Origin: Candidatus Saccharimonadia bacterium
GTDB lineage: Bacteria > Patescibacteriota > Saccharimonadia > UBA4664
Direction: 5' to 3'
Length of the DNA: 64,000 nucleotides
Assembly (NCBI GenBank): GCA_038251135.1
Contig: JBBSBR010000001.1
Span: forward strand, 512 to 64,511
The notes under the pieces are model-generated. The model was given only the letters and a program-made list of their open reading frames with translations. It searched no databases and had not been told where the DNA came from. The translations under genes and the position numbers were made by a program. Of the stretch, positions 1 through 64,000 are shown in pieces; positions within the stretch are counted from its first letter, which is position 1, and each line of letters starts with the position of its first letter.

Positions 1-1064
1 ACTGTCACTTTCCATACGTCCGGTAGCTTGGTCACGTCGATCACCGTCTCATCCGCCTCGGCTTCCAGACGGGCACGCTCTTCGCGGGTATGACGGACCT
101 GGGCAACCACGGCATCCAGGAGCTGATCCAGGCCCTGATGGGCTTGGGCGGAGATCACAAAGACCGGACCGCCGGTGTGCGTCAGCAAGGCGGTATGGGC
201 GTTCTGCAGCGTCGGCTCATCGACCGTATCGGCCTTGGTGATGAGAATTAGTTGCGGACGCTTGCTCAGGTCGACGGCGTAATTCTTGAGCTCGCCCTGA
301 ATAATTTCATAGTCACGAACCGGGTCGCTTGAGCCGGCCTCGATCATGTGCAGGAGCACGGCCGTGCGCTCCACGTGCCGCAGGAACGCGTCTCCAAGGC
401 CTTTGCCCTGGCTGGCGCCCTCGATGAGACCCGGGATATCGGCGACCATAAAGGTGTATTTGCGGTGATCGACGACGCCGAGGTTCGGCACGAGCGTGGT
501 GAAGGCGTAGTCGGCGATCTCCGGCTTGGCGTTAGAGATTACCGAGAGCAACGTAGACTTGCCGGCATTCGGCAACCCGACCAACCCCACATCAGCCACG
601 AGCTTAAGCTCGAGACGCAGCATTCGGGTATCGCCGAACTCCCCCAGCTCGGCATTTTTGGGAGCCTGCCGAACCGACGACTGAAAATGGGCGTTACCAA
701 ATCCCCCGCGGCCACCTTTGGCCAATATCGCCTCTTGGCCGTCTTTGGTAAGGTCGGCGACCAAGTCATCGCCCTCCCAGATTTGAGTACCTTCCGGCAC
801 CTTGACATAAATGGCCTCGCCATTCTTGCCGTGTTTGCGGTTGCCACCGCCCACCGACCCATCCTCGGCCACGATCTTGCGGGTTGTGCGGTACGAAGAC
901 AGGGTGTGAGAATTATGGTCGACAATAAATATTACGTCGCCGCCGCGGCCGCCGTCGCCGCCATCCGGACCGCCCATGGCACGATACTTCTCATGACGAA
1001 AAGATGAGCGGCCATCGCCGCCCTTACCAGCCCGTATTTCGATCGTTGCTGTATCTGTGAACAT
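1..1064 (-). CDS. obg: GTPase Obg/CgtA. The start codon is at 1062-1064 and the gene runs off the window at position 1, so the C-terminus is missing.
   Basis: Minus-strand translation of 1-1064 gives MFTDTATIEIRAGKGGDGRSSFRHEKY...GLVGLPNAGKSTLL...DIPGLIEGA. This shows the Obg fold glycine-rich N-domain and the G1/G3 GTPase motifs. The ORF track missed it because it runs off the edge. Confidence 0.9.
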   Translation of the reverse strand, partial: MFTDTATIEIRAGKGGDGRSSFRHEKYRAMGGPDGGDGGRGGDVIFIVDHNSHTLSSYRTTRKIVAEDGSVGGGNRKHGKNGEAIYVKVPEGTQIWEGDDLVADLTKDGQEAILAKGGRGGFGNAHFQSSVRQAPKNAELGEFGDTRMLRLELKLVADVGLVGLPNAGKSTLLSVISNAKPEIADYAFTTLVPNLGVVDHRKYTFMVADIPGLIEGASQGKGLGDAFLRHVERTAVLLHMIEAGSSDPVRDYEIIQGELKNYAVDLSKRPQLILITKADTVDEPTLQNAHTALLTHTGGPVFVISAQAHQGLDQLLDAVVAQVRHTREERARLEAEADETVIDVTKLPDVWKVT

Positions 1065-1575
1065 ATTTATGACACTATATCATAATATTGACAATAATTT
1101 CCACCTTAATTACTATATTCATTATCGTCGGTACCCCCAGTACCGGCCAGCACATCCGAGGGGGTAAAATGATGCGCTTTCGCCGCAAGGTAAGCGAGGA
1201 ACTTAATCCTCTCGACCGACTTATACGAATCTTGGGCCTATGCCTGACTGCCGAGATCCTGCTCGCCGACACAGACACATTGAGGATGTGGCGGTTAGGC
1301 AACCTTGAGCCAACCACGGCGCAACTGCAACGTATCATCTGGTTCCTCGACGTTTGCCGTTGGTTTAAAGCCAACTGTTCCAAGACCGTATCGGTCAAAT
1401 CATGGATATTGGCTAACGTTGCCGACTTTAGCGTCCCGAATGACCAACTTGAGACAAATTTTGAGCGTGTGTCAGAGCGGGCGCTGCGCGAGTACTAGCC
1501 CCATACCAAAAGACCCGGGATACGTTATGTATTCCGGGTCTTTATCTGATCGGATCTTAGCTGACGAACTAAGGA

Positions 1576-2796
1576 CTAGTAGATGTAGCGGAAGCTATTG
1601 GCCGATACGGTACGGTAGGAGACACGACCCCATCCGCCGTTGTAGTTCATCTCGGAGACGGTCACCATACCGCCCGAGACCGACTCTACGTAGGCAACGT
1701 GGCCAAAGTAACCGGCACCGGTCCAAGCGATGGCTCCGCGGGCCGGCGTCGAGCCAACCGAGAAACCGGATCGCTGAGCGTTGTAGTACCAAGCGTTGGC
1801 GTTGCCCCAGAAGGACGGGATGCTGCGGCGCGAGGCGACATAGTAGGTGCAGTAGCCGAACGAGTAACCGTTGGCGCCGCCTGAGTAGTAGGTCAGATGC
1901 GGTGCGATCGAGGCTCCGGCGACACGACCTTGAGTTTGAGCAACCTGCACCGGCGCGGCGGGCTTGGGCGCATCGGCCTTAACGCCGTCGGGAATCAGGA
2001 TGGTCGAACCGACTACCAGGCCTTTCACTTCGGCGTTGTTGAACGACACAATCTGAGCGGCGTTGGCGCTGAATTTGGCGGCCAACGACTCGGGGGTATC
2101 GCCCGCAGCCACGGTGTACTGCAATCCGGTGACGGGCAGGATGGTCAAAACCGTGCCGGGAGCGATCGAGTCGGCATTTGAGATGTCATTGGCCCACTTA
2201 ATCGTCGAGCTCGTAATATTGAACTTACTCGCCACGCCCGAGAGCGTATCGCCAGGCTGCACGGTGTAGCTTGAGATATCGCGGGTGGCGTTGCCGGCAG
2301 TCGTCACGACCTGCCGCTTTGACAGCGTCAGATCATCGCTCGTCAGCAAGGCGACCTGCTGGTTCTTGACCGAGGCGGTCTTGGCGGCTTCCGTCGTGAT
2401 CATGAACTGGCTCTTTTTGGCCAGATCGGCGGCGATGTTGGCCGTTGCGGTCTCGTCGAGTACGGTGCCGGTTCCTGCCTGAGCCGACATCAACCGCACG
2501 CTCAGCGAGTGGGCCTGTGTCGGATTATTGGCCAGCACAATGAGACTCGCCGTAGCGATGAGCCCCAGATGAGCCAGATAACGAGGGTGGTAATGGGAAC
2601 TTGCAGTTTTGGCGACCCCGCGTGAGGTCTTGGCGATTGTCCGGCCAATATTTGCTTGGCTGGCGGACTTATTTCTGCGAATCGCTGGACTTTTTATGTT
2701 CGAAAATGTCTCTGAGGGAGTTCCGATTCCCATTGTCGGGAACTGTTCAAGGGAACTGCCGAGGGCACTTCTACTAATAACCTGTCTCCACCTCAA
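1576..2796 (-). CDS. Secreted peptidoglycan hydrolase with two LysM repeats and a C-terminal CHAP (NlpC/P60-like) domain. The true start is probably the internal Met at about 2733.
   Basis: LysM motifs YTVQPGDTLSGVASKF and YTVAAGDTPESLAAKF. CHAP-like C-terminus GYCTYYVASRR...GHVAYVESV. N-terminal signal-anchor helix. Confidence 0.8.
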   Translation of the reverse strand: MRWRQVISRSALGSSLEQFPTMGIGTPSETFSNIKSPAIRRNKSASQANIGRTIAKTSRGVAKTASSHYHPRYLAHLGLIATASLIVLANNPTQAHSLSVRLMSAQAGTGTVLDETATANIAADLAKKSQFMITTEAAKTASVKNQQVALLTSDDLTLSKRQVVTTAGNATRDISSYTVQPGDTLSGVASKFNITSSTIKWANDISNADSIAPGTVLTILPVTGLQYTVAAGDTPESLAAKFSANAAQIVSFNNAEVKGLVVGSTILIPDGVKADAPKPAAPVQVAQTQGRVAGASIAPHLTYYSGGANGYSFGYCTYYVASRRSIPSFWGNANAWYYNAQRSGFSVGSTPARGAIAWTGAGYFGHVAYVESVSGGMVTVSEMNYNGGWGRVSYRTVSANSFRYIY

Positions 2797-3131
2797 CCCA
2801 TACGCCGAAGCGTCGGATTGAGCACTACCTTTACTTGCGTCTTACCCTCAGTCGTTGGACTGAGGCAGAAGAATTTCGACCGTTAGATTAATACTTCGTA
2901 TCGACGGTTCAAGGTAGTAAACTGATACGTTTACGATTATACCGCTAACGCTTATCAATTTACTTTGCTAGTCTATCAACCGCCACTGGGACTGTCAACA
3001 ATGTTAAATGGCTTTATAAAGGGATAAACTGATACCGGTTATCCTTATCAATTGATGCAGCCGGGCCGCTACCACATATGTCGGTAATGTCAAATGCCAG
3101 TAAAACCGACTGATTATGGCTTAAGACCGTA

Positions 3132-4127
3132 CTAATTGAGGTACTTCGAAATATTGGCTTGATGCTCGGCATACGTCTTGGCGAAGTAGGTCTTGCCGTC
3201 CTTGCCGGTCAAAAAATAGCTGTAGTCAGTAGCGGCCGGGTGAGCAACGGCATCCAGTGCCGACAGGCCGGGATTTGCGATCGGGCCGGGCGGCAAACCG
3301 ACTACTTTGCGCGTATTATAGGGCGAATCCAGATTGACGTTGAAGGGGACTCCCAGAAGTTGAGCCGCGTAAACGGCCGTGACGTCCGACCCCAAGGGCT
3401 GCTTCTCACGGTAGCGCTTCAGAAACACCTGAGCAACGATCGGTCGGTCGCTCGCAATATTTACCTCCCGCTCGACGATCGAGGCGATCGTAAGCCCCTG
3501 GTGAAGCGTCAGCCCTTCGGCGGCAAACGCCTGCACGTACTCGGGGCCGACCTTGCGGCTAAAGTTATCGAGCATGGCGTTTACCAGCTCGGAGCCGGTA
3601 GTTGAAGAGTTAACGGTATAGGAATCCGGAAACAGGTAACCCTCAAGGCTGACGGTAGCGGGTTTACCGGCCAAAAACGATTGATCGTGCGGCTCGTTCA
3701 GGGCGGCCTCAAACTCAGCCGCGGGTATACCGAGAAGAGCCGCCTCCTTTTCGATCTGCTTGATCGTGTAGCCCTCGGGAACGACCAGCCGGTCGGTAAG
3801 CGTCTTGCCCTGCGACAGTATATTGGCAACATCCGGGGCGCTCAATGTGGGGGTAAGTGAGTAAGTACCGGCCTTGAGGAGTCGTCGCTGACCATGAAAG
3901 TTAATATAAGTCATGAAGGCGTTTCGATCGCGGATCAATCCGGCAGCCTTCAGATTATCGGCGATCTCCGGCGCGGTTTGGCCGGACTTCACCTCAAAGA
4001 CGACCGCTTGGCCAGTTTTTGCAGGAGCAGTCAGATCGAAGCGATAGATACCGTATGTTACGGCAAATACCATAAGTGCTACGGCGGCTGCAATTGGGAT
4101 TGCACGTCGTCGGCTGGGTCGTTTCAT
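3132..4127 (-). CDS. mltG: Endolytic murein transglycosylase MltG (YceG-like).
   Basis: N-terminal TM helix then YceG domain. Conserved C-terminal LPPGPIANPG and YFLTGKDGKTYFAKTYAEH motifs. Confidence 0.85.
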   Translation of the reverse strand: MKRPSRRRAIPIAAAVALMVFAVTYGIYRFDLTAPAKTGQAVVFEVKSGQTAPEIADNLKAAGLIRDRNAFMTYINFHGQRRLLKAGTYSLTPTLSAPDVANILSQGKTLTDRLVVPEGYTIKQIEKEAALLGIPAAEFEAALNEPHDQSFLAGKPATVSLEGYLFPDSYTVNSSTTGSELVNAMLDNFSRKVGPEYVQAFAAEGLTLHQGLTIASIVEREVNIASDRPIVAQVFLKRYREKQPLGSDVTAVYAAQLLGVPFNVNLDSPYNTRKVVGLPPGPIANPGLSALDAVAHPAATDYSYFLTGKDGKTYFAKTYAEHQANISKYLN

Positions 4128-4510
4128 AGGTTTCCCAGATAATCTTGAAGAATGATAGTGGCGGCCTCGGCGTCGATATCGGACTTGTCGTACTTACGTC
4201 CCGACTCGCGTAAACGTTCTTCCGCGACGCTCGAAGTACCGGCCTCATCCTGATAGACGATCTCAGCATCAAGCTTTCCCAGAATCTCCTCGGTAAAGCG
4301 CCGGACTGCCAGCGTTTGGGGGGTTTCGCGTCCATCCAAGCTTCGGGGCAGGCCGACTACAATAGTATCGAACGGCCCTTCCTGCCTTATGGTAGCGACC
4401 AATTCATGGGGCGCGATGGTTTTGTGCGGGTTCGCCAAACGAACTTCGTCGTCGGCGACGGCCAAGCCCATACGGCGTTCACCATAATCGATTCCCAGAT
4501 ATCGCTTCAC
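4124..4510 (-). CDS. ruvX: Putative pre-16S rRNA nuclease / Holliday junction resolvase-like RuvX (YqgF).
   Basis: MKRYLGIDYGERRMGLAVAD N-terminus typical of YqgF RNase H-like fold. 4-nt overlap with mltG. Confidence 0.85.
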   Translation of the reverse strand: MKRYLGIDYGERRMGLAVADDEVRLANPHKTIAPHELVATIRQEGPFDTIVVGLPRSLDGRETPQTLAVRRFTEEILGKLDAEIVYQDEAGTSSVAEERLRESGRKYDKSDIDAEAATIILQDYLGNL

Positions 4511-4523
4511 GAATCCCCTGTTT

Positions 4524-6281
4524 TTATTTATTGTTGGCGATTTGAATATTTATCGTAATCTTAGAAGCGCTGCGTGGCAAATTTGACGCCCAAGACGGCC
4601 AGAGGCTGATCTCGGCATGGTCGACGCCGGCGTACTTGGAGACGATATCGACCGCATCGCCGTAGCGCTTGCCCTTGATGTCGTTGGCAATCTTGACCTT
4701 GTCGAACTTTGGCCCCCCATAGGCTACGGTCGTAAAGCGGAAGCCCTGAAGACCGGCGCCGTTTTTGGCTGCCAGCGTAACTTGACCGGTCGGGATACCG
4801 TTATCATATACCTCATTCTGGCCGCCCACTTGATTCTGCTCTTGGTTGAGAATCAGCGCCGTGTAGTCGGCGGTCGGTACGGCCAGTTCGCTATAGGTAA
4901 CTTTGAGGGCCAACGTACCGGTTGACGCTTCGGCGCCGACGGCCGGACTGGGTACGGCGCTGACAACTACAACGACAGACGAGCTTGGCAAAGCCATATA
5001 TCCGCTCGGAACCTTGGCGTCCAACTCTTTCTGACCACCGTCCTTGTCTTTGACCAACATATCGGCTTGAGCTTTGTCGACATCGGCCTGAGCGACAATT
5101 GTAATCGTCTTGGAAGTTCCGCCGGCCATCTGACCCCCTTGGCCGTAAGTATAATTCTGAAGTGCTGCCGAAAGTCCGGGAATAGTGTATTTAGCAGGCG
5201 CTTCGTTATAACTGTCTCCTGCTTGATCAGAGGTTACGGCTACGTCTTGTCTACCCGGGACCGGAATAGCGGCAAACGGGGGCGTTGATGATGCCTTATA
5301 GGTTAGTCCGGCAACGTGCACATCGGCATCTGATTTGAAAATTTTTCCGTCGGGAGCCTGGAATCGTGTCCCTGCGACAAAGTCATGAGGTGACGGATCG
5401 TTATTTACTACCGTCATTGTTCCTGTCGCTTGAGTGCCCACATCTTTCGTACCGGTCGGCGTGAACGGTCCACTTAAGTCCTTGGTCAGGGTAATACTCT
5501 GACCCGCAAGCGTGCTGCTGACGACGTCGGATTTCGTCGCATTGGTATCGACCCAAAACGAAGTGTCGATGTTCACGCTAGACCCGATGGCAAACAGCTT
5601 AACCGTCGCCTTGGTGAGAAAGGCCATCGCGACAAAATAGCCGATCACCAGAAAGGCAGCGGCGCCTACCCAAAGCATTCGTCGCTTCAGGACGCCAAAG
5701 TTCGGTACCTTAGGCAATTTTTTGGACGTCGTTTGAGGGTCTGTAGCCGCCCCGGAATCAGCCTTAGTTTTCGACCCGTCATCGGCAGGCAGCTCCTCGC
5801 CCAAGTCTTCAGCGGGCCATGGTACGATCTCGGGCGGCGCTGCCAGCTTGGTACTCGGCTTATCGTCGATCTTTTTACGCGCGATGGCCGGCGGTACGAC
5901 TACGGCCGAGGCCGCCAACGCTGCCGCCTTCTTGGCGTCGCTGGCCTCGTCCTCGTCATCCTCTTCGATGATATCCTCGTTCGAAATCGGTTTTGGAGCT
6001 TCCGTCGCACTCATGATCGCCTCGGCGCCAACCGAAGCCGCGACCGCCAGACCCACGCTGGCAGCTAGATTCTTGGCAATCCGGTCATTGGTAACGAGCA
6101 CCAGCTCTTTACCGCTGTCAGCCGCCGCCTTCTTGAGTAATTTCTGATTGATGATGCTCTGGAGCATCGTGGAGCGTTTGGGTACCACAATCTGAACGCT
6201 CTTACCGGGCGTCTTGGACAGCTTATCAATGGCTGAAGTAATATCTTCATCGACCTCTAGGTAGAGGACAGCATCATTCAT
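4524..6281 (-). CDS. Hypothetical bitopic membrane protein. Cytoplasmic N-domain, acidic linker, one TM helix, then a Thr/Gly-rich beta-rich extracellular domain.
   Basis: 585-aa ORF with one hydrophobic helix (LWVGAAAFLVIGYFVAMAFL). I recognise no named domain. Confidence 0.5.
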   Translation of the reverse strand: MNDAVLYLEVDEDITSAIDKLSKTPGKSVQIVVPKRSTMLQSIINQKLLKKAAADSGKELVLVTNDRIAKNLAASVGLAVAASVGAEAIMSATEAPKPISNEDIIEEDDEDEASDAKKAAALAASAVVVPPAIARKKIDDKPSTKLAAPPEIVPWPAEDLGEELPADDGSKTKADSGAATDPQTTSKKLPKVPNFGVLKRRMLWVGAAAFLVIGYFVAMAFLTKATVKLFAIGSSVNIDTSFWVDTNATKSDVVSSTLAGQSITLTKDLSGPFTPTGTKDVGTQATGTMTVVNNDPSPHDFVAGTRFQAPDGKIFKSDADVHVAGLTYKASSTPPFAAIPVPGRQDVAVTSDQAGDSYNEAPAKYTIPGLSAALQNYTYGQGGQMAGGTSKTITIVAQADVDKAQADMLVKDKDGGQKELDAKVPSGYMALPSSSVVVVVSAVPSPAVGAEASTGTLALKVTYSELAVPTADYTALILNQEQNQVGGQNEVYDNGIPTGQVTLAAKNGAGLQGFRFTTVAYGGPKFDKVKIANDIKGKRYGDAVDIVSKYAGVDHAEISLWPSWASNLPRSASKITINIQIANNK

Positions 6282-6401
6282 GATCCTACTTTACCACAAA
6301 GCTTATGTTTTCGGGTGGATATGCACACATAAACATTGATTTATGTTTAAATTTATGCTATAGTCATAGACTGTTCATCGTACCTACACAAAAGAAGGGT
6401 C

Positions 6402-7376
6402 GTGAAGTGCATGAGTGCACCACGCAAGATTCACACCATCGTGACCCACGTTCGTCCGCACCTGGACGAGATCACGGCAATCTGGCTGATCCAGCGTTTC
6501 GGCAGACAGTTCTTCGACATCCCCCGCGATGTGAAGTTCGAGTACTGGGACGCCCGGCAGCTATCCGCCCGACGGCCGCACGGCCGACGAGTGGGAGAAC
6601 GACGGCTACCTGCTCATCGGAGTCGGCCACGGCCGGTTCGATGAGCACCCGAGCGAGACGACCGACCGCATCGAAGGACACTCCTCGACCAGTCTGGTGG
6701 CGAAAGCCATTAGAGTGGAGAAGCGCACAGAACTGCACCGGATCGTAGAGTACGTGACCAAGAATGACCTTGAAGGCGGCACCAATAGCTGGGAGCTTCC
6801 GGCCATCATCGGAAACAGCATGCTCAGTACCCCGACGACACCGCGCGCGTCATGCGCTGGGTGCACCAAGGACTTAATGCGCAATACGCTCAGGCGGTCC
6901 AGTTCAAAACCGCACTCGGTATCGTGAATGCGGGTCGGATCGTAGTGTTTGGGGACGAGGCCAATGAGGCCAAGCTCCTGATCGTCACGTCCGACAACGA
7001 GCGCGTACTGGCGGCGGCCTGGTCGTCCCGGCACCGTCCCCAGGCCGTGATCGTCGCACACGCCAGTGGTCGCGTTCAGATCTTCGCCAATAAGCGCATG
7101 GGGCTTCGGCTCAATGCACTGGCGGCGGCCGTCCGTATCGCAGAGGCCGCCAAGCGCGGTATCACCCTCGATCTCTCCACCGAGATGCTCGAGCGCGAAG
7201 GTTCTGTGGTCGGCGCCGAGGTCTGGCACTACTTTCTCGCCGGCGAGATGCTGTTCAACGGCAGTCTCACCGCACCCCGTACCGAGGCGACGTTACTGAG
7301 TATTGAAGAGCTCATTGAGCTCTTCCAGCAGCACGTTCAGCCCCCTTCGCCCATCGAGGAGATCCCGGCGACGTAG
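6402..7376 (+). pseudogene. MYG1/UPF0160-family metal-dependent hydrolase split across three reading frames by two compensating frameshifts.
   Basis: N-terminus THVRPHLDEITAIWLI matches the MYG1 T-H-x3-H-x-DE-x2-A motif, and GVGHGRFDEHP matches the D-HHQ-like motif. Continuous coding sense switches frame 0 to +1 near 6560-6570 and back to 0 near 6790-6830. Confidence 0.5.
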
Positions 7377-7557
7377 TCGCCCAGATCGACACCCTCTAGC
7401 GTCTTTGATCTTCGGATCCAAGTGCCGGTACGTAACCCGGCGCACTCAACGACTGCGTAGTCGTTCTGATGAGTCCAAAAGGACGAAAATGTTTGCTCGC
7501 CTACGTATTTGAAGTATAGTTTCATTACTTCAATCCACTTCGAGATCGGAGAGCATC

Positions 7558-7914
7558 GTGGCCAACAGTCAAATTGCCGAGATGGTCGATCGGCTCAACC
7601 AACTGCTCGGACACGGGATGGTCGCATCGCTGGCAGGTGCTGAAACTGCGAGCATCGCCGAGCGCTGGGCCGAACCCACCGGCAAGAAACCCCCACCCGA
7701 TGCCGTAGGGCGCCTCAAGATTGCCGCCAACTTAGCGGAGTACCTCGTACCTCTCATCGGCCGGGTCGATACTCGGACTTGGTTTTCGGAGCCGAGGATT
7801 CAGCTCAAAGGCAGTGATTACCGTCTCACACCGACCATCGCTTTGCGCAACTCTACCCCCGGAGACGAAGTTACCGTCAGACTCTGGGCGGCCGCCTACG
7901 AAATCGCCAGATAG
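7558..7914 (+). CDS. Hypothetical protein with a GTG start and a GGAGAG ribosome-binding site.
   Basis: 118-aa ORF preceded by GGAGAG 5 nt upstream. No recognisable domain. Confidence 0.4.
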   Translation: MANSQIAEMVDRLNQLLGHGMVASLAGAETASIAERWAEPTGKKPPPDAVGRLKIAANLAEYLVPLIGRVDTRTWFSEPRIQLKGSDYRLTPTIALRNSTPGDEVTVRLWAAAYEIAR

Positions 7915-8044
7915 TACATTCGGTTGCCCAACTCAGTTCAACCCCCCAAGGATCTCATCCAAGGGGGGTTATTTTCTATTAATGCCCGAATAATCTGCTG
8001 CTATTCGATTTGTCGGCTGGTTACGCCAATGGCCACACGGCAGT

Positions 8045-9310
8045 CTAGGCCGAGATGGCGCGGGATAATTTCTTGATCAGAGTTTCGGTCGTGGTTTCGC
8101 TACCGACCATATCGAGGCCTAAGTTAGCCAAACCCATCGGCGTAATGTCGGCGTAGCTGGTGAGCTTACCGGTCTTATCTTTGACGCGGTTCACTTCGTC
8201 GGGGCTGATATGCGTGACGATCGGCTTGCGGGCAAAAGGCAGGGTTTTGTACCACTCAGAACCCTTCAGGGCGTCCATAATCTGCGGCAGCCCCGTACCG
8301 CCGCCGCACAGCATGATCTTGGCCGGTAGGTGATCCACGCGATCAAACTCTGCCAAACTTAGCTCCACACCCGACAGCCAGACCTTGATATCGCTGTTGA
8401 CCGCCTCTTCGACGAATTTGACCCCCTTGGGTCCGAGTTTACCATCGGAATAGGCGATCTTCATCTCCTCGGCCTTCTCGAAGCTAACGTTGGCAACTTG
8501 AGCAATGCGCTTAGTAAAGGCGCGGCCACCAATGGCAAACATCTTGGTTCCCTCGACCCCGCCGTTATTGACGAGGGCGATGTCGGTAGTGCCGCCGCCG
8601 ATATCGATGAAGATGGCGCTAAACTCGCCTGAGTCCTGGCCGCCAACGCTCTTGGCGACGGCAAAAGGCTCGGCGGCGATGCTCACGAGATTTAAGTCGA
8701 GATCCTGGGCGACCGTCTGCAGCGCCCCCAGATGGACCATCGGCGCAAAGGCATTAAACAGCTGTATACTCACGTCGCGCCCCTGAAAGCCGATCGGATT
8801 GGTCACCCGATAGCCGTCTATCTGTACGTCGACAATGGCCGTATTCACGAGCTTAACTTCGATCTCTTTGAATCCGGTCTCCCAGGTTAGCTGCTCGCGG
8901 GCGCGCTCAAAGGCGCGGTATTGCACCCGATCGAGGATTTTCTTGAGCTCAATCATATCGATAGGGTCGCTCGGTGTCCCGCGCTTGTAACGGATCACCG
9001 TCGACGCACCCTTCACGAGCTCGCCGGCGATACCGATGACGACATCTTTAGCCACCACCCCGGCCATCTTCTCGGCCATGCGCAGAGCGGCATCGCAATT
9101 TTCAACGACGCCGCGAATGTCGGTGACTGCCCCGGATTGCATATCCGACAGACGCTGCCGCTGACGGCCTACGCCGATAATTTCGATCTCGTTGCCCTGA
9201 ACTTCGCCGATCAGGGCTTTTACGAATTCGGTGCCAATATCCAGCGCCACCAGATAACGCTGCTGGGGTTCCTTGGACTTACGGGTAAATTTATCGAGCA
9301 ACTTGGCCAT
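8045..9310 (-). CDS. ftsA: Cell division protein FtsA.
   Basis: Actin-like ATPase. LVALDIGTEFVKALIGEV N-terminal phosphate-1 loop and IDIGGGTTDIALV phosphate-2 loop. Confidence 0.85.
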   Translation of the reverse strand: MAKLLDKFTRKSKEPQQRYLVALDIGTEFVKALIGEVQGNEIEIIGVGRQRQRLSDMQSGAVTDIRGVVENCDAALRMAEKMAGVVAKDVVIGIAGELVKGASTVIRYKRGTPSDPIDMIELKKILDRVQYRAFERAREQLTWETGFKEIEVKLVNTAIVDVQIDGYRVTNPIGFQGRDVSIQLFNAFAPMVHLGALQTVAQDLDLNLVSIAAEPFAVAKSVGGQDSGEFSAIFIDIGGGTTDIALVNNGGVEGTKMFAIGGRAFTKRIAQVANVSFEKAEEMKIAYSDGKLGPKGVKFVEEAVNSDIKVWLSGVELSLAEFDRVDHLPAKIMLCGGGTGLPQIMDALKGSEWYKTLPFARKPIVTHISPDEVNRVKDKTGKLTSYADITPMGLANLGLDMVGSETTTETLIKKLSRAISA

Positions 9311-9363
9311 GAGTATATCTTTATATATTGATTGTACTGCTTAAGCTAAGCGCTGCCAAACTA

Positions 9364-9675
9364 CTAAGGCGTTGTCGTCTTGGAAGTCGGCGTCGGGGTA
9401 GACTTCGAGGCGGAAGTAGGTACGGGTGTCGCGGATGGCGAAACATTATCCGTGGCGGCCGGTAGGGCGCTCTCGTTGGCGGCCGGAGTCGAAGGAGACT
9501 GAGCCTCTCGAAGCTGGTTTCGCAAGCTGCTCAGGTTGCCGGACTGGGAGTCAAGCTGCGCCTGCAGATCAGAGTTCTTCGAGTAGAGCATGTAGCCGCC
9601 AATGCCGGCGCCTACCACGAGAACGGCGATTACGAGCCACTGAAACATTACTACTTTGCTATTTGGGTCTTTCAT
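9364..9675 (-). CDS. Small bitopic membrane protein with a TM helix then a coiled-coil. Possibly FtsB/DivIC-like, with a Thr/Pro-rich tail.
   Basis: MFQWLVIAVLVVGAGIGGYMLY helix followed by a QLDSQSGNLSSLRNQLREAQ heptad segment. Sits immediately upstream of ftsA. Confidence 0.4.
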   Translation of the reverse strand: MKDPNSKVVMFQWLVIAVLVVGAGIGGYMLYSKNSDLQAQLDSQSGNLSSLRNQLREAQSPSTPAANESALPAATDNVSPSATPVPTSASKSTPTPTSKTTTP

Positions 9676-9694
9676 AAATTCACTCCTAATATTG

Positions 9695-10354
9695 TTACTG
9701 CGACAGGGTCTTCAAAATGGTACTGACCAAAGCGGCATCGGCGGCGGCGGCATCGGCGCGGCCGACGGTACTGGTGGCGCAGGTATTGCCGGGGTTGTTG
9801 TAGTAGTAATACTTATACCCGCCAAGCGCGACTATCAACTTGTTGCTGGACGGAGCCGCTTGGGATGATGGCCGGCGCACCAGTTGGCCCAGCGCCGAAC
9901 CCGGAGCGCAGTTTGGGTACTTGGTCGAAAAACTATCCGACTTAAATCCGGCGACGAGCGCCCCGGTGGTCTGCGAGGCAATCATGGCATAACTCAGGTC
10001 GGTCAGCGGATCGCTCGGCGTCAGCTTAACTCCCATCTCGGGAATCGCCAAACTTGCAGCGGCCGCAACGGCGGCCGGGCTCGGGCTGGGCGAAGGGGTT
10101 GCGCTCGGCTCCGGAGCCGCGCTTGCCGTACCCGCCAATGCATCCTGCTTAACCTGATACCGCAGATCGGTCAATTCGCCCTGGGTCTGGCGCTTGTCGT
10201 CTTGAGCATTCTTATAGATCGAGTAATTAAGATACATCGAAGCGGCGAGCCCCACCGAGAGGGTTGCGATAATAACCGCCGACAATACGCCAATTCCGCC
10301 TTTTTCCGTCATGCTTAACTCCACCATAGACGTTAGTAGTATAACCGTCATCAT
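9695..10354 (-). CDS. Bitopic membrane protein with a TM helix, a coiled-coil, a Pro/Ala linker and a C-terminal extracellular domain. Possible FtsL/DivIC-like divisome component.
   Basis: Same TM plus coiled-coil layout as the neighbouring small ORF. C-terminal roughly 100-aa domain is unassigned. Confidence 0.4.
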   Translation of the reverse strand: MMTVILLTSMVELSMTEKGGIGVLSAVIIATLSVGLAASMYLNYSIYKNAQDDKRQTQGELTDLRYQVKQDALAGTASAAPEPSATPSPSPSPAAVAAAASLAIPEMGVKLTPSDPLTDLSYAMIASQTTGALVAGFKSDSFSTKYPNCAPGSALGQLVRRPSSQAAPSSNKLIVALGGYKYYYYNNPGNTCATSTVGRADAAAADAALVSTILKTLSQ

Positions 10355-10474
10355 CTGATAATTGAAGACTTCTCGTGGGTTCGGCTATTGACTGCCGGAC
10401 CGGATGTGATTAGGATATTTAACGCTCGACCATGCCGGCCGTGAGCACTTCCAAGGTCAAAAGGAGACTGGGTT

Positions 10475-10927
10475 ATGCCCTGTGAGATATGCGAGCTGTC
10501 CGATCAGACCGTCAGCCAGGTGATCGACGGTGCCTACTGGACCGCCGTCGTCTCGCCCGACCAGGTCAACCTCGGGCACTGCCTAGTGATCTTGAAGCAC
10601 CACAAGCCAAGCATCAGCAGTCTCGCTGCCCGCGAGGTCGCCGAATGGCACGAGATCGCCAAACAGCTTGAAGACGCAATCGGCGCGGCTTTCGAGCCGA
10701 CGCTGTTCGATTGGACCTGTCTGACGGTTGCGGAGCACAGTCCGGGACGCAACCTCAATCCCCATGTGTTCTGGCACATCATTCCGAGGTACGAAAAGGC
10801 GGCTCGTTTTAACGGCCAAACCTTCTTGGATCCCAACTTCGGACACCGCTACGAGCTCGACCGGCGCATTTCCGAACCGGCCCTCACGACAAAAATTGCC
10901 TCGACGATCCGCCGCTCTATCCCCTAG
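10475..10927 (+). CDS. HIT (histidine triad) family hydrolase.
   Basis: NPHVFWHIIPR resembles the H-x-H-x-H-x-x histidine triad. AAGGAGA ribosome-binding site upstream. Confidence 0.7.
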   Translation: MPCEICELSDQTVSQVIDGAYWTAVVSPDQVNLGHCLVILKHHKPSISSLAAREVAEWHEIAKQLEDAIGAAFEPTLFDWTCLTVAEHSPGRNLNPHVFWHIIPRYEKAARFNGQTFLDPNFGHRYELDRRISEPALTTKIASTIRRSIP

Positions 10928-11035
10928 CCTAGCGCTGGGGTTTTTCATGACTTAGGTAAAAGATATCGTTGCAAAAATTTACCCGCGTGGCATAGTATGC
11001 TCAGTCCTTTTACAAAACGCCGGGAGGAGAAGACA

Positions 11036-11758
11036 ATGGTCGCCCATGCCCCCACCGCTTACCAGCCGCGAAACAGCTCGATGGATAATCTCTATGGGGC
11101 CCTTCTGCGCCCGGCTTGGCCCTACCTTGAAGCTCGACGCCGGAGAACCTGGGTCCGCCAACTGCCGAACTCCCTGACTACGATCCGGATGGTTCTGGCA
11201 TGGCCGGTTGCGTTCCAACTTGGTAAAGCGGTCAAATCCGATTCCGGCGCGTGGACGATGACGGTCTGGATTCTGGCCGTCGTAGCTCTCTTTGCCTCCG
11301 ACGGACTCGACGGCACCTTGGCCAACCGGCTCCGGATCACTACCGGTTACGGGCGCATCGCAGATCCCATCGCCGACAAGGTCTTGGTCTTCGGCCTGAT
11401 GGTGGTCTTTGTCGAGACCGGAGTTCAGCTCCTGCCAACAAACCTCTCGACGGCCTTGATTATCCTCGTGGTAATCCGGGTAGCGATCGATGCGGCGCTC
11501 ATTGCAGTGACCCTGGCCGAAGCGGTTAAGAAACGTCGACCCAAGGCCGAAAAGTGGGGCAAGCGCAAGCTTGCCACCGATGCTCTGACGACCGTACTGC
11601 TAACCGGCGGCCTCTGGCTGGCATCGAGTCACTACCCGCGCCCGGGAAATACTCTGGTCGCCGGTGGGTGCGCCTTGCTTTCGGTCGCAGCCTATCTGGG
11701 CGTCCGCAGCATTCACGGCCACTGGCTAAATCTCCGCGGCACCGCAACGGCCCCCTGA
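11036..11758 (+). CDS. CDP-alcohol phosphatidyltransferase (PgsA-like). The ORF opens at 10997 but the likely start is 11036, which has a GGAGGAG ribosome-binding site.
   Basis: DG-x2-AR...G...D-x3-D motif in SDGLDGTLANRLRITTGYGRIADPIADKVLV. Multiple TM helices. Confidence 0.75.
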   Translation: MVAHAPTAYQPRNSSMDNLYGALLRPAWPYLEARRRRTWVRQLPNSLTTIRMVLAWPVAFQLGKAVKSDSGAWTMTVWILAVVALFASDGLDGTLANRLRITTGYGRIADPIADKVLVFGLMVVFVETGVQLLPTNLSTALIILVVIRVAIDAALIAVTLAEAVKKRRPKAEKWGKRKLATDALTTVLLTGGLWLASSHYPRPGNTLVAGGCALLSVAAYLGVRSIHGHWLNLRGTATAP

Positions 11759-11800
11759 CTTCATTTGTCGGGCGGCCGCTTTTTTTGTAATAATCAGGTG

Positions 11801-13687
11801 CTAGGAGACCAACCCGGCCTTGATACGCCGTACGCCCGAGCTCGACGATTCCTCTTTGAGTATCTTGAATCTTTTGCCGTCGGCCGCTAATGCGCCGGTG
11901 TGCTCCACGTGCGGTCCGCCGCATATCTCCTTGGAGTACCAGTCGCCGTCCGGATCACCGGCCGTATAGACTTTGACCGTATCACCGTACTTGTCGCCAA
12001 ATGCCCCCAACGCGCCTTCCGCAAAAGCCTGTTCCGTCGGAATCTCGCGAAAGCCCATCGGCCAATCCTTGGTTATCTGTTCATTAACGATTTGCTCAAC
12101 TTTGGCGACCTGCTCAGTCGTCATCTTTTCGCCATGGCTAAAATCAAAGCGCAGCCGTTCAGGGGTAATATTGCTCCCCCGCTGAACCACGTGGTCGCCG
12201 AGAACCAGCCGCAGTGCTTTGTAAAGCAAGTGGGTCGCCGTATGGTACTTGACCGACATCTCGCTATGGTCGGCCAGTCCGCCTTTGAATTGGCCGGCAC
12301 TGGCGGTCCGGGAGCGCTCTTTCTGCTCGGCCATCAACCGGTCGAAGTCCTGGCGCCAATCAATATCGATATCGATCTGCCGCTCTTTGGCCTCTTCGAT
12401 GGTCAGCTCCCACGGGAAGCCGTAGGTGTCGGACAACAAGAATATGCTCTCGCCGTTCAAACTACCGTTCGAGAGTTTTTCAAACTCCCGCACGCCCCGC
12501 TCGAGAGTCTTGCGGAACTGCGCCTCCTCCCGAACCAGCACGTCGATCACCTCGAACTCTCGCTGGGCAACCTCGGGATAATCGTCACGGTAGAGTTTGG
12601 TAATGACCGGGATTGCGTGTTTCAAAAAATCATCGGTGAGGCCGAGGGCATGGGCCTGGCGGATGGCTCGTCGGACCAGCCTCCGGAGGACATAACCTTG
12701 TTGATTGTTGCTCGGCACCACCCCGTCGACGGCCAGGAAGGTAGCGGCGCGCAGATGGTCGGCAATGATACGCATGGGGGCGGTACTCGTCTCGTATGAC
12801 TTGCCGGACAGTTTCTCAAGCTCGACGATGATCGGCCAGATCAGGCTGATCCGGTAGACATCCGGCGAGTCGATGGCGGCCGCCGCAATTCTCTCCAAAC
12901 CCGACCCGTGGTCAATATTTTGGCTCTTTAAAGGCACGAATGATTTTTGCGTTTCTTTGACATAGGTCATAAAGACATTATTGCCCAGCTCCATAAACCG
13001 GCCGCAGTCACAGTTGGGGTGGCAATGCTCGCCAAATTCAGGATCATGCGGGGTGCCAAAATCGTAGAACATCTCCGAGTCCGGACCGCACGGATCGCCG
13101 ATCGGCGTAGTGGCCGGCTTGCCGCCGCGACTCCACCAGTTTTTTGATCCGTCGTAGTAGAAAATTCGCTCATCCTTATGCATGCCACGGCCGTAGCCGG
13201 CCGCTTCGGAACCTATCTCGGCCACCTTGGCCTTAATTCCCTTCGTCTCGAACAGACGCTGCCAAATCTCGGCGGCTTCGGCGTCTTTGGCAATGCCGAA
13301 CTCCGGCGCCCCGATAAAGCAGGTAACATATATCTTATTCGGATCCAGGCCTACGATCTCAGTCAAAAATTCAAACATCCACGGGATCTGCTCATCCTTA
13401 AAGTATGCCCCAAAACTCCAATTACCGAGCATTTCAAAAAATGTCGTGTGGCGATTGTCGCCGATCTCTTCAATGTCCTCGGCTCGAAAGGCCGGTTGCG
13501 AATCTACGACCCTGTCCCCCGCCGGATGCCGGGTCCCGAGCAGGTATGGCAGCAGCGGCTGCATGCCGCTGCCCGTGAAGAGCGTCGTCGCGTCTTCTTG
13601 CGGCACTAAATTGGCGCGAGGAATCACTACATGCCGGCGTTCGGCAAAGAATTTCAGGTAGGCTGAGCGAATTTCTTGGGTTGTCAT
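11801..13687 (-). CDS. alaS: Alanine--tRNA ligase. A compact 628-aa form that appears to lack the C-Ala domain.
   Basis: N-terminus MTTQEIRSAYLKFFAERRH. Editing-domain HTATHLL and CGGPHVEHTG zinc motifs lie at the C-terminus. The ORF ends shortly after them. Confidence 0.85.
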   Translation of the reverse strand: MTTQEIRSAYLKFFAERRHVVIPRANLVPQEDATTLFTGSGMQPLLPYLLGTRHPAGDRVVDSQPAFRAEDIEEIGDNRHTTFFEMLGNWSFGAYFKDEQIPWMFEFLTEIVGLDPNKIYVTCFIGAPEFGIAKDAEAAEIWQRLFETKGIKAKVAEIGSEAAGYGRGMHKDERIFYYDGSKNWWSRGGKPATTPIGDPCGPDSEMFYDFGTPHDPEFGEHCHPNCDCGRFMELGNNVFMTYVKETQKSFVPLKSQNIDHGSGLERIAAAAIDSPDVYRISLIWPIIVELEKLSGKSYETSTAPMRIIADHLRAATFLAVDGVVPSNNQQGYVLRRLVRRAIRQAHALGLTDDFLKHAIPVITKLYRDDYPEVAQREFEVIDVLVREEAQFRKTLERGVREFEKLSNGSLNGESIFLLSDTYGFPWELTIEEAKERQIDIDIDWRQDFDRLMAEQKERSRTASAGQFKGGLADHSEMSVKYHTATHLLYKALRLVLGDHVVQRGSNITPERLRFDFSHGEKMTTEQVAKVEQIVNEQITKDWPMGFREIPTEQAFAEGALGAFGDKYGDTVKVYTAGDPDGDWYSKEICGGPHVEHTGALAADGKRFKILKEESSSSGVRRIKAGLVS

Positions 13688-13822
13688 AGGTAGTATTGTA
13701 GCAAAATGATCTGTTGATATGAAAAATTAACCAGTTTCGACACGGAAAAGAGCGGCTTCACACCTGGTGAAACCGCTCTGATCCAATCGCATTTTCGGTG
13801 AAAGTTGCCATCCGCTCTCTCC

Positions 13823-14165
13823 TTAGCAAGCTTGAGAAAGTCCGGGCGACGATCGATTCTCGGTTGCTGCATCCGCAGGCATCGTCGGGTGGTCGAGCCA
13901 GTCCATAAGCCGGGCGGTATCGTTGCCGGCTGCAAGCGGGCGGTAGATCTCAAGCCACTCGGCCAGCCATGCCTCGCTGATGTTCCAGTAGTTGCATAGC
14001 CGCTGCAAACGATCACGATCATTTGCCCTGAGCTCTTGGAATGCGATCTTGGTCAGAAAGATCTTCACCGCCCCGGCCAGATCCGGGATCGTCTCCCCGG
14101 CCGGGATTTGGATCGCTGCCAGTTTCGCGTACCACTGCGCGACATCATTGCACATGACCTTCACC
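13823..14165 (-). CDS. Hypothetical protein. The ORF runs to 14215, but the likely start is the Met at 14165, which has a strong GGAGAGGAGG ribosome-binding site.
   Basis: Strong Shine-Dalgarno 8 nt upstream of ATG. No recognisable domain. Confidence 0.45.
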
Positions 14166-14237
14166 TCCTCTCCCAATGAAAGGTACGATTGGACGTAGGT
14201 AATTCTAGAATACAAATTTACGGGAATACATTGTCAC

Positions 14238-15281
14238 TTATTCCAAACTAATTAGGCCGCCACCGACCACCCTTTCATGATCGTAGACAACCGCCGATTG
14301 GCCGCCGGCGACGGCCCGCTCGGCACGCTCAAGGCGAACCGTCGCTCGGTTGACCTTCATCGAGAGCGTACCGGGGATCAGCGCACCGCGATGGCGCAGG
14401 CGCAGTCGATACGTTCGGCCGGTTTCCGGCGCATCATCAATCCAGTGGAGGTTTGTCAGGCCAAATTCGGCCGTCGCCAATTCGAGATCATTGGGATTAT
14501 CCGTGACGGTAACGGTATTGGCGGCCATATCTTTGGCGAGCACATAATACGGTCCGCCTCCGCCGATCCCCAGACCCTGACGCTGACCGACGGTATAGAA
14601 GACGGCACCCTCATGGGTACCGATTTTGGCGCCGTCACGATTCAAAATGCTCCCAGGCGTCGCAGCGATATATTGCCCCAGAAAGGCCTTGATACCCACT
14701 TCACCCACAAAACAGATCCCCTGTGAGTCAGGCTTATTGGCAGTGGGCAGGTCAAATTCAACAGCCAGCTGTCGGACTTCGGGTTTCGTCAGATCCCCCA
14801 ACGGAAAGATCGTCCGTGCCAGCGCCGCAGGTGTAATGCGGTAGAGAAAGTAACTTTGGTCCTTATTGGCATCGATCCCCATGGCGAGCCGACCGTCGAG
14901 GTTGCGTGCATAATGGCCAGTCGCGATCAGATCGGCACCGTCGGCCAGCGCCGCATCGAGAAAGAGTTTGAATTTAATCTCCTGATTACACATGATATCC
15001 GGATTAGGCGTTCGTCCGGCCTGATACTCCGCTATCATCGCGTCCACGACTTTTTCTTTGTATTCCGACTGAAAGTCAAAAAACTTAAAGGGAATGTCGA
15101 CCGCCACGGCCGCCGCGCGCGCATCGGCTAAGTCCTGCTTCCAGGGACAAGCGATACCGGCGACATCCAGCGTCCAATTCTTCATATAGACGCCCACGAC
15201 CTTATAGCCCTGCTGAACCAGCAAGGCGGCCGCTACCGACGAATCAACTCCGCCGCTCATTCCAACGTAGACCTTTTTCAT
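14238..15281 (-). CDS. mnmA: tRNA-specific 2-thiouridylase MnmA.
   Basis: PP-loop MKKVYVGMSGGVDSSVAA and conserved catalytic cysteines. Confidence 0.9.
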   Translation of the reverse strand: MKKVYVGMSGGVDSSVAAALLVQQGYKVVGVYMKNWTLDVAGIACPWKQDLADARAAAVAVDIPFKFFDFQSEYKEKVVDAMIAEYQAGRTPNPDIMCNQEIKFKLFLDAALADGADLIATGHYARNLDGRLAMGIDANKDQSYFLYRITPAALARTIFPLGDLTKPEVRQLAVEFDLPTANKPDSQGICFVGEVGIKAFLGQYIAATPGSILNRDGAKIGTHEGAVFYTVGQRQGLGIGGGGPYYVLAKDMAANTVTVTDNPNDLELATAEFGLTNLHWIDDAPETGRTYRLRLRHRGALIPGTLSMKVNRATVRLERAERAVAGGQSAVVYDHERVVGGGLISLE

Positions 15282-15314
15282 AACTGCTAGATTCTACGGC
15301 AATTAGGGAGAAAA

Positions 15315-15647
15315 TTAAATAGCCTTACCTGTGTCGGTATTTGGATGAATCACTTTGAGCCGTTCGACATCGCGTGAATCCTCGATGAGGGCGGTACGCA
15401 TCAGACGTTGCTCTTCTTTGATCTCGACGACCTCGGACTTCAGTTCGCCAACGTCCGTCTTCAGTATCGCGACGTCCGTCTTCAGCACCGCGACGTCCTC
15501 CTTAAGTACGGCGACATCGTCTTTCAGAACTGCGATATCCTCCTTCATTACGGGGATATCGCTCACATACTCCATAATGGCATCGAATTTGCCGTTCATA
15601 TCTTCCAACAAAACTTGGGTTCGATCATCGTCACGCACAGCCGCCAA
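15315..15647 (-). CDS. Small coiled-coil protein built from tandem heptad repeats (DVAVLKx)n.
   Basis: Protein repeat DIAVLKDDVAVLKEDVAVLKTDVAILKTDVGELKSEVVEIK is encoded by six 21-bp DNA repeats. Confidence 0.5.
   Translation of the reverse strand: MAAVRDDDRTQVLLEDMNGKFDAIMEYVSDIPVMKEDIAVLKDDVAVLKEDVAVLKTDVAILKTDVGELKSEVVEIKEEQRLMRTALIEDSRDVERLKVIHPNTDTGKAI
15438..15563 (-). repeat. Six imperfect 21-bp tandem repeats (cttcagNNNcgcgacgtccgt-like) inside the coiled-coil ORF.
   Basis: 21-nt periodicity is directly visible: cttcagttcgccaacgtccgt / cttcagtatcgcgacgtccgt / cttcagcaccgcgacgtcctc / cttaagtacggcgacatcgtc / tttcagaactgcgatatcctc / cttcattacggggatatcgct. Confidence 0.8.
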
Positions 15648-15722
15648 CTCCTCATTACCCTTATCTTACAGGCTTAGCCAGTTTGATTATACCGAACAAA
15701 AGCCGTAAATACGATACGACCG

Positions 15723-16688
15723 TTAATCGGTAAAGTCCTGCGTAATCATCAGTCCGTATATGCCGGCGTCAATAATCCCAATCCCAACGGTCGAATAATT
15801 GCTGGACAGAATATTCGCCCGATGGCCCGGTGAATTCATAAGACCCTGATGTGCCAGTTGCAGGGTCGGGGCCAAGGCCAGATTCTCCCCGGCCGAGCCA
15901 AACTTCACGCCCCCGACCCGCATGCGATCAAACGGCGAATGTCCGTCGGGATCAATATGCGAGAAAAAACCCTCGGCCAGCATCCGCTTGGAGTAATCCC
16001 GCGCCACCGCTCTGGCCTTGAGGTTTAGCGTCAGCGCCTTAAGACCGCGCGATGTTCGCTCGCGGTTAACGAGAATCAGCATTTGCTGTTCGCTCGCCTC
16101 GTCCACCACACCGTTGGTAGTCGTAAAACCCAGGTTTATCCGTTGCTCGCTCTCCGGCTCCGACGTCACGGTGAAGAAGTTCAGGCTCTCGCCCAAGTCG
16201 CGTCCAAGTGTGCCGGCCAGCGTCTGCTGGAGGCTGCCGGAGGTCTGGAGCAGCAGATGAGGAATGAGGGCGTTGGTAACCGGCTGCTTGGTACTCGCCG
16301 TCAATGGCAGGCTCGCAAAAAGGCTCAAACCCAGCGTTACAAGGATCAGCATCTTCGCGGCATTCAAGATACCGCCGATTATCTGCGATGGTAAATTGAG
16401 CCGAAAAAGGCCTTTGTAACGGCGAATAATTCCATATCTCAAGATGACTGCGAGCAGCAGCTCCGCTATGACCCAGATGATCAGGTAAGCTGCCACATCA
16501 GCCAAGGCGAGCGAGATACCGGTTTGTGCTTTTAGGAAGGCGCCGAGAGCCTGATACCCCACAAATGCGAAGGTTGTAGCGAGTATGAAACTGACGAGCT
16601 CCAAAGCGACGAGAGCGCCGCCACGGCGACTGCCCAAAAAGGCCGCGTAGCCCAAGATGGCGATAATTATAAGGTCGACGGCAATCAC
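15723..16688 (-). CDS. Fusion of a CvpA-family membrane domain and a CAP/SCP (YkwD-like) extracellular domain. GTG start overlaps the upstream stop as GTGA.
   Basis: N-terminal CvpA-like helices (MIAVDLIIIAILGYAAFLGSRRG...). C-terminal GFFSHIDPDG...GENLA...SPGHRANIL...YSTVGIGI CAP-domain motifs. Confidence 0.65.
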   Translation of the reverse strand: MIAVDLIIIAILGYAAFLGSRRGGALVALELVSFILATTFAFVGYQALGAFLKAQTGISLALADVAAYLIIWVIAELLLAVILRYGIIRRYKGLFRLNLPSQIIGGILNAAKMLILVTLGLSLFASLPLTASTKQPVTNALIPHLLLQTSGSLQQTLAGTLGRDLGESLNFFTVTSEPESEQRINLGFTTTNGVVDEASEQQMLILVNRERTSRGLKALTLNLKARAVARDYSKRMLAEGFFSHIDPDGHSPFDRMRVGGVKFGSAGENLALAPTLQLAHQGLMNSPGHRANILSSNYSTVGIGIIDAGIYGLMITQDFTD

Positions 16689-17293
16689 TTGCCGCCTACC
16701 AGCTCTTCATAGACCACCTTCTGAAACTCTGACAGCGTCAGGCTGCGGCTGTAGGGGGTAGCCCACCAAGCCGATCTGCGCCACGACTGATCATAGGATG
16801 AATGATTAATAATTACCGCGTCCGGACCGAGGGCCCGCTGAAAGATAATGAGCGCCCGCCGTTGATGGTATGGCGAAGTCACAAGGATGGCGGACTTGAG
16901 TCCGGCACTTTTCATGATGACCGCCACGTTCGCGGCATTTTCGCGGGTGTCGATCGAGGACTCGTCCATATAGATATCACTCGCCGGAACGCCCTCTTTC
17001 TCGGCTGCCAGCGCCATAGTCCGGGCATTTGACGGGCTGTTCGGGTCGAAGGCCGCACCGGAAAATATAAGCTTGGGAGCCCAGCCGTCGCGATACAGTT
17101 TAACCGCCTCTTGGGTTCTGGCCGCTGTCTCGCCGCCGCTGATCGCAATGATCACATCGGCCTTGGCGAGTTTGGACTGCGGGGAAAGATAAAAACCGAC
17201 AAACACCAACCCGATCGCAGCCAAGACCACGACCAGGAGAATGACTGAACTGAATATCACCGCCCAACGTTTCATACCTCTGTATTGTAGCAA
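16685..17293 (-). CDS. DUF218 / YdcF (SanA/ElyC-like) family protein.
   Basis: N-terminal TM helix, then AISGGETAAR...LIFSG...DTRENA...LVTSPYHQRRA DUF218 signature. Confidence 0.7.
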   Translation of the reverse strand: MLQYRGMKRWAVIFSSVILLVVVLAAIGLVFVGFYLSPQSKLAKADVIIAISGGETAARTQEAVKLYRDGWAPKLIFSGAAFDPNSPSNARTMALAAEKEGVPASDIYMDESSIDTRENAANVAVIMKSAGLKSAILVTSPYHQRRALIIFQRALGPDAVIINHSSYDQSWRRSAWWATPYSRSLTLSEFQKVVYEELVGGK

Positions 17294-17305
17294 GCGAAGC
17301 GAGGC

Positions 17306-18487
17306 CTACGCCAATTCTCGTACCCGTTCAACGATTTTCGGCAGTTCTTGAATAACCCGACCGATAACCCGATCGTCGGTCGATCGGCCAAACGTCAGAC
17401 GCAGACTCGCGTCCGCTTCGGTAGTCGTGCGGCCCAAGGCGAGAAGGACATGCGACGGCTCGAGGTCGCCGCTCGAGCAGGCCGATCCGGTGGAAGCCAT
17501 AATACCTGCCTTGTCCAGATAGAGTACGAGGGCTTCGCCGTCGGCGCCGGGGATCATAAAGTTTAGGTTATTTGGCAGGCGGTGCTTCAGGTCGCCGTTC
17601 AGGATGATACCGGGGATGAGCTCATGCAATTTGGCGTTCAGGCCGTCACGGAACTGAGACAAACGCCGGCTCTCGGTTTCGCGTTCGCGGGCGGCCAATT
17701 TCAAAGCAGCAGCCAGACCGACGATTCCCGCCACGTTCTCGGTTCCGCTGCGCCGTCCGCGCTCCTGACCGCCGCCATAAACCAACGGCTCAAGTATTAC
17801 GCCGTGGCGAACGTAGAGCAACCCGGAACCCTTCGGGCCGTAGATCTTCGAGCCGTTGATTGTCATGAGGTCGACATTGGTGCGGCTGACGTGCAGGTCC
17901 AGGTAGCCCGCTGCTTGGCAAGCATCGGTATGAAGGTAGATAGGCAGCCCGATCCCCCGCCGGTGACGGTCGTCGCGAATATCCGCAATCATCCGCGCGG
18001 TATCGACTACCGGCTGGATCGTTCCAATTTCATTGTTGGCAAGCATGAGGCTTACCAGTACGGTAGCATCGGTTACGGCAGCGCGCAGACGCTCGGTATC
18101 GACTATCCCCTTGTCCGATACCGGTACCACCGCGGCCTCATGGCCGCTTCTGCGCATCGGTTCAATACAACCCAAAACCGCGTCGTGTTCAATTGCCGAG
18201 GTCACCCAATGCGCTCCGGGATGGGCACGCAGAACTCCCTGGATGGCCAGATTATCGCTCTCCGTACCGCCGCCGGTAAATATTATTTCGGTTGGTTTAG
18301 CTCCCAGAGTATCGGCAATCGTAGCCCTGGATGATTCGACCGCAAAACGTGTCGCCCGGGCTGCACCATAAACGCTCGAGGGATTGGCGTACTCGGTCGT
18401 AAAGTACGGCTGCATCGCCTCAAGGACTCTTGGATCAATCGGCGTCGTCGCGGCGTGGTCGAGATAAATCGGCTGGGATTTTGGCAT
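17306..18487 (-). CDS. Cysteine desulfurase (class V aminotransferase, IscS/NifS-like).
   Basis: IYLDHAATTP N-terminus. PLP-lysine region INGSKIYGPKG. C-terminal SSGSACSS active-site cysteine loop. Confidence 0.85.
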   Translation of the reverse strand: MPKSQPIYLDHAATTPIDPRVLEAMQPYFTTEYANPSSVYGAARATRFAVESSRATIADTLGAKPTEIIFTGGGTESDNLAIQGVLRAHPGAHWVTSAIEHDAVLGCIEPMRRSGHEAAVVPVSDKGIVDTERLRAAVTDATVLVSLMLANNEIGTIQPVVDTARMIADIRDDRHRRGIGLPIYLHTDACQAAGYLDLHVSRTNVDLMTINGSKIYGPKGSGLLYVRHGVILEPLVYGGGQERGRRSGTENVAGIVGLAAALKLAARERETESRRLSQFRDGLNAKLHELIPGIILNGDLKHRLPNNLNFMIPGADGEALVLYLDKAGIMASTGSACSSGDLEPSHVLLALGRTTTEADASLRLTFGRSTDDRVIGRVIQELPKIVERVRELA

Positions 18488-18489
18488 AG

Positions 18490-19245
18490 CTAAATCCTAA
18501 AGAGCCGTTCGGCATTATGCGTGGTGGCCGACGACAGGTCTTCGAGCGGTTCCCCTCGCAAATTAGCCAAAAATTCGGCCGTAAAGGCGGTAAATGCCGG
18601 CTCGTTCGGTTTGCCGCGTTTGGGTACCGGCGCCAGAAACGGCGAGTCGGTTTCAAGTAAGAGCCTATTAAGCGGAACCCGCCGGGCGGCTTCGAGTTGC
18701 TGCGGGACTTTGGTGAAAGTCATAATGCCGTTTAATGCCACATAGAGCCCCCGCTCAATTGCCACCTCCATCTCCGTCACACCCGCCGTAAAGCTGTGAA
18801 CCACTCCGCGGACATCATCGTACTCGTCGAGAATCCGATAGAAATCATCGAAAGCTTCGCGGACATGAAAAACCATCGCCAAATCGCGCTCTAGGGCCAG
18901 TTCGATCTGATAACGAAATGCCCGTTCCTGGGCGTACTTGTCGTAACCTTCACGATAGTAATCAAGTCCGCACTCCCCTATCGCCACGACCTTTTCAAAC
19001 TCCGCCAACCGAGCGATCTCATCGAGCGCCTCGTAGCCGCGATCGGCCTCGTCGGGATGCAGCCCTACCGATGCCCAGATGTGCTCGTAGGCTTTGGCGA
19101 CCGCAATCGCTTCGGCACTGTCGTCTTCTTCGACGCCAATCGTTATGATCTTCATGACGCCGGCTTCATGAGCGCGCTCAAGAATACCGTCGAGCTCGTC
19201 GCGGGCATCATGGAAATGAATGTGGGCGTGGGTATCAATCAGCAT
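18490..19245 (-). CDS. tatD: TatD-family metal-dependent DNase/hydrolase.
   Basis: MLIDTHAHIHF N-terminal HxH motif and TIM-barrel hydrolase pattern. Confidence 0.85.
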   Translation of the reverse strand: MLIDTHAHIHFHDARDELDGILERAHEAGVMKIITIGVEEDDSAEAIAVAKAYEHIWASVGLHPDEADRGYEALDEIARLAEFEKVVAIGECGLDYYREGYDKYAQERAFRYQIELALERDLAMVFHVREAFDDFYRILDEYDDVRGVVHSFTAGVTEMEVAIERGLYVALNGIMTFTKVPQQLEAARRVPLNRLLLETDSPFLAPVPKRGKPNEPAFTAFTAEFLANLRGEPLEDLSSATTHNAERLFRI

Positions 19246-19247
19246 GA

Positions 19248-20705
19248 CTAACCTTTGATATCGAGATCCGTCTTGGCAATCGTGTCGAACTTGGGAAACA
19301 GCAGCCCGACGCTTGAATCGACCTTGCCGCCCGCAAAGGTAGCCGTAATCTTCTGCGATGTTGCCGGCAGAAACGGTAGGAGCAAAGTCGCGATCTGATC
19401 CAAGTCCGACACGGCGTGGTGCAGGACCAGCAGCAACTGCTCATTATCGACACCCGCAAGCTTCCACGGTTTCTCTTCTTCAAGATAAAGGTTTAAGCCC
19501 TTCACCAGACTCCAGATTTCCTCGAGGGCGCGGTCAAAACGGAAAGCCTCAAGCGCCGCGTAATACGACTTGGCGTCGTGCGAGTGAGGCTCAAGTTCGC
19601 CGCTGATGCCGCCGAAATACTTGATGACCATGGCGGCTACGCGCTGCACCAGGTTGCCGAGTTCGTTGGCGAGATCGGTATTGTAGAGCGTCTCCATACG
19701 GTTCCACGAAAAGTCACCGTCGCCGTCGGCCGGTATCTCGCGCAGCAGGTAGTAACGCAGAGCGTCGACATTGTACTTATCTACGACATCGCGGGGACTG
19801 ACGACGTTGCCGAGCGATTTACTCATCTTGTGACCTTCGCTGGTAATAAAACCGTGGACGTAGAGCGTTGAAGGCAGCGGAAGCTCAGCCGACATCAGCA
19901 TGGCGGGCCAAATGGCAGCGTGGTGGCGCAGGATGTCCTTGCCTATAATCTGTACGTCGGCTGGCCAGAACTTGGCAAGCTTATCGCTCTTGGGGTAACC
20001 GAGAGCCGTAATGTAGTTGGCCAGAGCGTCAAACCACACGTACATCACCTGCTGAGGATCGCCGGGAACCTCGATTCCCCATTTGAGCTGCTTGATGTCG
20101 CGGGAGATACTCACGTCCTCGAGCCCGCGCTCCAGCAACGCCAATATCTCATTCTTACGCGACAGCGGCCGAACCTGGAATTTATCCGATGCGATCAGGG
20201 TCTTGATGGCGCCCGTGTAGGCGGAGAGCTTAAAAAAGTAATTCTCTTCCTCGATCTCTTCGAGCTTGGTTTTGTGGATCGGGCAAATATGATCCGGTAC
20301 GTCGATGTCGGTATAGAATGTCTCGCAGCCCACGCAGTACCAACCCTTATAGGCGGCCTTGTAGATGTCTTTAGCACAGGCTTTCCAGAGGACCTGGGCG
20401 GCCTTCTTGTGCCCGGCATCGCTGGTGCGGATAAACTGATCGTTCGTAACGTTGAGCATTACGGCCAGATCACGAAACTGCTCGCTCATGTTGTCGACGT
20501 AGAGCTGAGGAGTCAGTTTGGCCTCATCGGCAGCCCGCGAAATCTTGATGCCGTGCTCGTCCGTTCCGGTAAGGTACCAGACTTCATCTCCCCGCTGGCG
20601 GTGGATACGGGCCAAGACATCGCCCTGAACCAGCTCCATGGCATAGCCGATATGCGGCGGTGCATTGGTATAAGCGATGGAGGTTGTTACGAAAAATTTG
20701 GACAT
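19248..20705 (-). CDS. metG: Methionine--tRNA ligase (compact form).
   Basis: HIGY (HIGH-like) motif in TSIAYTNAPPHIGYAM and KMSKS motif HKMSKSLGN. Confidence 0.9.
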   Translation of the reverse strand: MSKFFVTTSIAYTNAPPHIGYAMELVQGDVLARIHRQRGDEVWYLTGTDEHGIKISRAADEAKLTPQLYVDNMSEQFRDLAVMLNVTNDQFIRTSDAGHKKAAQVLWKACAKDIYKAAYKGWYCVGCETFYTDIDVPDHICPIHKTKLEEIEEENYFFKLSAYTGAIKTLIASDKFQVRPLSRKNEILALLERGLEDVSISRDIKQLKWGIEVPGDPQQVMYVWFDALANYITALGYPKSDKLAKFWPADVQIIGKDILRHHAAIWPAMLMSAELPLPSTLYVHGFITSEGHKMSKSLGNVVSPRDVVDKYNVDALRYYLLREIPADGDGDFSWNRMETLYNTDLANELGNLVQRVAAMVIKYFGGISGELEPHSHDAKSYYAALEAFRFDRALEEIWSLVKGLNLYLEEEKPWKLAGVDNEQLLLVLHHAVSDLDQIATLLLPFLPATSQKITATFAGGKVDSSVGLLFPKFDTIAKTDLDIKG

Positions 20706-20761
20706 GTCGGGCGCCTCTTAACTTGGGCAATCGTACCATGCGCAGCTCTCCCTCACCAAGT

Positions 20762-21580
20762 CTAGGCCGGAAGCTGGCCTTTCGATTTCTTATGACGGCG
20801 GCCGAAGGTCTTGGCGAGAAAGTGAACAGCCGCCAGCAAAATCGCCAACCCCAGAGAAACGGCCGCCGACACCCACAGCGCATGGGCTTGATCTTGGGCG
20901 ACTCGTTCGGTGAGCGGTTTTACGGCCGGGGTCAGGAGCTTCCAGACGGAAGTATCGAGTGCCGAGGCTATGAGTTGCGGAGGTGAGTAGGCGAGCACGC
21001 CCAGGATGCCCAATAGCACCGCCGCCAGAGCAAATGATCCGGCCAGCACCGACCAGCGACGGTGGGGGCTGACAATGAATATCAGAGCCGCCAGTACCAA
21101 GCTCACCAGCGGTCCGAGCCAAAGAGCCTGCGCACCCCGCGCAGACGCGGCCTTGAGTATCTCGTCAAACTTGCCGGCGCTCAGGGTGGTCGGTGTCTCT
21201 ATGAAGCTTTTGAGTTTTGGCGGAACGGGCAAGCCGGCGTTGGTTATACCAGCTTCGAGGTCCCGCAAGTCAAGTTGCGGCTGTTGACCCGTACCGCGGA
21301 AATAATCGAGCATCTGGGGAGTCAGCGTGTCCAGCTGGCCCTGAAGATAGGCCGGCGTTAGGGCCTCCTTCATGGCAAGTCGGGTTTCCTCGGACTCACC
21401 GGTAACTTGTACTGCCACGTCCGGCAGCACGTTCGCCAGCGTGTCGGCCAAGTTCGCATCGTGCATTTGGGTCGTGAGGTACGTCGCACTCCAAACAGTC
21501 TGATTCAATACCCAAGCCTGAACGGCGACAGCCAGACTAATCGCCAGCAGAAGGCCAAGAAACTTCCCAATCCATTTCAT
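20762..21580 (-). CDS. Hypothetical membrane protein.
   Basis: N-terminal and C-terminal hydrophobic helices. No known domain. Confidence 0.45.
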   Translation of the reverse strand: MKWIGKFLGLLLAISLAVAVQAWVLNQTVWSATYLTTQMHDANLADTLANVLPDVAVQVTGESEETRLAMKEALTPAYLQGQLDTLTPQMLDYFRGTGQQPQLDLRDLEAGITNAGLPVPPKLKSFIETPTTLSAGKFDEILKAASARGAQALWLGPLVSLVLAALIFIVSPHRRWSVLAGSFALAAVLLGILGVLAYSPPQLIASALDTSVWKLLTPAVKPLTERVAQDQAHALWVSAAVSLGLAILLAAVHFLAKTFGRRHKKSKGQLPA

Positions 21581-22408
21581 CTAGATAATGTCCTCAGCGA
21601 TGGCCAGGTCGTAGAGTCGGTGCCAGTCGTCCAGACTTAACTCCTGAGCACGGGACGTCGACTCAAGTCTGGCGCGAATAATTAAATCGACCGCGAGATC
21701 ACCGGATAAATTTAACCCGCCCGCCAGAGCATTCTTGAGCTGCTTACGCTTCTCGCCGAAGCCGGCCTTAATCAAGCGAAAAAGACGTTGCGGGTCGGCC
21801 GGAAAGGCCGGCCCGGTCACTTCCACGCGGACCACGGCCGAATCGACCTTGGGCGCGGGCCAAAACTTATGACGCTCGACGATCGCAACTATCTCGGGCC
21901 GACCATAGTACTGCACCGATAGCCCTAGGACCGATAACTTGCCCGGTTGAGCCGTCAGACGCTCGGCAACCTCTTTTTGGATCAGCACGCTCATCACCGA
22001 GGGTGGATTTGGGCTCTCGATAAACAATCTGAAGATTTTCGAAGTCAGGTAATACGGAATATTGGCGATGACTTTGTAACCGCGGGGCAGTGACTTTGTA
22101 TCAAATTTTAAAATATCCTGCTCGACAACCTCCAAGTTCGCCGGAGCATCCCGCTCCAGCAAGCTCACCAGAATCGCATCGGTCTCGACCGCCACGACCT
22201 TGCCGGCCCGTTCGGTGAGCGGCCGTGTCATCACGCCCAATCCCGGGCCGATCTCGAGCACGGTATCTTGAGGCAGCGGACCGGCGGCATCGATAATTGC
22301 CAGGAGGCTCTCGCCGTCTACCAGAAAATGCTGGCCCAATTGTTTGTTTGGACGAATGCCGGCCAGTTTTAAGGCTGTCCGGACATCTTCTACGCGTGAA
22401 AGATCCAT
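21581..22408 (-). CDS. rsmA: 16S rRNA (adenine1518/1519-N6)-dimethyltransferase RsmA/KsgA.
   Basis: LGQHFLVD SAM-binding motif and VLEIGPGLG. Confidence 0.9.
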   Translation of the reverse strand: MDLSRVEDVRTALKLAGIRPNKQLGQHFLVDGESLLAIIDAAGPLPQDTVLEIGPGLGVMTRPLTERAGKVVAVETDAILVSLLERDAPANLEVVEQDILKFDTKSLPRGYKVIANIPYYLTSKIFRLFIESPNPPSVMSVLIQKEVAERLTAQPGKLSVLGLSVQYYGRPEIVAIVERHKFWPAPKVDSAVVRVEVTGPAFPADPQRLFRLIKAGFGEKRKQLKNALAGGLNLSGDLAVDLIIRARLESTSRAQELSLDDWHRLYDLAIAEDII

Positions 22409-22434
22409 GGTGTAAGTGTATCACGGGGTAGGCG

Positions 22435-22484
22435 CCTCCAGGGGATGCTACTGGCGTGAGGGATTAGTTTGTATCCCCTGGGGA
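22435..22484. repeat. Roughly 50-bp palindromic repeat element, intergenic copy, with CCAGGGGATGC / GCATCCCCTGG arms.
   Basis: cctccaggggatgctactggcgtgagggattagtttgtatcccctgggga. About 78% identical to the reverse complement of 26566-26615. Confidence 0.7.
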
Positions 22485-22499
22485 CACAACCTACCTACC

Positions 22500-23738
22500 T
22501 TATTTACAGGCCCAGGGAGCGGTGCCGTACAGGGCCATCTTCTTGGCGGTTATCTGAATTTGGGTCGACCCGTCGAAGATATTGGCATCGGTGCCCCCGG
22601 CTGCGCGCCAGGTTGATGGCAGGTATTGGAAGAGGCCCGTTGCGTGCTCACCGTTAACCGTCGCCGTATTCACAGAAGTTGCGTGTCCATGCGATTCACA
22701 ATTCATAATGCGCAACATCATATTGGGATCTATGCCCCACTGCGCAGCCGCCGCTACCACCTCGGGGCGCCAGTACTCGACCGAACCCATGAAGAACTCC
22801 TTGGTGCCAACGACCTGCACCTTAGGGATCGGGGCGGTCTGGCTCACCAGCTTCACGATCTGGCGGCTCGTTTCGACGCCGTCACGATAATGGATACGGT
22901 ACGTAACGGTCTTTGAGCCGTCGGCCCCCGCTGAGACGACGTTGATGACACCCTTGGCCAGATTCGGATCGGTCGTGCTGGTCGTAGGACGGGGCAGGAC
23001 ACTGGTTTCGGTCGTAATCACCTCGGATACGCGGACGATTGCAACGGCCATGCTCGGCACAATCGCACTATCCAGGGGAGCCGAAACGGTATCCTTGGGC
23101 CCAACGATGATGCCGGCACGCAGAAGCGCATCGTCGAGGCGCTTAGCCTGAGTGCGGATCGACCGAACCTGACCGTCGACTTTAACCGTCAGCGGAGTCG
23201 CCCGACGGATTGTGATCTGCTCGCCGATAGTGCCGTAGCCCACAAAATCCGTGACTACGGAGCTGGTGTATTCGTCTTCGTGGTAGACTTTATATCCGGC
23301 CTGCCCGGCGATCGCTTCGGGGCTCTGCGATGTGCTCCTAACTATTCGCGATTGCGTACCGTCCACGACCAGAACCGGACGGGCGCGATAAACGTTGATA
23401 TTGAACATATTTCCGGCGATGACCGTAGCGGCGTTCGGATCGGTCGTGTCGCCGTCACGCAGGACGATACCGGCACGCTTTAAGAACTCGCCGACAGTGT
23501 GATCATCGGTGGAGATTACATGTTTAGATCCGTCGACATACAACGAGACTAACCGGGCGGAGTCGGCGGAAGCCGAAGGCGCTGGCGGAAACTGTCCCGA
23601 TGTGAGGACGAAACTAAGGATTGCGATGAGAAAAACGATACTGTAGGTGTTGCGCGGGCGGCGTTGCGCCCAACGAAGGAGATTAGATATCGTTTCTGTA
23701 AATGAGCTTAAAATGGGAGTCTCTCTCGTTATCAACAA
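22500..23738 (-). CDS. RpfB/YabE-like secreted protein with DUF348 repeats, a G5 domain and a C-terminal lysozyme-like (Rpf-type) transglycosylase domain.
   Basis: C-terminus IMNCESHGHATSVN...ATGLFQYLPSTW resembles the Rpf transglycosylase domain. A G5-like segment precedes it. N-terminal TM anchor. Confidence 0.7.
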   Translation of the reverse strand: MLITRETPILSSFTETISNLLRWAQRRPRNTYSIVFLIAILSFVLTSGQFPPAPSASADSARLVSLYVDGSKHVISTDDHTVGEFLKRAGIVLRDGDTTDPNAATVIAGNMFNINVYRARPVLVVDGTQSRIVRSTSQSPEAIAGQAGYKVYHEDEYTSSVVTDFVGYGTIGEQITIRRATPLTVKVDGQVRSIRTQAKRLDDALLRAGIIVGPKDTVSAPLDSAIVPSMAVAIVRVSEVITTETSVLPRPTTSTTDPNLAKGVINVVSAGADGSKTVTYRIHYRDGVETSRQIVKLVSQTAPIPKVQVVGTKEFFMGSVEYWRPEVVAAAAQWGIDPNMMLRIMNCESHGHATSVNTATVNGEHATGLFQYLPSTWRAAGGTDANIFDGSTQIQITAKKMALYGTAPWACK

Positions 23739-23813
23739 GGAGGGCTTTGGTTTTTAAGCTTTTGGTTTTATCTCGCTTATGGTATCGCGTTATCTGGAAA
23801 GAGTCAATGTTGA

Positions 23814-24746
23814 CTACTTATTGTGTTCAGTGTCCGCCGAAGAATCTTTGGGTATCACGACATCGCCCGGAGCGGCACCGCGGTCTTCGCTCGAGACGGG
23901 CTCAATCGGCTCGACGGCCGCCGCCGACTCGGTGTTGGTGGCTGCCGAATCCTCGGTATTGGCAACGGTTATTGGCGGTTCGGGGAGCTCTGCCACGCCG
24001 CCGGTTGCAACCGACTGGTCGCTACTAGCAGCCGTTTCGGCTGAACTGCCGGGGATTACGACGGCCGGCTGAACGACAGGTGCGATCTCGACCGGTGCGG
24101 GTTGGGGTCCAGGGCCAGAGCCAAAACCCTGGGGCAGTTTTGGCGCACTAGCGCCAAACCGCCGGTCGAAAACCACTGCCAGTGCCGCTAGGACCAGAAA
24201 CAAACCCGCCAGCAAACCGGCGCTAATCCGCTGGAGATTCGTATCACTGGTGGTTAGGAGGCCGGTAATCGAGACCAACAGCGTAAACCCAGCCCCGGAT
24301 CCAAGTCCATAAACCAACGCCGGTAGCCCGATAAACCCGATGATACTCACGATTCCCAGCAGTGCAAAACCGATGCCAAGCATCGACCGGTAGGTGGTGA
24401 CCCGATCGTTGTACTCCTGATCGGCCTTCAGCTGGTCGGCGTTGGCCTTAATCGCCCGCTCATAGGCGGCGTTCTTCTGGCTGTACGAAGCCAAATCCCG
24501 GGCGTACTGCGCTTTGAGTGAAGCGCACAGTGCCGGGTTTGCAGTTTCATACTTACGGGTTGAGGCGTTATAAGAAATGGAACAGTCCGGACCGTAGGTT
24601 GGATCGCTCGGAGAACTCGGTGATACCGGATAAGGGGTTGGTGTGGAGGTTCGCGTCGGGATAAAAGTTACACCGGCGTAGAGCACAAAGACCGGAAAGA
24701 CGATCGCGATGGCGAGACCCAGAAAAACTTGCGCCGTACGATTCAT
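23814..24746 (-). CDS. Hypothetical membrane protein with a Pro/Ala-rich C-terminal tail.
   Basis: N-terminal TM helix, two central helices, low-complexity Pro-rich C-terminus. Confidence 0.45.
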   Translation of the reverse strand: MNRTAQVFLGLAIAIVFPVFVLYAGVTFIPTRTSTPTPYPVSPSSPSDPTYGPDCSISYNASTRKYETANPALCASLKAQYARDLASYSQKNAAYERAIKANADQLKADQEYNDRVTTYRSMLGIGFALLGIVSIIGFIGLPALVYGLGSGAGFTLLVSITGLLTTSDTNLQRISAGLLAGLFLVLAALAVVFDRRFGASAPKLPQGFGSGPGPQPAPVEIAPVVQPAVVIPGSSAETAASSDQSVATGGVAELPEPPITVANTEDSAATNTESAAAVEPIEPVSSEDRGAAPGDVVIPKDSSADTEHNK

Positions 24747-25262
24747 TTATTTGTGCTCCTTGCTGCTAAAGTAGATGGCCAAACCAATAAGCGCGATGAG
24801 CACGACAAATACCACCAGCAGCGTCGCACCCGAACCAAAATTGGTGAAGATATAGGGTGCGGCAAGCAGAATTGAGGTGATACCGACGGCCATCATCAGA
24901 ATGCTGACCAGTCGGTAGCGCAGCAGCAAGAGGCCGGCAGCCAGCACGGCGAATCCGCCGACGAGGCGTACCGCAAAGATACTGCCCTCGCCCTCCATGC
25001 CCATCAGCCAAGTCGGCAGAATGTAGAGGGCTGATGCCCCGGCGTAAAAGGCGGACGCCAGCAGGACGCCGAGTGTGAGTTGGCGCGGGGTCAGCTCCGT
25101 GACCGATGTGTGCATACCGGTTCCCGATCCTGCCGCGGCTTTCTGCCCGCGATGCGTCACCGCACGCACGATGAGTACGATAATCACGACCGGCAGGGCC
25201 AGACTGAACAGCAAGCCGAAGACGATGTAGAGAATAATGAAGCCGATACTCGATGTGTCCAT
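24747..25262 (-). CDS. Hypothetical polytopic membrane protein.
   Basis: Four or five predicted helices. Stop/start abuts the downstream ORF. Confidence 0.45.
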   Translation of the reverse strand: MDTSSIGFIILYIVFGLLFSLALPVVIIVLIVRAVTHRGQKAAAGSGTGMHTSVTELTPRQLTLGVLLASAFYAGASALYILPTWLMGMEGEGSIFAVRLVGGFAVLAAGLLLLRYRLVSILMMAVGITSILLAAPYIFTNFGSGATLLVVFVVLIALIGLAIYFSSKEHK

Positions 25263-25364
25263 AGCAGTATCGTAGTGATCACGCTTATGCTTGTCAAACT
25301 AATCGCCGTGACGAAGCCAATTTAAGCCATAGATTTCGAAGTCCCGCGGACAGGCCTAGTGGTA

Positions 25365-27728
25365 TTAATCGGCTTTTTTGATCGGTGCGAAAGACAATGA
25401 CAGGCGCTTAGTGCCGATGCCGGAGAAGGTCGCCGTAACCTCGTCGCCGTCAATGGCCGCCACAATTCCCTCGCCAAACTTAGCGTGGGTAATGCGGTCG
25501 CCCGGGGCTAAGTCGAGGCCGAGCAACTCCTCACGGTGCTTGGCGGTATCCTGCACGATGGACGCCGAGTACATCGGTTGAGCGCTCCACGAACCGGCCC
25601 CGGTCGCGTGGCCGGCCGCACCGCCGCCAAAGATTGAGTCGCCGTTGATATTGCCCGAGCGGACGTTCACGCCCCACTCGCTGCCGGCGCCCTGTAATTC
25701 AGGCGGGATTTCGAGGATGAAACGTGAGGGCGGATTGTGATTGGTGCTGCCGTAGAGCAGCCGGGTATTGGCATACAGCAGATACAGCCGCTCTTTGGCG
25801 CGGGTCATACCCACGTAGCAGAGCCGGCGCTCCTCCTCCATCTGCTCGCCGTCGAAGAGCGAACGGGAGTGCGGGAATATCCCCTCCTCCATGCCGGCCA
25901 TGAATACCACCGGAAATTCCAAGCCCTTGGCGGCATGCAGCGTCATCAGGGTAACGGCATCGGTGTCCTGGGAGTAGTTATCGATATCCGAGATTAGCGC
26001 CACCTCCTCCAGAAAGCCTTGGAGAGTCAGCTCGTTGTAGGTTGCGGCGACACTTAAGAGTTCTTTGACGTTTTCAATACGGTCGGCGGCCGTGACGGTG
26101 CCGTCGTCGAGATAGTTGATGTAGCCGGATCGCTTCAATATGAGATCAAGCAAGGGCCCGACGGGCAGCTTCTCGGCCTCACGCCTGAGTCCGTCGATGA
26201 GGATGGCAAAATTCTGCAAGGCGTGGACCGCGCGCACCTGAAGGCCGGGAACCCGGTCGGCATCGCGGAGCGCCTCGAGCAAACTCTGATTATTGAGCCG
26301 CCGATGCGACTCCAGGCGGGACAAGCTCACGTCACCCAGACCTCGCGGGGGGAGGTTGATGATCCGCCCGAAACTCACCAGATCGTCCGGCTGATAGACG
26401 AATCTCAGATAGGCCATAGCGTCCTTGATCTCGCGCCGTTCATAGAAGCGGGTTCCGCCGACGATCTTGTAGGGAATCGCCGCGCGCAGAAACGACTCCT
26501 CAAGCGTCCGGGACTGGGCATTGGTGCGGTAGAGGACGGCAAAATCCGCGAGCGAGCGATTAGTGCCCCCGGGGGATGCAACTAATCCCAAAACGCTGGC
26601 AGCATCCCCTGGGGACCCTGCCAGCTCTTGGATCGTCCGGGTAATCGTCTCCCCCTCCTGGATCTCGTTATAGACGTTGATTACCCCGACGCCCTCACCG
26701 GCTCCGGCCTCGGTCCAGAGTTGCTTGTCCGATCTCACGCGGTTCTTACTGATTATGGCGTGGGCGCTGTCGAGAATGTTCTTGGTCGAACGGTAATTCT
26801 GCTCGAGCTTCACGACGGTCGCCGCGGGATAGTCCTTCTCAAAGTCGAGGATATTCTGGAAATTGGCTCCGCGCCAGCTGTAGATACTCTGCCAGTCGTC
26901 GCCGACCACGCAGAGATTATTGTGGCCGGCGGCCAGCAATTTCGTCACCTGGTACTGTGCATGGTTAGTGTCCTGATACTCGTCGACCATGATGTATTGG
27001 AATCGCTGCTGATATTTGGCGAGGATCTCGGGGTGCTGCTTAAACATCTGCACCGTATAGAAGATTATATCGTCGAAATCAACCGCCCCGGCCTCCTTGA
27101 GGATGCCCTGATAGACCGGATAGACGGTCGCCGCGGCCTGCTGGGCGCGGCCCGAGGCGAGTTTAGAATAATTCTGCGGTCCGATAAGTTCGTTCTTGGC
27201 GCTCGATATGAGCCCGGCAATGGAATTGGGCGTGAACTGCTTATCGTCGATGCCGGTGTTGCGGATGGCCCGCTTAATGGCCGACATTGAGTCGGCAGCG
27301 TCAAAAATCAGGAAGTTGCTCGGCAGCCCAATCTCGGAAGACTCGTTTCTGAGCAAGCGCAAACAGGTTGCGTGAAAGGTGCCGATGTACGGAAAGTAGC
27401 TGCGGTTCTCGGGGCTGAGGCCGAGCAGTTTCAGGACCCGGCCGCGCATCTCGCCGGCGGCCTTGTTGGTGAACGTCACGGCCAGGATGCTTGCCGGCTC
27501 AACCTGGCGCTCAGCGACCAAATACGCGATCCGGTGAGTGAGCGCCTTGGTCTTGCCCGAACCGGCGCCAGCCAAAATTAGAACCGGGCCCTCAGTCGTG
27601 GTGGCGGCGGTTCGTTGTGGCTCATTGAGGTCGGCTAGGAGTGGGTGCACTAGGTATAATTTTAACTCATGCCGAGTCTGCTCGCCAGATCTGTACATCC
27701 CACAAAAGGGTTGCCAAATAGCGCGCAA
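25365..27728 (-). CDS. uvrD: ATP-dependent DNA helicase UvrD/PcrA. The true start is probably downstream of the ORF-track start. It contains an in-frame copy of the palindromic repeat.
   Basis: Walker A AGAGSGKT. LYRTNAQSR motif IV region. C-terminal UvrD_C and Tudor-like tail. Confidence 0.85.
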   Translation of the reverse strand: MRAIWQPFCGMYRSGEQTRHELKLYLVHPLLADLNEPQRTAATTTEGPVLILAGAGSGKTKALTHRIAYLVAERQVEPASILAVTFTNKAAGEMRGRVLKLLGLSPENRSYFPYIGTFHATCLRLLRNESSEIGLPSNFLIFDAADSMSAIKRAIRNTGIDDKQFTPNSIAGLISSAKNELIGPQNYSKLASGRAQQAAATVYPVYQGILKEAGAVDFDDIIFYTVQMFKQHPEILAKYQQRFQYIMVDEYQDTNHAQYQVTKLLAAGHNNLCVVGDDWQSIYSWRGANFQNILDFEKDYPAATVVKLEQNYRSTKNILDSAHAIISKNRVRSDKQLWTEAGAGEGVGVINVYNEIQEGETITRTIQELAGSPGDAASVLGLVASPGGTNRSLADFAVLYRTNAQSRTLEESFLRAAIPYKIVGGTRFYERREIKDAMAYLRFVYQPDDLVSFGRIINLPPRGLGDVSLSRLESHRRLNNQSLLEALRDADRVPGLQVRAVHALQNFAILIDGLRREAEKLPVGPLLDLILKRSGYINYLDDGTVTAADRIENVKELLSVAATYNELTLQGFLEEVALISDIDNYSQDTDAVTLMTLHAAKGLEFPVVFMAGMEEGIFPHSRSLFDGEQMEEERRLCYVGMTRAKERLYLLYANTRLLYGSTNHNPPSRFILEIPPELQGAGSEWGVNVRSGNINGDSIFGGGAAGHATGAGSWSAQPMYSASIVQDTAKHREELLGLDLAPGDRITHAKFGEGIVAAIDGDEVTATFSGIGTKRLSLSFAPIKKAD
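26566..26615. repeat. Second copy of the roughly 50-bp palindromic repeat. It sits in-frame inside uvrD and encodes GSPGDAASVLGLVASPGG.
   Basis: cccccgggggatgcaactaatcccaaaacgctggcagcatcccctgggga. Its reverse complement aligns to 22435-22484 at about 43 of 55 positions. Confidence 0.7.
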
Positions 27729-27869
27729 ATAAGCTACGGTGAAAAAGTTAGGTGGTACCTAGCGCGCGTAATTGGCTAAGAAAGTCTGCTCGCCCGTGAC
27801 GATCCGATCGTCGGCATGCTTTTCGAGCCAAAACGCACAACCATTCGACACCCGTCCCGGAGGTGCAAC

Positions 27870-28202
27870 ATGGCAAAACTCTCCATCCTCGACCGAATCA
27901 AGCCCGTTCGGTTGCGCGATCTGTCGGAGCTCAGTCAGATCTCCAGCATGCACGCTTCGGTGATCATCCTGCGGCGCTGCGACCGGGCGCCCGACGGCTC
28001 AGCCGTACCGCGCCGACCCTTGGTTTACCGCCTCGGACAACGGCCCATTCTACTCATGAGAGCACAGCGCGTCCGCACGGGGCTTGTCAAGTTCGAAATC
28101 ATCGACTTTGACACCCATCAACCGCTGCCGGCCAAGATCGTAGAATGCCGGCCCGATGCTCTGCCGACATGGTTTACGATCAGCCCGCTGCCGGCCTCCT
28201 AA
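27870..28202 (+). CDS. Hypothetical small protein.
   Basis: GGAGGTG Shine-Dalgarno 6 nt before ATG at 27870. No known domain. Confidence 0.4.
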   Translation: MAKLSILDRIKPVRLRDLSELSQISSMHASVIILRRCDRAPDGSAVPRRPLVYRLGQRPILLMRAQRVRTGLVKFEIIDFDTHQPLPAKIVECRPDALPTWFTISPLPAS

Positions 28203-28261
28203 CCAACAGCGCCCGGAACTCTCTGTCTGCCAGAGAGTTCCGGGCTTATACTTTGCCGATT

Positions 28262-29128
28262 TTATTTAACGTCGAGGCAGTAAGGTTGGTTGCCGGCTTC
28301 GAGCTGCAAGGTCAGTGAAACGTAACGGGTCCCGGTCGCTCCCGGCGTAATACCTGGACCGCCGCACTGACCGCCGGCGTGGTAGTAGATCTGTCCGAGA
28401 CCGCTGACCGCTGCGGTTTGAACCACGTAAGCGGCATTGGTGGTTGGATCTTTGGCCGCAACGGCTACCGCCGGGGGTTGTACCGGATAGAAACCATTGA
28501 CGGCTTGCGCCCGGTAGGCCGTTACGTAACTGGCCAAATCGGTCTGGCGCTGATTGTCCCTAGCGGTGGCGTCCGCCGCCGTACCGGGTGCAACGCTAGC
28601 CGCCGGGCTTGGACTGACCACCGGTGATGAGCTGGGGCTGGGCGAGTCGCTCACTTCAGGGGTGGGGGCCGGAACAGGCGTGTTTACGACCGGGTGAGAC
28701 AACGGACTGCCCGAGGTCATGAATAACCAATAACCCACGCCGCCCAGAATTATTGCCAGTGCCACTACCAGAAGTGTCCAGCGTCCGGCTCTGGGATGCG
28801 GATGCGTCTCGGGGGTGACGGGCGCGAGGGTCTTCGGTGCCGTAACGGCAGGAGCGGGTTGGACGTCACCTACCGGCGCGTCGGGGGCTGATTTAGTAGT
28901 AACCCCGGTTTCAGGCGTAGTTGTCGGCTCGGTTGCGGTTGCCGACGCGGAAACTGCCGGCGGCTCCTCGGTCTCGGTTTGAGGTTTTTCAGTCTGGGCG
29001 GCTTTGGTCTCGGCCGGAGGCGTTAGCGCGACCTCCGACGGTTTAACATTTTCGGTGTGACCGCAGTTTGCACACAGCCACCCGACTTTGGACTGAACCA
29101 TCTCCTGCTGACATTCACTGCACCTCAT
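28262..29128 (-). CDS. Zinc-ribbon membrane protein. N-terminal CxxC...CxxC, then a Pro/Thr/Ala low-complexity region, a TM helix and an extracellular domain.
   Basis: MRCSECQQEMVQSKVGWLCANCGH zinc ribbon. One TM helix (WTLLVVALAIILGGVGYWLF). Confidence 0.5.
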   Translation of the reverse strand: MRCSECQQEMVQSKVGWLCANCGHTENVKPSEVALTPPAETKAAQTEKPQTETEEPPAVSASATATEPTTTPETGVTTKSAPDAPVGDVQPAPAVTAPKTLAPVTPETHPHPRAGRWTLLVVALAIILGGVGYWLFMTSGSPLSHPVVNTPVPAPTPEVSDSPSPSSSPVVSPSPAASVAPGTAADATARDNQRQTDLASYVTAYRAQAVNGFYPVQPPAVAVAAKDPTTNAAYVVQTAAVSGLGQIYYHAGGQCGGPGITPGATGTRYVSLTLQLEAGNQPYCLDVK

Positions 29129-29160
29129 ATTGGTCTTAGTGTATCAGCTTTATGCTTATG

Positions 29161-29628
29161 CTAAAAGTCGTTTAATTCCAGCCGCTCCACGCCGTTTTGT
29201 TCGAGCTCGCGGCGATAGCGTTCCTCAATCGGGCGCAGCTCCAATAGATCTTCTTCGCGATCTATCTGCTCGATACCCACGCTGCGGTCGCGCGCCAAAT
29301 CGCGCTGAGCCAAACGCTCGGTTAATTCGTCCCAAAAAACATGGTCCTCATAATCAAGAATGTACTGGTCATAGAGCTTGTCGGTCCAGTCCGAATCCAG
29401 GTAGTAACGCCCCGTTTCGGCGTCGCGGTCGATCCCCTTGCCCGGCATCATTCCGAGCAGGGCCTGAATAGCCTCGCCGGCCGCCTCGTCCTGATGATCG
29501 GCGTCGTGCTGGGCGTTGACAACCCACTCGCCCAGATAGGCGAGTTCGACCAGTTTGCGGTATTCAGCGGCCGTTATTTGAAATGTGTATAGATTGTCGT
29601 CTGCCATAAGTGTCTCATTGTAGCGCAA
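29161..29628 (-). CDS. Hypothetical acidic cytoplasmic protein.
   Basis: 155-aa Asp/Glu-rich ORF. No assignable domain. Confidence 0.4.
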   Translation of the reverse strand: MRYNETLMADDNLYTFQITAAEYRKLVELAYLGEWVVNAQHDADHQDEAAGEAIQALLGMMPGKGIDRDAETGRYYLDSDWTDKLYDQYILDYEDHVFWDELTERLAQRDLARDRSVGIEQIDREEDLLELRPIEERYRRELEQNGVERLELNDF

Positions 29629-29655
29629 AAGTTCTCCGGGGGCGAGCGTGAGAAA

Positions 29656-30420
29656 TTAGTCGGCCCGTTCGGCGGCGGCAACAATTTTCAGAAAATCGAT
29701 ATCCACCAGACTTGCTCCGCCGACTAGGAGGCCGTCAACGCCCTCAACCGACAGATAACTTGCCGCGTTATCGGGGTTAACGCTCCCGCCATAAAGCACC
29801 TTTATACCGGCTCCGCCCTCCTCGCCGTACAAGTCCTCGACGCATCCGCGGATTGCGCGAACCATCGGGGAAACTTGGTCAGGGACCGCAAATTCACCCG
29901 TGCCGATCGCCCAAACGGGCTCATAGGCGATGACGATCTTGGCGACGTCGGCTGCAGTCAGATCATGCAGGTCGGATGTTAGCTGGTCGATGACGACCTT
30001 GGCCGACAGATTATGATGGCGCTCGTCGAGTGATTCGCCGACGCAGAGGATCGGAATCAGGTCGTTGCGCAGGGCCGCGGCGATTTTCTTGGCAATCAAC
30101 TTATCGTACTCTCCCATGGCTCGCCGCTCCGAGTGGCCGATAATGGCATATTTGGCTAAACCTTTAAGCATCGGCGCTGAAATCTCTCCCGTGTAGGCAC
30201 CCTCATCCATAAAGTAAATGTTTTGGGCCCCAACTCCCAAGTGCTTGCCGGCGAGAGCTTGATGAACCGGATATAACGAGATCGATGGCGGACAGATCAC
30301 CACCGTTGTACGCCCAACCTTGGGCAGCTTCGATTCCAAGCGCTTTGCGTACTTGGCCGCCGCTTCGGGGCCATAGTTCATCTTCCAGTTTCCGACGATC
30401 AATTTGTCTGCCATAAACAC
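29656..30420 (-). CDS. tpiA: Triosephosphate isomerase.
   Basis: VGNWKMN N-terminus. AYEPVWAIGTG and GGASL motifs. Confidence 0.9.
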   Translation of the reverse strand: MFMADKLIVGNWKMNYGPEAAAKYAKRLESKLPKVGRTTVVICPPSISLYPVHQALAGKHLGVGAQNIYFMDEGAYTGEISAPMLKGLAKYAIIGHSERRAMGEYDKLIAKKIAAALRNDLIPILCVGESLDERHHNLSAKVVIDQLTSDLHDLTAADVAKIVIAYEPVWAIGTGEFAVPDQVSPMVRAIRGCVEDLYGEEGGAGIKVLYGGSVNPDNAASYLSVEGVDGLLVGGASLVDIDFLKIVAAAERAD

Positions 30421-30466
30421 CTCTTCTTATATCTCATTCTACTGCAATAAATGTAACGATGGCCAA

Positions 30467-31663
30467 CTACTTATCGAGCAGCGCGTCGACACCGGGCAAC
30501 GACTTGCCGCTCATGAGCTCTAGGCTCGCTCCGCCACCGGTGGAGACCCAAGTAAATTTCTGGTGCAGCTGGTGTTCGTCGACGTACGAAGCGGTATCCC
30601 CGCCGCCCACGATGGTCGTTCCCTTAACGGACGCAATCATTTCGGCCATAGCCCGCGTGCCTTCGCTAAATTCTTTGACTTCGGTGATTCCCAACGGGCC
30701 GTTCCAGATGACGGTCGCTGTTCCGTTGAAATCCAGGAATTCGTAAATTGCCCGGCGGAGGCGCTCGGCGTAGGCCGGGGTAGCATCTACGATGTATTCG
30801 TCCGGCAAAACGGCATCAAGAGTCGTAGTGCGTACGCCGTCCGGCTCCTTAACGCTTTTCGATACAAGAACTTCTTCCGGCAAAAAGATCTCGGTATTCT
30901 CGACCTTGGCGAGTTCAATGAGGCGCTTCACCGTCTCGACCATATCCGGCTCGGCAATACTCTGGCCGATCTCGTTGCCCAGCGCGAGCGAGAAAGTGTT
31001 AGCGATCGGACCCGTCAAAAACAGGGCGTCGACCTTGGGAATAAAGTTCTCCAAAATTGGAATCTTGGTCGAAACCTTGGCACCGCCAAGCACCGCCACG
31101 AGCGGCCGGTCGGGCGTCTCGAGGGCGCCCGTGATGTAATTTACTTCTTTTTCGACCAGAAAACCTTCGAGTCCCGGAAGAAAGGCCGGCACTCCGGAAA
31201 CTGACGCTTGCCGGCGGTGATCGACGGCAAACGAATCGTTTACATAGATTTCTCCGAGCTTGGCCAATTTTTCGGCAAACTCCGGTGAAGCGTCAAGTTC
31301 TTCCTGATGAAAACGAACGTTTTCGAGCATCATGACTTCGCCCGGCTGCAAGGCGGCTGCGGCCGCTTCGACTTCGGATCCGACGCAATCGTCATAGAAT
31401 TTGATCTCGCGACCAAGCAACTCAGCCGCCCGTTCGGCGACCGGCTTGAGGCTGAATTGAGGATCCGGGGCGCCCTTGGGCTCGCCCATATGACTCATAA
31501 TGACAATTGAGCAACCATGGTCAAGTAAATAATTGAGGGTGTCCAGACTGGCATCGATACGGAAATTATCGGCCACCTGTCCGTCTTCCATCGGCATGTT
31601 ATAGTCGACACGAACAAGCACCCGCTTGCCCTGAACATCAAAATCGCGGATCGTCTTCTTCAT
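30467..31663 (-). CDS. pgk: Phosphoglycerate kinase.
   Basis: RVDYNMP. SHMGEPKG. GGGASLE C-terminal hinge motif. Confidence 0.9.
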   Translation of the reverse strand: MKKTIRDFDVQGKRVLVRVDYNMPMEDGQVADNFRIDASLDTLNYLLDHGCSIVIMSHMGEPKGAPDPQFSLKPVAERAAELLGREIKFYDDCVGSEVEAAAAALQPGEVMMLENVRFHQEELDASPEFAEKLAKLGEIYVNDSFAVDHRRQASVSGVPAFLPGLEGFLVEKEVNYITGALETPDRPLVAVLGGAKVSTKIPILENFIPKVDALFLTGPIANTFSLALGNEIGQSIAEPDMVETVKRLIELAKVENTEIFLPEEVLVSKSVKEPDGVRTTTLDAVLPDEYIVDATPAYAERLRRAIYEFLDFNGTATVIWNGPLGITEVKEFSEGTRAMAEMIASVKGTTIVGGGDTASYVDEHQLHQKFTWVSTGGGASLELMSGKSLPGVDALLDK

Positions 31664-31743
31664 CGGTTAAAAAGCCTCATTAAGCATCTGTCTTATCATA
31701 TAGGTAACAATGCCCCGCATAAAGCCCAAGGATGCTTCAGCGC

Positions 31744-33168
31744 CTAGGTAACGATCTTGATCTCGACCGTATCGGTGCCGCCCGTGACGCCAGGTTGGTG
31801 GCCGGACGCGACCACCAAGGCATCGCCAACCTTGACGCTGCCGGTAGATCGCAGCTCGCCCATTACGTACTCGGCCGCATCGCGCGGATGTTGGTGGTAG
31901 AAGGCTTTTCCGCCCCAGACGATAGCCATTTGATGGTAAACCCGCTGCTTGTCGGTCACAATCGCGATTGGAACCGACGGGCGCAGGCTGGCGATGTTTC
32001 GGGCGGTCTGTCCCGAGCTCGTCTCTGCAATAATTACCTTGGCCGGCATTTGGCGCGCCAATACTACCGCTGCAGCCGAGATCGCATTCTCGCGTTCCTT
32101 GCTGCCGTAATCGTCAAATTTCTGCTCACTCAGTTTATGGACTTCTTCACGCTCGGTATAAAGAATCACCCGCTTCATCATCTTGACGGTTTCGACCGGA
32201 AAAAGTCCCATGGCCGTTTCGCCGCTGAGCATCACCGCATCGGAGCCCTCGAGGACAGCGGTAGCAACGTCGCTCACCTCGGCGCGGGTCGGCGAAGGAC
32301 TCTGGATCATACTCTCGAGCATCTGAGTCGCCACGATTACCGGCTTCTTGTAAGCCCTGGCCAGCTCGATCATGCGCCGTTGAACGGCCGGGACGGCTTC
32401 GGGCAACGTCTCGATCGCCAAGTCCCCGCGTGCCACCATAAGCGCATCAGTAGCCTCCACGATTGCATCGAGGTTCTCCACGGCGGCCTTGGTCTCGATC
32501 TTGGCAATCACCTTAAGATCGCTGCCTAGTTCCCGCAGTCGAATTCTTAGATTCTGGATGTCGCGGGCAGTCTGCACGAATGACAAGGCGATATAGTCGC
32601 AGTCGTTCGCTGCGGCAAACTTAATGTCAGCCAGATCTTTGTCGGTCAGAATGTCGCCGCCGAGGTCGGTGTCGGGCAGATTCATGCCTTGATTCGAGAA
32701 TAGCAAACCGGGTGCAACTACCCGACCCGTGATTAGACGTTTCTCGATCTTTTCAACCTCGACTTCGATCTGCCCGTCGCGCAAAAATATCCGCTCGCCC
32801 GGCTTCACGTGCATGCTCACATCGTGCTGGACCGGAATCACGCCGGCCTTGTCGAAATCGGCGTCATATTCAAAGTGCACTATGTGACTGCGAACAAACG
32901 GCAGGCCATCGTTCGGTAATACACCAACTCTAATCTTCGGACCCTGCAGATCGGCAATGATAGCAATTGGACGCTCGAGTTTGGCACTGATGCTGCGGGC
33001 GGCCACGATCACCTGGGCGTGCTGCTCCAACGTACCGTGCGATAAGTTGAGGCGAAAACTATTGGTGCCGGCCAACATCAGCTCCTCCATAACCTTGGGG
33101 CTGCGGGATGACGGACCAATAGTGGCCACGATTTTAGTTCTTTTGAAGGAATCTGCGAGCATTCTCAC
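31744..33168 (-). CDS. pyk: Pyruvate kinase.
   Basis: KIVATIGPSS N-terminus. MVARGDLAIE active-site motif. Confidence 0.9.
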   Translation of the reverse strand: MRMLADSFKRTKIVATIGPSSRSPKVMEELMLAGTNSFRLNLSHGTLEQHAQVIVAARSISAKLERPIAIIADLQGPKIRVGVLPNDGLPFVRSHIVHFEYDADFDKAGVIPVQHDVSMHVKPGERIFLRDGQIEVEVEKIEKRLITGRVVAPGLLFSNQGMNLPDTDLGGDILTDKDLADIKFAAANDCDYIALSFVQTARDIQNLRIRLRELGSDLKVIAKIETKAAVENLDAIVEATDALMVARGDLAIETLPEAVPAVQRRMIELARAYKKPVIVATQMLESMIQSPSPTRAEVSDVATAVLEGSDAVMLSGETAMGLFPVETVKMMKRVILYTEREEVHKLSEQKFDDYGSKERENAISAAAVVLARQMPAKVIIAETSSGQTARNIASLRPSVPIAIVTDKQRVYHQMAIVWGGKAFYHQHPRDAAEYVMGELRSTGSVKVGDALVVASGHQPGVTGGTDTVEIKIVT

Positions 33169-33263
33169 CTCTATTTACACAAACAAAATAATACCTATAT
33201 GAACCCACTCTACTCCAGCCCCCTCGGTTCTGCTAGGTTTAAGCACAAGAATATTACAAAAGT

Positions 33264-33286
33264 TACACCCCGGCGGCCGGGGTGTA
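33264..33286 (-). terminator. GC-rich hairpin followed by a T-tract on the minus strand. Probable terminator of the upstream ABC operon or small ORF.
   Basis: tacaccccggcggccggggtgta palindrome. Minus strand continues AACTTTTGTAATATT. Confidence 0.5.
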
Positions 33287-33624
33287 ACGCGAGCAATTCT
33301 TAGGATTGGTCATTAATACGTCGAAAGATATACCCTCGACGGAACGATTTGATACGAGCGGACATAGACGAATTTATGAATCTTGCGGCGATGGCGCTTA
33401 TAGGCGGACTCGGCCCGGCGCCACTGACGGCGCAGTTGAGCTGAGTGGCGATCAGTGATTGGCGCCCCGTCGTCTTCGATCATCAGTTTGTAACTTTGGC
33501 TCATAATTTATCGGCCCTCGGTTATGTACTATTCACCCCGTTGATTGCGAGTGTACATACACCATAACGAGCCAACCTTAGAATTCGTTTAGGATTAGCT
33601 GTGAAAAAACTTACGATTCCAACG

Positions 33625-34416
33625 CTATAAGTCGCGTTTTCGAAAGCCGGTATACGTGAGCAGCGTGGTAACCGCTACGATAAAGATCGAGAACATAACG
33701 TAGGGGGTGCTGAGCGTATGATTACCTATGATCGACACGGCTGAAAAATAGGTAAACGGCGTCAGGATCGACAACCAATTCAATCGCTGTTCGATGTTGA
33801 TAATAACCGACAATAAATATGTTCCCAGTACGACCATCGAGGCGACGGTTACGGCCAGCTTGGGGCGGCTCCAATACGCGCCGATTGCCGAACCAATGCG
33901 CATAAATACCATCATGAGCAATATGTCGGCCAGCATCATGAGCCAAATCGTTTGCGCTACATCGGCGCCTTTGGCGTAAATTGCCATAACGGCAAATGAA
34001 CTTACGACCGTCACCAACCACAAAATGAATACCAACGTTAACGCCGCAAATAGCTTCGCTGAAACGATTTTATCGCGACTGACCGGCTTGGGTATGAGAA
34101 ATTCAGCCGTTTGGTCGCGCTCTTCTTTGGCGATGATATCGGCTCCGCGTATTGCCGCATAGACGCCGGCGGTCAGGATGATATAGAGGTACAGAGTTCC
34201 AAAATACCCGACCGGAGTGGCGATATCGAGTCCGTTAAAGCCAAATATCACTTGTACCGAATGTGGAAATTGCTCGACCAGATCAGTAATACTGGTCCCG
34301 GTCGTCTTGTAGGCAGCGTACTTGTTCATGCCGGCGAACAAGAGAAACAGCATGCCGACCGACCAGCCAATTAAGCCTTTGTAGTGGGATTTAAGTTCAT
34401 AAATATAAATGTTCAT
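33625..34416 (-). CDS. ABC-2 family transporter permease. Likely start is MNIYIYELK at 34416.
   Basis: Six-helix ABC-2 permease pattern. Paralogous to the upstream permease, with a 4-nt overlap. Confidence 0.6.
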   Translation of the reverse strand: MNIYIYELKSHYKGLIGWSVGMLFLLFAGMNKYAAYKTTGTSITDLVEQFPHSVQVIFGFNGLDIATPVGYFGTLYLYIILTAGVYAAIRGADIIAKEERDQTAEFLIPKPVSRDKIVSAKLFAALTLVFILWLVTVVSSFAVMAIYAKGADVAQTIWLMMLADILLMMVFMRIGSAIGAYWSRPKLAVTVASMVVLGTYLLSVIINIEQRLNWLSILTPFTYFSAVSIIGNHTLSTPYVMFSIFIVAVTTLLTYTGFRKRDL

Positions 34417-35213
34417 GCGACCGCCCGAATGTCTTTCCGCGCTAGCAGCCAGTAGCCGCCCGCGATGGCCGATGCTACCACCACGAGCTCCAGCCCTATG
34501 TACTGCCACTCATACGAGCCATGCTGAATAATATACGCCGTGTCGTAATACTTAAACGGCGAAAGGAACCGCGCAGCCTGATTCCCCACCAAAGAATCAA
34601 GCAAGCCGACAATAAAGAAGATGAAGACCGCCGGTATGCTCACCGCTATGACCGAGCGGATCTTGGGAATCACCATTGAGACCGCCAGACCAATGCCGAG
34701 GAAGTAGAGTTGAGTGGCAAAGAGTATGCCCGAGAGTCTCACGAATACGGCGATGTTGAAACTCTCATGGCCGAAGAGTACGGCCGACGACAGCGTTACG
34801 ACCTGGAAAACGAGGTTGGTAATGACGATGATCGTGAGCGTGGCCAGCACCTTCTGCACATAGACGTTGCGGCGGGTTATAGGCTTGGTGAGAAGAAAAT
34901 CGACGGTCTTACCCGATACCTCCTTCGACATTATCCCCACGCCCAAATTCATGGCCTGCACGGCCCCGATGAACGTCAGGTCGATCAGTAATAATGAGTA
35001 GAAGCCGTTGAGGGTCAAAAAGGTTTCTGCTCGGATATTGAAAGCGGTGCGAACCGCCTCGGGGAGCTGTTCAATGATACCCTTGCTCACGGCAACGTCC
35101 TGCAAAAACGACACTAGCATGGTCAGAAACAGTACGGCGTAACCGCTCAGAGCAATTATCCACACGATGGTCGAGGTACGATAGCTCCTTAGTTCATGCC
35201 GATACAGATTCAT
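34413..35213 (-). CDS. ABC-2 family transporter permease.
   Basis: MNLYRHELRSYRTSTIVWIIALSGY and six predicted helices. Confidence 0.6.
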   Translation of the reverse strand: MNLYRHELRSYRTSTIVWIIALSGYAVLFLTMLVSFLQDVAVSKGIIEQLPEAVRTAFNIRAETFLTLNGFYSLLLIDLTFIGAVQAMNLGVGIMSKEVSGKTVDFLLTKPITRRNVYVQKVLATLTIIVITNLVFQVVTLSSAVLFGHESFNIAVFVRLSGILFATQLYFLGIGLAVSMVIPKIRSVIAVSIPAVFIFFIVGLLDSLVGNQAARFLSPFKYYDTAYIIQHGSYEWQYIGLELVVVASAIAGGYWLLARKDIRAVA

Positions 35214-35222
35214 GTTGGCCGC

Positions 35223-36110
35223 CTATTGGTAGTAATGCAAAAAGATCTCTTCCAGCTCGGGCTCTTCTACCCAGAGATTGCTGAGATTTAGCGACGCCAG
35301 CTCCTTGGTGATGTCGTTCACTTTGCCGCGGTAGAGAAAACTCACACTGGTTCCGTCGACTTCCATATCGCTGACTCCCGAGATTTTCTCGACATCCTTG
35401 GCGTTAAAATTCCCTGCCAGCTCCAGTTTGAAACGCTTGTAGTTGTGTTCCAGCAGATCGCTGATCTTCTCCACGCGAATGATTGTGCCGTCTTTTATGA
35501 TGGCTACCCGATCACAGAGCTTCTGGACCTCGCTCAGGATATGCGATGAAAACAATATGGTCGCCCCCTGCTTGTTCTCTTTGCGCAGTAAGTTAAAAAA
35601 CTTCTGCTGAATCAGCGGATCGAGGCCCCCGGTGGGTTCGTCGAGAATAATCAGTTTGGGCGAATGGGCCAAGCCTTGAATAATGCCGACTTTCTTCTTG
35701 TTGCCGTAGCTCAAGTCGTCGATCTTCTTACTGAGGTCGAGGTCGAGCAACTTGGCAAGTTCATGAATGCGCTCGAGGGCTTTGGCCTGATCAATGCTAT
35801 AAAAGCTCACCGAGTATTTAAGCAGGTCGATGGCGCGCATATTGTCGTAGTAGAAGACTTCGCTCGGCAGGTAGCCGATCTGCTCACGAATTTCAGGTCC
35901 CCGCGTGGCAATGTCTTTGCCAAAAATCGTGGCGCTGCCGCTGGTTGGGTAGATCAGATTCAAGAGCGTCCGAATAGTGGTTGACTTCCCTGCCCCATTC
36001 GGCCCGATGAAGCCAAATATCTCACCTTCTTCAACAGCCAAATCCACGTCCACGATGCCGCGCTCGTGACCGTAGCGTTTGGTTAGTTTCTTGGTTTCGA
36101 TTATCGGCAT
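35223..36110 (-). CDS. ABC transporter ATP-binding protein. Likely start is MPIIETKKL, which has an AGGAGG ribosome-binding site.
   Basis: Walker A GPNGAGKST. Signature LSYGNKKKV. Walker B ILDEPTGGLD. Confidence 0.85.
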   Translation of the reverse strand: MPIIETKKLTKRYGHERGIVDVDLAVEEGEIFGFIGPNGAGKSTTIRTLLNLIYPTSGSATIFGKDIATRGPEIREQIGYLPSEVFYYDNMRAIDLLKYSVSFYSIDQAKALERIHELAKLLDLDLSKKIDDLSYGNKKKVGIIQGLAHSPKLIILDEPTGGLDPLIQQKFFNLLRKENKQGATILFSSHILSEVQKLCDRVAIIKDGTIIRVEKISDLLEHNYKRFKLELAGNFNAKDVEKISGVSDMEVDGTSVSFLYRGKVNDITKELASLNLSNLWVEEPELEEIFLHYYQ

Positions 36111-36208
36111 ACCGGTTTCCTCCTGGCTTGGCGTTAGCATAATTGTACACCCGCAACGCAAACTTAATAACGGCGGCACAGACCCTGACTTCGAAGATTC
36201 TGCGCTCC

Positions 36209-36739
36209 CTACCGGGCGCTGCGCTGCGCGCGTATCGCCGCCTCGATGGTATCCAGATCAAACTCCGCCATCATGAGCCGATAGAAGTCCCATAGAACCT
36301 TGGCGTCGTCATAGGCGCGGTGCCGCGCTTCGGTCTGCAGGTCGAATCGCTCAATTATATCGCTGAGCTTATGCCCGCGCACCGACGGATAGAGCCGACG
36401 CGACAAGCGGACGGTATCGAGAATCCGCGGGCGAAACGTAATCCCGATTTGATCGAATTCCATCTGCAGAAAGCCATAATCAAACGGCGCATTGTGTGCC
36501 ACGAAGACGGCCCCGTCGAGGAGCTCCAGCAGGTCGTCGGAGATTGACCGAAACGTGGGCGCACTGGTGACGTCGTCGTCGGTAATCCCCGTGAGCGCCG
36601 TAATCTGGCTCGGAATCCACGTACCCGGATCTACCAATTGGCTATACTCCCCCACCACTCGGTGATTCTCCACGCGTATCACACCCACCTCCAACAATCT
36701 GGAAGTCCGCGGTGTCCCGCCAGTGGTTTCGATGTCCAC
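36209..36739 (-). CDS. DEDDh 3'-5' exonuclease, DNA polymerase III epsilon-like.
   Basis: MDIETTG exo I motif. FVAHNAPFDYGFL exo II. HRAYDDA exo III. Confidence 0.75.
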   Translation of the reverse strand: MDIETTGGTPRTSRLLEVGVIRVENHRVVGEYSQLVDPGTWIPSQITALTGITDDDVTSAPTFRSISDDLLELLDGAVFVAHNAPFDYGFLQMEFDQIGITFRPRILDTVRLSRRLYPSVRGHKLSDIIERFDLQTEARHRAYDDAKVLWDFYRLMMAEFDLDTIEAAIRAQRSAR

Positions 36740-36824
36740 GAAAGCCAGAGGCTCACTGAGAATGTTGACCGATGCTGCGATAACGAATCCTTTGAATAAC
36801 CTCCCCCAATCATAGCAGTCTCGT

Positions 36825-36849
36825 TTACCGAACCGTTCCGGTTCGGTAA
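36825..36849. promoter_or_regulatory. Perfect 25-bp palindrome TTACCGAACCGTTCCGGTTCGGTAA upstream of the exonuclease gene. Candidate operator with GAAC...GTTC half-sites.
   Basis: Read directly from the sequence. It lies between the exonuclease start (36739) and the tRNA terminator. Confidence 0.45.
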
Positions 36850-36867
36850 CCCCGAATGCAATACCAA

Positions 36868-36899
36868 GAAAAAGACCTCACGCTGCGTGAGGTCTTTTT
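36868..36899 (-). terminator. Rho-independent, bidirectional-type terminator directly 3' of tRNA-Glu.
   Basis: aaaaagacctcacg-ctg-cgtgaggtcttttt. 9-bp perfect stem, 3-nt loop, A5/T5 flanks. Confidence 0.8.
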
Positions 36900-36901
36900 C
36901 T

Positions 36902-36976
36902 TGGTAGTCCCACGGGGAATCGAACCCCGGTTACCAGGATGAAAACCTGGCGTCCTAACCGTTAGACGATGGGACC
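36902..36976 (-). tRNA. tRNA-Glu (anticodon UUC) with an encoded CCA.
   Basis: Minus-strand sequence GGTCCCATCGTCTAACGGTTAGGACGCCAGGTTTTCATCCTGGTAACCGGGGTTCGATTCCCCGTGGGACTACCA. Cloverleaf with anticodon loop TTTTCAT and GTTCGATTC T-loop. Confidence 0.8.
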
Positions 36977-37228
36977 GAGTTGTGAGCGAAATAGGAGAGG
37001 ACATTTATATCCTATCCCATTTACGAGCGACGATGGTTCTATACAAAGTATGGGACCGAGTTGTGAGCAAAGGGCGATTTAACCGTCAAATAGTACCATT
37101 TATGCTCGATTTACTCAAGTCAATAAGCCCCAACCGCAAGATTCAAAGGTTTACTAGCGGTCGATACTAACAGGACTCCCGACTCAGCGCCAGATGACGC
37201 TGACTTCTGTGCAGAACGTGCTAAGGTA

Positions 37229-37771
37229 ATGGCTATGAGTAATCAGTCCAAATCCTCGCTCGACAACGTCTTTCATATCAGCGTCTTCATAAAGGGCATC
37301 GACGGTCTCCTGGAAGTTGTTGGGGGCTTGACGCTGCTATTTGTGCCGCTCGCGAGCATCAAAGGACTGGGAGCCATAACCGTCCGTGAGCTCCAGCAGG
37401 ACAATCATGCCTTTATAGCTAATGCCGTAATCCAACTCAACTCGCACATCACGCCGAACATTGCTCTCATCAGCGCACTCTACCTCTTTGCCCACGGTAC
37501 GATTAAGCTCATCTTGGCTACCGCATTATTTAAGGACATGTATAAGCTCTATCCGTATGCCATAGCGTTACTAACGGCTTCTATCATCTATCAAACCTAT
37601 CGGATCGGGGTAGATCACTCGCTGGTACTTACGCTCCTGACCCTCTTTGACGTCTTCATCGTCGTCATGACTTACATCGAGTGGGAGCGCCATCCCGTGC
37701 GTCGTTCTAAATTGCGCTTACGTCCGGACGAAATTATACTAAAGGATAATGAAGGCGAAGAAAAAAACTAA
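37229..37771 (+). CDS. DUF2127-like membrane protein.
   Basis: Four predicted helices. Matches the DUF2127 family pattern as recalled. Confidence 0.45.
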   Translation: MAMSNQSKSSLDNVFHISVFIKGIDGLLEVVGGLTLLFVPLASIKGLGAITVRELQQDNHAFIANAVIQLNSHITPNIALISALYLFAHGTIKLILATALFKDMYKLYPYAIALLTASIIYQTYRIGVDHSLVLTLLTLFDVFIVVMTYIEWERHPVRRSKLRLRPDEIILKDNEGEEKN

Positions 37772-38873
37772 GAAGTCCGCCAAAAAATCCCGGCGGCTCT
37801 CGATCAAGCTACTCGTAAGCGTCTGTGTGACGTTTGCGCTGTTTGGCGGCGGGCTGGCACTGGCGCTCGATCTGCCGATCGCCAGCGGTACGACCAATCA
37901 GATCGAGGGCATCCATTTTCCGTTGGCCATCGCGGCCGACTATCGCGATCTGTCGTATCAGATTGCAAAATTCGACGACCTGGAGGCTCAGACGCACGCG
38001 GAGATTGTCCGCGACGTCGATATCCAGAATGACCTGGCGCAGATTCAACTCGACGTTGCCGCCGGCAAATACGATCTGGCAAAAAAAGATCTTCATTCTC
38101 TCCGCGGTCAGTTGGCCATCTGGAATCAGCAGTTAAGCGCTTTTAGTTCGGCCTCGCCAAATCCCGTGCCGAAGACCATAAATTACGTCCAGCCAACCCC
38201 CGCCGTCGCCAAGGAGAGCCAATTTCTGCCGATTATTCTCTACCACCTGACGCCGGCCAACTTCGACGAGCAACTAACCTATCTCGATCAGCACGGATAC
38301 ACCAGCGTTAATTTCGCCCAAGTCACGGCCGCGCTCAACGGCGGTAAGGCCTTGCCCGCCAAGCCGGTCGTCATAACTTTCGACGACGGTTTCGCCGACC
38401 AGCTCAAAGCCTTCGATATCTTGAAACGCCACAATATGAAGGCCACGTTCTACATCATCAACGGCGGAGCTGCCAGCCGATGGTGTATCGGAGCCGGCCG
38501 CCGCGTGGGCGACCCGCTCCAGCCGCCGACCGGCTGCGGCGACAGCTACCTTAATTGGAATGAAGTTCGGATGCTCGACGCCAGCGGCCTCATCACCATC
38601 GGCGGCCACACGGTCGACCATCAGAATCTGGCGAGCGACACGCCCGAGCAGCAGCGGTTTGAGATTATGACGAGCAAAGTCGGTATCGAGCAACAACTAG
38701 GCCACCAGATCTTTGATTTCTGTTACCCGTACGGCAGCTACAATGCCGATACTCTGGCCATCGTCCGGGAGGCGGGTTACACGACCGCCGTAACCACCCT
38801 GCCCGGCACCTACCAGCCGGCGGGAGACCTGTTTACCCTGCGCCGGATTCGCGATACGTTGACGCTGCCGTAA
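37749..38873 (+). CDS. Membrane-anchored polysaccharide deacetylase (NodB homology domain) with an N-terminal TM helix and coiled-coil.
   Basis: VVITFDDGFADQ motif 1. HTVDHQNL histidine motif. Catalytic Asp/His pattern of CE4 enzymes. Confidence 0.75.
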   Translation: MKAKKKTKKSAKKSRRLSIKLLVSVCVTFALFGGGLALALDLPIASGTTNQIEGIHFPLAIAADYRDLSYQIAKFDDLEAQTHAEIVRDVDIQNDLAQIQLDVAAGKYDLAKKDLHSLRGQLAIWNQQLSAFSSASPNPVPKTINYVQPTPAVAKESQFLPIILYHLTPANFDEQLTYLDQHGYTSVNFAQVTAALNGGKALPAKPVVITFDDGFADQLKAFDILKRHNMKATFYIINGGAASRWCIGAGRRVGDPLQPPTGCGDSYLNWNEVRMLDASGLITIGGHTVDHQNLASDTPEQQRFEIMTSKVGIEQQLGHQIFDFCYPYGSYNADTLAIVREAGYTTAVTTLPGTYQPAGDLFTLRRIRDTLTLP

Positions 38874-39093
38874 CTCTCACATCGGAAGTCGAGTTTCTCC
38901 CAACCTACGAAAATATGCCTAATTTACGCCCAGATTAACCACGAACGCGTAGCCGGCCAGCAGAAATGAAAACAGCCAGACACCCCATCGGTAATTTTTG
39001 TACGGATTGTGAGTCAGCTTGTGGATATACTTCTCTATGATCGTCAGAACTGCATAGGTTACGACAAGAGTCGCGATGGCGGCCAAAGCCGCG

Positions 39094-39516
39094 TTAAGCA
39101 TCGGCCTTTACGTCCCCGCCCAGTCCGAGCTTGGAGTTGATGAGATCCAACACCTGCCGGGGCGTCATTTCGGCCTTCACCAGGTACTCCGCACCGTACG
39201 ACATAGCCCGTTTGCGGTCGGCCTCCTGAGAGGAGTTCGTGAGTACGATGACCGGCATCGTCGCAAAATCAAATCCGTCGCTCTGGAGTGCACCCAGCAC
39301 GTCGAGACCGGAGAGTTCGGGCATGTTGATGTCGAGAACCGCGAGGCTCGGGTGGTCGACCTTGACGCAGTCGAAGGCGTCTTTGCCGTTGGTTTTTAAA
39401 ATTACGGTAAAACCCGCACTCTGGAGCTTAATTTCGTACATGCGCGAAATAAACGGGTCGTCCTCGGCGATCAGGATTATCTTGCCTTGGCCAATTTGTG
39501 GATCTAGTTCGGTCAT
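39094..39516 (-). CDS. Single-domain response regulator (CheY-like receiver).
   Basis: IAEDD. Phospho-acceptor LDINMP. VLTNSS. KAEMTP conserved Lys region. Confidence 0.75.
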   Translation of the reverse strand: MTELDPQIGQGKIILIAEDDPFISRMYEIKLQSAGFTVILKTNGKDAFDCVKVDHPSLAVLDINMPELSGLDVLGALQSDGFDFATMPVIVLTNSSQEADRKRAMSYGAEYLVKAEMTPRQVLDLINSKLGLGGDVKADA

Positions 39517-39526
39517 TAATGCCTTT

Positions 39527-41689
39527 TTAAGTCTTAGGTTGAGTTACGGCTTTGAGCGGTAGTTCGAAACCAAACGTTGAGCCTTTGCCTTCAACGCTGT
39601 CAAAGATAATTGTACCACCTTGGTCGTTAATTACACGCCGAGCCAGATACAGGCCCAATCCGGTACCGTCCGGCCGAACCGTTTGGGCATTCTCGGCCCG
39701 GAAGAATTTGCTGAAGAGCTTTTTGCGGGCCTTCTCGGGCACACCGATGCCCGTGTCTTTGACTTCCAACCGTACCGAATCGCCGATACTCTCGAGCGTC
39801 AAGGTCACGTTCCCCTCTTTAGTGTAATAAATTGCATTGTCGATGAAATTCATTACCACTTGGCGCGTCTTATTCTCGTCCAGCTCAACCATGGGGATGG
39901 GTTTGGTTGGAGGCGTGAATATCAGCTCAATATTCTTGGCGGTGGCGTGCGACATGAGCTGCCGCACCTCATCCCGAATCATCGCCTCCATATCCGTGGG
40001 TTTGGCCTGTATCAGGAAGCGGCCGGCCGACAGGCGCGAAACGTTCAATAGGTCGGAGATGAGGTTGACCATGCGTTCCGAGGCACCGAAGGCAAAGTCC
40101 ACAAATTCCCGTTGGGTCGGCGTAATTTCGCCGGCGTCGCCGTCGAGAATCATCGACAGATAGCCCTTGATGGTCGTGAGCGGCGTACGCAACTGGTGCG
40201 AGGCCATACTTATGAACTCGTCTTTGGCCTTATCGAGTTCCTGCAAGTGCCGGTTGGCCACGCGGATACGGCTAGTGGCATGATCCACCCGGGCCTGCAA
40301 CGTCTTATTGAACTCCTGGATCTCGATGTAGGCCTTGGCATTCAAAATTGCCACGGCCAGCTGCTTCACGACGATTTCAAGCAACTCGATGTCTTGTTTC
40401 GAGTAGTTTTCGCCCGAGAGCTTGTCGCCAAGGAGTAGATAACCCACGAATTGTTCGCGGGTACGAAGCATTAATGCGACCCGGATACCATGTGCATCCA
40501 TGAGCTCTCGATTACTATTCGTTACCGCCAGCTCATCGGCAATCGAGAGCGACTTATCGAGTTTCTTCATCTCCGGGCCTACCATCAGTCTATCCGGCAC
40601 CTTACCGTGGTGTTCTACGCGATAGATTCGATCATTATCGAAGATTGCCAACTGCGCATATTGAATATGGATATCGGTCGAGAGCGTACCCAGACTGCGT
40701 TTGAGAATCCTATCGAGATCAAGCTCAGAAACTAGAATTTTTGAAAAGTTATTGAGTACATCCTGCGAGTCGTAATGGTCGTGATAAAAGAACTTATCCG
40801 TCATCTTGTCGGTGAATTTCCGGATCGGCTGGAAGGTAAAAGCCAAGAGGATAGCAAGTGCCGTCGCAGTGATGCTCTGGGCCATACGAGAACCATCGGT
40901 CGGGAAGATTAGGATCGATACCGCCAAGAAAACGGCTCCGTAGAGGGCAGCTAAGATTAGCGTCAGGAGCAGGTAGGCAACCGAGCGGGCCACCAGCGCT
41001 CGCATTTCGAAGAGTCGATGCTTAACGATGGCGTATGTAATGGCACCAATGAGCGCCAGCGTCGCATATGGCCCTACTCCGACAAAAGCGTAGTTACTTA
41101 AGACGAGCGGGATGACTAGATTCATGAAGAGAATAAGCGTGAAGGAGATGAGAATACCCGCCACCACATACTCATAACGAACTTTTGCAGCGCGCTCCTT
41201 GGTCCGCTTGATCGAGAGTATGAAGATCGGCAAGATCAAGCCGAAATACGATACCAAGTAAAATGCGTACAGGGGACTTAAAGGCCCAAAGACAATGCTA
41301 TAGACCCCGTCGGCGCTCTGAGTAACGCCGCTTACGATTAGATTCGTAAGTGATGAGGCTAGTATAAAGATCGTGAAAGAACCGAGGACGATGATTATCC
41401 ACTGAGACAACTTCTCGTAGAGACCGGTGAAATGCAGACTGAACATTAAGGCAAAATAGGCGCACAATACCGGAAAGATAAATACCGCCTTATTAATAAG
41501 TAAAATCTGTGTATACCCTAACCCGTCGGCATTGCTGAAATAGTTCGCTATCAACCAACCTATTATTCCTAATACGAGACCAAAAAAGTAACGGTTTGCC
41601 CAGTCGGATCGACTCTTCTGCAATACAAACAGACCCATCACAAAATGCGTCAACGACAGTAGTAACAATAGGATCAGCGCTAATTTCAT
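39527..41689 (-). CDS. Sensor histidine kinase with an N-terminal polytopic (about 7-TM) domain, GAF, HisKA and HATPase_c domains.
   Basis: H-box SMASHQLRTPLT. N-box and G-boxes (DTGIGVP, GTGLGL). Seven N-terminal hydrophobic helices. Confidence 0.8.
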   Translation of the reverse strand: MKLALILLLLLSLTHFVMGLFVLQKSRSDWANRYFFGLVLGIIGWLIANYFSNADGLGYTQILLINKAVFIFPVLCAYFALMFSLHFTGLYEKLSQWIIIVLGSFTIFILASSLTNLIVSGVTQSADGVYSIVFGPLSPLYAFYLVSYFGLILPIFILSIKRTKERAAKVRYEYVVAGILISFTLILFMNLVIPLVLSNYAFVGVGPYATLALIGAITYAIVKHRLFEMRALVARSVAYLLLTLILAALYGAVFLAVSILIFPTDGSRMAQSITATALAILLAFTFQPIRKFTDKMTDKFFYHDHYDSQDVLNNFSKILVSELDLDRILKRSLGTLSTDIHIQYAQLAIFDNDRIYRVEHHGKVPDRLMVGPEMKKLDKSLSIADELAVTNSNRELMDAHGIRVALMLRTREQFVGYLLLGDKLSGENYSKQDIELLEIVVKQLAVAILNAKAYIEIQEFNKTLQARVDHATSRIRVANRHLQELDKAKDEFISMASHQLRTPLTTIKGYLSMILDGDAGEITPTQREFVDFAFGASERMVNLISDLLNVSRLSAGRFLIQAKPTDMEAMIRDEVRQLMSHATAKNIELIFTPPTKPIPMVELDENKTRQVVMNFIDNAIYYTKEGNVTLTLESIGDSVRLEVKDTGIGVPEKARKKLFSKFFRAENAQTVRPDGTGLGLYLARRVINDQGGTIIFDSVEGKGSTFGFELPLKAVTQPKT

Positions 41690-41742
41690 TGCAGTACGTT
41701 CAGTATAACAAAAAACTTATGCTTTAAGCGCAAACTCGGTAT

Positions 41743-42624
41743 CTACATCTTATCGTAACGGCCGAGATAATTATTTACGGCCGCCACCGCGAGCGACCAC
41801 CGATGGTGCCATACCGGGTGGCGAATTATCCGCCCACGATGTTCCTTGGCGTCGAAGTAGAAGACGGTCGGCGCAGCAGGGAGTATATTTCTGCCGCCGA
41901 GGAAGTTCAGAATCTGCGTTGATATCAAAGCCGCACAGATCCCTACGGCTGGAGCAATCGCGGGCACGTCAATCCCCCTCGTCGATACTCGCCGTAGTAC
42001 GGAAAGGTCACCGTATGAGGGAACATGTGGTAACCAGCGAGCGATGTCGACGCCTACCTGCTCGCTCTTAAGTTCAGCTAGGGTCACATTCGACTTGAGC
42101 CCAAAGTATCGCTCATAGGTCGATCCGCTCGGGTCGAACCAGGTTATGGTAGCGCCGTAGCCAATTTCGACGCCCATTATGACAGGGATGCTTGCCTCGC
42201 GCGCGCGCCTGGCGATCATCACCCCGAGGTGTGGCAACATGAAATCCGTCGCCTCCACAATACAGGTTGCGTCTGATATAAACTCTTCAATATTTGCCTC
42301 ATTAACTCCGTCGGTAAGGAGCTCAATCTCGACTTCCGGATTAATATCACGGCATAGCTCAGCGATCACTTCAACCTTTGGTCGACCAAGCGTGCTAAGG
42401 TATGCCCCTTCCTGCCGATTGAGGTTCGTAGCCGTAAAGTTATCCGGATCGGCGAGTCGCAGTTTCATACAACCGAGCCGAACTAACTCGGTTGCTACTC
42501 GTCCGCCAACTCCCCCTACGCCTGCAATAACGATGCGCGCATCAGCTAACTTCATCTGCTGGATCGGACTGATAAATCCAACGTTTCGCGAGTATCGTTC
42601 CTGAACAGTAGCATGCTGCTTCAT
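41743..42624 (-). CDS. ThiF/MoeB/HesA-family E1-like adenylyltransferase.
   Basis: Rossmann ATP-binding IVIAGVGGVGG and RLADPDNF...NLNRQ E1 signature. ATGA overlap with the upstream gene. Confidence 0.75.
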   Translation of the reverse strand: MKQHATVQERYSRNVGFISPIQQMKLADARIVIAGVGGVGGRVATELVRLGCMKLRLADPDNFTATNLNRQEGAYLSTLGRPKVEVIAELCRDINPEVEIELLTDGVNEANIEEFISDATCIVEATDFMLPHLGVMIARRAREASIPVIMGVEIGYGATITWFDPSGSTYERYFGLKSNVTLAELKSEQVGVDIARWLPHVPSYGDLSVLRRVSTRGIDVPAIAPAVGICAALISTQILNFLGGRNILPAAPTVFYFDAKEHRGRIIRHPVWHHRWSLAVAAVNNYLGRYDKM

Positions 42625-43418
42625 GCCGGTAATTCACCCTTAAAGATGGATAACCGCTTTAATTCGGCGACATGCTGAGGCGTCAGCAGGTCGGGGTTTA
42701 ATCCTCGAACGAAGAATTTAACTAACTCAAGTTTCATGGTGCGACGAAGCGGATTAATACCGCGGGCAGCCTTCATGATCGCGCCCAGTGATTGATGTAC
42801 CTCTAAAGCTGCTGGTATAACCTCGCTGCCCATATAAACCGTAGGCTCGCCAATCTGTGTCAGCGCATCACCAAACATAAACTTCAATTGGGAGTAAACC
42901 TGGGCGTCGCAGGCCATGAGCCATAATTGATGACCCGATCGCACAGAATGCTGCCACATTGCACGATACAGGAGGAGTGCAGCATAAGAGCTATGACCTC
43001 GATGTTTGGCGAGACCGGAAATCTCCACGCAGTTCAATGGGTCGAGTGATTTTATGGCTGCCAGATCTTTCGGATAGAGTGGTAATTTCTCAATTGTCGG
43101 AAATGACATATGACCCTTCTGTGAATGAACTGTGATTTGCCGTGCCGTTGCAACAACTTCTGAATTGCCATCCGCGATATGGTTTACGATGAAATAGTCG
43201 GCATGCTCCTGATAGGGATCGGAGTCAATAGAAATACGGCCGTCTTCGGTGAGATGGTGCTCCTCGATGAACTTTCGCTCAAGATAGACCTTGGCATGAA
43301 GCCTTTGAGCAACTCTGAGAAGATACTCTTCCGTCACGAAGCTCACTTGGTAGCGTGTATCGGTTCCTTCACGCAGATCTGTGCGGAGTGAGATCAGTTT
43401 CTTAATTTTGCGAATCAT
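42621..43418 (-). CDS. Putative LuxI/FeeM-like (autoinducer-synthase superfamily) N-acyltransferase. The ORF opens at 43445 with TTG, but the likely start is the ATG at 43418.
   Basis: RLHAKVYLERKFIEEH...DPYQEHADYFIV...ATARQI resembles the R-x-R-x-VF/Y ... DxYD ... GT-x-RL core of N-acyl amino acid/AHL synthase-like proteins. I am matching this from memory only. Confidence 0.4.
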   Translation of the reverse strand: MIRKIKKLISLRTDLREGTDTRYQVSFVTEEYLLRVAQRLHAKVYLERKFIEEHHLTEDGRISIDSDPYQEHADYFIVNHIADGNSEVVATARQITVHSQKGHMSFPTIEKLPLYPKDLAAIKSLDPLNCVEISGLAKHRGHSSYAALLLYRAMWQHSVRSGHQLWLMACDAQVYSQLKFMFGDALTQIGEPTVYMGSEVIPAALEVHQSLGAIMKAARGINPLRRTMKLELVKFFVRGLNPDLLTPQHVAELKRLSIFKGELPA

Positions 43419-43597
43419 ATCCGATGAGCCTTTCGAGAGGCACAAAATTACCGATGGAGCTAAGGAGCTCAGCGGCTATTAATCTCATATACGTTTGTTT
43501 ATTTTGTCTTGATTTCATGTTGTTAGAGCAGAAAGATTGGCTAATGCAATACTTATGTTTTATCATAATAAGTAATTAACGTAAACATAAAAAGACG

Positions 43598-44248
43598 ATG
43601 GAACCAGATACAACACCGACAGCCGCAACTCAGGCTTTACGAATACCGATGCCGAATGACCGATACGTTTACGGAACGCAGATAGTAGTCCGTGGAATCG
43701 TTACGATCATACGACTCCTCCTCGCGAGGTTGGTTATAGTCGATATAAAAACCGAACAACTCGAACCAGATTGTCGATATCTTTTGGTACCCAACCACGG
43801 GAGCTGGCTTGACCCTCTCGTGATAATGCACCATATCCCGGGCAGCGTTTTTAGGATGCTCGGTCCAATTCGCGTCATCGTAGGTAATCGCCTCCTCGCC
43901 TCACCCCTTAAGCCGTTCATTTTGTCGCTCGGATCATTCCCCGCTAAACCCCACAAGTACTATCGCTCGGGCATAGAGATGGCACAATACTTCCTCGATA
44001 ACGGCGCGCTGCTTGCGATCTTTCCTGAAGGACGCAGAAATGCCAATCGCAGTGTTAAGCCACGCCGCGGTGTGTCCGATCTTGCGAATGCCGAAGACGT
44101 CCGATTGATACCTGTACATATCGAATGGACTCGGCACTTTTTTGGTATGATCCCGACCTACAAAATCCATATTGGCTCTCCGGTAAAAGCCGCGGGTAAG
44201 ACTGCCGAGCAAATCATGGAATACATCTTTGATCTGCCTCTGGCATAA
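43598..44248 (+). CDS. Lysophospholipid (1-acylglycerol-3-phosphate-type) acyltransferase.
   Basis: NHGSWLD (NHx4D) and FPEGRR motifs of the PlsC/LPLAT family. Confidence 0.65.
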   Translation: MEPDTTPTAATQALRIPMPNDRYVYGTQIVVRGIVTIIRLLLARLVIVDIKTEQLEPDCRYLLVPNHGSWLDPLVIMHHIPGSVFRMLGPIRVIVGNRLLASPLKPFILSLGSFPAKPHKYYRSGIEMAQYFLDNGALLAIFPEGRRNANRSVKPRRGVSDLANAEDVRLIPVHIEWTRHFFGMIPTYKIHIGSPVKAAGKTAEQIMEYIFDLPLA

Positions 44249-44311
44249 ACAGCCCATCAATTATATTAAATCGAATTTGGGATTGTCCGGTTCGAACAAA
44301 AGGCTTAAAGT

Positions 44312-44731
44312 GTGAGTATTATGAGCAAAAAGATCAAGATCGCCATTATCGAAGATGACATCGCCATCGTGCAGATGTACCGGACCAAGTTTGAGGCCGA
44401 AGGTTATGAGGTTGAGACCGCGGGCGACGGGTTCACCGGCCTGGAGCTGATTGAGTCGTTTGAGCCCGACATTATCCTCCTGGATTTAATGATGCCCAAT
44501 ATGAACGGGCTGGAGATGCTCCAGAAGCTGCGCAATCAGCCCGGCGGACAGGAGGCCAAGGTGGTCGTGCTCACCAATATGGGCGACACCGAGAGCGCCA
44601 CCAAAGTCTTCAAGATGGCGGCCGACGACTACATCGTGAAGGCCGAAATGACGCCGAAGCAGGTAGCTGAGCGCGTGAAGAGTCTGCTGGTCAAGTTCGG
44701 CATTACCGAAGCCGAGACGCCGGCCGCCTAG
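44312..44731 (+). CDS. Single-domain response regulator (CheY-like receiver). Paralogue of the 39094 receiver.
   Basis: IIEDD. LDLMMP. VLTNMG. KAEMTP. Confidence 0.75.
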   Translation: MSIMSKKIKIAIIEDDIAIVQMYRTKFEAEGYEVETAGDGFTGLELIESFEPDIILLDLMMPNMNGLEMLQKLRNQPGGQEAKVVVLTNMGDTESATKVFKMAADDYIVKAEMTPKQVAERVKSLLVKFGITEAETPAA

Positions 44732-44773
44732 CAATCCAGTTGATTACGAATCAACAAATAGACCTTAGCGGGT

Positions 44774-45538
44774 CTATTTTTGTGCTGCAATGAGGAGATT
44801 ATCGAATAAGGCGGCCACCGTCATCGGGCCGACGCCGCCGGGGTTCGGCGTAATGGTTAGGTCGCTGCGGCTCCGCAGGTCATCGTCAACCTCGCTCGCA
44901 GGGGATCCGGCATCAACCACTACGGCGCCCTGCTTAGCCATGGCCGAGGTTATGAGTTTAGGCTTTCCGGTAGCCGAAATAATAATGTCGGACGAGTTGA
45001 CAACCTGAGCCAGGTCGGGCGTCGATTCGTCGCAACGCACAACATCCCGTCCGGAGGCTTCGAGGCTGCCCGCCAGGGGTTTGCCGATCAGTCTCCCCTG
45101 CCCGACGATGACAATTTTGCCGTTGAGATCAATATTATAGCCTGCCAACAACCAGAGAATCCCCTTGGGCGTGGCTGCCTCAAACGGCGACCGCTCGGTA
45201 AGTCCGTCGACATCCTTGGCCGGGTCGATCGTCTTCAGCATCTCCGCCGTGAGCGTCTGGCTTGGCAGCGGGAGCTGGACGATAATGCCGGTTACTTCGG
45301 TATCGGCGTTCAGCTGCATAATCTTTTTAATCAGTACGTCCGGTTCGACTTTTTCAGAAACGACCTCAACGCCGATCGCCTCTCCATAGATTTGCTTGGC
45401 TCGGATATACCGCTCGGTCGCTGCCTGATCGCCGCAATATAAAATTGCCAGTCTGGGACGTCTATCCAGAGAATCGACGATTTGAGCGTGACGCGTCTGG
45501 ATAAAGCCAGCCAAATCGGCACCATCGAGGAGTTTCAT
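44774..45538 (-). CDS. folD: Bifunctional methylenetetrahydrofolate dehydrogenase/cyclohydrolase FolD.
   Basis: MKLLDGADLAGFIQTRHAQ. VIVVGQGRLIGKP and GGVGPMTVA motifs. Confidence 0.85.
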   Translation of the reverse strand: MKLLDGADLAGFIQTRHAQIVDSLDRRPRLAILYCGDQAATERYIRAKQIYGEAIGVEVVSEKVEPDVLIKKIMQLNADTEVTGIIVQLPLPSQTLTAEMLKTIDPAKDVDGLTERSPFEAATPKGILWLLAGYNIDLNGKIVIVGQGRLIGKPLAGSLEASGRDVVRCDESTPDLAQVVNSSDIIISATGKPKLITSAMAKQGAVVVDAGSPASEVDDDLRSRSDLTITPNPGGVGPMTVAALFDNLLIAAQK

Positions 45539-46326
45539 AGCTCAATTACCTCGGCCTTACCGTCCGTAAAATACTCATTGCCCGAAGCGTTCTTGGACGG
45601 TTCAGAGGCATAAGCGGCGTCCGTCATGGCAACGGTCATGAGCCTAGTCGACCCGGCATGAACGAGATCGCGCACAATATACTCACGCTCATGATCAAGG
45701 TCCGGATCCAGAAAATGATGGATCCATGGCGGCCTGAACTGAAACTTAAGCCGGGAATCGAAACTGGCCGCCGCGACCCAGACAGGATCGCCGTTGGTCA
45801 GAGAGATACCGGTCTTCCATATCCGTATATGATGGCGCCGCTTAAAGCTCTTCTCGCGGGTCAGCTTCTGATAAGCATAATCCTGCAGGCCGATATTTAT
45901 GTAATGGGGCGTAAACGGTCCCTTTTGGTGGCTTTTGCCGGCCAAAACCGTCAATATGCCGTAACAAAGGTGGATCGGTGAAGCCGGGTGAGCGCGGTGC
46001 CAGCCCGCCTGCTTGAAGCGCAGCTTGAGCTGGGACTCGTGCCCGACAAAAATCAGATTCATCGGGTCCATCTTGCCGCCGGTAATCGATTGGCTGTATT
46101 TGGGCAAAGTATCGAGGACGTCCAGCGACAATTCGATGAGCGCCTTGTGGCGCACAAAGCGCGGCTTATATATCCGCTCCAGCCGGGTAGCGTGAAAAAG
46201 GTAAGCGATAAAGCGCAACGGCGCCATGGACAGACGCGAGAGCAGCCGACTGATTGTATGTGAAGTATTTCGGCTCATAACCAAGTAATTATACTCGCCA
46301 CGAGGGAGCGCGACCAGCCGGTACAT
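45535..46326 (-). CDS. LssY C-terminal domain-like protein.
   Basis: Pattern resembles the LssY_C family as recalled. Overlaps the folD start by 4 nt. Confidence 0.4.
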   Translation of the reverse strand: MYRLVALPRGEYNYLVMSRNTSHTISRLLSRLSMAPLRFIAYLFHATRLERIYKPRFVRHKALIELSLDVLDTLPKYSQSITGGKMDPMNLIFVGHESQLKLRFKQAGWHRAHPASPIHLCYGILTVLAGKSHQKGPFTPHYINIGLQDYAYQKLTREKSFKRRHHIRIWKTGISLTNGDPVWVAAASFDSRLKFQFRPPWIHHFLDPDLDHEREYIVRDLVHAGSTRLMTVAMTDAAYASEPSKNASGNEYFTDGKAEVIEL

Positions 46327-46363
46327 TCAGTCACTTCTCAGGACGATACTGTATAGTTGCGAC

Positions 46364-46861
46364 ATGAAGAAATTTGGCTTATCACTAATCATTGGGGTCA
46401 TGGCTTTCGGCTTAATCGTGCTGTTGAAATTACAGCCCGGCAAAGCGACTGCCAGCACCGTGTCTTTGGCCTCAACCACCCCCAGCACCGCCGGCACGCC
46501 CGCTCCGAGCACACCTGCGCCGAGCACCCCCGCGCCTAATTCGCCCGCTACGCCCGCACCGGCCGCAACTTCCGGCGGCGCCTTCAAGAATGGTACCTAC
46601 TCCGGCGCTGTCGTCGACAACGGCTATGGATCGGTTCAAGTCGCGGCCGTCATTAGTAACGGCAAGCTGAGCGACGTGAAGATCCTTCAAGTGCCGAACG
46701 ACCGGCGATCAATGATGCTGGCCAGCTACTCTACACCTACCCTGATCCAAGAAGCCGTCTCGGCTCAGAGCGCCAACGTCGATTACGTCAGCGGTGCCAC
46801 CGCCACGAGCGACGCTTTCAGCCAGTCGCTGCAGGACGCCTTGAGTCAAGCCAAGTCGTAG
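46364..46861 (+). CDS. Membrane-anchored FMN-binding domain protein (flavinylation substrate).
   Basis: N-terminal TM helix, Pro/Thr/Ala linker, FMN_bind domain carrying the covalent-flavinylation motif VSGATATS. Confidence 0.7.
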   Translation: MKKFGLSLIIGVMAFGLIVLLKLQPGKATASTVSLASTTPSTAGTPAPSTPAPSTPAPNSPATPAPAATSGGAFKNGTYSGAVVDNGYGSVQVAAVISNGKLSDVKILQVPNDRRSMMLASYSTPTLIQEAVSAQSANVDYVSGATATSDAFSQSLQDALSQAKS

Positions 46862-46876
46862 GGCTACAATACCCTC

Positions 46877-47620
46877 ATGAAGCGCACTGAAGCCATCATG
46901 GGTATGCCGATCACCATCGAGATCATCGGCGAGGACCCTAAAACCGACGAACTCATCACCAGCGGATTTAATGAATTTCGGGCGACTGACGAGCTATTTA
47001 GTACCTACAAACCAACCAGTGAAATTTCCCGCCTGAACCGCGGCGAGTTGACGCGCACAACCGTCTCCCCGACGGTCCGGGAAGTCCTGAAGACCTGCGA
47101 CGAACTCAAGATTAAGACTCAGGGCTACTTCGACATGTCTTATCACGGCAGTCTGGATCCGTCCGGTTACGTGAAGGGCTGGTCGATCGGCCGGGTTGAG
47201 GCGATACTGCGCCAAGGCGGTGCAACCAACTTCGTGGTAAGCGCCGGCGGCGATATGGTCTGCGCCGGACACCGCGCCGACGGCATGCCGTGGGTTATCG
47301 GTATTGCCGATCCGTCGAATCCGAAGCAATCCGTCAAGAACCTGAACTTAAGCGACCAAGCGATCGCCACCAGCGCCACCTACGAACGCGGCGAGCACAT
47401 TTATGACCCGCGCACCGGACTGCCGGCCATCGGACTCGTAAGCGTCAGCGTAGTGGGACCGGACATCGTGACGGCCGACGTTTATGCTACGACGGTCTTT
47501 GCCATGGGCCAGGCCGGCGTCAGCTGGATTCAGGGCCAAGCCGACTACGCAGCCTACATCATCGGCACCGACGGCCAGGCTGTCTTGACGCCCAGTCTCC
47601 AAACTTATATCGCCGCTTAG
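46877..47620 (+). CDS. apbE: FAD:protein FMN transferase ApbE (short form, no obvious signal peptide).
   Basis: GMPITIEI, DPSGYVKGWS, SAGGD and TSATYERGEHIYDPRTG ApbE motifs. Confidence 0.8.
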   Translation: MKRTEAIMGMPITIEIIGEDPKTDELITSGFNEFRATDELFSTYKPTSEISRLNRGELTRTTVSPTVREVLKTCDELKIKTQGYFDMSYHGSLDPSGYVKGWSIGRVEAILRQGGATNFVVSAGGDMVCAGHRADGMPWVIGIADPSNPKQSVKNLNLSDQAIATSATYERGEHIYDPRTGLPAIGLVSVSVVGPDIVTADVYATTVFAMGQAGVSWIQGQADYAAYIIGTDGQAVLTPSLQTYIAA

Positions 47621-48975
47621 CTAAAGTCGAAGCGTTCGCTATGGATCAGGCGGACCGGCAGCCCGGCGGCGTGAAGCGTTTGGCTGACGCCTTCCATCAT
47701 CGGCGGCGGACCGCACAGGTAGACCTCACGGCCGATAAAATCGGGAACCAGGCGCGTCAAAACTTCCGCATTTATGTATTCCTTCGGCTGCGACGGATCG
47801 TCGCTTAAGACGTAATGAACCTCAATGCCATAGTGAGCGACCGCAAGTTCTAGTTCGGATCGAAACGTGATATCGGCGGTAGATCGGGCGCCGTAGACCA
47901 AGACCATATCCGAGACGCCTTCGACCGCCAAGTGCTCAATCATCGCGCGAATCGGCGTAATGCCGATGCCGCCGGCAAGCATGAGAAGCTTATTGGTGCT
48001 GCGCGTCCGCGGCGTAAAGCGTCCGTTCGGGCCGTCGATAATCACGCGCGTACCCGGCTGCAGCTGATTTAGCCTGGCCGAGTAGTCGCCGAGGGTTTTC
48101 GTCGTCAGCCGCAGATATTTGCCGTTGGGGGCTGCCGAGAATGAAAATGGATGCCCCTGCCACCAAAGACCTCGGCTGAGGAAGTACCAGCTCGCAAACT
48201 GACCCGCTTCAAATTTAAAATCCTCAAGCTCTCGGCCAGTCACGTAGATCGAAATAGAATCGGGGGTGTCCTGAACTATCTGCGAGACGACAAACCGATG
48301 ACGCCAAACATTATAAATTGGCGTGGCAAAGCGGTAGATCACGATTATTCCGAATGTTAGGCCGTACAGCAGCGCCCAATAACGGGCATACCACGGGTGG
48401 GTTATAAAGTCCGGCCCGACCGCGATTTGGTGTCCGAAAGCGAGCAGCACCATCGCGTAGGCCGACAGGTGAATCAGATACCAATACTCATACCTTAAGT
48501 ACTTCCTGGCCGCCGCGACCGACAACCCGACAACCGCGATCAGCAGCCCGAACGCCACCGCCGCCTTCCAGACATCGGCATAGTTGGTGATGAAATCAAC
48601 GAACTGCGGAATGTAGGAAGTATTGTAGACAAACGAATACCCGATCGTAATGAAGAGGATGTGCGCCAGGATAGCATAAAACGCCACGTAGCCGTTTATT
48701 CTGTGAATGCGAGTCAAACCGTCCTTACCGAAAGCCCGTTCAAGTACATCGATACGGGCCAGCAGCAAGAGTTGTATCAAGATCAGATAGGTTCCAATCA
48801 GTGCTCCGAGATGGCTGAGAGCAATGGCGGCACTGCCAAAACTTGTGATATGACCCAGCCCCGTCCACCAGATAGCTAGGATGAGGCCCAGGTTTATCAG
48901 AAAAACCGCCGATGCTAACGCTCTTAGGCCGGCGTCGGCACCGCGGAACCAAGTTAGCGGTCTGGTAGCGTTCAT
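47617..48975 (-). CDS. Ferric-reductase/NOX-like membrane flavocytochrome with a ferric reductase TM domain plus FAD- and NAD-binding domains.
   Basis: Paired His in helices (HRINGYVAFYAILAHI, HLSAYAMVLLAFGHQ). HPFSF FAD motif. GGIGITP and CGPPPM NAD(P) motifs. Confidence 0.75.
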   Translation of the reverse strand: MNATRPLTWFRGADAGLRALASAVFLINLGLILAIWWTGLGHITSFGSAAIALSHLGALIGTYLILIQLLLLARIDVLERAFGKDGLTRIHRINGYVAFYAILAHILFITIGYSFVYNTSYIPQFVDFITNYADVWKAAVAFGLLIAVVGLSVAAARKYLRYEYWYLIHLSAYAMVLLAFGHQIAVGPDFITHPWYARYWALLYGLTFGIIVIYRFATPIYNVWRHRFVVSQIVQDTPDSISIYVTGRELEDFKFEAGQFASWYFLSRGLWWQGHPFSFSAAPNGKYLRLTTKTLGDYSARLNQLQPGTRVIIDGPNGRFTPRTRSTNKLLMLAGGIGITPIRAMIEHLAVEGVSDMVLVYGARSTADITFRSELELAVAHYGIEVHYVLSDDPSQPKEYINAEVLTRLVPDFIGREVYLCGPPPMMEGVSQTLHAAGLPVRLIHSERFDFS

Positions 48976-48982
48976 AAAGTGA

Positions 48983-50014
48983 TTATGCCTCCACGGCCTT
49001 AGTATTCTCTGAGAGCTTGGCTTCCGGCAGCCGGATCGTCACGGTCGTCCCCACATCCAGCGTACTCTCAATTGCAATGCTGCCGTTATGACGCTCGGCA
49101 ATGGCTTTGGCCAGCGACAAACCCAACCCGTAACCCTGACTTTTTTGCTTCGTCCGCGAGGTGTCGGCCTGATAGAAACGATCGAAAATATGAGGCAGAT
49201 CGTCGGCTGCAATACCGACGCCGTGGTCGCTCACAGCGAGAACGGCCGAACCGTCTTGCGAGGTTGTAGACAAATTAATCACCGAGGCGTCATGACTGTA
49301 CTTAATGGCATTGTCGATCAATATGGCCGCCAGCTCCACCAGACTGGCTCGGTCGCCGATAACCCTGGCGGGTTTGAGATCAGCGGTAATTTTGATACCG
49401 CGATGCCCCGCCGCCTTTTCCAGACGATCACGGGCACTTACGGCAACATCCTCCAGATTCACCTGGTCGAGTTCGAGCGAATTGTCATCTTCTTCATACT
49501 TGGCGAGCTGCAGCAAACCGGTTGAAAGTGACTCCAGCTTGGCAATCTCCTCAAGATTACTTTGCAGTTGGCCCTTCAGGGCACCGACTTCCGGCTTCTT
49601 ATCCCGCAGCATCACCTCGATCTCGGTCTTCATAGCCGTCAGGGGGGTGCGCAATTCGTGCGAGGCATCGGAGGCGAAACGGCGCTGAGCTTCATGCGCC
49701 GCTTCGATCGGCTCCAGGGTGCGCTTGGCCAAAAAGTAGCTGGCGACGCTACCGGCTCCGAGCAAAAAAGCGTCGAAGATGAGCAGATTCATGAGAATCC
49801 GGCGGGATCCCTGCTCCAAACTGTCCTGCATTAAGCCCAAAGAATATGTCGGGTCAAGGCGTTGATCCACTGCAAGCCGATGCGTTTCGCGCAGCAGGCT
49901 GTCGGTCAGCTCATTGGTCGCCACCCGGTAAAAAGCCACGCTAAATAGCACGCAGATTACACCGACCATCAGGACGTACCAAGCAGTCAGGCGTATAGTT
50001 GCCGAACGAAACAT
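48983..50014 (-). CDS. Two-component sensor histidine kinase (TM, HAMP, HisKA, HATPase).
   Basis: H-box SDASHELRTPLT. G-boxes DHGVGI and GYGLGLS. Confidence 0.8.
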   Translation of the reverse strand: MFRSATIRLTAWYVLMVGVICVLFSVAFYRVATNELTDSLLRETHRLAVDQRLDPTYSLGLMQDSLEQGSRRILMNLLIFDAFLLGAGSVASYFLAKRTLEPIEAAHEAQRRFASDASHELRTPLTAMKTEIEVMLRDKKPEVGALKGQLQSNLEEIAKLESLSTGLLQLAKYEEDDNSLELDQVNLEDVAVSARDRLEKAAGHRGIKITADLKPARVIGDRASLVELAAILIDNAIKYSHDASVINLSTTSQDGSAVLAVSDHGVGIAADDLPHIFDRFYQADTSRTKQKSQGYGLGLSLAKAIAERHNGSIAIESTLDVGTTVTIRLPEAKLSENTKAVEA

Positions 50015-50694
50015 TAAGCTTCCACACTCAATTTATAACCAAAGCCGCGCATGGTCTGAATGAGGTTGGGACCCTTGAAAGGACGGTCAATCTTGGTCCG
50101 TAAATAACCGATATAGACTTCCACCGTATTAGGCAGAACCTCGGCGGCGTCGTCCCAGACGTGCGTAATGATATTTTGCTTCGTCAGGGTCTGGTTCTGG
50201 TGGCGCATCATGTATTCGAGCAAGGCATACTCTTTCTGGGAGAGCGGAATCGTCTTGCCGGCGCGAGAAACCTGATAATTGACCGTGTCGAGCTGCAGAT
50301 CATCCAACTTCAGGATATTTCCCAAGCTTTCGGTCGGGCGGCGGAGCAACGCACGCAGGCGCGCCAACAGTTCGTCGAAGGCAAACGGCTTCGCCAAGTA
50401 GTCATCGGCGCCGTAGTTGAGACCCTGTACTTTGTCTTCGATCTGATCCTTGGCGGTCAACATTATGACCGGCGTCTGAACGCCCTCCCGCCTCATCTCG
50501 GAGACGATATCCAAACCTTCGATCATACCGGGGAGCATCCGATCAAGGATCACGATATCGTAATCGGGATCAAGCGCATGTGCCAAACCGTCATCGGCGT
50601 CATAGGCCACGTCGACAGCGTAAGACTCCTGTTCGAGTCCGCGTTTGAGAGCCTGGGCAATCTTAACTTCGTCTTCTACTACCAAGATTTTCAT
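50014..50694 (-). CDS. OmpR/PhoB-family response regulator.
   Basis: Receiver (KILVVEDE, LDRMLP) plus winged-helix (YIGYLRTKID). Confidence 0.85.
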   Translation of the reverse strand: MKILVVEDEVKIAQALKRGLEQESYAVDVAYDADDGLAHALDPDYDIVILDRMLPGMIEGLDIVSEMRREGVQTPVIMLTAKDQIEDKVQGLNYGADDYLAKPFAFDELLARLRALLRRPTESLGNILKLDDLQLDTVNYQVSRAGKTIPLSQKEYALLEYMMRHQNQTLTKQNIITHVWDDAAEVLPNTVEVYIGYLRTKIDRPFKGPNLIQTMRGFGYKLSVEA

Positions 50695-50744
50695 TGGATA
50701 TATTGTAACCTAAATCACTGAGGAGTTGCTGAGGGTGCCGCCCT

Positions 50745-51335
50745 CTAAAACCATTTTTCGATATGCTCAGGTAAATATTTTCTCAGTAAGCGCCGTTCAT
50801 GCCAGCGAAAAAATAGTATTCGATCAAGCCAATTGTCTCGACCCAGGGGCTGCACCAAAACGCTCGTCATACCGGCAGCATTGGCACCCCAGATGTCTTG
50901 CACCAGCTTATCCCCGATCATTGCCACTGCGCTTGGCCGGTCATGTATCGCCGCCAGAATATATCCGTAAAAACCGGGAAGCGGCTTAAACCGCCACAAT
51001 CGGGGCTGGGTAATATGCAGACCCAGCTCGTCCCTAAGCCACTTGAGGCGTCGGGGGCTGTTGGTGGCCAATCGAATGGAGGCAAAACCCCCGGCTGCCT
51101 GAAGGTTGATCATAAATTCCCGGATATCCGGATCAAGTCGATGCACGCCGAATGAAACGAGCGTATTATCGACGTCAAAGACCAAATGCCGGACTCCTTG
51201 AGCTCTCAACCGGTCATAATCAACCGACTTGATCCCGGGAGCAATAAAGTTCGGTACCTTACTGAAATGGTACCGTGAAGCCAAGTTTTGCGACGGTTTA
51301 TAGATTTCTTCCATACCGCTCAAGTATACACTCAA
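50745..51335 (-). CDS. HAD-superfamily phosphatase, YqeG-like (subfamily IIIA).
   Basis: DVDNTL motif I. GDK motif. Confidence 0.6.
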   Translation of the reverse strand: MSVYLSGMEEIYKPSQNLASRYHFSKVPNFIAPGIKSVDYDRLRAQGVRHLVFDVDNTLVSFGVHRLDPDIREFMINLQAAGGFASIRLATNSPRRLKWLRDELGLHITQPRLWRFKPLPGFYGYILAAIHDRPSAVAMIGDKLVQDIWGANAAGMTSVLVQPLGRDNWLDRILFFRWHERRLLRKYLPEHIEKWF

Positions 51336-51458
51336 GCCCGTCGGTCAACGAAACAACGCATGCGCTTAGCCTGGTTGAACCTGGATGCCCGCAAGGAACC
51401 GCCATCCTGAATACCGCCGCAAACTGCCCCTCCGATTGTAAGATGCCTAGTTACCCAT

Positions 51459-51704
51459 TTATTTCTCGCTCCTCGAACTTAAAACGGCCCGCTTCTCTTC
51501 GAACTCCTTGGAGTCAATTTCTCCCTTGGCAAAGCGTTCTTCGAGTATTTCCATTGCTTTTGGAGTTGCCGTCGACGACCGGTTGGCGCCGAGCAGGTAT
51601 CGAACCAAGAACACGATTCCCACTATCAGCAATGCCCAAAAGGCCAGCATCACAATCCAGCCCGGTCCGCCGGTCTGCATCATTTCATATCCGTGATCGT
51701 ACAT
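51459..51704 (-). CDS. SHOCT-domain small membrane protein.
   Basis: TM helix then ILEERFAKGEIDSKEFEEK SHOCT motif. Confidence 0.6.
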   Translation of the reverse strand: MYDHGYEMMQTGGPGWIVMLAFWALLIVGIVFLVRYLLGANRSSTATPKAMEILEERFAKGEIDSKEFEEKRAVLSSRSEK

Positions 51705-51818
51705 TGTCGCCTCAATAGTTACGTGTGATGTTATACTATCAGTCCCACCTGAGAAACGACTGTGGAACGCGAAAATCCATCAATCGCCCGATAGCATCCG
51801 ACGCGCGTATGCTCGCCG

Positions 51819-52217
51819 CTACTCCTGAATGGGCACCGTCGGGTGAACCGTTAGAGCGTAAATGATAAATATGTCGATAGTAATCACAATTACCGACCAG
51901 ACTGGTGATACCGGCAGGAAGACCAGGTTGGCAAAGGCACTAACCATCGCCAGCATGATCGCGATCACCCGGCCGAACATGCCGCCGCCCAGCAGTGAAA
52001 GGCCGGCCAGCAGGAGCAACAGACCGACGATCAGGTGGATCCAGCCCCATGTCGTGACGTTTACGATCAACAACGCATTGGGCACCACCACGTAATAATT
52101 GGTGTTAAATAACGCAACGATACCGAAGAACGCCTGGAAGACGCCTGCGAGTACCATGAGGAAGCCGGCGAAGACGCCCCAACCGCTTAGTTGCTCGCCA
52201 GATTTTAACTCTGCCAT
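51819..52217 (-). CDS. Hypothetical four-helix membrane protein.
   Basis: Four predicted TM helices. Confidence 0.45.
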   Translation of the reverse strand: MAELKSGEQLSGWGVFAGFLMVLAGVFQAFFGIVALFNTNYYVVVPNALLIVNVTTWGWIHLIVGLLLLLAGLSLLGGGMFGRVIAIMLAMVSAFANLVFLPVSPVWSVIVITIDIFIIYALTVHPTVPIQE

Positions 52218-52309
52218 AATGAACTCCTTACTTACGAACGTTACTTAGTAATTGCGCCACCAGTATATTCTCAGGTAACTCTCAGTTCAAGATACATTTA
52301 TACAGGGAC

Positions 52310-52352
52310 AAAAAAAAACAGCCTCGCCGACAAGATGCCGGCGAGGCTGACA
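52310..52352 (-). terminator. Rho-independent terminator downstream of the DUF1653 gene.
   Basis: Minus strand cagcctcgccg-gcatcttgt-cggcgaggctg followed by T9. Confidence 0.8.
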
Positions 52353-52361
52353 GGCGTAAAC

Positions 52362-52643
52362 CTATACGGAGTATTTGGGAATTTCGGTACCCACAAAGGT
52401 AAATCTGCGCATTGGCACGCCATTGTGTTCCACCATGTCGACGAAGCGCGTGAGCGGACGAAACGCCATACGAACACCGCCTGCCGGATAGAGAGGCACA
52501 TAGATGACACCGATCTCTTCGGTTTCGGTGTGGCGCGCAATACCGATCACCTGGTAATACCGCTCTTCGGTTTCGGTATGCTTGTAGTGGCGGTAGATCC
52601 CAATACGTACCGGGTCGTTCCCAGCGCGAACTGCCGAGACCAT
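52362..52643 (-). CDS. DUF1653-family protein.
   Basis: YRHYKHTETEERYYQVIGIARHTETEE...VIYVPLY matches the DUF1653 pattern. Confidence 0.6.
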   Translation of the reverse strand: MVSAVRAGNDPVRIGIYRHYKHTETEERYYQVIGIARHTETEEIGVIYVPLYPAGGVRMAFRPLTRFVDMVEHNGVPMRRFTFVGTEIPKYSV

Positions 52644-52790
52644 GGTTCACCCTCTAGTGTCCTGAGTCGGATAAAGGTACGCTTGTTGCTTTGACAGGGG
52701 CTTGAATCAAGTAATCTTCATACTACAATCAACCCGGACCACCGCCAAGCATAAGAGTTCCGGGAATACTGCCGGGATGATGAACGCCTG

Positions 52791-53288
52791 CTAATCATGA
52801 TCCGTTCCGCCTTGAATTAAATGCGGTGCAACGAAACGATGGTAGCCAAGATACAGAACTATCACCAAGCCGATGGTCACACCTACAAACGAATACATGC
52901 TGTTCCCGGAGGCGAAACCCCGGCCGAGACTGTACAGCAGGACGAAAGAACCGCCGAGCAGGACTCCGTCGGCCAGTAATTTAATTCGTTTTTCATAGAC
53001 TAAACTGATCGCCAGCAATATGACCGACGCTATCAGGGCAATGATCGAGACGTTGCGGTTATATGGCTTCAGCTCATTCATATACTTTTCCATCTTGACG
53101 TCATACACGCGCTGCACTGCGAGCTGGGCATCGGTCGGCTCTTTGCCCAAGGTGTTGAGCTCAATCGGGTACTGCGGAGCCTGGGGTCCGGGATAGAACG
53201 TATTTATGCCGATTCCGACAAACAGGGCGACTAAAAGACCGAGAAAGAAAGTATATACGAGCTGCAAGATTTTGGTGCTTTCGGTCAT
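52791..53288 (-). CDS. Hypothetical membrane protein.
   Basis: Three or four predicted helices. Confidence 0.4.
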   Translation of the reverse strand: MTESTKILQLVYTFFLGLLVALFVGIGINTFYPGPQAPQYPIELNTLGKEPTDAQLAVQRVYDVKMEKYMNELKPYNRNVSIIALIASVILLAISLVYEKRIKLLADGVLLGGSFVLLYSLGRGFASGNSMYSFVGVTIGLVIVLYLGYHRFVAPHLIQGGTDHD

Positions 53289-53413
53289 GATCGTCGCCCC
53301 CGTTCAGTTTCTGATTTGCTAAACAGTCCGAATTATCTTTTACGGGCTTACGATAGACCAATAATGCACCTTGCTGTAAGGTGCATTATGCCGAAAGTTA
53401 TTTCGAGGACTAA

Positions 53414-53965
53414 CTAGCGCTTTGAGTTCTTGAGCTTGCCTGCGTGCATAAAGCCAAGCGCCGAGAGTACGAGGAGCAGTAGTCCGCCGACCAGCGAAAC
53501 ATAGGCTGCGTACATGGCAATTACCGCCATGGTGTCGAACGCATAGGCGTTCAGGAGCAGGCCGCGCAGCGTCTCGCCGCGGAATACCGTCTGCACCTGT
53601 CCGGCCAACTTCTGGTCGGCGGGACTGGCGAGGGATTTACTGCTCAACTCGGAGTAGGTCAGTCCGCCCCCAATCGCTTTGATATGTACGGCGATATAAT
53701 GATCGGCGAACACTTCGGCTTGGGCTCCTGTCAGGACCTCTTGCCCGGCGTACAGGCTAACCGCCGCCTTGTCGTCGGCCGGAAGCCCTGCCAGCGATGT
53801 ACTGTCCGCTGCCGGGAAAACAATTTTTTCGGCAGCCAGCTGGTCGTGGACTTGCGTATGGACAAAGTTATGAGCCCAAAACAAGCCGACTGAGGCTGCC
53901 AGTAATAAGACGCTGACGAGCAAACCGGCCGAGGACAGTAACATATCTAATGTTTTTCGGTTCAT
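53414..53965 (-). CDS. Hypothetical membrane protein with N- and C-terminal helices.
   Basis: Two predicted helices flanking a soluble domain. Confidence 0.4.
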   Translation of the reverse strand: MNRKTLDMLLSSAGLLVSVLLLAASVGLFWAHNFVHTQVHDQLAAEKIVFPAADSTSLAGLPADDKAAVSLYAGQEVLTGAQAEVFADHYIAVHIKAIGGGLTYSELSSKSLASPADQKLAGQVQTVFRGETLRGLLLNAYAFDTMAVIAMYAAYVSLVGGLLLLVLSALGFMHAGKLKNSKR

Positions 53966-54164
53966 GATTTTCCCTGCCTAATTCAATGCATTATCCACAT
54001 CATAATAACACTTATGCTTAAAAAGCATTGTGATCGGCGTCACAGACAAATACAACCATTGCCACCGCAAATCAAATGCCCCAAGCGTGGGTCCAAACAT
54101 ACCCGCTCCCGCATTACGGAGGCCGACGAGCCGGCCGACCCGGGCAATTAAGCTGCGGATAAGC

Positions 54165-55856
54165 CTATTTAACGCGGCTGACCCGGGCAAGAGCCAAAGC
54201 GATTCGCGCGAGTCGGGTGGGCACCCCTTCGTATACGACGTAACGCGGCTGCCATTGGGGCTCAAACTTGGTCTTGAATTGGCGCAACCCCCGAAACGAC
54301 AAAAACGGTTGGTTGATTCGGTAAATCAAATGCAGTAGTTTTTCTTCGAACCGAGTCTCCCCCTCGCCCAACCCCGAGAGCGGCGCCAAGCCCAGATTAA
54401 AAGTTGCCACGCCGCGATCATTCAGGTCGATCAACAGCTTCAGAAAAAGAAAATCCATCAGGTTGCTGGGCGAGTCGGGAACGTAGCGCATCAGATCGAT
54501 ACTGGTCTCGCCGGACGCCGACGCCGGTATCTCGTTGGTGAAGGCCCGTGCCCGACCGGCTTCATCCCGCAGCACGAACAACCGACACTGCTGCATATAC
54601 GCAGTATTAAACGAACCCGCCAAAAAGCCCCATTCCCGCCGGCCGGCATCCCGCCTCCAAGCCCGCGAAATTTCCGTGATCTCGCGCAGCAAGGTTGCGC
54701 TATGCGGCGGAGCATACCAATCGGTGTTATAGCCGGCTTTCGTAAACCGGTTGTTGATGTTGCGAAAATGCTTGTCGTTTGACGTTTTCCCAGCAAAGTT
54801 TGGTACGTCAATGACGGCGTCTTCCCCTATCTTGATGACGCTTAAACCTATCGACTCATAAGCCGGCAAATAATTGTCCGTGGTATAGATAAAGTTAGTT
54901 GTCCAGCCGTGAGTTTGGCAAAACTGCTTAAATTCGCGGAGCAGATCAGGAATAACCGCATCCCGACCCACCGGGTCGCCTAGGCAGAGGGCGATACCCG
55001 ACTCCACGGCATAGGCTATAACTGCCTGGTAACTCGTATCAAAATAATAGGATTTATCACGCGGCCACAGCTTAAAAAAGTCTTCGCTCGTTCGGCTGTA
55101 ATCCGCGATCAGATCCTGCGCCAATTGGCGATCATGAGGCAACGTGCGGTAGCGGTAATCCAGCGGGCGAAACAGACTGTACAGGCCGTACCCGAGCGAG
55201 GCGGCGCCCAGAAAAAATAACGAATCCAGAAACCAGCGTGCCTGATGGGTGTACGGCAGCAGATCAGGGTTGCCGATCAATAGATACGCGTTGATGGTTC
55301 GCTGAAAGGCCTCCCCTAGCGATAATGACACCCCGAAATTTCGTTCACCCATAAAGTAAAACCCGGCCACGCCGTAACCCAGCGTCAACAAAACGCTTAA
55401 ACCCAAGACCAACAAACCCTGCTTGATACTGCGCGATTCGCTTCTCGCGTTGAAATACGGCCGGCATAGCAGAAGTACGATTCCGGCCAACAACGGCCCG
55501 ATCGCGGTAATGTCGGTCGTCGGTCTGAGCAGGCTCACGGCGACCAACAACCAGGCTATAACGGTAGCAATCCACCAAGCCACCAACTTGCGCTGCCATA
55601 ACTGAATCGATACGTACATCAAGACGAAGCCGAGGAACAGGTCGAGCGAACGGGCAAAATCTTCAAAACCAACCGGTGTAATGATGGTTTCGATCCGCTC
55701 TGGCATGCGATGCGCCAACGGGATCATGATCGCCAGCAAGCCGTTCAAAAACACAATTCCCGCGACTAGTTTAACGGTCCACGATTGCAATGCGGCGCGC
55801 GTCATGACGAGCCTTCGGGGCGGGTAAGCCTGATGATGGCCCGGCTCGCCGTCCAC
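54165..55856 (-). CDS. MprF-like aminoacyl-phosphatidylglycerol synthase (polytopic N-domain plus DUF2156/LPG_synthase_C).
   Basis: C-terminal domain with IDLMRY...FNLGLAPLSG and YYFDTSYQAVIAYA motifs typical of DUF2156. Confidence 0.6.
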   Translation of the reverse strand: MDGEPGHHQAYPPRRLVMTRAALQSWTVKLVAGIVFLNGLLAIMIPLAHRMPERIETIITPVGFEDFARSLDLFLGFVLMYVSIQLWQRKLVAWWIATVIAWLLVAVSLLRPTTDITAIGPLLAGIVLLLCRPYFNARSESRSIKQGLLVLGLSVLLTLGYGVAGFYFMGERNFGVSLSLGEAFQRTINAYLLIGNPDLLPYTHQARWFLDSLFFLGAASLGYGLYSLFRPLDYRYRTLPHDRQLAQDLIADYSRTSEDFFKLWPRDKSYYFDTSYQAVIAYAVESGIALCLGDPVGRDAVIPDLLREFKQFCQTHGWTTNFIYTTDNYLPAYESIGLSVIKIGEDAVIDVPNFAGKTSNDKHFRNINNRFTKAGYNTDWYAPPHSATLLREITEISRAWRRDAGRREWGFLAGSFNTAYMQQCRLFVLRDEAGRARAFTNEIPASASGETSIDLMRYVPDSPSNLMDFLFLKLLIDLNDRGVATFNLGLAPLSGLGEGETRFEEKLLHLIYRINQPFLSFRGLRQFKTKFEPQWQPRYVVYEGVPTRLARIALALARVSRVK

Positions 55857-56227
55857 AGCGAGACGGCAGCCAGCGGCAGCTCGATTCCGACGGCCAACAG
55901 CGCCGACAGGCTCAATTGCGTACCGGGGTGGGCCGACAGCACGTCAAACCAGGCGTCCACCACCAATAACGTACTCAAGGCCGTAGCCGATAGGATCAAC
56001 CACCGGGAGTGCCGGTAGACCAGGTAGGCCGTGGTCGCCAGCGCCACGAACAAAATCATGTCGAAGCCCACCCATGCCAGATCCCAATGCCGGAAGACGT
56101 GACGCGTCGGCAGCGTATACGAAAGGATGAGAATCCACGGAATCAGAGCCACCGTCAAAACGGTATAAATAATCACCAGCCAGCGTGGCAGCCAGCGCTC
56201 CGGCAGGACTGGATTAGGTATAGCCAT
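55802..56227 (-). CDS. Hypothetical four-helix membrane protein. Its 3' end overlaps the MprF-like start.
   Basis: Four hydrophobic helices. Confidence 0.4.
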   Translation of the reverse strand: MAIPNPVLPERWLPRWLVIIYTVLTVALIPWILILSYTLPTRHVFRHWDLAWVGFDMILFVALATTAYLVYRHSRWLILSATALSTLLVVDAWFDVLSAHPGTQLSLSALLAVGIELPLAAVSLWTASRAIIRLTRPEGSS

Positions 56228-56334
56228 AACCCAATCATAGCATTTATAGTCACCGGGCTCCCCAGGGGAGACGGACTCGGCTTTTTTTATGGTGTAATAG
56301 GGTTATTTGGGTGTCAGGAAGTACTATCTATGCT

Positions 56335-56359
56335 ATTAATGTAAACTGTTTACATTAAT
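56335..56359. promoter_or_regulatory. Perfect 12-1-12 palindrome ATTAATGTAAAC-T-GTTTACATTAAT. Candidate autoregulatory operator for the Fur-family regulator.
   Basis: Read directly from the sequence, about 45 bp upstream of the regulator start. Confidence 0.6.
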
Positions 56360-56403
56360 AGCAATATTACCTATACTTAAATACATCAGATAAGTAAGGT
56401 CAG

Positions 56404-56805
56404 ATGATGCAACCAACCACAGTCCACCAGCGGCAGACCAAGTATTGCGATGCCATTGAGCATACGCTCAATACCCTCGGACATGCGACAAATGCCGAGT
56501 TACTGCAGAGTCTGCGCGCAACATTTCCCGATGTCAGCGCTACGACGGTCCACCGCGCTACCGCCCGTCTGGCGGATCGTGGCGCGATCGGGTTTGCCCC
56601 GCCCTCACCGGACGGGTCTATGCGCTACGACGGCAACATTGCTGCTCATGATCACTTTATGTGCAGTGAATGCGGCATGATCAGAGACGCGGATGTCGTC
56701 GGTAAGGTAATTCCAATCCTGGAAAGCTCAATCGGCGGCTGCAATATATCCGGCCGGCTGTCGATCAGCGGCATATGTAATAAATGTAAGGAGAGCAAAT
56801 CATGA
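56404..56805 (+). CDS. Fur-family (Fur/PerR/Zur-like) metalloregulator.
   Basis: Winged-helix N-domain (ATTVHRATARLADRGAI). HDHFMCSECG and C-terminal CNKC metal sites. Confidence 0.75.
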   Translation: MMQPTTVHQRQTKYCDAIEHTLNTLGHATNAELLQSLRATFPDVSATTVHRATARLADRGAIGFAPPSPDGSMRYDGNIAAHDHFMCSECGMIRDADVVGKVIPILESSIGGCNISGRLSISGICNKCKESKS

Positions 56806-57188
56806 AATTAATCGGCGCAATCATAGCGGTCTTTGTCGTCCTAGGGGGTATCTTCATGCTCTCCCAAAACAACAGCAACCCCGCCGAAGCGGCAACCTTC
56901 CAGAAGGTTCAGGCAGACATCGCCAGCGGCGGACAGTTGCTGGATGTGAGGACGCCCGCCGAATACAATGGCGGCCACATCGACGGCGCCATAAACCTGT
57001 CGCTGCAGGACATACAGGCCGGCACGATGCCGACCTTGGCCAAGGACAAGCCGGTTTACGTCTACTGTCACAGCGGCAGCCGGTCCAGCCAGGCAGCCAC
57101 CGCACTCAAGGCGGCCGGATACCAGAACATCATTGATCTGGGGCCGATGACCCACGTTGAGGCCATTGGTGGAAATATCAAATCGTAA
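56802..57188 (+). CDS. Secreted or membrane-anchored single-domain rhodanese (sulfurtransferase).
   Basis: N-terminal TM helix. Active-site loop VYCHSGSRS. Confidence 0.8.
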   Translation: MKLIGAIIAVFVVLGGIFMLSQNNSNPAEAATFQKVQADIASGGQLLDVRTPAEYNGGHIDGAINLSLQDIQAGTMPTLAKDKPVYVYCHSGSRSSQAATALKAAGYQNIIDLGPMTHVEAIGGNIKS

Positions 57189-57205
57189 CTGATTAAGGAG
57201 ACCTA

Positions 57206-57466
57206 ATGAAAATCACTATCTACAGCACCAAGACCTGCCCGTACTGCACCATGCTCAAACGTTGGTTGGATGACAAGCAAGTACCATACACCAACTTCAA
57301 TGTGGAAGACGACCAAACCGCCGCTCGAACCATGATGAACCTCAGCGGCCAGATGGGCGTACCGTTCAGCACTATCGAATTCGACGATGGTCGAATGGCC
57401 AAGATCCTCGGCTTCGACGTGCCGCGCTTTGAAGCAGCCCTGTCTGCGGTTAAGACGAGCGCCTAA
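57206..57466 (+). CDS. Glutaredoxin-like protein (NrdH/YruB-type).
   Basis: CPYC redox motif in KITIYSTKTCPYCTMLK. Confidence 0.75.
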   Translation: MKITIYSTKTCPYCTMLKRWLDDKQVPYTNFNVEDDQTAARTMMNLSGQMGVPFSTIEFDDGRMAKILGFDVPRFEAALSAVKTSA

Positions 57467-57496
57467 TAAACTATTTTCCGACGAAAGGTAAACACC

Positions 57497-57718
57497 ATGC
57501 AGTTTGCAAAATTTATGGCTAGCGTTTGGGGTCGGACGCTGCGGATCGTTGCCGGGGTCGTAATAGTTTATCTCGGGCTGTACGCGGTACGCGGCAGCGG
57601 CGGCAGCATTCTGGCATTTATCGGCCTAATACCGTTAGCTGCCGGCGTCCTTGATGTCTGCCTCCTGGCTCCCCTCTTTGGCGCGCCGTTGTCGGGCAAA
57701 GACGTCCGTAATTCCTAG
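57497..57718 (+). CDS. DUF2892 (YgaP-like) small membrane protein.
   Basis: Two helices and a WGRTLRIVAG pattern typical of DUF2892. Confidence 0.55.
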   Translation: MQFAKFMASVWGRTLRIVAGVVIVYLGLYAVRGSGGSILAFIGLIPLAAGVLDVCLLAPLFGAPLSGKDVRNS

Positions 57719-57874
57719 GGTCAGGTAACCAGTCTCACTGGGGAGTCGACCGGGTTAGATTGTCGCGGTGTCGCATTAGGTGCGCCCCGCTCCTCCGCGC
57801 TGGCTGTCGGCTCAGGCCGTATTTACACCCATCCTCGACAGTAGTGCTAGTATATAAACATAGAGGGAATAATC

Positions 57875-60337
57875 TTGACCAAAGAAAAAATTGTTATCGT
57901 CGGCGGAGTCGCCGGTGGCGCAACGGCAGCCGCCCGGGCCCGACGCCTGAGTGAAACAGCCGAAATTATAATTATCGAAAAAGGGCCGTACATATCGTTT
58001 GCCAACTGCGGTTTACCCTATTATATTGGCGGCATAATCAGCGACAAAGACCGGCTGCTCCTGCAGACTCCGGCTGCTATGCGTAAGCGCTTCGGCATTG
58101 ACGCCCGAACCGGACATGAAGTTACCGCCCTGCATCCCTCCAAGAAAACGGTAACCGTCACCGACCTGGCCAGCGGAAAAACTTACCAGGAAACATACAC
58201 CAAGCTGATCCTGGCCACCGGTGCGATCCCGTTTATACCCCCGATCGCCGGTCTCGAAGACGTCGAACATTACGTGCTGCGGGATATTCCTGATTCGGAC
58301 CGAATTAAAACCTTGGTCGACAGCGGCTTGGCGCACCATGTGCTCATCGTAGGCGCCGGCGCGATCTCGTTAGAGTTGGCAGAGAACCTCATAACAAAAG
58401 GTTCGGCGGTCACTATAGTCGAAGCATCCGGCCACGTGTTACCGCAACTCGACCTGGAAATCGCCCGCATCATGGAAACCGAACTCAGAGCCAAAGGTAT
58501 AACCCTACACTTGGGCGCGTCCCTCCAGTCGGTCGGTTCGGACGGCGGCAGGGTTCTGGCAACTCTGGCGAACGGCGAAACGATCAGCGCCGACACACTG
58601 GTGCTGGTAGCCGGGATCCGACCCAACACGGCTCTGGCGAAAGCCGCACATATCACGCTCGATGAACGAGGTCTCATCGTCACCGATACCCGCCTCCGTA
58701 CCTCGGTAAAGACCATTTTTGCGGTTGGCGACAGCATTGCCATACGCGAGTTAGTCAGCGGCAGCCGCGTCAATATTGCTCTAGCCGGACCGGCCAATAA
58801 GCAAGCCCGCGTGGCGGCCGCCAATGCCTTGGGCGGCGACGAAGCCTATTCGGGCGCGCTCGCGACGGCAATCGTGAGCGCTTTTGGGTTGGCGGCCGCC
58901 TCTACCGGACTCAGCTCATTTCAACTCGAAAAGAACGGTCAGGAATTCAGCCAAACGATTATCCACTCAACTTCCCATGCCGGCTATTATCCGGCGGCGA
59001 TGCCGCTGACCGTGAAGTTGCTCTTCGGCAAAAACGGGGAAATTTTTGGAGCGCAGGCTATCGGCCGGGAGGGCGCCGACAAACGCATCGATGTAATCGC
59101 CACCGCCATGCGGGGCCGCATGGACGTCCATGACTTGGCGCGCCTCGACTTAGCTTACAGTCCGCCCTACTCGAGCGCGAAAGACCCGGTCAACATGGTC
59201 GCCTTTACCGCCGAAAATATTCTCAGCGGCCTCATGAAGCCGTTTTCGCACAGCCAATTGCCATCCTTAACGCCGCAAGACGTCTTACTTGACGTTCGCA
59301 CCCCGGAAGAGTTCGACCTCGGCGCCATCAAGGGTGCCGTGAACATGCCCGTGGACGGTCTGCGCGAAAACCTCCACACTCTGCCCAAATCCAAGAAGCT
59401 GTATGTCTATTGTGCCAGCGGGCAACGGTCATATCTGGCTGGACGCATACTCGCCCAGCGCGGTTTCGACTGCTACAACCTGATTGGCGGATACCACACC
59501 TATAAGGACGTATATCTGCAGGAACCGACTGCCGCCGCTCCGACACAAAGCTCCGAACAGTCGCTGGCAGCCGCACCTATCCAGACTCTGACCGTTCCGA
59601 CGGATTCTGAGATAACCGTTACCCTCGACACCTGTGGCCTGTCCTGTCCCGGTCCCCTGCACAAAGTATTTGAAACCGCGAAAAAACTCAATCCGGGCGA
59701 TACGATCAAGGTTACGGCCACGGATCCGGCTTTTGCCAGCGATATCGTTGCTTGGTGCGACCGCACCGGCAATACCTTGCTGCAGCAGAGTACCGACGAC
59801 GGCATCATTACCGCAATTCTGCGCAAAGGCCCGGCAACGCACGCGATTCATATCGATCACGCCGAGAATAACGCCAAAACCTTCATAATCTTTTCCGATG
59901 ATATCGACAAGGTTATCGCCTCGTTCATACTCGCTAACGGCGGAGTCTCAATGGGCCGAGACGTTACCATGTTTTTCACCTTCTGGGGCTTAAACGTCTT
60001 GCGCAAGCCCGGATCAGTTCCCATACAGAAGGATCCAATTTCTCAAGTATTCGGCTTAATGATGCCCAAGGGCAGCAAGCACCTGCACCTGTCGCAGATG
60101 AATATGGGCGGTATGGGCACCTCGTTGATCCGCTGGCTGATGATCAAAAAGAACATCGGCACGCTTGAGACACTCATCCAGCAGGCTAGGGACGGCGGCG
60201 TTCACATGATCGCCTGCTCCACCAGTATGGACATTATGGGCATCAAAAAAGAGGAGCTCATCGACGGGATCGAAATCGGCGGAGTCGCGTCCTATTATAA
60301 TGCCGCCGAACGGGCTGATACGAATCTGTTTATTTAG
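57875..60337 (+). CDS. Multidomain CoA-disulfide/persulfide reductase with pyridine nucleotide-disulfide oxidoreductase, rhodanese, TusA-like and DsrE-like domains. TTG start.
   Basis: FAD motif IVIVGGVAGG and active Cys SFANCGLPY (CoADR). Rhodanese CASGQRS. TusA CPGP. DsrE-like C-terminus. Confidence 0.8.
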   Translation: MTKEKIVIVGGVAGGATAAARARRLSETAEIIIIEKGPYISFANCGLPYYIGGIISDKDRLLLQTPAAMRKRFGIDARTGHEVTALHPSKKTVTVTDLASGKTYQETYTKLILATGAIPFIPPIAGLEDVEHYVLRDIPDSDRIKTLVDSGLAHHVLIVGAGAISLELAENLITKGSAVTIVEASGHVLPQLDLEIARIMETELRAKGITLHLGASLQSVGSDGGRVLATLANGETISADTLVLVAGIRPNTALAKAAHITLDERGLIVTDTRLRTSVKTIFAVGDSIAIRELVSGSRVNIALAGPANKQARVAAANALGGDEAYSGALATAIVSAFGLAAASTGLSSFQLEKNGQEFSQTIIHSTSHAGYYPAAMPLTVKLLFGKNGEIFGAQAIGREGADKRIDVIATAMRGRMDVHDLARLDLAYSPPYSSAKDPVNMVAFTAENILSGLMKPFSHSQLPSLTPQDVLLDVRTPEEFDLGAIKGAVNMPVDGLRENLHTLPKSKKLYVYCASGQRSYLAGRILAQRGFDCYNLIGGYHTYKDVYLQEPTAAAPTQSSEQSLAAAPIQTLTVPTDSEITVTLDTCGLSCPGPLHKVFETAKKLNPGDTIKVTATDPAFASDIVAWCDRTGNTLLQQSTDDGIITAILRKGPATHAIHIDHAENNAKTFIIFSDDIDKVIASFILANGGVSMGRDVTMFFTFWGLNVLRKPGSVPIQKDPISQVFGLMMPKGSKHLHLSQMNMGGMGTSLIRWLMIKKNIGTLETLIQQARDGGVHMIACSTSMDIMGIKKEELIDGIEIGGVASYYNAAERADTNLFI

Positions 60338-60395
60338 CTACGGCACTCATAGCCGCCCCGGCTCTGCCCGCGTACGGAGAGGTTCATGGCTTTAT

Positions 60396-60743
60396 TCATG
60401 ACGCCGCCTCGATATCTTTGAGGCGAGTCCTTAAGAGTTCCGAGATTATGGATTCCGGGATGGGATGATCGGTCGTAAAATGAATTGAACCTTTCGATAA
60501 TTCAAAGCCGCCCAACTGTTCTGCTAAGACCTCGATGGGATGCGATGTCGGAAAGACGCTCAGATGATTTTTGAATGCGGCAAGCCCAATCAGGTACTGC
60601 TTGTGGTATCTGAAGGCCGGTATGCCGTAACTTATGACCTCCTCGGCCTCGGGGACCGCTTTCCGTACGATCTTCCGCACTCGTTCAAGCCCGGCTTTTT
60701 GCGCGGGCGTTACCTGCTGCAGATAGTCGTCAATTGCCGACAT
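60396..60743 (-). CDS. DUF1801 (YdhG-like) protein.
   Basis: Conserved YGIPAFRY...LIGLAAFKNHLSVFP pattern. Confidence 0.6.
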   Translation of the reverse strand: MSAIDDYLQQVTPAQKAGLERVRKIVRKAVPEAEEVISYGIPAFRYHKQYLIGLAAFKNHLSVFPTSHPIEVLAEQLGGFELSKGSIHFTTDHPIPESIISELLRTRLKDIEAAS

Positions 60744-60811
60744 GATTTTATTTTATCAAAAGACCAGATCACGAAAGAAGTCTCTAAAACACCGATTGGC
60801 GGAGTTACCGA

Positions 60812-61201
60812 TTAAGGTTCTCGCAAACTGCGCACAGTTATTTCCTGCAGAGCCCATGAATTGCCGTCCGGGTCGGCAAAATATACATATTTCACGCCTC
60901 CCATATCATTGATTTCACTTAATTCGACACCCCTGTCCGATAACATCTGTCGGGCTTTAGCCACATCCTCCACTACCAGGTGCAGGTTCTTGACTGAGCC
61001 CGGCTCGACTTCGCCATTCCCCATTCCGGTACCGAAAACTATTGAACATGCCGAACCGGGCGGAGTCAGTTGGATAACCCGCATGCCGTTGCCCGGCTGC
61101 ACGTCATGATCCAAATGAAAGCCGACTTTTTCCACATAAAAAGCCAAACTTCGTTCCGGATCGGCTACGGGCAGTGGCACCAGTTCAAGTTTCATGTCCA
61201 T
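60812..61201 (-). CDS. VOC-family (glyoxalase/bleomycin-resistance-like) protein.
   Basis: Beta-alpha-beta-beta-beta glyoxalase pattern. FADPDGNSWAL C-terminal motif. Confidence 0.7.
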   Translation of the reverse strand: MDMKLELVPLPVADPERSLAFYVEKVGFHLDHDVQPGNGMRVIQLTPPGSACSIVFGTGMGNGEVEPGSVKNLHLVVEDVAKARQMLSDRGVELSEINDMGGVKYVYFADPDGNSWALQEITVRSLREP

Positions 61202-61408
61202 AGTCAGATATTCCCCTCTAGGTTTATAGCATTTTCGAGCTAGCTTCTATGATAACAAAATAATCCGTGGACCCTCTTTGAAATATGTATCATGCGCGGT
61301 ATCTCGACTGTAATTAGAAAACGTAGGCCGCACATTAGTAAATTGTAGGTTTGGCTATAATAATTACCAAGTAAGTCCAGTTAACTGAAGATGTAATAAG
61401 GAGATTCC

Positions 61409-61741
61409 ATGGCAGAGAACATTAAACTACTCGTCTACCCCGCCAAGGATTTGAATGCTGGAAAGGCATTTTTTAATACTTTACTTGGTGTCCAGCCATA
61501 CGTAGACGGCGACTATTACGTAGGATATACAGCAGATAACCTGGAAATTGGTCTGGATCCAAACGGACAGGCACTAATTGCCTATATCGACGTCCGAGAT
61601 ATTCAATCGAGTCTGCAAACCTTATTGGACGCCGGTGCCAGCACCTACCAAGACGTCAAAGACGTGGGCGGCGGCATGTTGATTGCTCAAGTCAAAGATG
61701 CGAATGGTAATGTTTTAGGCCTAAGGCAAAAAGCAAAATAA
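61409..61741 (+). CDS. VOC-family (glyoxalase-like) protein.
   Basis: AAGGAG ribosome-binding site. VKDANGNVLGL C-terminal VOC motif. Confidence 0.6.
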   Translation: MAENIKLLVYPAKDLNAGKAFFNTLLGVQPYVDGDYYVGYTADNLEIGLDPNGQALIAYIDVRDIQSSLQTLLDAGASTYQDVKDVGGGMLIAQVKDANGNVLGLRQKAK

Positions 61742-61829
61742 ACACCGTTCGGATATCACGCAATTATGTATTGTCGATTCGCAACCGGCACTCATACGCC
61801 TCCGATCTTCCCACCCAAGGGACCGGCTC

Positions 61830-62228
61830 CTAGCCTTTAGCCCGGTTATAGCTTATGGCGGCACTAACGAGCGCCTTCAGCGAACCTTCCGCTATGTTAT
61901 CACCTTCGGAACAATCGATAGCCCGCCACTTGCTGCCCGTCAGACCGGCGTTGAAGAGCTGGTCGGGATCACTGAGCGCTGCGCCGTCCTGGAAGACGAG
62001 TTTCACGCGATGCTTGAAGATATTTCCAACACAGATAATTCCGTTGAGCGACCAGACGGGCGATCCCATCCATTTCCACTCCTCAATGATCTCGGGATCG
62101 GCTTCGAGGATAGTCCTACGGAGCTTCGCCAGCATGGCACCGCGCCAGTCTTGATTCTGTGCGATCAGATTGTCGATTTTTTCACTGGGAGTCATGGTAT
62201 CTTCGCTCATTTTGCTCGCCCCAATCAT
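61830..62228 (-). CDS. DUF1801 (YdeI/YdhG-like) protein.
   Basis: AKLRRTILEADPEIIEEWKWMGSPVWS pattern. Confidence 0.5.
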   Translation of the reverse strand: MIGASKMSEDTMTPSEKIDNLIAQNQDWRGAMLAKLRRTILEADPEIIEEWKWMGSPVWSLNGIICVGNIFKHRVKLVFQDGAALSDPDQLFNAGLTGSKWRAIDCSEGDNIAEGSLKALVSAAISYNRAKG

Positions 62229-62346
62229 ATGCTTGAGCCAATTATACGCTAAGTGATGAATTATACCTCTGCTTAAGTAAAAATAGTTTCTTTTACGACT
62301 GCTAATTATGAATGGAGAACCATCAGCTTAATTATTGCCCAGTGTT

Positions 62347-62988
62347 TCAGCTGGCAAGTTGAGCAAAACTTCCCCAAGTAGCTTCTAGTTTTGCCAGCGT
62401 AAGGTGCTTATTCATTTCCTCGCCATAATACCCCCTCAGATTATCCGGAAGTTGCTCTAGATACGACCACGATTTTAACCAGCGTTCAGTACGGATACTG
62501 CGCGCTACGTCGGCTTTTGTAAAGGTAATCTCACCAAAGTCGATTAATATCACGTTGCCTCGAGTATCAAGCCCATTATTAACCGTCAGATTGAATACTT
62601 TTTCGCAAAAACCATAACCCCAATGAAAGATAACCAGCCCAATATAGGCATCAATAAGTGTCTTGCCCTGCTCGATATCCACAGAGTTAAAAATCTTGTT
62701 GAGTGTTTTTACTTTATCCTGAGTATAGACAGCGCTCTCCGCGAATATTGGATGGCCGAGGCTCGCTGAGAGTTCGGGGCGTTCAGTGATAAGTTGGTTA
62801 ATGCGACGCGCAGATCGAATTGCGGTTTTCGGGTGGTTCGCCGTCAATTTATTAGCAGGCATTTTGCCCGGTTCATACCAGCGTCTTATCACTTCGAGTG
62901 TTTCATCTTGAGACAGGGGCTTTTTGACTACCCGGCCGTCACCCGTATCGTAGACTCTGTACTGCGCTCCTTGACCGATTAATTTCAT
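62347..62988 (-). CDS. Protein-kinase-like fold protein (YrbL/PhoP-network or small-molecule kinase-like). This is uncertain.
   Basis: Gly-rich loop LIGQGAQYRVYD followed by VVKKP (Lys). DFG-like DFG. Confidence 0.35.
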   Translation of the reverse strand: MKLIGQGAQYRVYDTGDGRVVKKPLSQDETLEVIRRWYEPGKMPANKLTANHPKTAIRSARRINQLITERPELSASLGHPIFAESAVYTQDKVKTLNKIFNSVDIEQGKTLIDAYIGLVIFHWGYGFCEKVFNLTVNNGLDTRGNVILIDFGEITFTKADVARSIRTERWLKSWSYLEQLPDNLRGYYGEEMNKHLTLAKLEATWGSFAQLAS

Positions 62989-63110
62989 AGCATAATCATA
63001 ACAAACCCAACACTCTCCCGAAGAAGTCGTTAAGCATAATAGTCATGAAAGTCCATAACGAAAGTAATCGTAACTAAACTACTGTCAGTATTTTAAGCAT
63101 ACGCAAACGT

Positions 63111-63440
63111 TTATTTGCTGAGTTTTTTCGCAATGTCATTGTTCAGATCTTCGCGCCATTTATCAGCGTATGTCTTTGCGCCCTCGATCAGCTCATCACA
63201 AAACGCTGCCACGTCATCGCCGGTAATTTCGAGCGCGTTTCTGCCGTTTGCCGCGCCCTCTTCAAAGAGATCAAGCAAACCCTTGAAGACGTCCATCGAA
63301 TCCTGACCCGAAGCCTTCCACATGTAAGGCTTTATTTCGTCGTAAACTATTTGATAATCTTTCGGCAGAGCTTTGGCCCGCGCTTCCATCGCATTCCACT
63401 CTTTTTTATCACCAATGATTTTCTTTATAAAGTCACTCAT
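63111..63440 (-). CDS. DUF1048 protein (PadR-associated).
   Basis: Helical protein. Overlaps the PadR stop by 8 nt, the typical PadR-DUF1048 operon arrangement. Confidence 0.55.
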   Translation of the reverse strand: MSDFIKKIIGDKKEWNAMEARAKALPKDYQIVYDEIKPYMWKASGQDSMDVFKGLLDLFEEGAANGRNALEITGDDVAAFCDELIEGAKTYADKWREDLNNDIAKKLSK

Positions 63441-63762
63441 TCTCAGCCTCCTTTAATTCGTTAATCTTTGACGACACGAAGTCCCACTTAGCCCAAAAGT
63501 GCTGGAGTTCCTCGCGACCCGCTTCCGTAAGCGTATAAAACTTACGAGGAGGTCCCAGATCGGACGGTTTTTTCTCAATGCTGACGAGATCGTTCTTTTC
63601 GAGCCGCACCAATATCGTGTAAACCGTACCTTCTACCACATCAGTAAAACCGAGTTTGCGCAGTTGCTGGGTAATTTCGTAACCGTAGGTTTTATTGCGC
63701 CCGATGATTTCCAGCACGCAACCCTCGAGCGAGCCTTTTAGCATTTCTGTGATGTTTTCCAT
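63433..63762 (-). CDS. PadR-family transcriptional regulator. Likely start is MENITEML. The ORF track extends it to 63846.
   Basis: LKGSLEGCVLEIIGRNKTYGYEI winged-helix signature. Confidence 0.75.
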   Translation of the reverse strand: MENITEMLKGSLEGCVLEIIGRNKTYGYEITQQLRKLGFTDVVEGTVYTILVRLEKNDLVSIEKKPSDLGPPRKFYTLTEAGREELQHFWAKWDFVSSKINELKEAENE

Positions 63763-64000
63763 GCAATCTCTCCTTTCTGCAATCATTGGGTATATAGGAT
63801 TACTTACTACCACTACATAGTAACACGCACTAGTAAAATAGGTCAACCGGTCTGTGATATATAGCCTGGATTATCAATGTATATGCCGGCAGCGACTGCT
63901 TCGTAAGAATTCGTAGTTAGTAGATCTGACATTGTTGCTTTGCGACCTTCACTAATTCGTGCGCGGATTCACTCCGCCGACTCATGACTTGCATACTTCG

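Follow-up and report, generated by a model that had tools for sequence, protein, structure and literature searches.

A palindromic repeat present twice in a Saccharimonadia genome fragment, with one copy inserted in frame in the PcrA helicase gene

The stretch of DNA analysed here, 64 kb from a Candidatus Saccharimonadia bacterium and hereafter called the window, carries on its minus strand rsmA/ksgA (RrnaAD; 21581–22408), an RpfB-like gene with DUF348, G5, and SLT/transglycosylase domains (22500–23738), and a PcrA/UvrD helicase gene (25365–27650), whose probable GTG start codon at 27650 was assigned from homologue alignment, the longest ORF extending to 27728. Two palindromic segments lie among these genes. 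Copy 1 (22435–22484) occupies the spacer of two co-oriented genes: its upstream neighbour, the RpfB-like gene, ends with a stop codon at 22500, and its downstream neighbour, rsmA/ksgA, starts at 22408. Copy 2 (26566–26615) lies within the helicase gene, 4.1 kb away and in the opposite orientation. The initial annotation had described these 50-mers as matching in reverse complement at about 78%, which is borne out: the two are mutual reverse complements identical at 40 of 51 positions (78%), with two 1-nt gaps, and form the longest inverted repeat of the window (I1; 50 nt, 72% without gaps). The local alignment score of copy 1 against copy 2 is 48, the best among 2116 other tiles of the window being 24 (mean 12.5, sd 2.05). 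The 14-mer GCATCCCCTGGGGA, allowing at most two mismatches, occurs five times against 0.47 expected, four of the five occurrences being the four arms of the repeat. Both copies are present in the NCBI contig and in a Logan contig (L022), which are 100% identical across 15.9 kb. A genuine palindromic unit is present in two copies, whose similarity lies far above chance.

Copy 1 consists of a left arm (CCTCCAGGGGATGC, 22435–22448), a loop (TACTGGCGTGAGGGATTAGTTT, 22449–22470), and a right arm (GTATCCCCTGGGGA, 22471–22484); copy 2, read on the plus strand, has the same layout, with a left arm at 26566–26579 (CCCCCGGGGGATGC), a loop at 26580–26601 (AACTAATCCCAAAACGCTGGCA), and a right arm at 26602–26615 (the 14-mer above). 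The inverted termini already remarked upon are seen in both copies, as CCAGGGGATGC / GTATCCCCTGG with one G.T pair in copy 1, and as CCAGGGGATGC / GCATCCCCCGG with one A.C mismatch in copy 2 in the gene-strand reading. Terminal inverted repeats of the kind that characterizes MITEs are thus present (CCAGGGGATGC / GCATCCCCTGG), stretching to about 17 nt in copy 2. Like the Rickettsia palindromic elements (RPEs), both copies fold into a hairpin; its 13-bp stem closes a loop of 22 nt (–23 to –31.5 kcal/mol, z = –2.5 to –3.6), and the two copies have in common this stem and a 10-nt loop core, GGGATTAGTT. The arm tips are themselves self-palindromic 11-mers (TCCCC-W-GGGGA), and the differences between the stems of the two copies are not compensatory.

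The surroundings of copy 1 contain an outer stem (22427–22495) formed by GGTAGG (22427–22432) and CCTACC (22490–22495). In a sister species, the RpfB–rsmA spacer (loci L146/L147) lacks the element and shares the flanks (GGTAGG ... CGCNCTACCCC), which there surround another, shorter sequence; copy 1 therefore sits inside a pre-existing hairpin-like site. A terminator scan of 22200–22700 gave no terminator-like site, and a reading of copy 1 as an intrinsic terminator was ruled out by this result together with its 22-nt loop and the lack of a T-run. A search of Rfam 15 at gathering and permissive thresholds gave nothing above noise at either copy, the one match in the window being a tRNA-Glu.

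Copy 2 is in frame with PcrA, as the initial annotation had stated, and translation confirms a peptide-coding insert of 16 aa, the copy itself reading as GSPGDAASVLGLVASPGG. The net insertion (26568–26618, minus strand) amounts to 48 nt or 16 codons and encodes about GSPGDAASVLGLVASP, residues 361–378 of the 777-aa reading. Its edges are either 26568–26615 or 26571–26618, an ambiguity of 3 nt that arises because GGG recurs 48 nt apart. The same GGG repeat is a possible target-site duplication, seen at copy 2 only, with nothing comparable at copy 1 and no clean empty site for comparison, because the nearest relative is only about 75–81% identical in nucleotide sequence. Despite the insert, the PcrA reading frame is intact and every helicase motif is kept, as in the in-frame insertions of RPEs into housekeeping ORFs. 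Copy 2 can be read through without a stop in four of its six frames. The intergenic copy 1 is interrupted by stops in the frame that corresponds; a TAG found there is removed from copy 2 by 1-nt indels that compensate each other. In a structure model, the insert has a pLDDT below 50 and lies between a helix (345–361) and the strand (386–390) that carries motif IV, so that the insert is predicted to be a disordered loop making the helix-to-strand connection before motif IV in the RecA-like domain 2A, and not, as had been supposed, a loop of domain 2B. A secondary near-palindrome (I2; 26595–26625, 31 nt) with 13 of 15 pairs matched has its centre at the CCTGG of the right arm; in it, GCTGGCAG, a segment of the copy 2 loop, is complementary to CTGCCAGC in the adjoining PcrA sequence (codons E-L-A), at an estimated p of about 0.002.

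Comparison with homologues supports the reading of the PcrA copy as a lineage-specific 16-aa in-frame insertion rather than a conserved linker. The 16-aa insert is missing in 26 aligned PcrA homologues, and the loop spacing, 38 residues in the PcrA of the window, is 22 residues in 109 of the 116 scorable homologues from Saccharimonadia, none of which contains the window insert, including the closest one (92% aa identity). The idea that the peptide might be a conserved linker fails because the orthologues are entirely without it. The solved structures of Geobacillus stearothermophilus PcrA (1pjr; after V344) and Mycobacterium tuberculosis UvrD1 (9dci) likewise show a gap of 15–16 residues at the insert, so that the earlier statement that Geobacillus PcrA is about 16 residues shorter agrees with both the structural and the homologue alignments. 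A few homologues vary in loop length (+1, +6, and +8 aa); the smaller insertions in two of them (P0037, +8 aa; P0010, +6 aa) are not clearly palindromic and were set aside. Over about 14 kb aligned with the sister species, which is distant (about 75% nucleotide identity), the PcrA insert is the only large coding indel, and both orthologous sites carry other sequence in that species.

One of the 116 homologues bears an unrelated insert in the same loop. The PcrA gene of a distant Saccharimonadia metagenome-assembled genome, GCA_016307145.1 (P0110; L149, 2478–2532), has its own 51-nt in-frame palindromic insertion, about 4 codons from the insertion point in the window, which folds into a perfect 16-bp stem (14–16 bp) with a 23-nt loop and follows the pattern AAGACCWGGTCTTGAA-N23-TTCAAGACCWGGTCTT. 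Two assemblies have this insert, the nearest relatives of that lineage are without it, and one copy was seen within 13.6 kb. The two elements are alike in their position in the same protein loop, in being in frame, in length (51 versus 48 nt), and in having self-palindromic arm tips centred on CCWGG, which lies at an equal arm offset and in an equal frame in both, encoding Pro-Gly in both arms. However, their arm and loop sequences are unlike, and a homology proposed through the loops (GCGT...TTAGT) was not significant, since 633 of 3000 shuffles were as good. The second insertion in the same loop suggests that the phenomenon recurs in Saccharimonadia.

Further copies were sought at several scales. 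A covariance model (R1), with which copies 1 and 2 score 77.7 and 79.3 bits, detected no third copy in the 64-kb window even with filters off and none in six related loci (L001, L024, L025, and L146–L148); in total, about 130 kb of related Saccharimonadia loci contained zero further copies. The partial match that the initial annotation had placed near 56262 is an exact 11-mer, TCCCCAGGGGA, at 56259–56269, but one extra match is at chance level (0.82 expected), its flanks are unrelated to the element, and it has no significant fold. A strict pattern scan of the GTDB representatives, a collection in which the source genome is absent, gave no relatives: the pattern CCAGGGGATRC-N14-34-GYATCCCCYGG had 20 matches, all of them lone hairpins that lack the loop core and come from unrelated phyla, with no Saccharimonadia among them. 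A stem-plus-loop pattern found no family members in the JGI metagenomes, its sole match being attributable to chance and lying inside an apparent Fe-dependent alcohol dehydrogenase-type gene (read from the translated peptide), and a scan of IMG/VR returned generic hairpins only, with alignment scores of at most 28. The six open-frame translations, concatenated and searched against 5.8 billion protein clusters, had no match, in a search of low sensitivity to diverged copies and against a set from which the PcrA of the window is absent. Genes for a transposase, RAYT, or restriction-modification system were not found in the 64-kb window. Among Saccharimonadia loci, long hairpins in general show no excess over shuffles, and a scan for CCNGG-armed hairpins gave 9 matches against 2.7 expected, 3–4 of them convincing.

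We consider it somewhat probable that the two copies represent a small, lineage-specific, non-autonomous hairpin element of the MITE, REP, or RPE kind, tolerated in a permissive loop. Such an element would be about 48–54 nt long, with 13–17-nt terminal inverted repeats, palindromic tips, and a 22-nt loop. Copy 1 would have landed in the loop of the pre-existing hairpin in the RpfB-like/rsmA spacer, and copy 2 in PcrA, where it would add a disordered 16-residue loop at an edge that lies apart from the ATP and DNA sites. The PcrA insert may have survived because it is divisible by three in length, contains no stop in frame, and falls in the helix-to-strand loop of domain 2A, and it would be selectively neutral. 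The element may have moved by copy-and-paste or cut-and-paste through a putative enzyme acting in trans, and more copies would be expected elsewhere in the source genome. Both its standing as a family and any mechanism of movement are conjectural; two known copies, 78% identical and 4.1 kb apart, count against a mobile family, and one-off local copying fits them too.

That MITE-like palindromes insert in frame is well established (PMC10969869, PMC2229807, PMC5896051). A close parallel is with RPE-1 to RPE-10, palindromes that occur both between genes and in frame in housekeeping genes, with several open frames and at a fold-compatible surface loop, in a bacterium that, likewise, depends on a host and has a small, reduced genome (PMC10969869). 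However, RPEs are about 100–150 nt long, encode a conserved peptide, number in the tens within a genome, with many copies lying inside genes, and are found in Rickettsia alone, Wolbachia having analogues of them, whereas the present element is 48–54 nt long, is without known sequence relation to them, has two known copies in 64 kb, and resides in Saccharimonadia, of the Candidate Phyla Radiation (CPR). The RPE-like behaviour proposed by the initial annotation accordingly stands as regards a palindrome tolerated in a housekeeping gene, and not as regards a multi-copy selfish family, since the analysis found just two copies, neither of them with a clear target-site duplication, and no transposase gene in the window. 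Among bacterial MITEs, those with copies inside genes (Coxiella QMITEs, ERIC, Correia/NEMIS, and cyanobacterial MITEs) are similarly short and non-autonomous, with terminal inverted repeats, a strong hairpin, and sometimes in-frame ORF fusions (PMC5896051, PMC10969869, PMC2229807), but they form multi-copy families that usually come with target-site duplications and can often be traced to a parent IS, features not so far evident in the window element. REP and REPIN sequences (RAYT, TnpA_REP) resemble it in size range, imperfect palindromy, two inverted arms with a short spacer, and lineage-specific sequence; they differ in that they lie outside genes, are highly repeated, and share their genome with a RAYT gene, whereas copy 2 is intragenic and the 64-kb window contains no RAYT.

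A one-off ectopic copying event, in which the intergenic hairpin was copied once, inverted, into PcrA 4.1 kb away, with selection afterwards trimming the copy to 48 nt of open frame, is a rather unlikely alternative to the mobile element. It could have proceeded by break repair with filler capture, by template switching, or by gene conversion. Exactly two copies, near each other and inverted, with no others in the window, relatives, or databases searched, are what it predicts; the 1-nt indels that remove the TAG of copy 1 fit the trimming, the I2 complementarity between the copy 2 loop and the PcrA flank is reminiscent of templated repair, and Ku and LigD occur in at least one related genome. 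Against it, the 22% divergence between the copies implies that the event was old or that the source was other than copy 1, copy 1 itself is missing in the sister species, and the independent palindromic insertion in the same loop of another lineage points to a recurrent process. Moreover, known template-switch events span tens of bases, not 4 kb.

That recurrence also admits a broader, distinctly doubtful reading, in which Saccharimonadia would harbour a structure-defined class of hairpins of about 50 nt, with CCWGG-centred palindromic arm tips and a loop of about 22 nt, that insert repeatedly in frame, the elements of the window and GCA_016307145.1 being diverged members and the PcrA loop before motif IV a recurrent landing or retention site. 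Such a site preference might arise if DNA prone to hairpin formation is targeted, or if the elements interact with the helicase gene as such. We regard as improbable that the hairpin is instead functional and under selection, as an RNA regulatory or processing structure or as a protein-binding DNA site on the TCCCCWGGGGA palindromes, with both sites used by the cell and not selfish. The self-palindromic arm tips do have the shape typical of dimer-binding sites, copy 1 does lie between co-oriented genes, and the other lineage keeps a perfect stem in the same loop; nevertheless, neither an Rfam match nor a terminator signature was obtained, 109 of the 116 PcrA homologues are without any insert, the sister species differs at both sites, and the stem changes are not compensatory. 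CCWGG is, in addition, about as frequent in the window as expected (108 occurrences versus 113 ± 10 expected), a count that also led us to reject restriction-modification pressure on this motif. Finally, a chance likeness between an ordinary intergenic hairpin and a variable PcrA linker, or an assembly artefact, for which the slight loop-length variation in a few homologues might speak, is effectively refuted by the alignment score of twice the maximum elsewhere in the window, the shared stem and loop core, the two identical assemblies, and the intact ORF with all helicase motifs.

At present the repeat is a well-documented curiosity, comprising one clean in-frame insertion and one intergenic copy. 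No paper in the literature searched ties MITEs or palindromic repeats to Saccharibacteria or Patescibacteria. Should the two copies belong to a real family, an RPE/MITE-like coding palindrome would be on record for the CPR for the first time, and repeat-poor episymbiont genomes of about 1 Mb would prove to be colonised by selfish hairpins able to reshape essential proteins. Which protein sites tolerate such inserts could be studied through the independent second insertion in the PcrA loop, a natural experiment that is also usable as a marker for strain-level typing. A reading of the 16-aa, palindrome-encoded loop as an intein remnant was rejected, the loop not being intein-like; inteins are present in many PcrA homologues, where, by a rough estimate from alignment coverage, they lie away from this loop.

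Both 50-bp segments described in the initial annotation were found at their positions, and the palindromic repeat as a whole is confirmed: one intergenic copy at 22435–22484 (copy 1; on the + strand, CCTCCAGGGGATGC-TACTGGCGTGAGGGATTAGTTT-GTATCCCCTGGGGA) and one at 26566–26615 (copy 2; on the − strand, TCCCCAGGGGATGC-TGCCAGCGTTTTGGGATTAGTT-GCATCCCCCGGGGG) together form an inverted repeat longer than any other in the 64 kb. They match at 40 of 51 positions when two single-base gaps are allowed, with a local alignment score of 48 against a best of 24 among 2116 other tiles on either strand (mean 12.5, sd 2.05), and the 14-mer of the arm occurs five times with up to two mismatches (0.47 expected), four of these occurrences being the four arms. 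On either strand, each copy is predicted to fold (−23 to −31.5 kcal/mol, z = −2.5 to −3.6) as a hairpin whose 13-bp stem closes a 22-nt loop. ACTGGC in copy 1 corresponds to GCCAGC in copy 2, nearly a 6-nt inversion. Because both copies recur in a Logan contig (L022 of run SRR19962010) that matches window 11581–27472 with 100% identity, and the exact KsgA protein is also found on a 65,177-nt NCBI contig, the repeat is not an artefact of a single assembler.

As had been proposed, copy 2 is in frame within the PcrA/UvrD helicase, whose translation runs through it as GSPGDAASVLGLVASPGG. Alignment with 26 close homologues places 16 extra residues in the window PcrA alone; the closest homologue, P0001 (92% identity in the alignment, 90% by BLASTP), reads ELSAK----DGR against ELAGSPGDAASVLGLVASPGGTNR in the window protein, and the distance from YNExxExE to LYRTN, which is 22 residues in 109 of the 116 homologues with recognizable anchors, is 38 here. 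At the same place, after PcrA V344, a gap of 15–16 residues is seen in G. stearothermophilus PcrA (1pjr), one of the two helicases that the annotation had named as shorter, and in M. tuberculosis UvrD1 (9dci). The net insertion at the DNA level is 48 nt; its boundaries can be set only to within 3 nt, as GGG occurs twice at a spacing of 48 nt. It is the sole large coding indel across the ~14 kb alignable with the sister species. In an AlphaFold2 model (mean pLDDT 71), residues 362–378 have pLDDT < 50, the insert being positioned between helix 345–361 and the strand with motif IV (FAVLYRTNAQSR), 386–390. By the accepted domain organization of PcrA/UvrD, this loop belongs to RecA-like domain 2A, contradicting its earlier placement in domain 2B; as a helix-to-strand connection, it would face away from the nucleotide and DNA sites, at the opposite edge of the fold. 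Of the six frames of copy 2, four are open; in the corresponding frame, copy 1 contains a TAG, which copy 2 avoids through two compensating 1-nt indels. Selfish insertions at the protein level occur in the same gene, in that many Saccharimonadia/Patescibacteria PcrA proteins of 940–1190 aa contain inteins (PF14890, Hint; P0017, P0044, P0050, P0055, P0068, P0069, P0071, P0082, P0086–P0088, P0096, P0097, P0100, P0103, and P0106), located, by a rough estimate from alignment coverage, away from the insert loop.

The PcrA and KsgA homologues are all from Saccharimonadia/Candidatus Saccharibacteria (TM7, Patescibacteria). The window has a G+C content of 54.6% and a housekeeping gene content, including LysM-CHAP, YceG, AlaRS, MnmA, CysRS, TatD, RsmA, RpfB-like protein, PcrA, TIM, PGK, and PK, together with ABC transporters and two-component systems; no transposase, RAYT, methyltransferase, or restriction gene was found in the 64 kb. 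Copy 1 lies in the 91-nt spacer from the stop of the RpfB-like gene (22500) to the start of rsmA (22408), both on the − strand, and copy 2 lies within the PcrA gene (25365–27650, − strand), oriented, relative to transcription, opposite to copy 1. Copy 1 has no T-run and received no terminator call. In the sister species (L146/L147; KsgA 87% identical, same gene order, PcrA of 744 aa without the insert), the RpfB–rsmA spacer is 223 nt long, and the sequence it shares with the window is limited to GGTAGG immediately following the stop, CGCNCTACCCC, and ~15 nt preceding the ATG. These shared flanks enclose copy 1 in the window and pair as an outer stem; in place of copy 1, the sister species has a short unrelated stretch. 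As the species are only ~75% identical in DNA, the sister spacer is not a clean empty site; what the sequence comparison does establish is that copy 1 is not conserved in this spacer. Farther on, the sister spacer contains an 80-nt AT-rich hairpin unlike copy 1 (L146 4826–4905, the same in L147; 20-bp arms, −33.5 kcal/mol, z = −7.2), which looks like another small palindromic element.

The copy number is two in the 64 kb, since fuzzy pattern matching, short-word BLASTN, and R1, a covariance model built from copies 1 and 2 and run with filters off, gave no third copy in the window. A partial third match suggested near 56.26 kb was rejected: the exact TCCCCAGGGGA at 56259–56269 is within chance expectation and lacks element-like flanks, sitting in an AT-rich divergent intergenic region and followed by GGCTTTTTTT. 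Nor were copies found in ~130 kb of related Saccharimonadia loci, searched with R1 (L001, L024, L025, and L146–L148) or by a CCNGG-arm hairpin scan only (L149–L151). The database scans relied on the sequence of this element, so that relatives which have diverged would escape detection. In GTDB, with one genome per species and both stems specified, the scan gave 20 isolated hairpins in unrelated phyla, all lacking the loop core and all outside Saccharimonadia; that the source genome gave no hit shows it to be absent from that collection. The stem plus loop core pattern gave one chance match, in an unrelated gene, in JGI metagenomes, the IMG/VR scan gave generic hairpins only, and a protein search with all open-frame translations gave no match.

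Seven PcrA homologues deviate in loop length, among them P0110 (68% identical; from a distant Saccharimonadia MAG, GCA_016307145.1), where the loop that is extended in the window PcrA is longer by 17 residues. Its in-frame insertion of 51 nt (L149, contig JADMIO010991010.1, 2478–2532) contains a perfect 16-bp inverted repeat, AAGACCAGGTCTTGAA/TTCAAGACCTGGTCTT, with a 23-nt loop, and encodes RPGLETKNDADHNSRPGL; the exact protein is present in two assemblies, and its nearest relatives in the set (70–72% identity) are without the insert. The insertion lies ~4 codons from that of the window, after a conserved Arg rather than before Thr-Asn-Arg, indicating an independent event. The two share a design (51 versus 48 nt in total, loops of 23 versus 22 nt), with arm tips that are palindromes centered on CCWGG, AGACC-W-GGTCT in P0110 and TCCCC-W-GGGGA in the window, the CCWGG standing in both at nt 3–7 of a 13/14-nt arm and being read CCA-GGN (Pro-Gly). 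Homology of the elements is unproven: loop similarity is not significant, being matched by 633 of 3000 shuffles. Across ~190 kb of Saccharimonadia DNA, 9 CCNGG-armed hairpins were counted where 2.7 are expected; of these, copy 1, copy 2, the P0110 insert, and an intergenic hairpin in L024 are convincing. This last (19602–19647), between convergent genes, is built broadly like the window element, from 13-bp arms containing CCCTGGG/CCCAGG and a loop of 20 nt. The two smaller loop insertions, those of P0037 and P0010, have no clear palindromic character. What lifts the finding above routine is that this PcrA loop has received a palindromic insertion a second time, independently; a class of CPR hairpin elements defined by structure thereby becomes an idea open to test.

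The best-supported reading, which we hold with moderate confidence, is that a non-autonomous hairpin element of low copy number arrived at two sites in this lineage and has been retained in PcrA; we infer both its mobility and a mobilizing enzyme. The PcrA copy would persist because the insert is 3n long, free of stops, and in a permissive loop. In function the PcrA copy acts as a Rickettsia palindromic element (RPE) or an intragenic MITE does (PMC10969869, PMC5896051, PMC2229807). The initial interpretation is partly supported, the RPE-like behavior holding for the in-frame insertion. The element is not a member of the RPE families, from which it differs in length, host, and sequence. By the marks of target-site duplication, copy number, and parent transposase, it is at most a candidate MITE or REP. 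The literature searched contained nothing linking RPE- or MITE-like elements to Saccharibacteria or Patescibacteria. The main rival, in which a nearby hairpin was copied once to an ectopic site in the course of repair, is possible but rather unlikely; in its favor are a copy count of two, a separation of 4.1 kb, and an odd 31-nt near-palindrome at 26595–26625 (13 of 15 pairs, centered on the CCTGG of the copy 2 right arm; estimated p ~0.002), which pairs part of the copy 2 loop (GCTGGCAG) with the PcrA flank (CTGCCAGC). That selection maintains an RNA or DNA structure is disfavored and quite improbable, the insert being missing from almost all homologues, with no Rfam or terminator signal and no compensatory changes. 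Chance similarity or artefact is excluded.

At window 36862–36906, a perfect inverted repeat of 22 nt around a 1-nt center (TACCAAGAAAAAGACCTCACGC/GCGTGAGGTCTTTTTCTTGGTA) abuts the 3′ end of tRNA-Glu (36902–36976, − strand), overlapping it by a few bases. Within the variable C-terminal linker of the P0110 gene (L149 3395–3477) lies another palindrome, an imperfect one, built from GTATCCGG/CCGGATAC and AGTATCC/GGATACT motifs and encoding ...YPVSSIRPAPTPNTGYPV.... A short hairpin, GAGGATGCG-NNNA-ATCCTC, occurs twice on the same contig (5030–5048 and 11311–11329), the former copy in the RpfB–rsmA spacer, followed by a T-run, with a stem resembling the inner stem of the window element (GGGGATGC/GCATCCCC). 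Finally, in a related Saccharimonadia genome, Ku and a full LigD (ligase plus Prim-Pol) adjoin PGK and TIM (L150 1698–4936), which would supply an NHEJ route for filler-DNA insertions.

Follow-up and report, generated by a model that had tools for sequence, protein, structure and literature searches.

A candidate oxidase-less relative of the N-acyl-oxazolone synthetases in Saccharimonadia

The window analysed here, a stretch of 64 kb of DNA from a Candidatus Saccharimonadia bacterium, carries a pair of minus-strand genes (43418 to 41743) for a putative N-acyl amino acid synthase and a ThiF-type adenylating enzyme. With modest confidence, we favour the view that this pair is an oxidase-less relative of the N-acyl-oxazolone synthetases, which would provide a kinase-linked lipid-like signal or envelope product; product and signalling role are what we infer. 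An earlier note on this DNA had placed six open reading frames in the block, and all of them are present at the coordinates given. It had also proposed that the pair makes an acylated or adenylated small molecule, which fits the evidence presented below.

An acyltransferase coupled to a ThiF-type enzyme

The acyltransferase (42621–43418, minus strand) comprises 265 residues when the ATG at 43418 is taken as its start, while the mechanical ORF reaches a TTG at 43445; the recorded product P0001 is 100% identical to the 265-residue version. Its AlphaFold model (pLDDT 93.7) has LasI (1ro5), FeeM (2g0b), TofI, MesI and BjaI as top Foldseek matches in the PDB, as the earlier note's comparison with the autoinducer-synthase superfamily had anticipated, and D67, R93 and E132-x-S134 are invariant in the family. 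The assignment to an AHL-synthase/FeeM fold is thus a prediction from structure, as the sequence matches all stay below their curated cut-offs: FeeM with 24.3 against 27 bits, Acetyltransf_5 with 18.8 against 22.4, and TIGR03694 with 38 against 112. Of the profiles that had been suggested as a check, ThiF matched the partner protein with 137 bits, whereas TIGR03694 remained sub-threshold and Autoind_synth gave no match to the acyltransferase at E<=0.01.

The ThiF-type gene (41743–42624, minus strand; 293 residues) starts within an ATGA at 42621–42624 that overlaps the acyltransferase stop, so the translational coupling described earlier is visible in the sequence itself. The model that describes this protein best is PRK08223, the oxazolone-cyclase subfamily, which covers nearly its full length. 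Its score of 196 bits lies under the curated cut-off of 266, and the weak match to the Rv1355c (TrzS) family model reaches 67 bits. As a proxy for the TyzB, TrzS and OxzB reference sequences we used locus L044, which encodes a verified OxzB-like fusion of ThiF with an Rv1355c/Acg-type FMN oxidase and scores 418 bits on PRK08223. Its alignment with the window ThiF spans residues 8–270, including the C-terminal subdomain, at about 30% identity, and its OxzA-like protein aligns with the window acyltransferase in hhalign with 79% probability (E=1.6e-5).

In a tree, all of 200 bootstrap replicates recover the ThiF subfamily as monophyletic with respect to TcdA/HesA outgroups, and within it the clade of the window protein is separated with good support from the oxidase-associated one. 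Because of this separation and the sub-cut-off PRK08223 score, the chemistry that follows adenylation could differ from that of the oxazolone systems. The adenylation residues are kept, among them D127, which by motif position (unaligned) appears equivalent to D217 of TrzS, whose mutation abolishes cyclisation (PMC12856293).

Is this then an ordinary E1 enzyme? The earlier note had considered that the pair might turn out to be a common GNAT next to a canonical MoeB or ThiF. The former is at odds with the predicted fold, and we rejected the latter: the ThiF, MoeB and TcdA models match only the N-terminal ~150 residues, the scores are far under the ThiF, MoeB and SAMP-E1 cut-offs, and neither a CxxC zinc site nor a conserved cysteine is found in the protein. 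In line with the earlier reading that a ubiquitin-like or microcin-like substrate is missing, the region 41.6–43.7 kb contains neither a ThiS/MoaD-like ORF nor one of 20 residues or more that ends in GG. That reading had left the E1 substrate open; homology points to the N-acyl amino acid delivered by the upstream enzyme.

A conserved operon with a membrane sensor kinase

The ThiF gene is followed after 53 bp by the gene for a sensor histidine kinase of 720 residues (39527–41689, minus strand). The kinase matches HisKA_7TM (39.4 bits), HisKA (62.8) and HATPase_c (90.2), with its H-box at H498 and seven hydrophobic segments in residues 1–266, so that the 7TM kinase of the earlier note stands, but not its GAF domain, whose match is sub-threshold (18 bits against 22.4, E=0.004). 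Ten bp after the kinase gene lies a stand-alone receiver without output domain (39094–39516, minus strand; Response_reg 71 bits), which in related loci directly adjoins the kinase gene or overlaps it. Its end is overlapped by a gene for a 60-residue protein with two hydrophobic helices (38919–39101, minus strand), which is likely to be the operon's fifth gene and keeps the same position in loci L001, L002 and L107 with 34–37% identity and an invariant W39-G40-x-W42. No terminator-like site was found on the minus strand of the operon.

This arrangement extends to relatives. Wherever a related locus has enough DNA, the kinase gene follows the gene preceding it at 13–59 bp, and in most loci the operon genes as far as the receiver are spaced by −26 to +59 bp; two overlaps between ORF calls exceed this range. 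The order acyltransferase-X-kinase-receiver is kept in all Saccharimonadia loci with enough DNA, which makes the suggested link of the pair to the adjacent kinase plausible. The slot X is occupied by ThiF in nine loci, in all of which it overlaps the acyltransferase gene, by a SAM-methyltransferase in ten and by a small ORF in three; two acyltransferase::methyltransferase fusion proteins were verified (P0197 and P0276). As the methyltransferase substitutes for ThiF in sister lineages, a shared role is suggested, in which a lipoamino acid has its carboxylate capped or activated.

On the opposite strand, a PlsC/LPLAT-type acyltransferase of 216 residues (43598–44248, plus strand; PF01553, 53.9 bits) with intact HX4D (H67–D72) and FPEGRR motifs and a single hydrophobic segment at its N terminus is followed after 63 bp by a second stand-alone receiver (44312–44731, plus strand; Response_reg 88.5 bits), found at the equivalent position in most related loci. 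In all related loci that include upstream DNA, apart from L078 and L102, the PlsC-type gene and the acyltransferase gene point away from each other, and the two form the most conserved pair in Saccharimonadia, whatever the slot contains. Candidate roles are a second acylation, the use of an activated intermediate, or phospholipid housekeeping. The intergenic region (43419–43597) is AT-rich, with 34.6% GC, as had been described for a divergent promoter, yet promoter-like matches in it are no more frequent than expected by chance.

A flavin-dependent oxidase was not found within the 64-kb window and is present in one of nine related loci; it could be encoded outside the 64 kb. In locus L011 the PlsC-type orthologue (31% identity) is translationally coupled (TAATG) to a gene for such an oxidase.

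With 50.4% GC the block is the lowest-GC 5.6-kb stretch of the window (mean 54.6%; lowest 1.4% of equal-sized blocks), and GC3 is minimal in the ThiF (0.575), acyltransferase (0.49) and PlsC-type (0.525) genes compared to 0.61–0.81 in neighbouring ones. The drop reported earlier is therefore real, but its contrast was overstated, as the 6 kb to the left and right have 52.3% and 55.4% rather than about 60%. A (recent) island was considered and rejected, since gene layout and flanking genes are shared with eight other long Saccharimonadia contigs; relatives with acyltransferases of 44–64% identity have the same gene order, flanked by the same housekeeping genes (FolD, LssY_C, polysaccharide deacetylase). 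The synteny of kinase and PlsC-type genes with the pair is confined to one class, in which synteny of the whole region is high. The window further contains an MprF-like aminoacyl-phosphatidylglycerol synthase (54165–55856).

A possible pathway and its alternatives

Judging from fold and homology, the acyltransferase would use acyl-CoA or acyl-ACP to attach a fatty acyl chain to an amino acid at its α-amino group, so that an N-acyl amino acid results. A point against it is the acyl donor, as CPR bacteria are generally regarded as lacking fatty-acid synthesis. The subfamily and catalytic residues of ThiF suggest that it would adenylate the free α-carboxylate of this product with ATP, whereupon attack by the amide oxygen would close a 5(4H)-oxazolone and release AMP, with no protein or peptide substrate involved. 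Because no flavin-dependent oxidase is present, the ring would stay saturated, which would make the product a neutral azlactone, prone to hydrolysis and acyl-donating, instead of one of the known conjugated arylidene-oxazolones. Every characterised oxazolone system has an oxidase, and azlactones with a saturated ring are unstable, so that the oxazolone may occur just as an intermediate or may never form. The conserved operon structure suggests that the pair is co-transcribed with kinase, receiver and small membrane protein, and that its divergent promoter region is common to the PlsC-type gene and the second receiver. Most likely, the synthesis of a lipid-like signal or envelope molecule is thereby tied to a dedicated membrane sensor.

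Several of these observations could be read differently. In an OlsB/OlsA-type pathway to ornithine, glycine or lysine lipids, the FeeM-fold enzyme would N-acylate the amino acid, the PlsC-type enzyme would add a second acyl chain, and ThiF or the methyltransferase would modify the carboxylate or amine of the head group, leaving kinase and receivers as neighbours or regulators rather than sensors of the product. The conservation of the acyltransferase with the divergent PlsC-type gene irrespective of slot content, the intact motifs and membrane anchor of the latter's product, and the sub-threshold match to Acetyltransf_5, the Pfam family of OlsB, all speak for it; OlsG, which methylates the ornithine-lipid head group, offers a precedent for the methyltransferase, and the MprF-like gene at 54165–55856 shows lipid remodelling in this organism. 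We nevertheless consider it unlikely: no NCBIfam OlsB/OlsA-type model gave a match at E<=0.01, actinobacterial acyltransferase–ThiF pairs occur without any PlsC-type gene, the link of the ThiF subfamily is to oxazolone formation, and the PlsC-type gene could be a simple housekeeping plsC that the high synteny keeps where it is.

Synthesis of an acyl-homoserine lactone from SAM and an acyl donor, sensed by the 7TM kinase, would agree with the fold common to LasI, TofI, BjaI and MesI. The adjacency of synthase and sensor is typical of CqsA/CqsS- and PhcB/PhcS-type systems. Synteny of LuxI-like and kinase genes has been found computationally in CPR genomes, with Saccharibacteria OGL33891.1 at gene position 598 and kinases at 600 and 602, next to triads of LuxI-like, HdtS (LPLAT) and kinase genes in other CPR phyla (Bernard et al. 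2020, PMC7567580). Such LuxI-type quorum sensing seems quite improbable here, as FeeM and Acetyltransf_5 match where Autoind_synth does not, ThiF enzymes of this subfamily work, where characterised, with N-acyl amino acid synthases, and an AHL, which has no free carboxylate, is no obvious substrate for a coupled ThiF or fused methyltransferase. Hardly any weight falls on a protein- or peptide-directed E1 with the acyltransferase as accessory, be it with a ThiS/MoaD carrier, in MccB/PaaA-type RiPP maturation or in Cap2/Bil-like defence conjugation. Besides the missing carrier, GG-ending ORF and cysteines and the low scores on the E1 models, neither an E2 nor a JAB partner is present, PADLOC gives no match for the acyltransferase, and the small ORF encodes a two-helix membrane protein that ends in LG-R/K or LGVN and is absent beside actinobacterial pairs.

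Comparison with known oxazolone systems

The earlier note had regarded an E1 paired with an AHL-synthase-fold acyltransferase as an undescribed module. It is, however, known with biochemistry from OxzA/OxzB of Pseudoalteromonas rubra (2021; de Rond et al., bioRxiv 10.1101/2020.06.11.147165), TyzA/TyzB/TyzC of Mycobacterium tuberculosis, which make N-acyl tyrazolones (Grigg et al. 2023, PMC10404671), TrzA/TrzS of mycobacteria and Rhodococcus (Kleetz et al. 2025, PMC12856293) and stieleriacine-type clusters (PMC12479983). In these pairs the acyltransferase generates an N-acyl amino acid, whose carboxylate the ThiF enzyme adenylates and cyclises with ATP to the oxazolone; TrzS with an inactive oxidase forms the saturated cyclised intermediate (PMC12856293).

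The Tyz system resembles the window in its separate genes for a FeeM/AHL-synthase-fold synthase (reported structural neighbours of TyzA are FeeM and BjaI; PMC10404671) and a stand-alone ThiF-like, ATP-dependent cyclase of ~290–320 residues, which has no ubiquitin-like substrate and was once mis-annotated as a molybdopterin/thiamine enzyme. It differs in the adjacent flavin-dependent oxidase TyzC, which desaturates the amino-acid side chain and has no counterpart in the 64 kb, and no kinase shares an operon with the Tyz genes. OxzA/OxzB and TrzA/TrzS share the two-gene operon with the acyltransferase directly upstream of ThiF, and the OxzB-like ThiF domain of L044 belongs to the same NCBIfam family, PRK08223; OxzB and TrzS are ThiF–oxidase fusions, whereas the window ThiF is a single-domain protein.

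Outside Saccharimonadia, the closest relatives of this ThiF (40–44% identity; sister clade with 92% bootstrap) come from Actinobacteria. At 15 such loci (Rhodococcus, including R. erythropolis, Leucobacter, Streptomyces, Nocardia, Actinomyces), the pair overlaps or abuts in most and shares the gene order and the lack of an oxidase, but has no PlsC-type gene, kinase or receiver nearby; the acyltransferases are 23–26% identical to that of the window, and the Rhodococcus copy sits in mobile-element surroundings. A further E1-like enzyme without protein substrate or zinc-binding cysteines is TcdA/CsdL, the tRNA t6A dehydratase, which acts on an N-carbamoyl amino acid moiety, adenylating and cyclising its carboxylate. 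Among solved structures TcdA is nearest to the window ThiF in sequence (63 bits), with a match restricted to the Rossmann part (residues 25–149); the NCBIfam TcdA model reaches 64 bits against a cut-off of 304, and the substrate of TcdA is a tRNA nucleoside.

The synteny of Bernard et al. is apparently the same as that of the window, with the enzyme read as an AHL synthase and the intervening ThiF or methyltransferase and the link to oxazolones or N-acyl amino acids left undiscussed (PMC7567580). What sets the present pair apart from the known ones is that it comes without an oxidase in the 64 kb, that its operon runs on through genes for a 7TM kinase, a receiver and a small membrane protein, with a PlsC-type gene on the other strand, and that a SAM-methyltransferase takes the place of ThiF in sister lineages. 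Wired to a membrane sensor kinase, this oxidase-less variant may make a small lipid signal.

Genes of the block and their neighbourhood

The lower-GC block at 39094-44731 holds all the genes that had been described from the sequence alone, as open reading frames and Pfam matches attest. On the minus strand lie an acyltransferase gene (42621-43418; 265 aa, with the ATG start of the public gene call), the gene of a ThiF-family protein (41743-42624; ORF and Pfam), a 720-aa kinase gene (39527-41689) and a receiver ORF (39094-39516), and the ATGA overlap reported for the first two is seen in the sequence. Divergent from them run the gene of a PlsC-type acyltransferase (43598-44248, plus strand; ORF and Pfam), whose motifs are intact, and a second receiver ORF (44312-44731, plus strand). 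The kinase matches HisKA_7TM, HisKA and HATPase_c, and the GAF domain also ascribed to it stays below threshold. At its end the receiver gene is overlapped by an ORF of 60 aa with two hydrophobic helices (38919-39101, minus strand). This ORF occupies the same position in the homologous loci L001, L002 and L107, at 34-37% identity and with an invariant WG-W core, and is likely to be a fifth gene of the operon that annotation missed. The minus strand contains no terminator-like site from 43.4 to 39.0 kb, and promoter and terminator scans gave nothing beyond chance.

Loci for comparison came from exact protein look-ups, a reference-genome scan and a metagenome scan, the latter with the narrower alignment A4. 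Named homologues of the acyltransferase and ThiF proteins belong to Saccharimonadia or Saccharimonadales MAGs. The layout in Saccharimonadia reads receiver and PlsC-type gene in one direction, and acyltransferase, a variable gene (slot X), 7TM kinase, receiver and in some cases a 59-60-aa membrane protein in the other, with junctions of -26 to +59 bp in most loci; the adjacency of acyltransferase and PlsC-type genes is kept across loci. Relatives with an acyltransferase of only 44-64% identity show the entire arrangement again, along with neighbours encoding FolD, LssY_C, a polysaccharide deacetylase and DUF2127. The block does have the lowest GC of any 5.6-kb block in the window (50.4% against 54.6% overall), with a GC3 minimum in the ThiF, acyltransferase and PlsC genes; its flanks, thought to reach 60%, lie at 52-55%. 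Because the arrangement and its flanking genes recur in these relatives, the lower GC is no mark of recent acquisition.

Some features elsewhere in the window deserve mention. At the 4-kb scale the lowest GC, 47.4%, is found at 60001-64000 and lies under that of the block. Just past FolD/LssY_C, genes for an FMN_bind lipoprotein-like protein, a flavin transferase (ApbE) and a membrane oxidoreductase of ferric-reductase/NOX-like type cluster at 46364-48975, followed by a second kinase/regulator pair (48983-50694). An MprF-like protein with an N-terminal membrane region (54165-55856, minus strand; LPG_synthase_C, 240 bits) suggests phosphatidylglycerol aminoacylation in this Saccharimonadia (CPR/TM7) bacterium. 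Finally, in an 820-aa protein (57875-60337, plus strand) rhodanese, TusA and DsrE-like domains are fused to a pyridine-nucleotide disulfide oxidoreductase, which makes it a sulfur-handling protein of the CoA-disulfide-reductase type.

The acyltransferase and its ThiF partner

Profile searches with ThiF, TIGR03694 and Autoind_synth models had been proposed as a check on the pair. They placed the second protein in the ThiF family; for the acyltransferase all sequence matches are sub-threshold (FeeM 24.3 bits, Acetyltransf_5 18.8 bits, TIGR03694 38 bits), and Autoind_synth (PF00765) leaves the window protein unmatched at E<=0.01, whereas the FeeM and Acetyltransf_5 models match it. PF00765 is weakly matched by some of its relatives and by an OxzA-like protein. 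The AlphaFold model (pLDDT 93.7) finds its best PDB matches in LasI, FeeM, TofI, MesI and BjaI, and the residues invariant in the family, D67, R93 and E132-x-S134, stand at what we take to be the positions of the DxYD, R and ExSR motifs of LuxI/FeeM enzymes. Judged by this predicted fold, the protein would be an N-acyl amino acid synthase of the FeeM/AHL-synthase type, encoded by a gene that overlaps the ThiF start codon.

Among the relatives of this acyltransferase, many (P0282, P0291, P0303, P0310, P0334 and others) are 420-545 aa long and carry a C-terminal extension of about 200-280 aa without a Pfam match. Among these long proteins the extension is a methyltransferase or Pfam-unmatched and never a ThiF domain. 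The 989-aa PRK14852 family was considered as a triple fusion of acyltransferase, ThiF and oxidase, and no such protein turned up. A subgroup of 35-39% identity (L083-L100) adjoins PUFA-synthase-like polyketide synthases with KS, AT and FabA domains (for example L099 2481-10360 and L093 2315-5938) and an MFS transporter; its surroundings lack PlsC, ThiF and kinase genes, and it probably originates in non-CPR soil bacteria.

The ThiF protein keeps the residues for nucleotide binding and adenylation (GVGGVGG at 35-41, D59, N67/N69/R70, K83, D127) and lacks a CxxC zinc motif or any conserved cysteine. Among NCBIfam models PRK08223 fits it best by far (196 bits across residues 5-264, under the cut-off of 266); the best structural match of the protein is AclA (PDB 9egb). 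PRK08223 is passed at 418 bits by the OxzB-like protein of L044, a locus in a Cellvibrionaceae genome that serves here as proxy for OxzB and on which our comparison with OxzB-type systems rests. This 662-aa protein combines a ThiF domain with an Rv1355c/Acg-type FMN oxidase, and its gene is preceded by one matching Acetyltransf_5, FeeM and Autoind_synth. Its alignment with the window ThiF spans residues 8-270 (30% identity), and the acyltransferase family aligns with its OxzA-like neighbour at an hhalign probability of 79%.

Canonical cofactor biosynthesis and a protein- or peptide-directed E1 function both fail their defining tests. ThiF, MoeB, SAMP-E1 and TcdA models cover only the N-terminal half of the window protein, at 39-99 bits; ThiF models reach 84-99 bits where their cut-offs lie at 152-275, MoeB models 39-72 bits where at least 266 are required. 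A canonical MoeB/ThiF in a cofactor operon, which the earlier note had named as one part of the refuting case, is contradicted by these scores and by the neighbourhood, which contains no thiamine or Moco genes. Nor is there a CxxC motif or a GG-ending ThiS/MoaD partner, and the reported absence of any such ORF held when the pair was checked. The 60-aa ORF was rejected as an E1 substrate, being a two-helix membrane protein without a GG tail that is missing from the actinobacterial pairs. For a RiPP enzyme of the MccB/PaaA type, no candidate precursor adjoins ThiF and the N-terminal extension is absent, with MccB and PaaA aligning from their residues ~87-125 onward to window residues 6-21. For anti-phage E1-E2 systems (CBASS Cap2, Bil, 6A-MBL), PADLOC gives partial matches confined to the Rossmann part, at <=53 bits, and none for the acyltransferase or the PlsC-type protein; since these are generic E1 matches only, the defence reading was dropped.

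Partner exchange, phylogeny and the missing oxidase

Directly after the acyltransferase and before the kinase, slot X is occupied by ThiF in nine loci, by a SAM-methyltransferase in ten and by a small unknown ORF in three (L075, L078 and L102; 129-149 aa, without a family match). Loci with a methyltransferase in the slot make up about half of the related ones (L003, L004/L005, L076-L081, L084, L090, L101), and two natural acyltransferase::methyltransferase fusions occur (P0197 and P0276). This same-slot exchange, together with the fusions, argues that ThiF and methyltransferase both act on the product of the acyltransferase, plausibly on its carboxylate.

In a distance tree (neighbour joining, 200 bootstraps) the ThiF subfamily is monophyletic in 200/200 replicates and divides into three clades: an oxidase-associated one (98%), one joining Saccharimonadia and Actinobacteria (92%, with 96% for each of the two groups) and one of Dehalococcoidia and Firmicutes (100%). 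The window protein is thus separated from the oxidase-linked clade. Members of the third clade have neither an acyltransferase nor an oxidase partner and no consistent neighbours; these PRK08223-like proteins (L040-L070) come from Dehalococcoidia, Syntrophomonadaceae, Peptococcaceae and Fibrobacter. On the actinobacterial side (Rhodococcus erythropolis, Leucobacter, Streptomyces, Nocardia, Actinomyces) the acyltransferase and ThiF genes show the same order and overlap, without oxidase, PlsC gene or kinase. The Rhodococcus erythropolis pair (L006-L008) looks mobile, since it sits among resolvase, mercury-resistance, GmrSD and restriction genes. In Leucobacter (L009, L010) the pair adjoins a GGDEF-EAL protein, which recalls the c-di-GMP genes beside trzAS in M. 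tuberculosis.

Because Pfam misses the flavin-dependent oxidase (FDO) domain even in L044, we searched for it with full-length NCBIfam models and a jackhmmer profile built from L044 residues 296-662. The Pfam search for a nitroreductase partner over 23.8-60.3 kb had returned none with models that cannot recognise this oxidase domain. The L044-seeded profile finds 17-18 homologues in other loci and recovers the FDO genes beside stand-alone ThiF in Geobacter, Nitrospirota, Acidobacteriota and related loci. The 64-kb window yields no match, nor do L001-L010, L107-L110, the actinobacterial loci or eight other Saccharimonadia loci of the ThiF type. Between 1 and 23.8 kb, window ORFs of at least 150 aa were covered by the oxidase, ThiF, acyltransferase and PlsC profiles, and those window ORFs that Pfam left unassigned were not matched by the NCBIfam Acg or Rv1355c models either. 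The sole exception in Saccharimonadia is L011, whose FDO is nearer the Acg (Rv3131) family than the OxzB/Rv1355c type. At 3459-5116 (minus strand) of L011 the gene of this oxidase and the PlsC-type gene are translationally coupled (TAATG), an arrangement reminiscent of the reported link between such oxidases and lipid acyltransferases.

Predicted chemistry and characterised systems

What might such a pair make? We propose that the acyltransferase N-acylates an amino acid, that ThiF would then adenylate the carboxylate of this N-acyl amino acid at the expense of ATP, and that the activated product may then cyclise to a saturated 5(4H)-oxazolone or be captured by a different nucleophile. In the sister lineages methylation would replace the ThiF step. 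Pair, polytopic kinase and receiver appear to be co-transcribed, which resembles the synthase-sensor cassettes CqsA/CqsS and PhcB/PhcS and suggests a role in signalling, by analogy and from synteny within one class only.

The main alternative is an amino-lipid pathway like that of OlsB/OlsA. In its favour, the acyltransferase and PlsC genes are the most conserved element of the loci; the actinobacterial acyltransferase-ThiF pairs, however, do without a PlsC gene, and no OlsBA-specific model was matched. Another alternative is AHL synthesis of the LuxI type, as proposed by Bernard et al. 2020 (PMC7567580). The acyltransferase model has its fold in common with LuxI enzymes, but the window protein goes unmatched by PF00765, and such a system is unlikely because an AHL offers the coupled ThiF no carboxylate. 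In the most far-reaching reading, the oxidase-less pair would make a labile, neutral, ring-closed lipoamino acid as a diffusible signal for the co-transcribed 7TM kinase. The product would be a saturated azlactone or, with homoserine as the amino acid, an acyl-homoserine lactone closed by ATP-dependent lactonisation in place of the LuxI/SAM route. We regard this as a long shot. If it were true, Saccharimonadia epibionts and actinobacterial hosts carrying the sister pair would share a chemical language, and the lineages with a methyltransferase would produce this signal as its methyl ester.

On the main reading, the oxidase-less clade would add saturated azlactones, or other lipoamino acids with an activated carboxylate, to the known chemistry. 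Wired to a membrane kinase, a receiver and a PlsC-type acyltransferase, the Saccharimonadia clade offers a testable link between oxazolones and signalling, and its sister group lies in the Actinobacteria, the host phylum of cultivated Saccharibacteria. Candidate genes for "LuxI-like quorum sensing" in CPR can be reinterpreted, and the defined five-gene operon could be introduced into a heterologous host. For annotation, ThiF genes of this subfamily that are labelled molybdopterin or thiamine adenylyltransferases are not cofactor enzymes.

The earlier note held that an E1 paired with an acyltransferase of AHL-synthase fold was undescribed. This is wrong: the Pseudoalteromonas rubra pair OxzA/OxzB (bioRxiv 10.1101/2020.06.11.147165), the M. 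tuberculosis enzymes TyzA/TyzB/TyzC (PMC10404671) and TrzA/TrzS (PMC12856293) have been characterised biochemically, homologous clusters occur in Planctomycetota and Pseudomonadota (PMC12479983), and the L044 proteins align with both proteins of the window. Bernard et al. 2020 (PMC7567580) likewise described kinases in synteny with LuxI-like genes in CPR, among them a Saccharibacteria genome where the spacing is the same. Both this synteny (2020) and the pairing of the enzymes (2021-2025) are already published; our literature search found no report of the oxidase-less ThiF clade or its presence in Saccharimonadia, of the exchange between ThiF and methyltransferase, or of the sister relationship to actinobacterial pairs.

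In the Oxz, Tyz and Trz systems the acyltransferase N-acylates an aromatic amino acid with acyl-CoA as donor, and the ThiF enzyme or domain catalyses ATP-dependent cyclisation to an oxazolone (bioRxiv 10.1101/2020.06.11.147165, PMC10404671, PMC12856293). By homology to them the window ThiF, whose substrate had been called unknown, most probably acts on the N-acyl amino acid that the enzyme encoded upstream makes. In TrzS the D217A exchange abolishes cyclisation, and when only the oxidase is inactivated the saturated cyclised intermediate is formed (PMC12856293). Natural N-acyl oxazolones were discovered in 2021-2025, and every characterised pathway has an oxidase and uses aromatic amino acids. 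Unlike the window pair, which has no oxidase within 64 kb, OxzAB, TyzACB and TrzAS have theirs fused to ThiF or adjoining it.

Follow-up and report, generated by a model that had tools for sequence, protein, structure and literature searches.

A conserved palindromic operator and a PerR-like regulator ahead of thiol and sulfur-transfer genes in Saccharibacteria

A Fur-family regulator gene of a Saccharibacterium (CPR) is preceded by a perfect palindrome that is retained in related genomes, and it lies among genes for sulfur transfer and thiol redox chemistry. We consider it fairly probable that the locus specifies an autoregulated, PerR-like, metal-dependent redox repressor controlling these thiol and sulfur-transfer genes and, on the same footing, that the regulator is a PerR-type protein whose clade has to date been observed only in Saccharibacteria. 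The combination of regulator, operator and sulfur-transfer/thiol-redox genes looks like a redox-stress switch of this group.

Organization of the gene cluster

The palindrome, the Fur gene and the rhodanese, glutaredoxin-like, DUF2892 and 820-aa fusion genes that an earlier note had described were all found where it had placed them in the window, the 64-kb stretch of DNA that was analysed. The features are as follows.

55802-56227, minus strand: divergent membrane protein of 141 aa with four helices, matching no Pfam or NCBIfam family
56335-56359, no strand assigned: operator, perfect 12-1-12 palindrome ATTAATGTAAAC-T-GTTTACATTAAT, read from the sequence
56337-56357: conserved operator core, 21-bp 10-1-10 site TAATGTAAAC-T-GTTTACATTA, at the peak of the information-content profile
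56349-56377, plus strand: predicted sigma-70 promoter of the regulator operon (10 of 12 in a promoter scan)
56349-56354, plus strand: -35 element TTTACA, formed by the operator right arm
56372-56377, plus strand: -10 element TATACT, after a 17-bp spacer
56404-56805, plus strand: Fur-family, PerR-like predicted repressor, 133 aa (Pfam FUR, E=6.8e-10)
56802-57188, plus strand: single-domain PspE-like rhodanese with active-site loop CHSGSR (Pfam Rhodanese, 1e-18)
57206-57466, plus strand: glutaredoxin-like protein with a CPYC motif (Pfam Glutaredoxin, 1.4e-14)
57497-57718, plus strand: DUF2892/YgaP-like two-helix membrane protein (Pfam PF11127, 1.5e-09)
57719-57874, plus strand: GC-rich 156-bp spacer between the DUF2892 and fusion genes
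57875-60337, plus strand: CoA-disulfide-reductase/rhodanese/TusA/DsrE2 fusion, 820 aa (Pfam and NCBIfam domains)

The overlap of the regulator stop with the rhodanese start, which the earlier note had also reported, consists of an ATGA at 56802-56805 that holds the regulator TGA and the rhodanese ATG. Translation from a second regulator ATG at 56407 would give a 132-aa product. The rhodanese has an N-terminal hydrophobic segment with an AEA-A motif and would be either anchored or exported, the segment being a membrane anchor or a signal sequence; its match to NCBIfam PspE (48 bits) is under the cut-off. For the glutaredoxin-like protein, NCBIfam GlrX_YruB scored 65 bits, and the nearest families are YruB and mycoredoxin.

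The earlier note had proposed a five-gene operon. The close spacing of the first four genes (-4, 17 and 30 bp) agrees with this, but membership of the fusion gene, which has a TTG start and the Shine-Dalgarno sequence GAGGGA, is less certain because of the 156-bp gap after DUF2892, and co-transcription of this fifth gene is presumed. Scans of the gap found no canonical promoter or terminator, no operator match and no Rfam match, and its predicted RNA structure was not significant (fold z-score -0.82).

The operator and the predicted promoters that overlap it

The palindrome ends 44 bp before the regulator start and occurs once in the 64-kb window, where no chance match with three or fewer mismatches is expected (100 shuffles). 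Its 21-bp core, with the consensus TAATGTAAAY-N-RTTTACATTA, was found 5' of the orthologous regulator gene in 75/75 related genome loci, and information content in the aligned loci reached its maximum across these 21 bp. The operator was kept in 76/76 loci, at which the regulators are 39-73% identical. Judged from this comparison, the palindrome is a genuine operator with deep conservation.

The hexamer TTTACA stands inside the right arm in 75/75 aligned loci, 68 of which have a TAnnnT hexamer exactly 17 bp past it. On the opposite strand TTGCTA (43/75), a 17-bp spacer and TAnnAT are common, and the divergent rhodanese start is only ~30-70 bp from the operator centre. The operator and its overlap with the promoter, like the gene linkage and ligand conservation described below, are evident at the level of sequence comparison.

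Extra operator copies lie ahead of DsbA-like and CPAC-membrane genes in three loci (L024, L060 and L165) and ahead of a thioredoxin-reductase gene preceding the regulator in six (L103, L107, L118, L123, L143 and L145), the latter being a version of the regulator operon itself with a further operator copy. The survey spanned ~12 kb per genome. Within it, genes for iron or zinc uptake were found neither behind the operator copies nor at related loci, and none of the copies seen was followed by an ABC, Feo or ZnuA-type uptake gene, a siderophore gene or a zinc-independent ribosomal protein paralog. In these ~12 kb per genome the palindrome therefore does not recur mainly at genes that take up iron or zinc, which the earlier note had named as the sign of a classical Fur or Zur box, and such a box was rejected as far as the survey reached. 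Catalase, Ahp, Dps and rubrerythrin genes were not seen behind the operator in the same ~12 kb per genome.

The regulator

The top PDB sequence match of the regulator was B. subtilis PerR (2fe3, 3e-11), and its AF2 model (pLDDT 90) has the Fur fold. Its H27, D76, H82, H84 and D95 align with H37, D85, H91, H93 and D104 of B. subtilis PerR. These five metal ligands and both CxxC motifs of the Cys4 zinc site are kept in ~99-100% of 201 relatives, and also in the best 150 clusters at 50% identity. The last ligand position is Asp in three PerRs and Glu in B. cereus Fur in printed alignments. Two PerR models are the top NCBIfam matches, at a score (42.7) far under the curated cut-off of 200. The PerR-leaning assignment of the earlier note was thus borne out by the ligands, the PDB match and the best NCBIfam models.

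With B. subtilis PerR (PDB 2fe3, 3f8n) the regulator shares the fold, two CxxC motifs that form a Zn(Cys)4 site, the five regulatory ligands, among them the Asp typical of PerR, a 7-1-7 inverted-repeat operator core overlapping the promoter, and predicted control of its own gene. However, the two are only ~27% identical, and the recognition helix has His50-Arg51 where B. subtilis PerR has Tyr-Asn and aligned PerRs Tyr-Asn or Tyr-Lys. The B. subtilis PerR box is TTATAATnATTATAA, and the operator here differs from it, with TGTAAAY-N-RTTTACA extended to 10-1-10 in place of TTATAAT-N-ATTATAA. The targets also differ: B. subtilis PerR controls catalase, AhpCF, MrgA, heme genes and fur, whereas the regulon seen here comprises genes for rhodaneses, glutaredoxin-like, DUF2892 and DsbA-like proteins and thioredoxin reductase.

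Conserved neighbourhood in Saccharibacteria

A divergent small rhodanese gene was present in 57/74 loci. Among the 64 loci with enough downstream sequence, a glutaredoxin-like gene lay 3' of the regulator in 51, an ortholog of the anchored rhodanese directly 3' in 31, and DUF2892 downstream in 19. Other loci have at the DUF2892 position a ferritin-like DUF2202 protein, which was counted in 19 loci. Thioredoxin reductase, the DsbA-like operon, TauE and NRAMP occur in some loci. NRAMP is co-directional at the cluster end in L040, L044, L061, L062 and L064, whereas in L043 it lies on the other strand; seven homologs were counted in all. VIT1 exporters are near the cluster in six loci. The families annotated repeatedly at the related loci did not include sulfide:quinone reductase (sqr) or persulfide dioxygenase. 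As predicted from these loci, the conserved regulon is one of thiol-redox and sulfur-transfer functions in general. The PerR-like control of reactive sulfur suggested by the earlier note is retained as to the regulator type and the sulfur-transfer genes, but the regulon is broader than reactive sulfur.

The fusion has the Pfam domains Pyr_redox_2, Pyr_redox_dim, Rhodanese, TusA and DsrE_2, with an N-terminal CoADR module carrying the catalytic cysteine motif SFANCGLPYY and a TusA module with CPGP. It has at least 8000 homologs, the best 120 of which share its architecture; identity is at most 53% among the matches listed, where the named homologs come from Clostridia, Bacilli, Spirochaetes and CPR2. 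It was found in 0/64 related loci, neither a Fur gene nor an operator is close to its nearest relatives, and the single copy seen adjoining a Fur-like regulator is that of this genome. On this distribution, the fusion is a genome-specific or lineage-specific add-on and no conserved part of the Saccharibacteria cluster. It is also the cluster's sole explicit persulfide-detoxification enzyme. With its absence from the 64 loci and the 156-bp gap before it, the label of a persulfide detoxification operon rests on a lineage-specific add-on and was dropped as a general description. The earlier note's Gram-positive setting was likewise abandoned, the source organism being no classical Gram-positive.

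The divergent membrane protein of this genome (55802-56227) replaces the small rhodanese of most relatives. In L019 and L027 the regulator cluster has a homolog of it at its 3' end, and the protein may be a regulon member.

Discussion

In the mechanism that we infer, the regulator dimer would have structural zinc in a Zn(Cys)4 site and Fe or Mn in a regulatory site formed by H27, D76, H82, H84 and D95, and would bind the 21-bp inverted repeat. As the operator right arm is the -35 element of the regulator's own promoter, binding would cause autorepression. In most relatives the site would also cover the face-to-face promoter of the divergent small rhodanese, so that one bound dimer would block both directions of transcription. 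Loss of DNA binding would derepress the cluster. The likeliest trigger would be peroxide, through metal-catalysed oxidation of a ligand histidine as in PerR; alternatively, the metal could be lost or the zinc site attacked. Cytoplasmic and membrane-anchored rhodaneses, the glutaredoxin-like protein and DUF2892 or DUF2202 would be derepressed always or often, thioredoxin reductase, the DsbA-like/CPAC-membrane pair, TauE and NRAMP in some genomes, and the CoA-persulfide/disulfide-reductase fusion here, probably via read-through. Several findings speak against this mechanism. The ~12 kb surveyed per genome revealed no catalase, Ahp, Dps or rubrerythrin genes behind the operator, so no classical peroxide regulon was apparent there; the operator is unlike the B. 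subtilis PerR box, the helix has His-Arg, and curated PerR scores are far under the cut-off.

The rhodanese, DUF2892, TauE and CoADR-Rhd-TusA-DsrE content resembles dedicated persulfide-sensor regulons, and the regulator might be a reactive-sulfur (persulfide/polysulfide) sensor on a Fur scaffold, a possibility we regard as unlikely, though deserving of weight. Sulfane sulfur would then persulfidate a Zn(Cys)4 cysteine, or Cys113 or Cys15, and zinc release or dimer distortion would derepress the sulfur-transfer genes so that sulfane sulfur is cleared or trafficked. Sulfurtransferases and their usual companions do dominate the regulon (two rhodaneses, TauE in some loci, and DUF2892, which we take to be the membrane half of YgaP), the fusion is present in this genome, and two additional cysteines are strongly conserved in the close family (C15 in 194/201, C113 in 195/198). 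There is also a precedent in Synechococcus PCC7002 PerR (PMC9952342). However, C15 is Cys in just 5 of the 20 closest 50%-identity clusters of the wider clade, where Thr is commonest, and loci whose regulators lack it (L048, L059, L062, L069 and L070) retain the operator and rhodanese or glutaredoxin genes. Losses of C15 and C113 are uncorrelated, which speaks against an obligate polysulfide bridge between Cys15 and Cys113, as in CstR or SqrR, and the PerR metal-ligand set is conserved more strongly than either cysteine. The absence of sqr and persulfide dioxygenase from the recurrent annotated families and the restriction of the fusion to this genome also count against a sulfur sensor, while the thioredoxin-reductase, DsbA-like and NRAMP members better fit general oxidative stress.

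The NRAMP, VIT1 and ferritin-like DUF2202 neighbours could instead indicate metal homeostasis. That the regulator is a Fur-, Mur- or Zur-like sensor, whose Mn-, Fe- or Zn-bound form represses the cluster until metal is limiting and whose thiol proteins serve metal handling or Fe-S cluster repair, seems to us improbable. The Fur fold and intact regulatory metal site are compatible with it, as are NRAMP, co-directional in five loci, VIT1 in six and DUF2202 in 19, and Arg51 of the recognition helix agrees with Fur and not PerR. Yet the operator copies seen precede no ABC, Feo or ZnuA-type uptake, siderophore or zinc-independent ribosomal paralog gene, the regulatory site has Asp where Fur has Glu in the printed alignments, and the constant partners are rhodanese and glutaredoxin genes and not metal transporters. 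The NRAMP link, found in a minority of loci, is equally expected of a peroxide regulon because E. coli imports Mn under H2O2 stress. We give hardly any credence to the palindrome being a mere promoter element or chance AT-rich symmetry, with the regulator acting elsewhere. The -35 hexamer would by itself be enough to conserve 6 bp of the right arm, and the 19-mer core occurs in ~100 unrelated low-GC metagenome contigs; but these mostly have no TAATG...CATTA ends, whereas the left arm and outer TAAT/ATTA here are conserved as strongly as the -35 element and both arms are kept in all 76 sites. Moreover, the 21-mer recurs at the DsbA-like operon in a different promoter context, and its 7-1-7 core has the layout that typifies Fur-family sites.

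A PerR-type Fur protein has been tied to reactive sulfur before, so a Fur-family response to sulfane sulfur is less unprecedented than the earlier note implied. Polysulfide inactivates Synechococcus sp. PCC7002 PerR by persulfidating Cys121, a residue of its Cys4:Zn site (PMC9952342; reviewed in PMC13467558). That protein and the present one both have a Cys4:Zn site and two cysteines beyond it, of which one is N-terminal and the other lies between the CxxC motifs; a further parallel is release of the repressor by chemical modification, which is proposed here. The extra cysteines are probably not homologous because their spacings differ. Its target is the peroxiredoxin gene prxI, and sulfur sensing was called a secondary role (PMC9952342), whereas the predicted targets here are sulfurtransferases and thiol oxidoreductases.

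The cluster overlaps in content with the cst, sqr and ygaVP operons of CstR (CsoR family) and SqrR/BigR/YgaV (ArsR family): rhodaneses, TauE-type proteins, CoADR-rhodanese persulfide reductases and the YgaP rhodanese plus DUF2892 domain. Those regulators, too, are small repressors that control their own genes from a palindromic operator ahead of the operon. Their folds are unrelated to Fur; in the regulator here no pair of conserved cysteines that could form a polysulfide bridge was found (C15 is variable), its metal site is intact, and sqr and persulfide dioxygenase are not among the recurrent neighbours. A CsoR- or ArsR-type regulator is not needed to account for the locus. The fusion, in its CoADR, rhodanese, TusA and DsrE2-type modules, resembles CoADR-RHD/CoA persulfide reductase and multidomain sulfurtransferases, of which S. 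aureus CstA is an example.

Layout of the regulator locus

The regulator gene and four further open reading frames (ORFs) run in the same direction behind a palindromic operator. The features are as follows:

56335–56359, operator, palindrome ATTAATGTAAAC-T-GTTTACATTAAT, read from the sequence
56404–56805 (+), regulator, Fur-family protein of 133 aa (Pfam FUR, E=6.8e-10)
56802–57188 (+), PspE-like rhodanese with an N-terminal hydrophobic segment (Pfam)
57206–57466 (+), CPYC glutaredoxin-like (Grx-like) protein (Pfam)
57497–57718 (+), YgaP-like-TM/DUF2892 protein (Pfam)
57875–60337 (+), fusion protein of 820 aa with Pyr_redox_2, Pyr_redox_dim, Rhodanese, TusA and DsrE_2 domains (Pfam)

Each element was re-read in the sequence and checked against Pfam, and the palindrome, regulator, overlapping start and downstream genes described in the earlier note were all confirmed. 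The rhodanese ATG (56802) overlaps the TGA of the regulator gene. The fusion gene begins with TTG, is preceded by a GAGGGA ribosome-binding site and has a 156-bp gap on its 5′ side. The operator was the sole match in the 64-kb window with up to 3 mismatches permitted, and 100 dinucleotide-preserving shuffles gave 0 matches.

Operator and promoters across related loci

More than 600 homologs of the regulator were found. The best 120, the window's own protein aside, were 60–73% identical, and the only organism name among them was Candidatus Saccharimonadales. A scan with one genome per species yielded 75 loci, the titles of which were nearly all Saccharibacteria, Saccharimonadales or Patescibacteria. 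By these homolog names the source organism is a Saccharibacterium of the Candidate Phyla Radiation and not a classical Gram-positive, and the Gram-positive framing adopted earlier was abandoned.

The sequence TAATGTAAAY-N-RTTTACATTA was present upstream of the regulator in all 75 loci, with no more than 2 mismatches to the 21-mer TAATGTAAACTGTTTACATTA; the regulators of these loci are merely 39–73% identical to that of the window. The site lies directly 5′ of the regulator in 74 of the 75 loci and, in the one remaining (L060), 5′ of two genes ahead of it. The operator centre is typically 35–40 bp from the regulator start codon. Across the 75 loci the central base is freely variable and the flanking intergenic DNA is unconserved. 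A chance palindrome, or one that is only part of a promoter, is ruled out by the equal conservation of both arms and by reuse of the site at a second operon.

The right arm gives TTTACA in every one of the 75 aligned sites, and a TAnnnT hexamer (mostly TATACT or TATAAT) stands exactly 17 bp past it in 68. A promoter scan of the window returned the same pair, with a −35 element at 56349–56354 and a −10 element at 56372–56377 (score 10/12). The predicted promoter of the regulator therefore shares its −35 element with the operator. On the opposite strand we observed TTGCTA (43/75), a TAnnAT hexamer at the left edge of the operator and, between the two and within the operator, a 17-bp spacer; judged from sequence, these make up a second promoter that faces the first. 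Because the start of the divergent gene is only about 30–70 bp from the operator centre, its transcription must begin at or within the site. Given the overlap of both promoters, one dimer-sized site would govern transcription both ways. In the window the right flank is displaced by two bases and the divergent gene differs from that of the relatives, which makes control of the divergent gene uncertain there.

The regulator resembles PerR in its metal site

By sequence, the regulator is a member of the Fur superfamily (PF01475), with an N-terminal winged-helix DNA-binding domain and a C-terminal dimerisation domain, that resembles PerR in its metal site. An AF2 model (pLDDT 90) showed a closed, holo-like form of the Fur fold, and Foldseek with this model retrieved Zur, Fur and PerR structures (probability 1.00). 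Two CxxC motifs form a predicted Zn(Cys)4 site, C87/C90 being present in 200 of 201 relatives and C125/C128 in 198 of 201 (all 198 that are full-length). The closest solved relative of a 24-member family profile was Bacillus subtilis PerR (BsPerR; 3e-11), followed by C. jejuni PerR, B. cereus Fur and S. pyogenes PerR. In the profile alignment to BsPerR (PDB 2fe3), H27, D76, H82, H84 and D95 align to H37, D85, H91, H93 and D104, the regulatory Fe/Mn ligands of BsPerR. The metal ligands and both CxxC motifs are conserved in 198–201 of the 201 relatives and are retained across the best 150 50%-identity clusters from an exhaustive profile search. The D95 column holds Asp in the three PerRs (B. subtilis, C. 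jejuni and S. pyogenes) and Glu in B. cereus Fur. The choice between Asp and Glu at the BsPerR D104 position reportedly determines peroxide sensitivity.

The recognition helix, S-A-T-T-V-H50-R51-A, is unlike that of all four solved relatives, with His replacing Tyr. Arg51 is as in Fur, whereas PerRs have Asn or Lys there (Y-N or Y-K for the regulator's H50-R51); the Asn of the BsPerR helix is N61. His50 is typical of the ~60 closest clusters, and Tyr reappears in more distant ones. The operator core, TGTAAAY-N-RTTTACA, differs from both the Fur box, said to be TGATAAT-N-ATTATCA, and the PerR box, reportedly TTATAAT-N-ATTATAA. The altered helix fits an operator that keeps the 7-1-7 architecture of the family but has a different sequence. 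Two PerR models ranked first in NCBIfam, far under their cut-offs (NF047406, 42.7 vs 200 bits; NF052545, 42.2 vs 180 bits). The regulator shares with the PerR subfamily the five-residue metal site, including the Asp at the D104 position, but departs from it in box sequence, recognition-helix Asn and curated score. Since these three features failed, we regard it as PerR-like and not as PerR; the Fur-family, PerR-like sensor of the earlier note is supported by fold and metal site.

Two additional cysteines were considered as a sensing pair. C15 (helix 1) is present in 194 of 201 and C113 (after helix 5) in 195 of 198 close relatives. In the nearest 20 50%-identity clusters, C113 is kept in 18, and C15 is Cys in 5, with Thr commonest. 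Regulators without C15 (L048, L059, L062, L069 and L070) retain the operator and rhodanese or Grx genes, and losses of C15 and C113 are uncorrelated. The variability of C15 and the uncorrelated losses make an obligate Cys15-Cys113 polysulfide switch of the CstR/SqrR type unlikely, and the candidate pair is weakened accordingly. The fold sets the regulator apart from CstR and from SqrR/BigR, being Fur and neither CsoR nor ArsR.

The conserved gene set and further operator copies

Frequencies of neighbouring genes were obtained by tblastn with the window's proteins and by clustering of all ORFs in the loci, with Pfam used for additional families. The genes are closely packed: in most loci they overlap or lie <60 bp apart.

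Table. Gene families at the regulator loci (family; position; frequency)
Small cytoplasmic rhodanese (~90 aa); divergent, within 250 bp; 57/74 loci
Grx-like gene; downstream; 51/64 loci
Membrane-anchored rhodanese; between regulator and Grx; 31/64 loci
DUF2892; downstream; 19/64 loci
DUF2202, ferritin-like with N-terminal anchor; DUF2892 slot; 19 loci
Half-size TauE; within cluster; a few loci
NRAMP; end of the cluster, same direction as the cluster in five; mapped in 6 loci (7 homologs counted)
VKOR; upstream; 7 loci
VIT1; nearby; 6 loci

Further copies of the operator were sought. At L024, L060 and L165 an additional copy lies 5′ of a DsbA-like Thioredoxin_4 gene that is followed by a gene for a membrane protein with a GLGCPACGTS motif; in L060 both genes stand ahead of the regulator in a shared operon. 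At six other loci (L103, L107, L118, L123, L143 and L145) the first gene behind the operator encodes a thioredoxin-disulfide reductase (TIGR01292, 321 bits), and the regulator gene comes after it. A metagenome-wide operator scan did little to define the regulon, since about 100 of the 120 stretches listed came from unrelated contigs, low in GC or eukaryote-like, in which the site is flanked by AAATG...CATTT; the scan added the variant led by thioredoxin reductase and one more DsbA-like site. On Saccharibacteria-type contigs, each operator copy was at a regulator locus or at the operon of the DsbA-like and GLGCPACGTS genes (~12 kb per genome and the metagenome matches listed).

The earlier note had held that copies mainly at iron- or zinc-uptake genes would make the palindrome a classical Fur or Zur box. 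The copies proved to be elsewhere: over the same ~12 kb per genome and the metagenome matches listed, we saw no iron or zinc uptake system behind any of them, and the classical Fur or Zur box was rejected. Catalase, Ahp, Dps and rubrerythrin were likewise not seen in ~12 kb per genome. The genes behind or beside the operator include those for thioredoxin reductase and for Grx-like, DsbA-like and NRAMP proteins.

The GLGCPACGTS protein is a polytopic membrane protein of ~201 aa to which Pfam and NCBIfam assign no family. At all three loci (L024, 8550–9829; L060, 4722–6001; L165, 52–1141) it follows the DsbA-like Thioredoxin_4 protein and shares its operator. In Saccharibacteria it could act with DsbA as a redox partner not yet described; some of these genomes have VKOR nearby instead.

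The CoADR fusion is specific to the window genome

The translated fusion carries the motifs SFANCGLPYY, YCASGQRS, CGLSCPGP and ACSTS. By Pfam domain order, a CoADR module with its catalytic Cys is followed by rhodanese, TusA and DsrE, each with a cysteine of its own. It scored 434 bits against the NCBIfam CoADR model (cut-off 579) and is thus not an equivalog. The architecture is common, with at least 8000 homologs; among the matches listed these are at most 53% identical, and the named ones come from Clostridia, Bacilli, Spirochaetes and CPR2. A full-length match was found at none of the 64 regulator loci with sufficient downstream sequence. The nearest relatives of the fusion gene (L076–L078) lack both a Fur gene and the operator, and the two closest lie in unrelated contexts. 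The idea that the fusion belongs to a conserved operon core was therefore rejected. It is an add-on of this genome, from which the persulfide detoxification flavour of the window operon largely derives.

A scan of the 156-bp gap gave no operator, canonical promoter or terminator. There was no Rfam match, and predicted RNA structure was not unusual (z = −0.82), so an RNA element or terminator in the gap was rejected. With neither a canonical promoter nor a terminator in the gap, read-through from the regulator's promoter into this fifth gene is plausible, and we infer co-transcription on that basis.

Proposed regulation and alternative explanations

Comparison of related genomes yields the operator, its promoter overlap, the gene linkage and the conservation of the ligands; repression and the nature of the inducer we infer. 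A metal-loaded dimer would bind the 21-bp site and occlude the −35 element of its own promoter and, in most genomes, the entire divergent rhodanese promoter as well. An oxidant, most probably peroxide acting at the Fe-bound His/Asp site, would inactivate the regulator and allow expression of the cluster. Together the products would protect thiols and traffic sulfur on either side of the membrane. The cytoplasmic arm would comprise thioredoxin reductase, the Grx-like protein and a small rhodanese, and the extracytoplasmic arm the PspE-like rhodanese, the DsbA-like protein and DUF2202. Some genomes would add manganese import through NRAMP, and that of the window a CoA-persulfide/disulfide reductase fusion.

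This peroxide-responsive scheme was weighed against two others. The clade might be a primary sensor of reactive sulfur that controls a sulfurtransferase network, with the Zn(Cys)4 site or Cys113 as sulfane-sulfur receptor. Its gene content is like that of the CstR and SqrR/YgaV regulons, and there is a precedent in Synechococcus PerR, in which polysulfide persulfidates Cys121 of the Cys4 site and zinc and DNA binding are lost (PMC9952342; review PMC13467558). We nevertheless consider this improbable for the Saccharibacteria clade, in which C15 is variable and the metal ligands are more strongly conserved than the extra cysteines; neither sqr nor persulfide dioxygenase was identified among the recurrent gene families of the loci, and the CoADR fusion is unique to the window genome. 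If true, dedicated persulfide-responsive repressors would gain a fourth structural class beyond CsoR/CstR, ArsR/SqrR and FisR, and the sulfurtransferases would come under such control in an organism reliant on its host for most metabolites. A role in metal homeostasis is suggested by the NRAMP, VIT1 and DUF2202 neighbours and by Arg51, but no operator copy was seen to control an uptake system and the Asp signature points away from Fur.

A full-text literature search gave no paper on a Fur-family regulator heading rhodanese/Grx operons, or on such a regulator in Saccharibacteria. The regulator is best seen as part of a Fur/PerR clade that spans the lineage and has an operator of its own and an unusual regulon for thiol and sulfur-transfer functions; the fold, autoregulation and general logic are already familiar. 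The Saccharibacteria, ultra-small bacteria that depend on a host, possess very few regulators, and to our knowledge almost nothing is known of their stress sensing. The locus offers a complete, testable unit conserved across the lineage (sensor, 21-bp operator, overlapping divergent promoters and a small, defined regulon) that bears on redox sensing in minimal epibionts. It suggests that a sensor of the PerR type can be connected to sulfurtransferases, Grx-like proteins, thioredoxin reductase and envelope disulfide-bond proteins in place of catalase-type defences, which may represent thiol protection in organisms without classical peroxide scavengers. It is also a clean system for asking whether Fur-family proteins act as primary sulfur-stress sensors, and the His50 recognition helix with its new box provides a data point for the DNA-recognition code of the family.

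Neighbouring genes, paralogs and other sites

Adjoining the operator in the window is a divergent gene (55802–56227, −) for a four-helix membrane protein of no known family. Its homologs lie at the 3′ end of the same cluster in two other genomes (L019, 4658–5155; L027, ~4149–4472), so the protein appears to travel with the regulon. Just past it is an MprF-like phosphatidylglycerol lysyltransferase gene (54165–55856, −; LPG_synthase_C, 3.7e-71), a lipid modification function in a genome expected to be minimal. At the window end, a 137-aa ORF (63433–63846, −) looks, from its sequence, like a small regulator of the winged-helix type, perhaps PadR-like, and overlaps the start of its 109-aa partner (63111–63440, −); the two may be another compact regulatory pair. 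The sole RNA gene detected in the 64 kb was tRNA-Glu (TTC; 36902–36976, −).

Fur-like paralogs occur in pairs in some genomes, and each member of a pair has rhodanese, Grx or DUF2892 genes next to it. Those of L145 are at 8951–9391 (−) and 1413–1781 (−). The L052 paralog (3624–4022, −) is 34% identical and lacks C15 and C113, and its operator (4038–4058) is degenerate (AAATGTAAATGATTAACATAT). The pairs suggest an old duplication of the whole regulator-plus-target unit.

The 19-mer AATGTAAAYNRTTTACATT was found 5′ of a TonB-dependent receptor gene on five related low-GC contigs (L100, L105, L112, L152 and L178). On three contigs of ~50% GC (L102, L111 and L116) it lies between a 137-aa ORF and a 461–511-aa ORF with an N-terminal signal-like segment. 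Both sets of copies may serve as operators for regulators of other phyla that are unrelated to this one.
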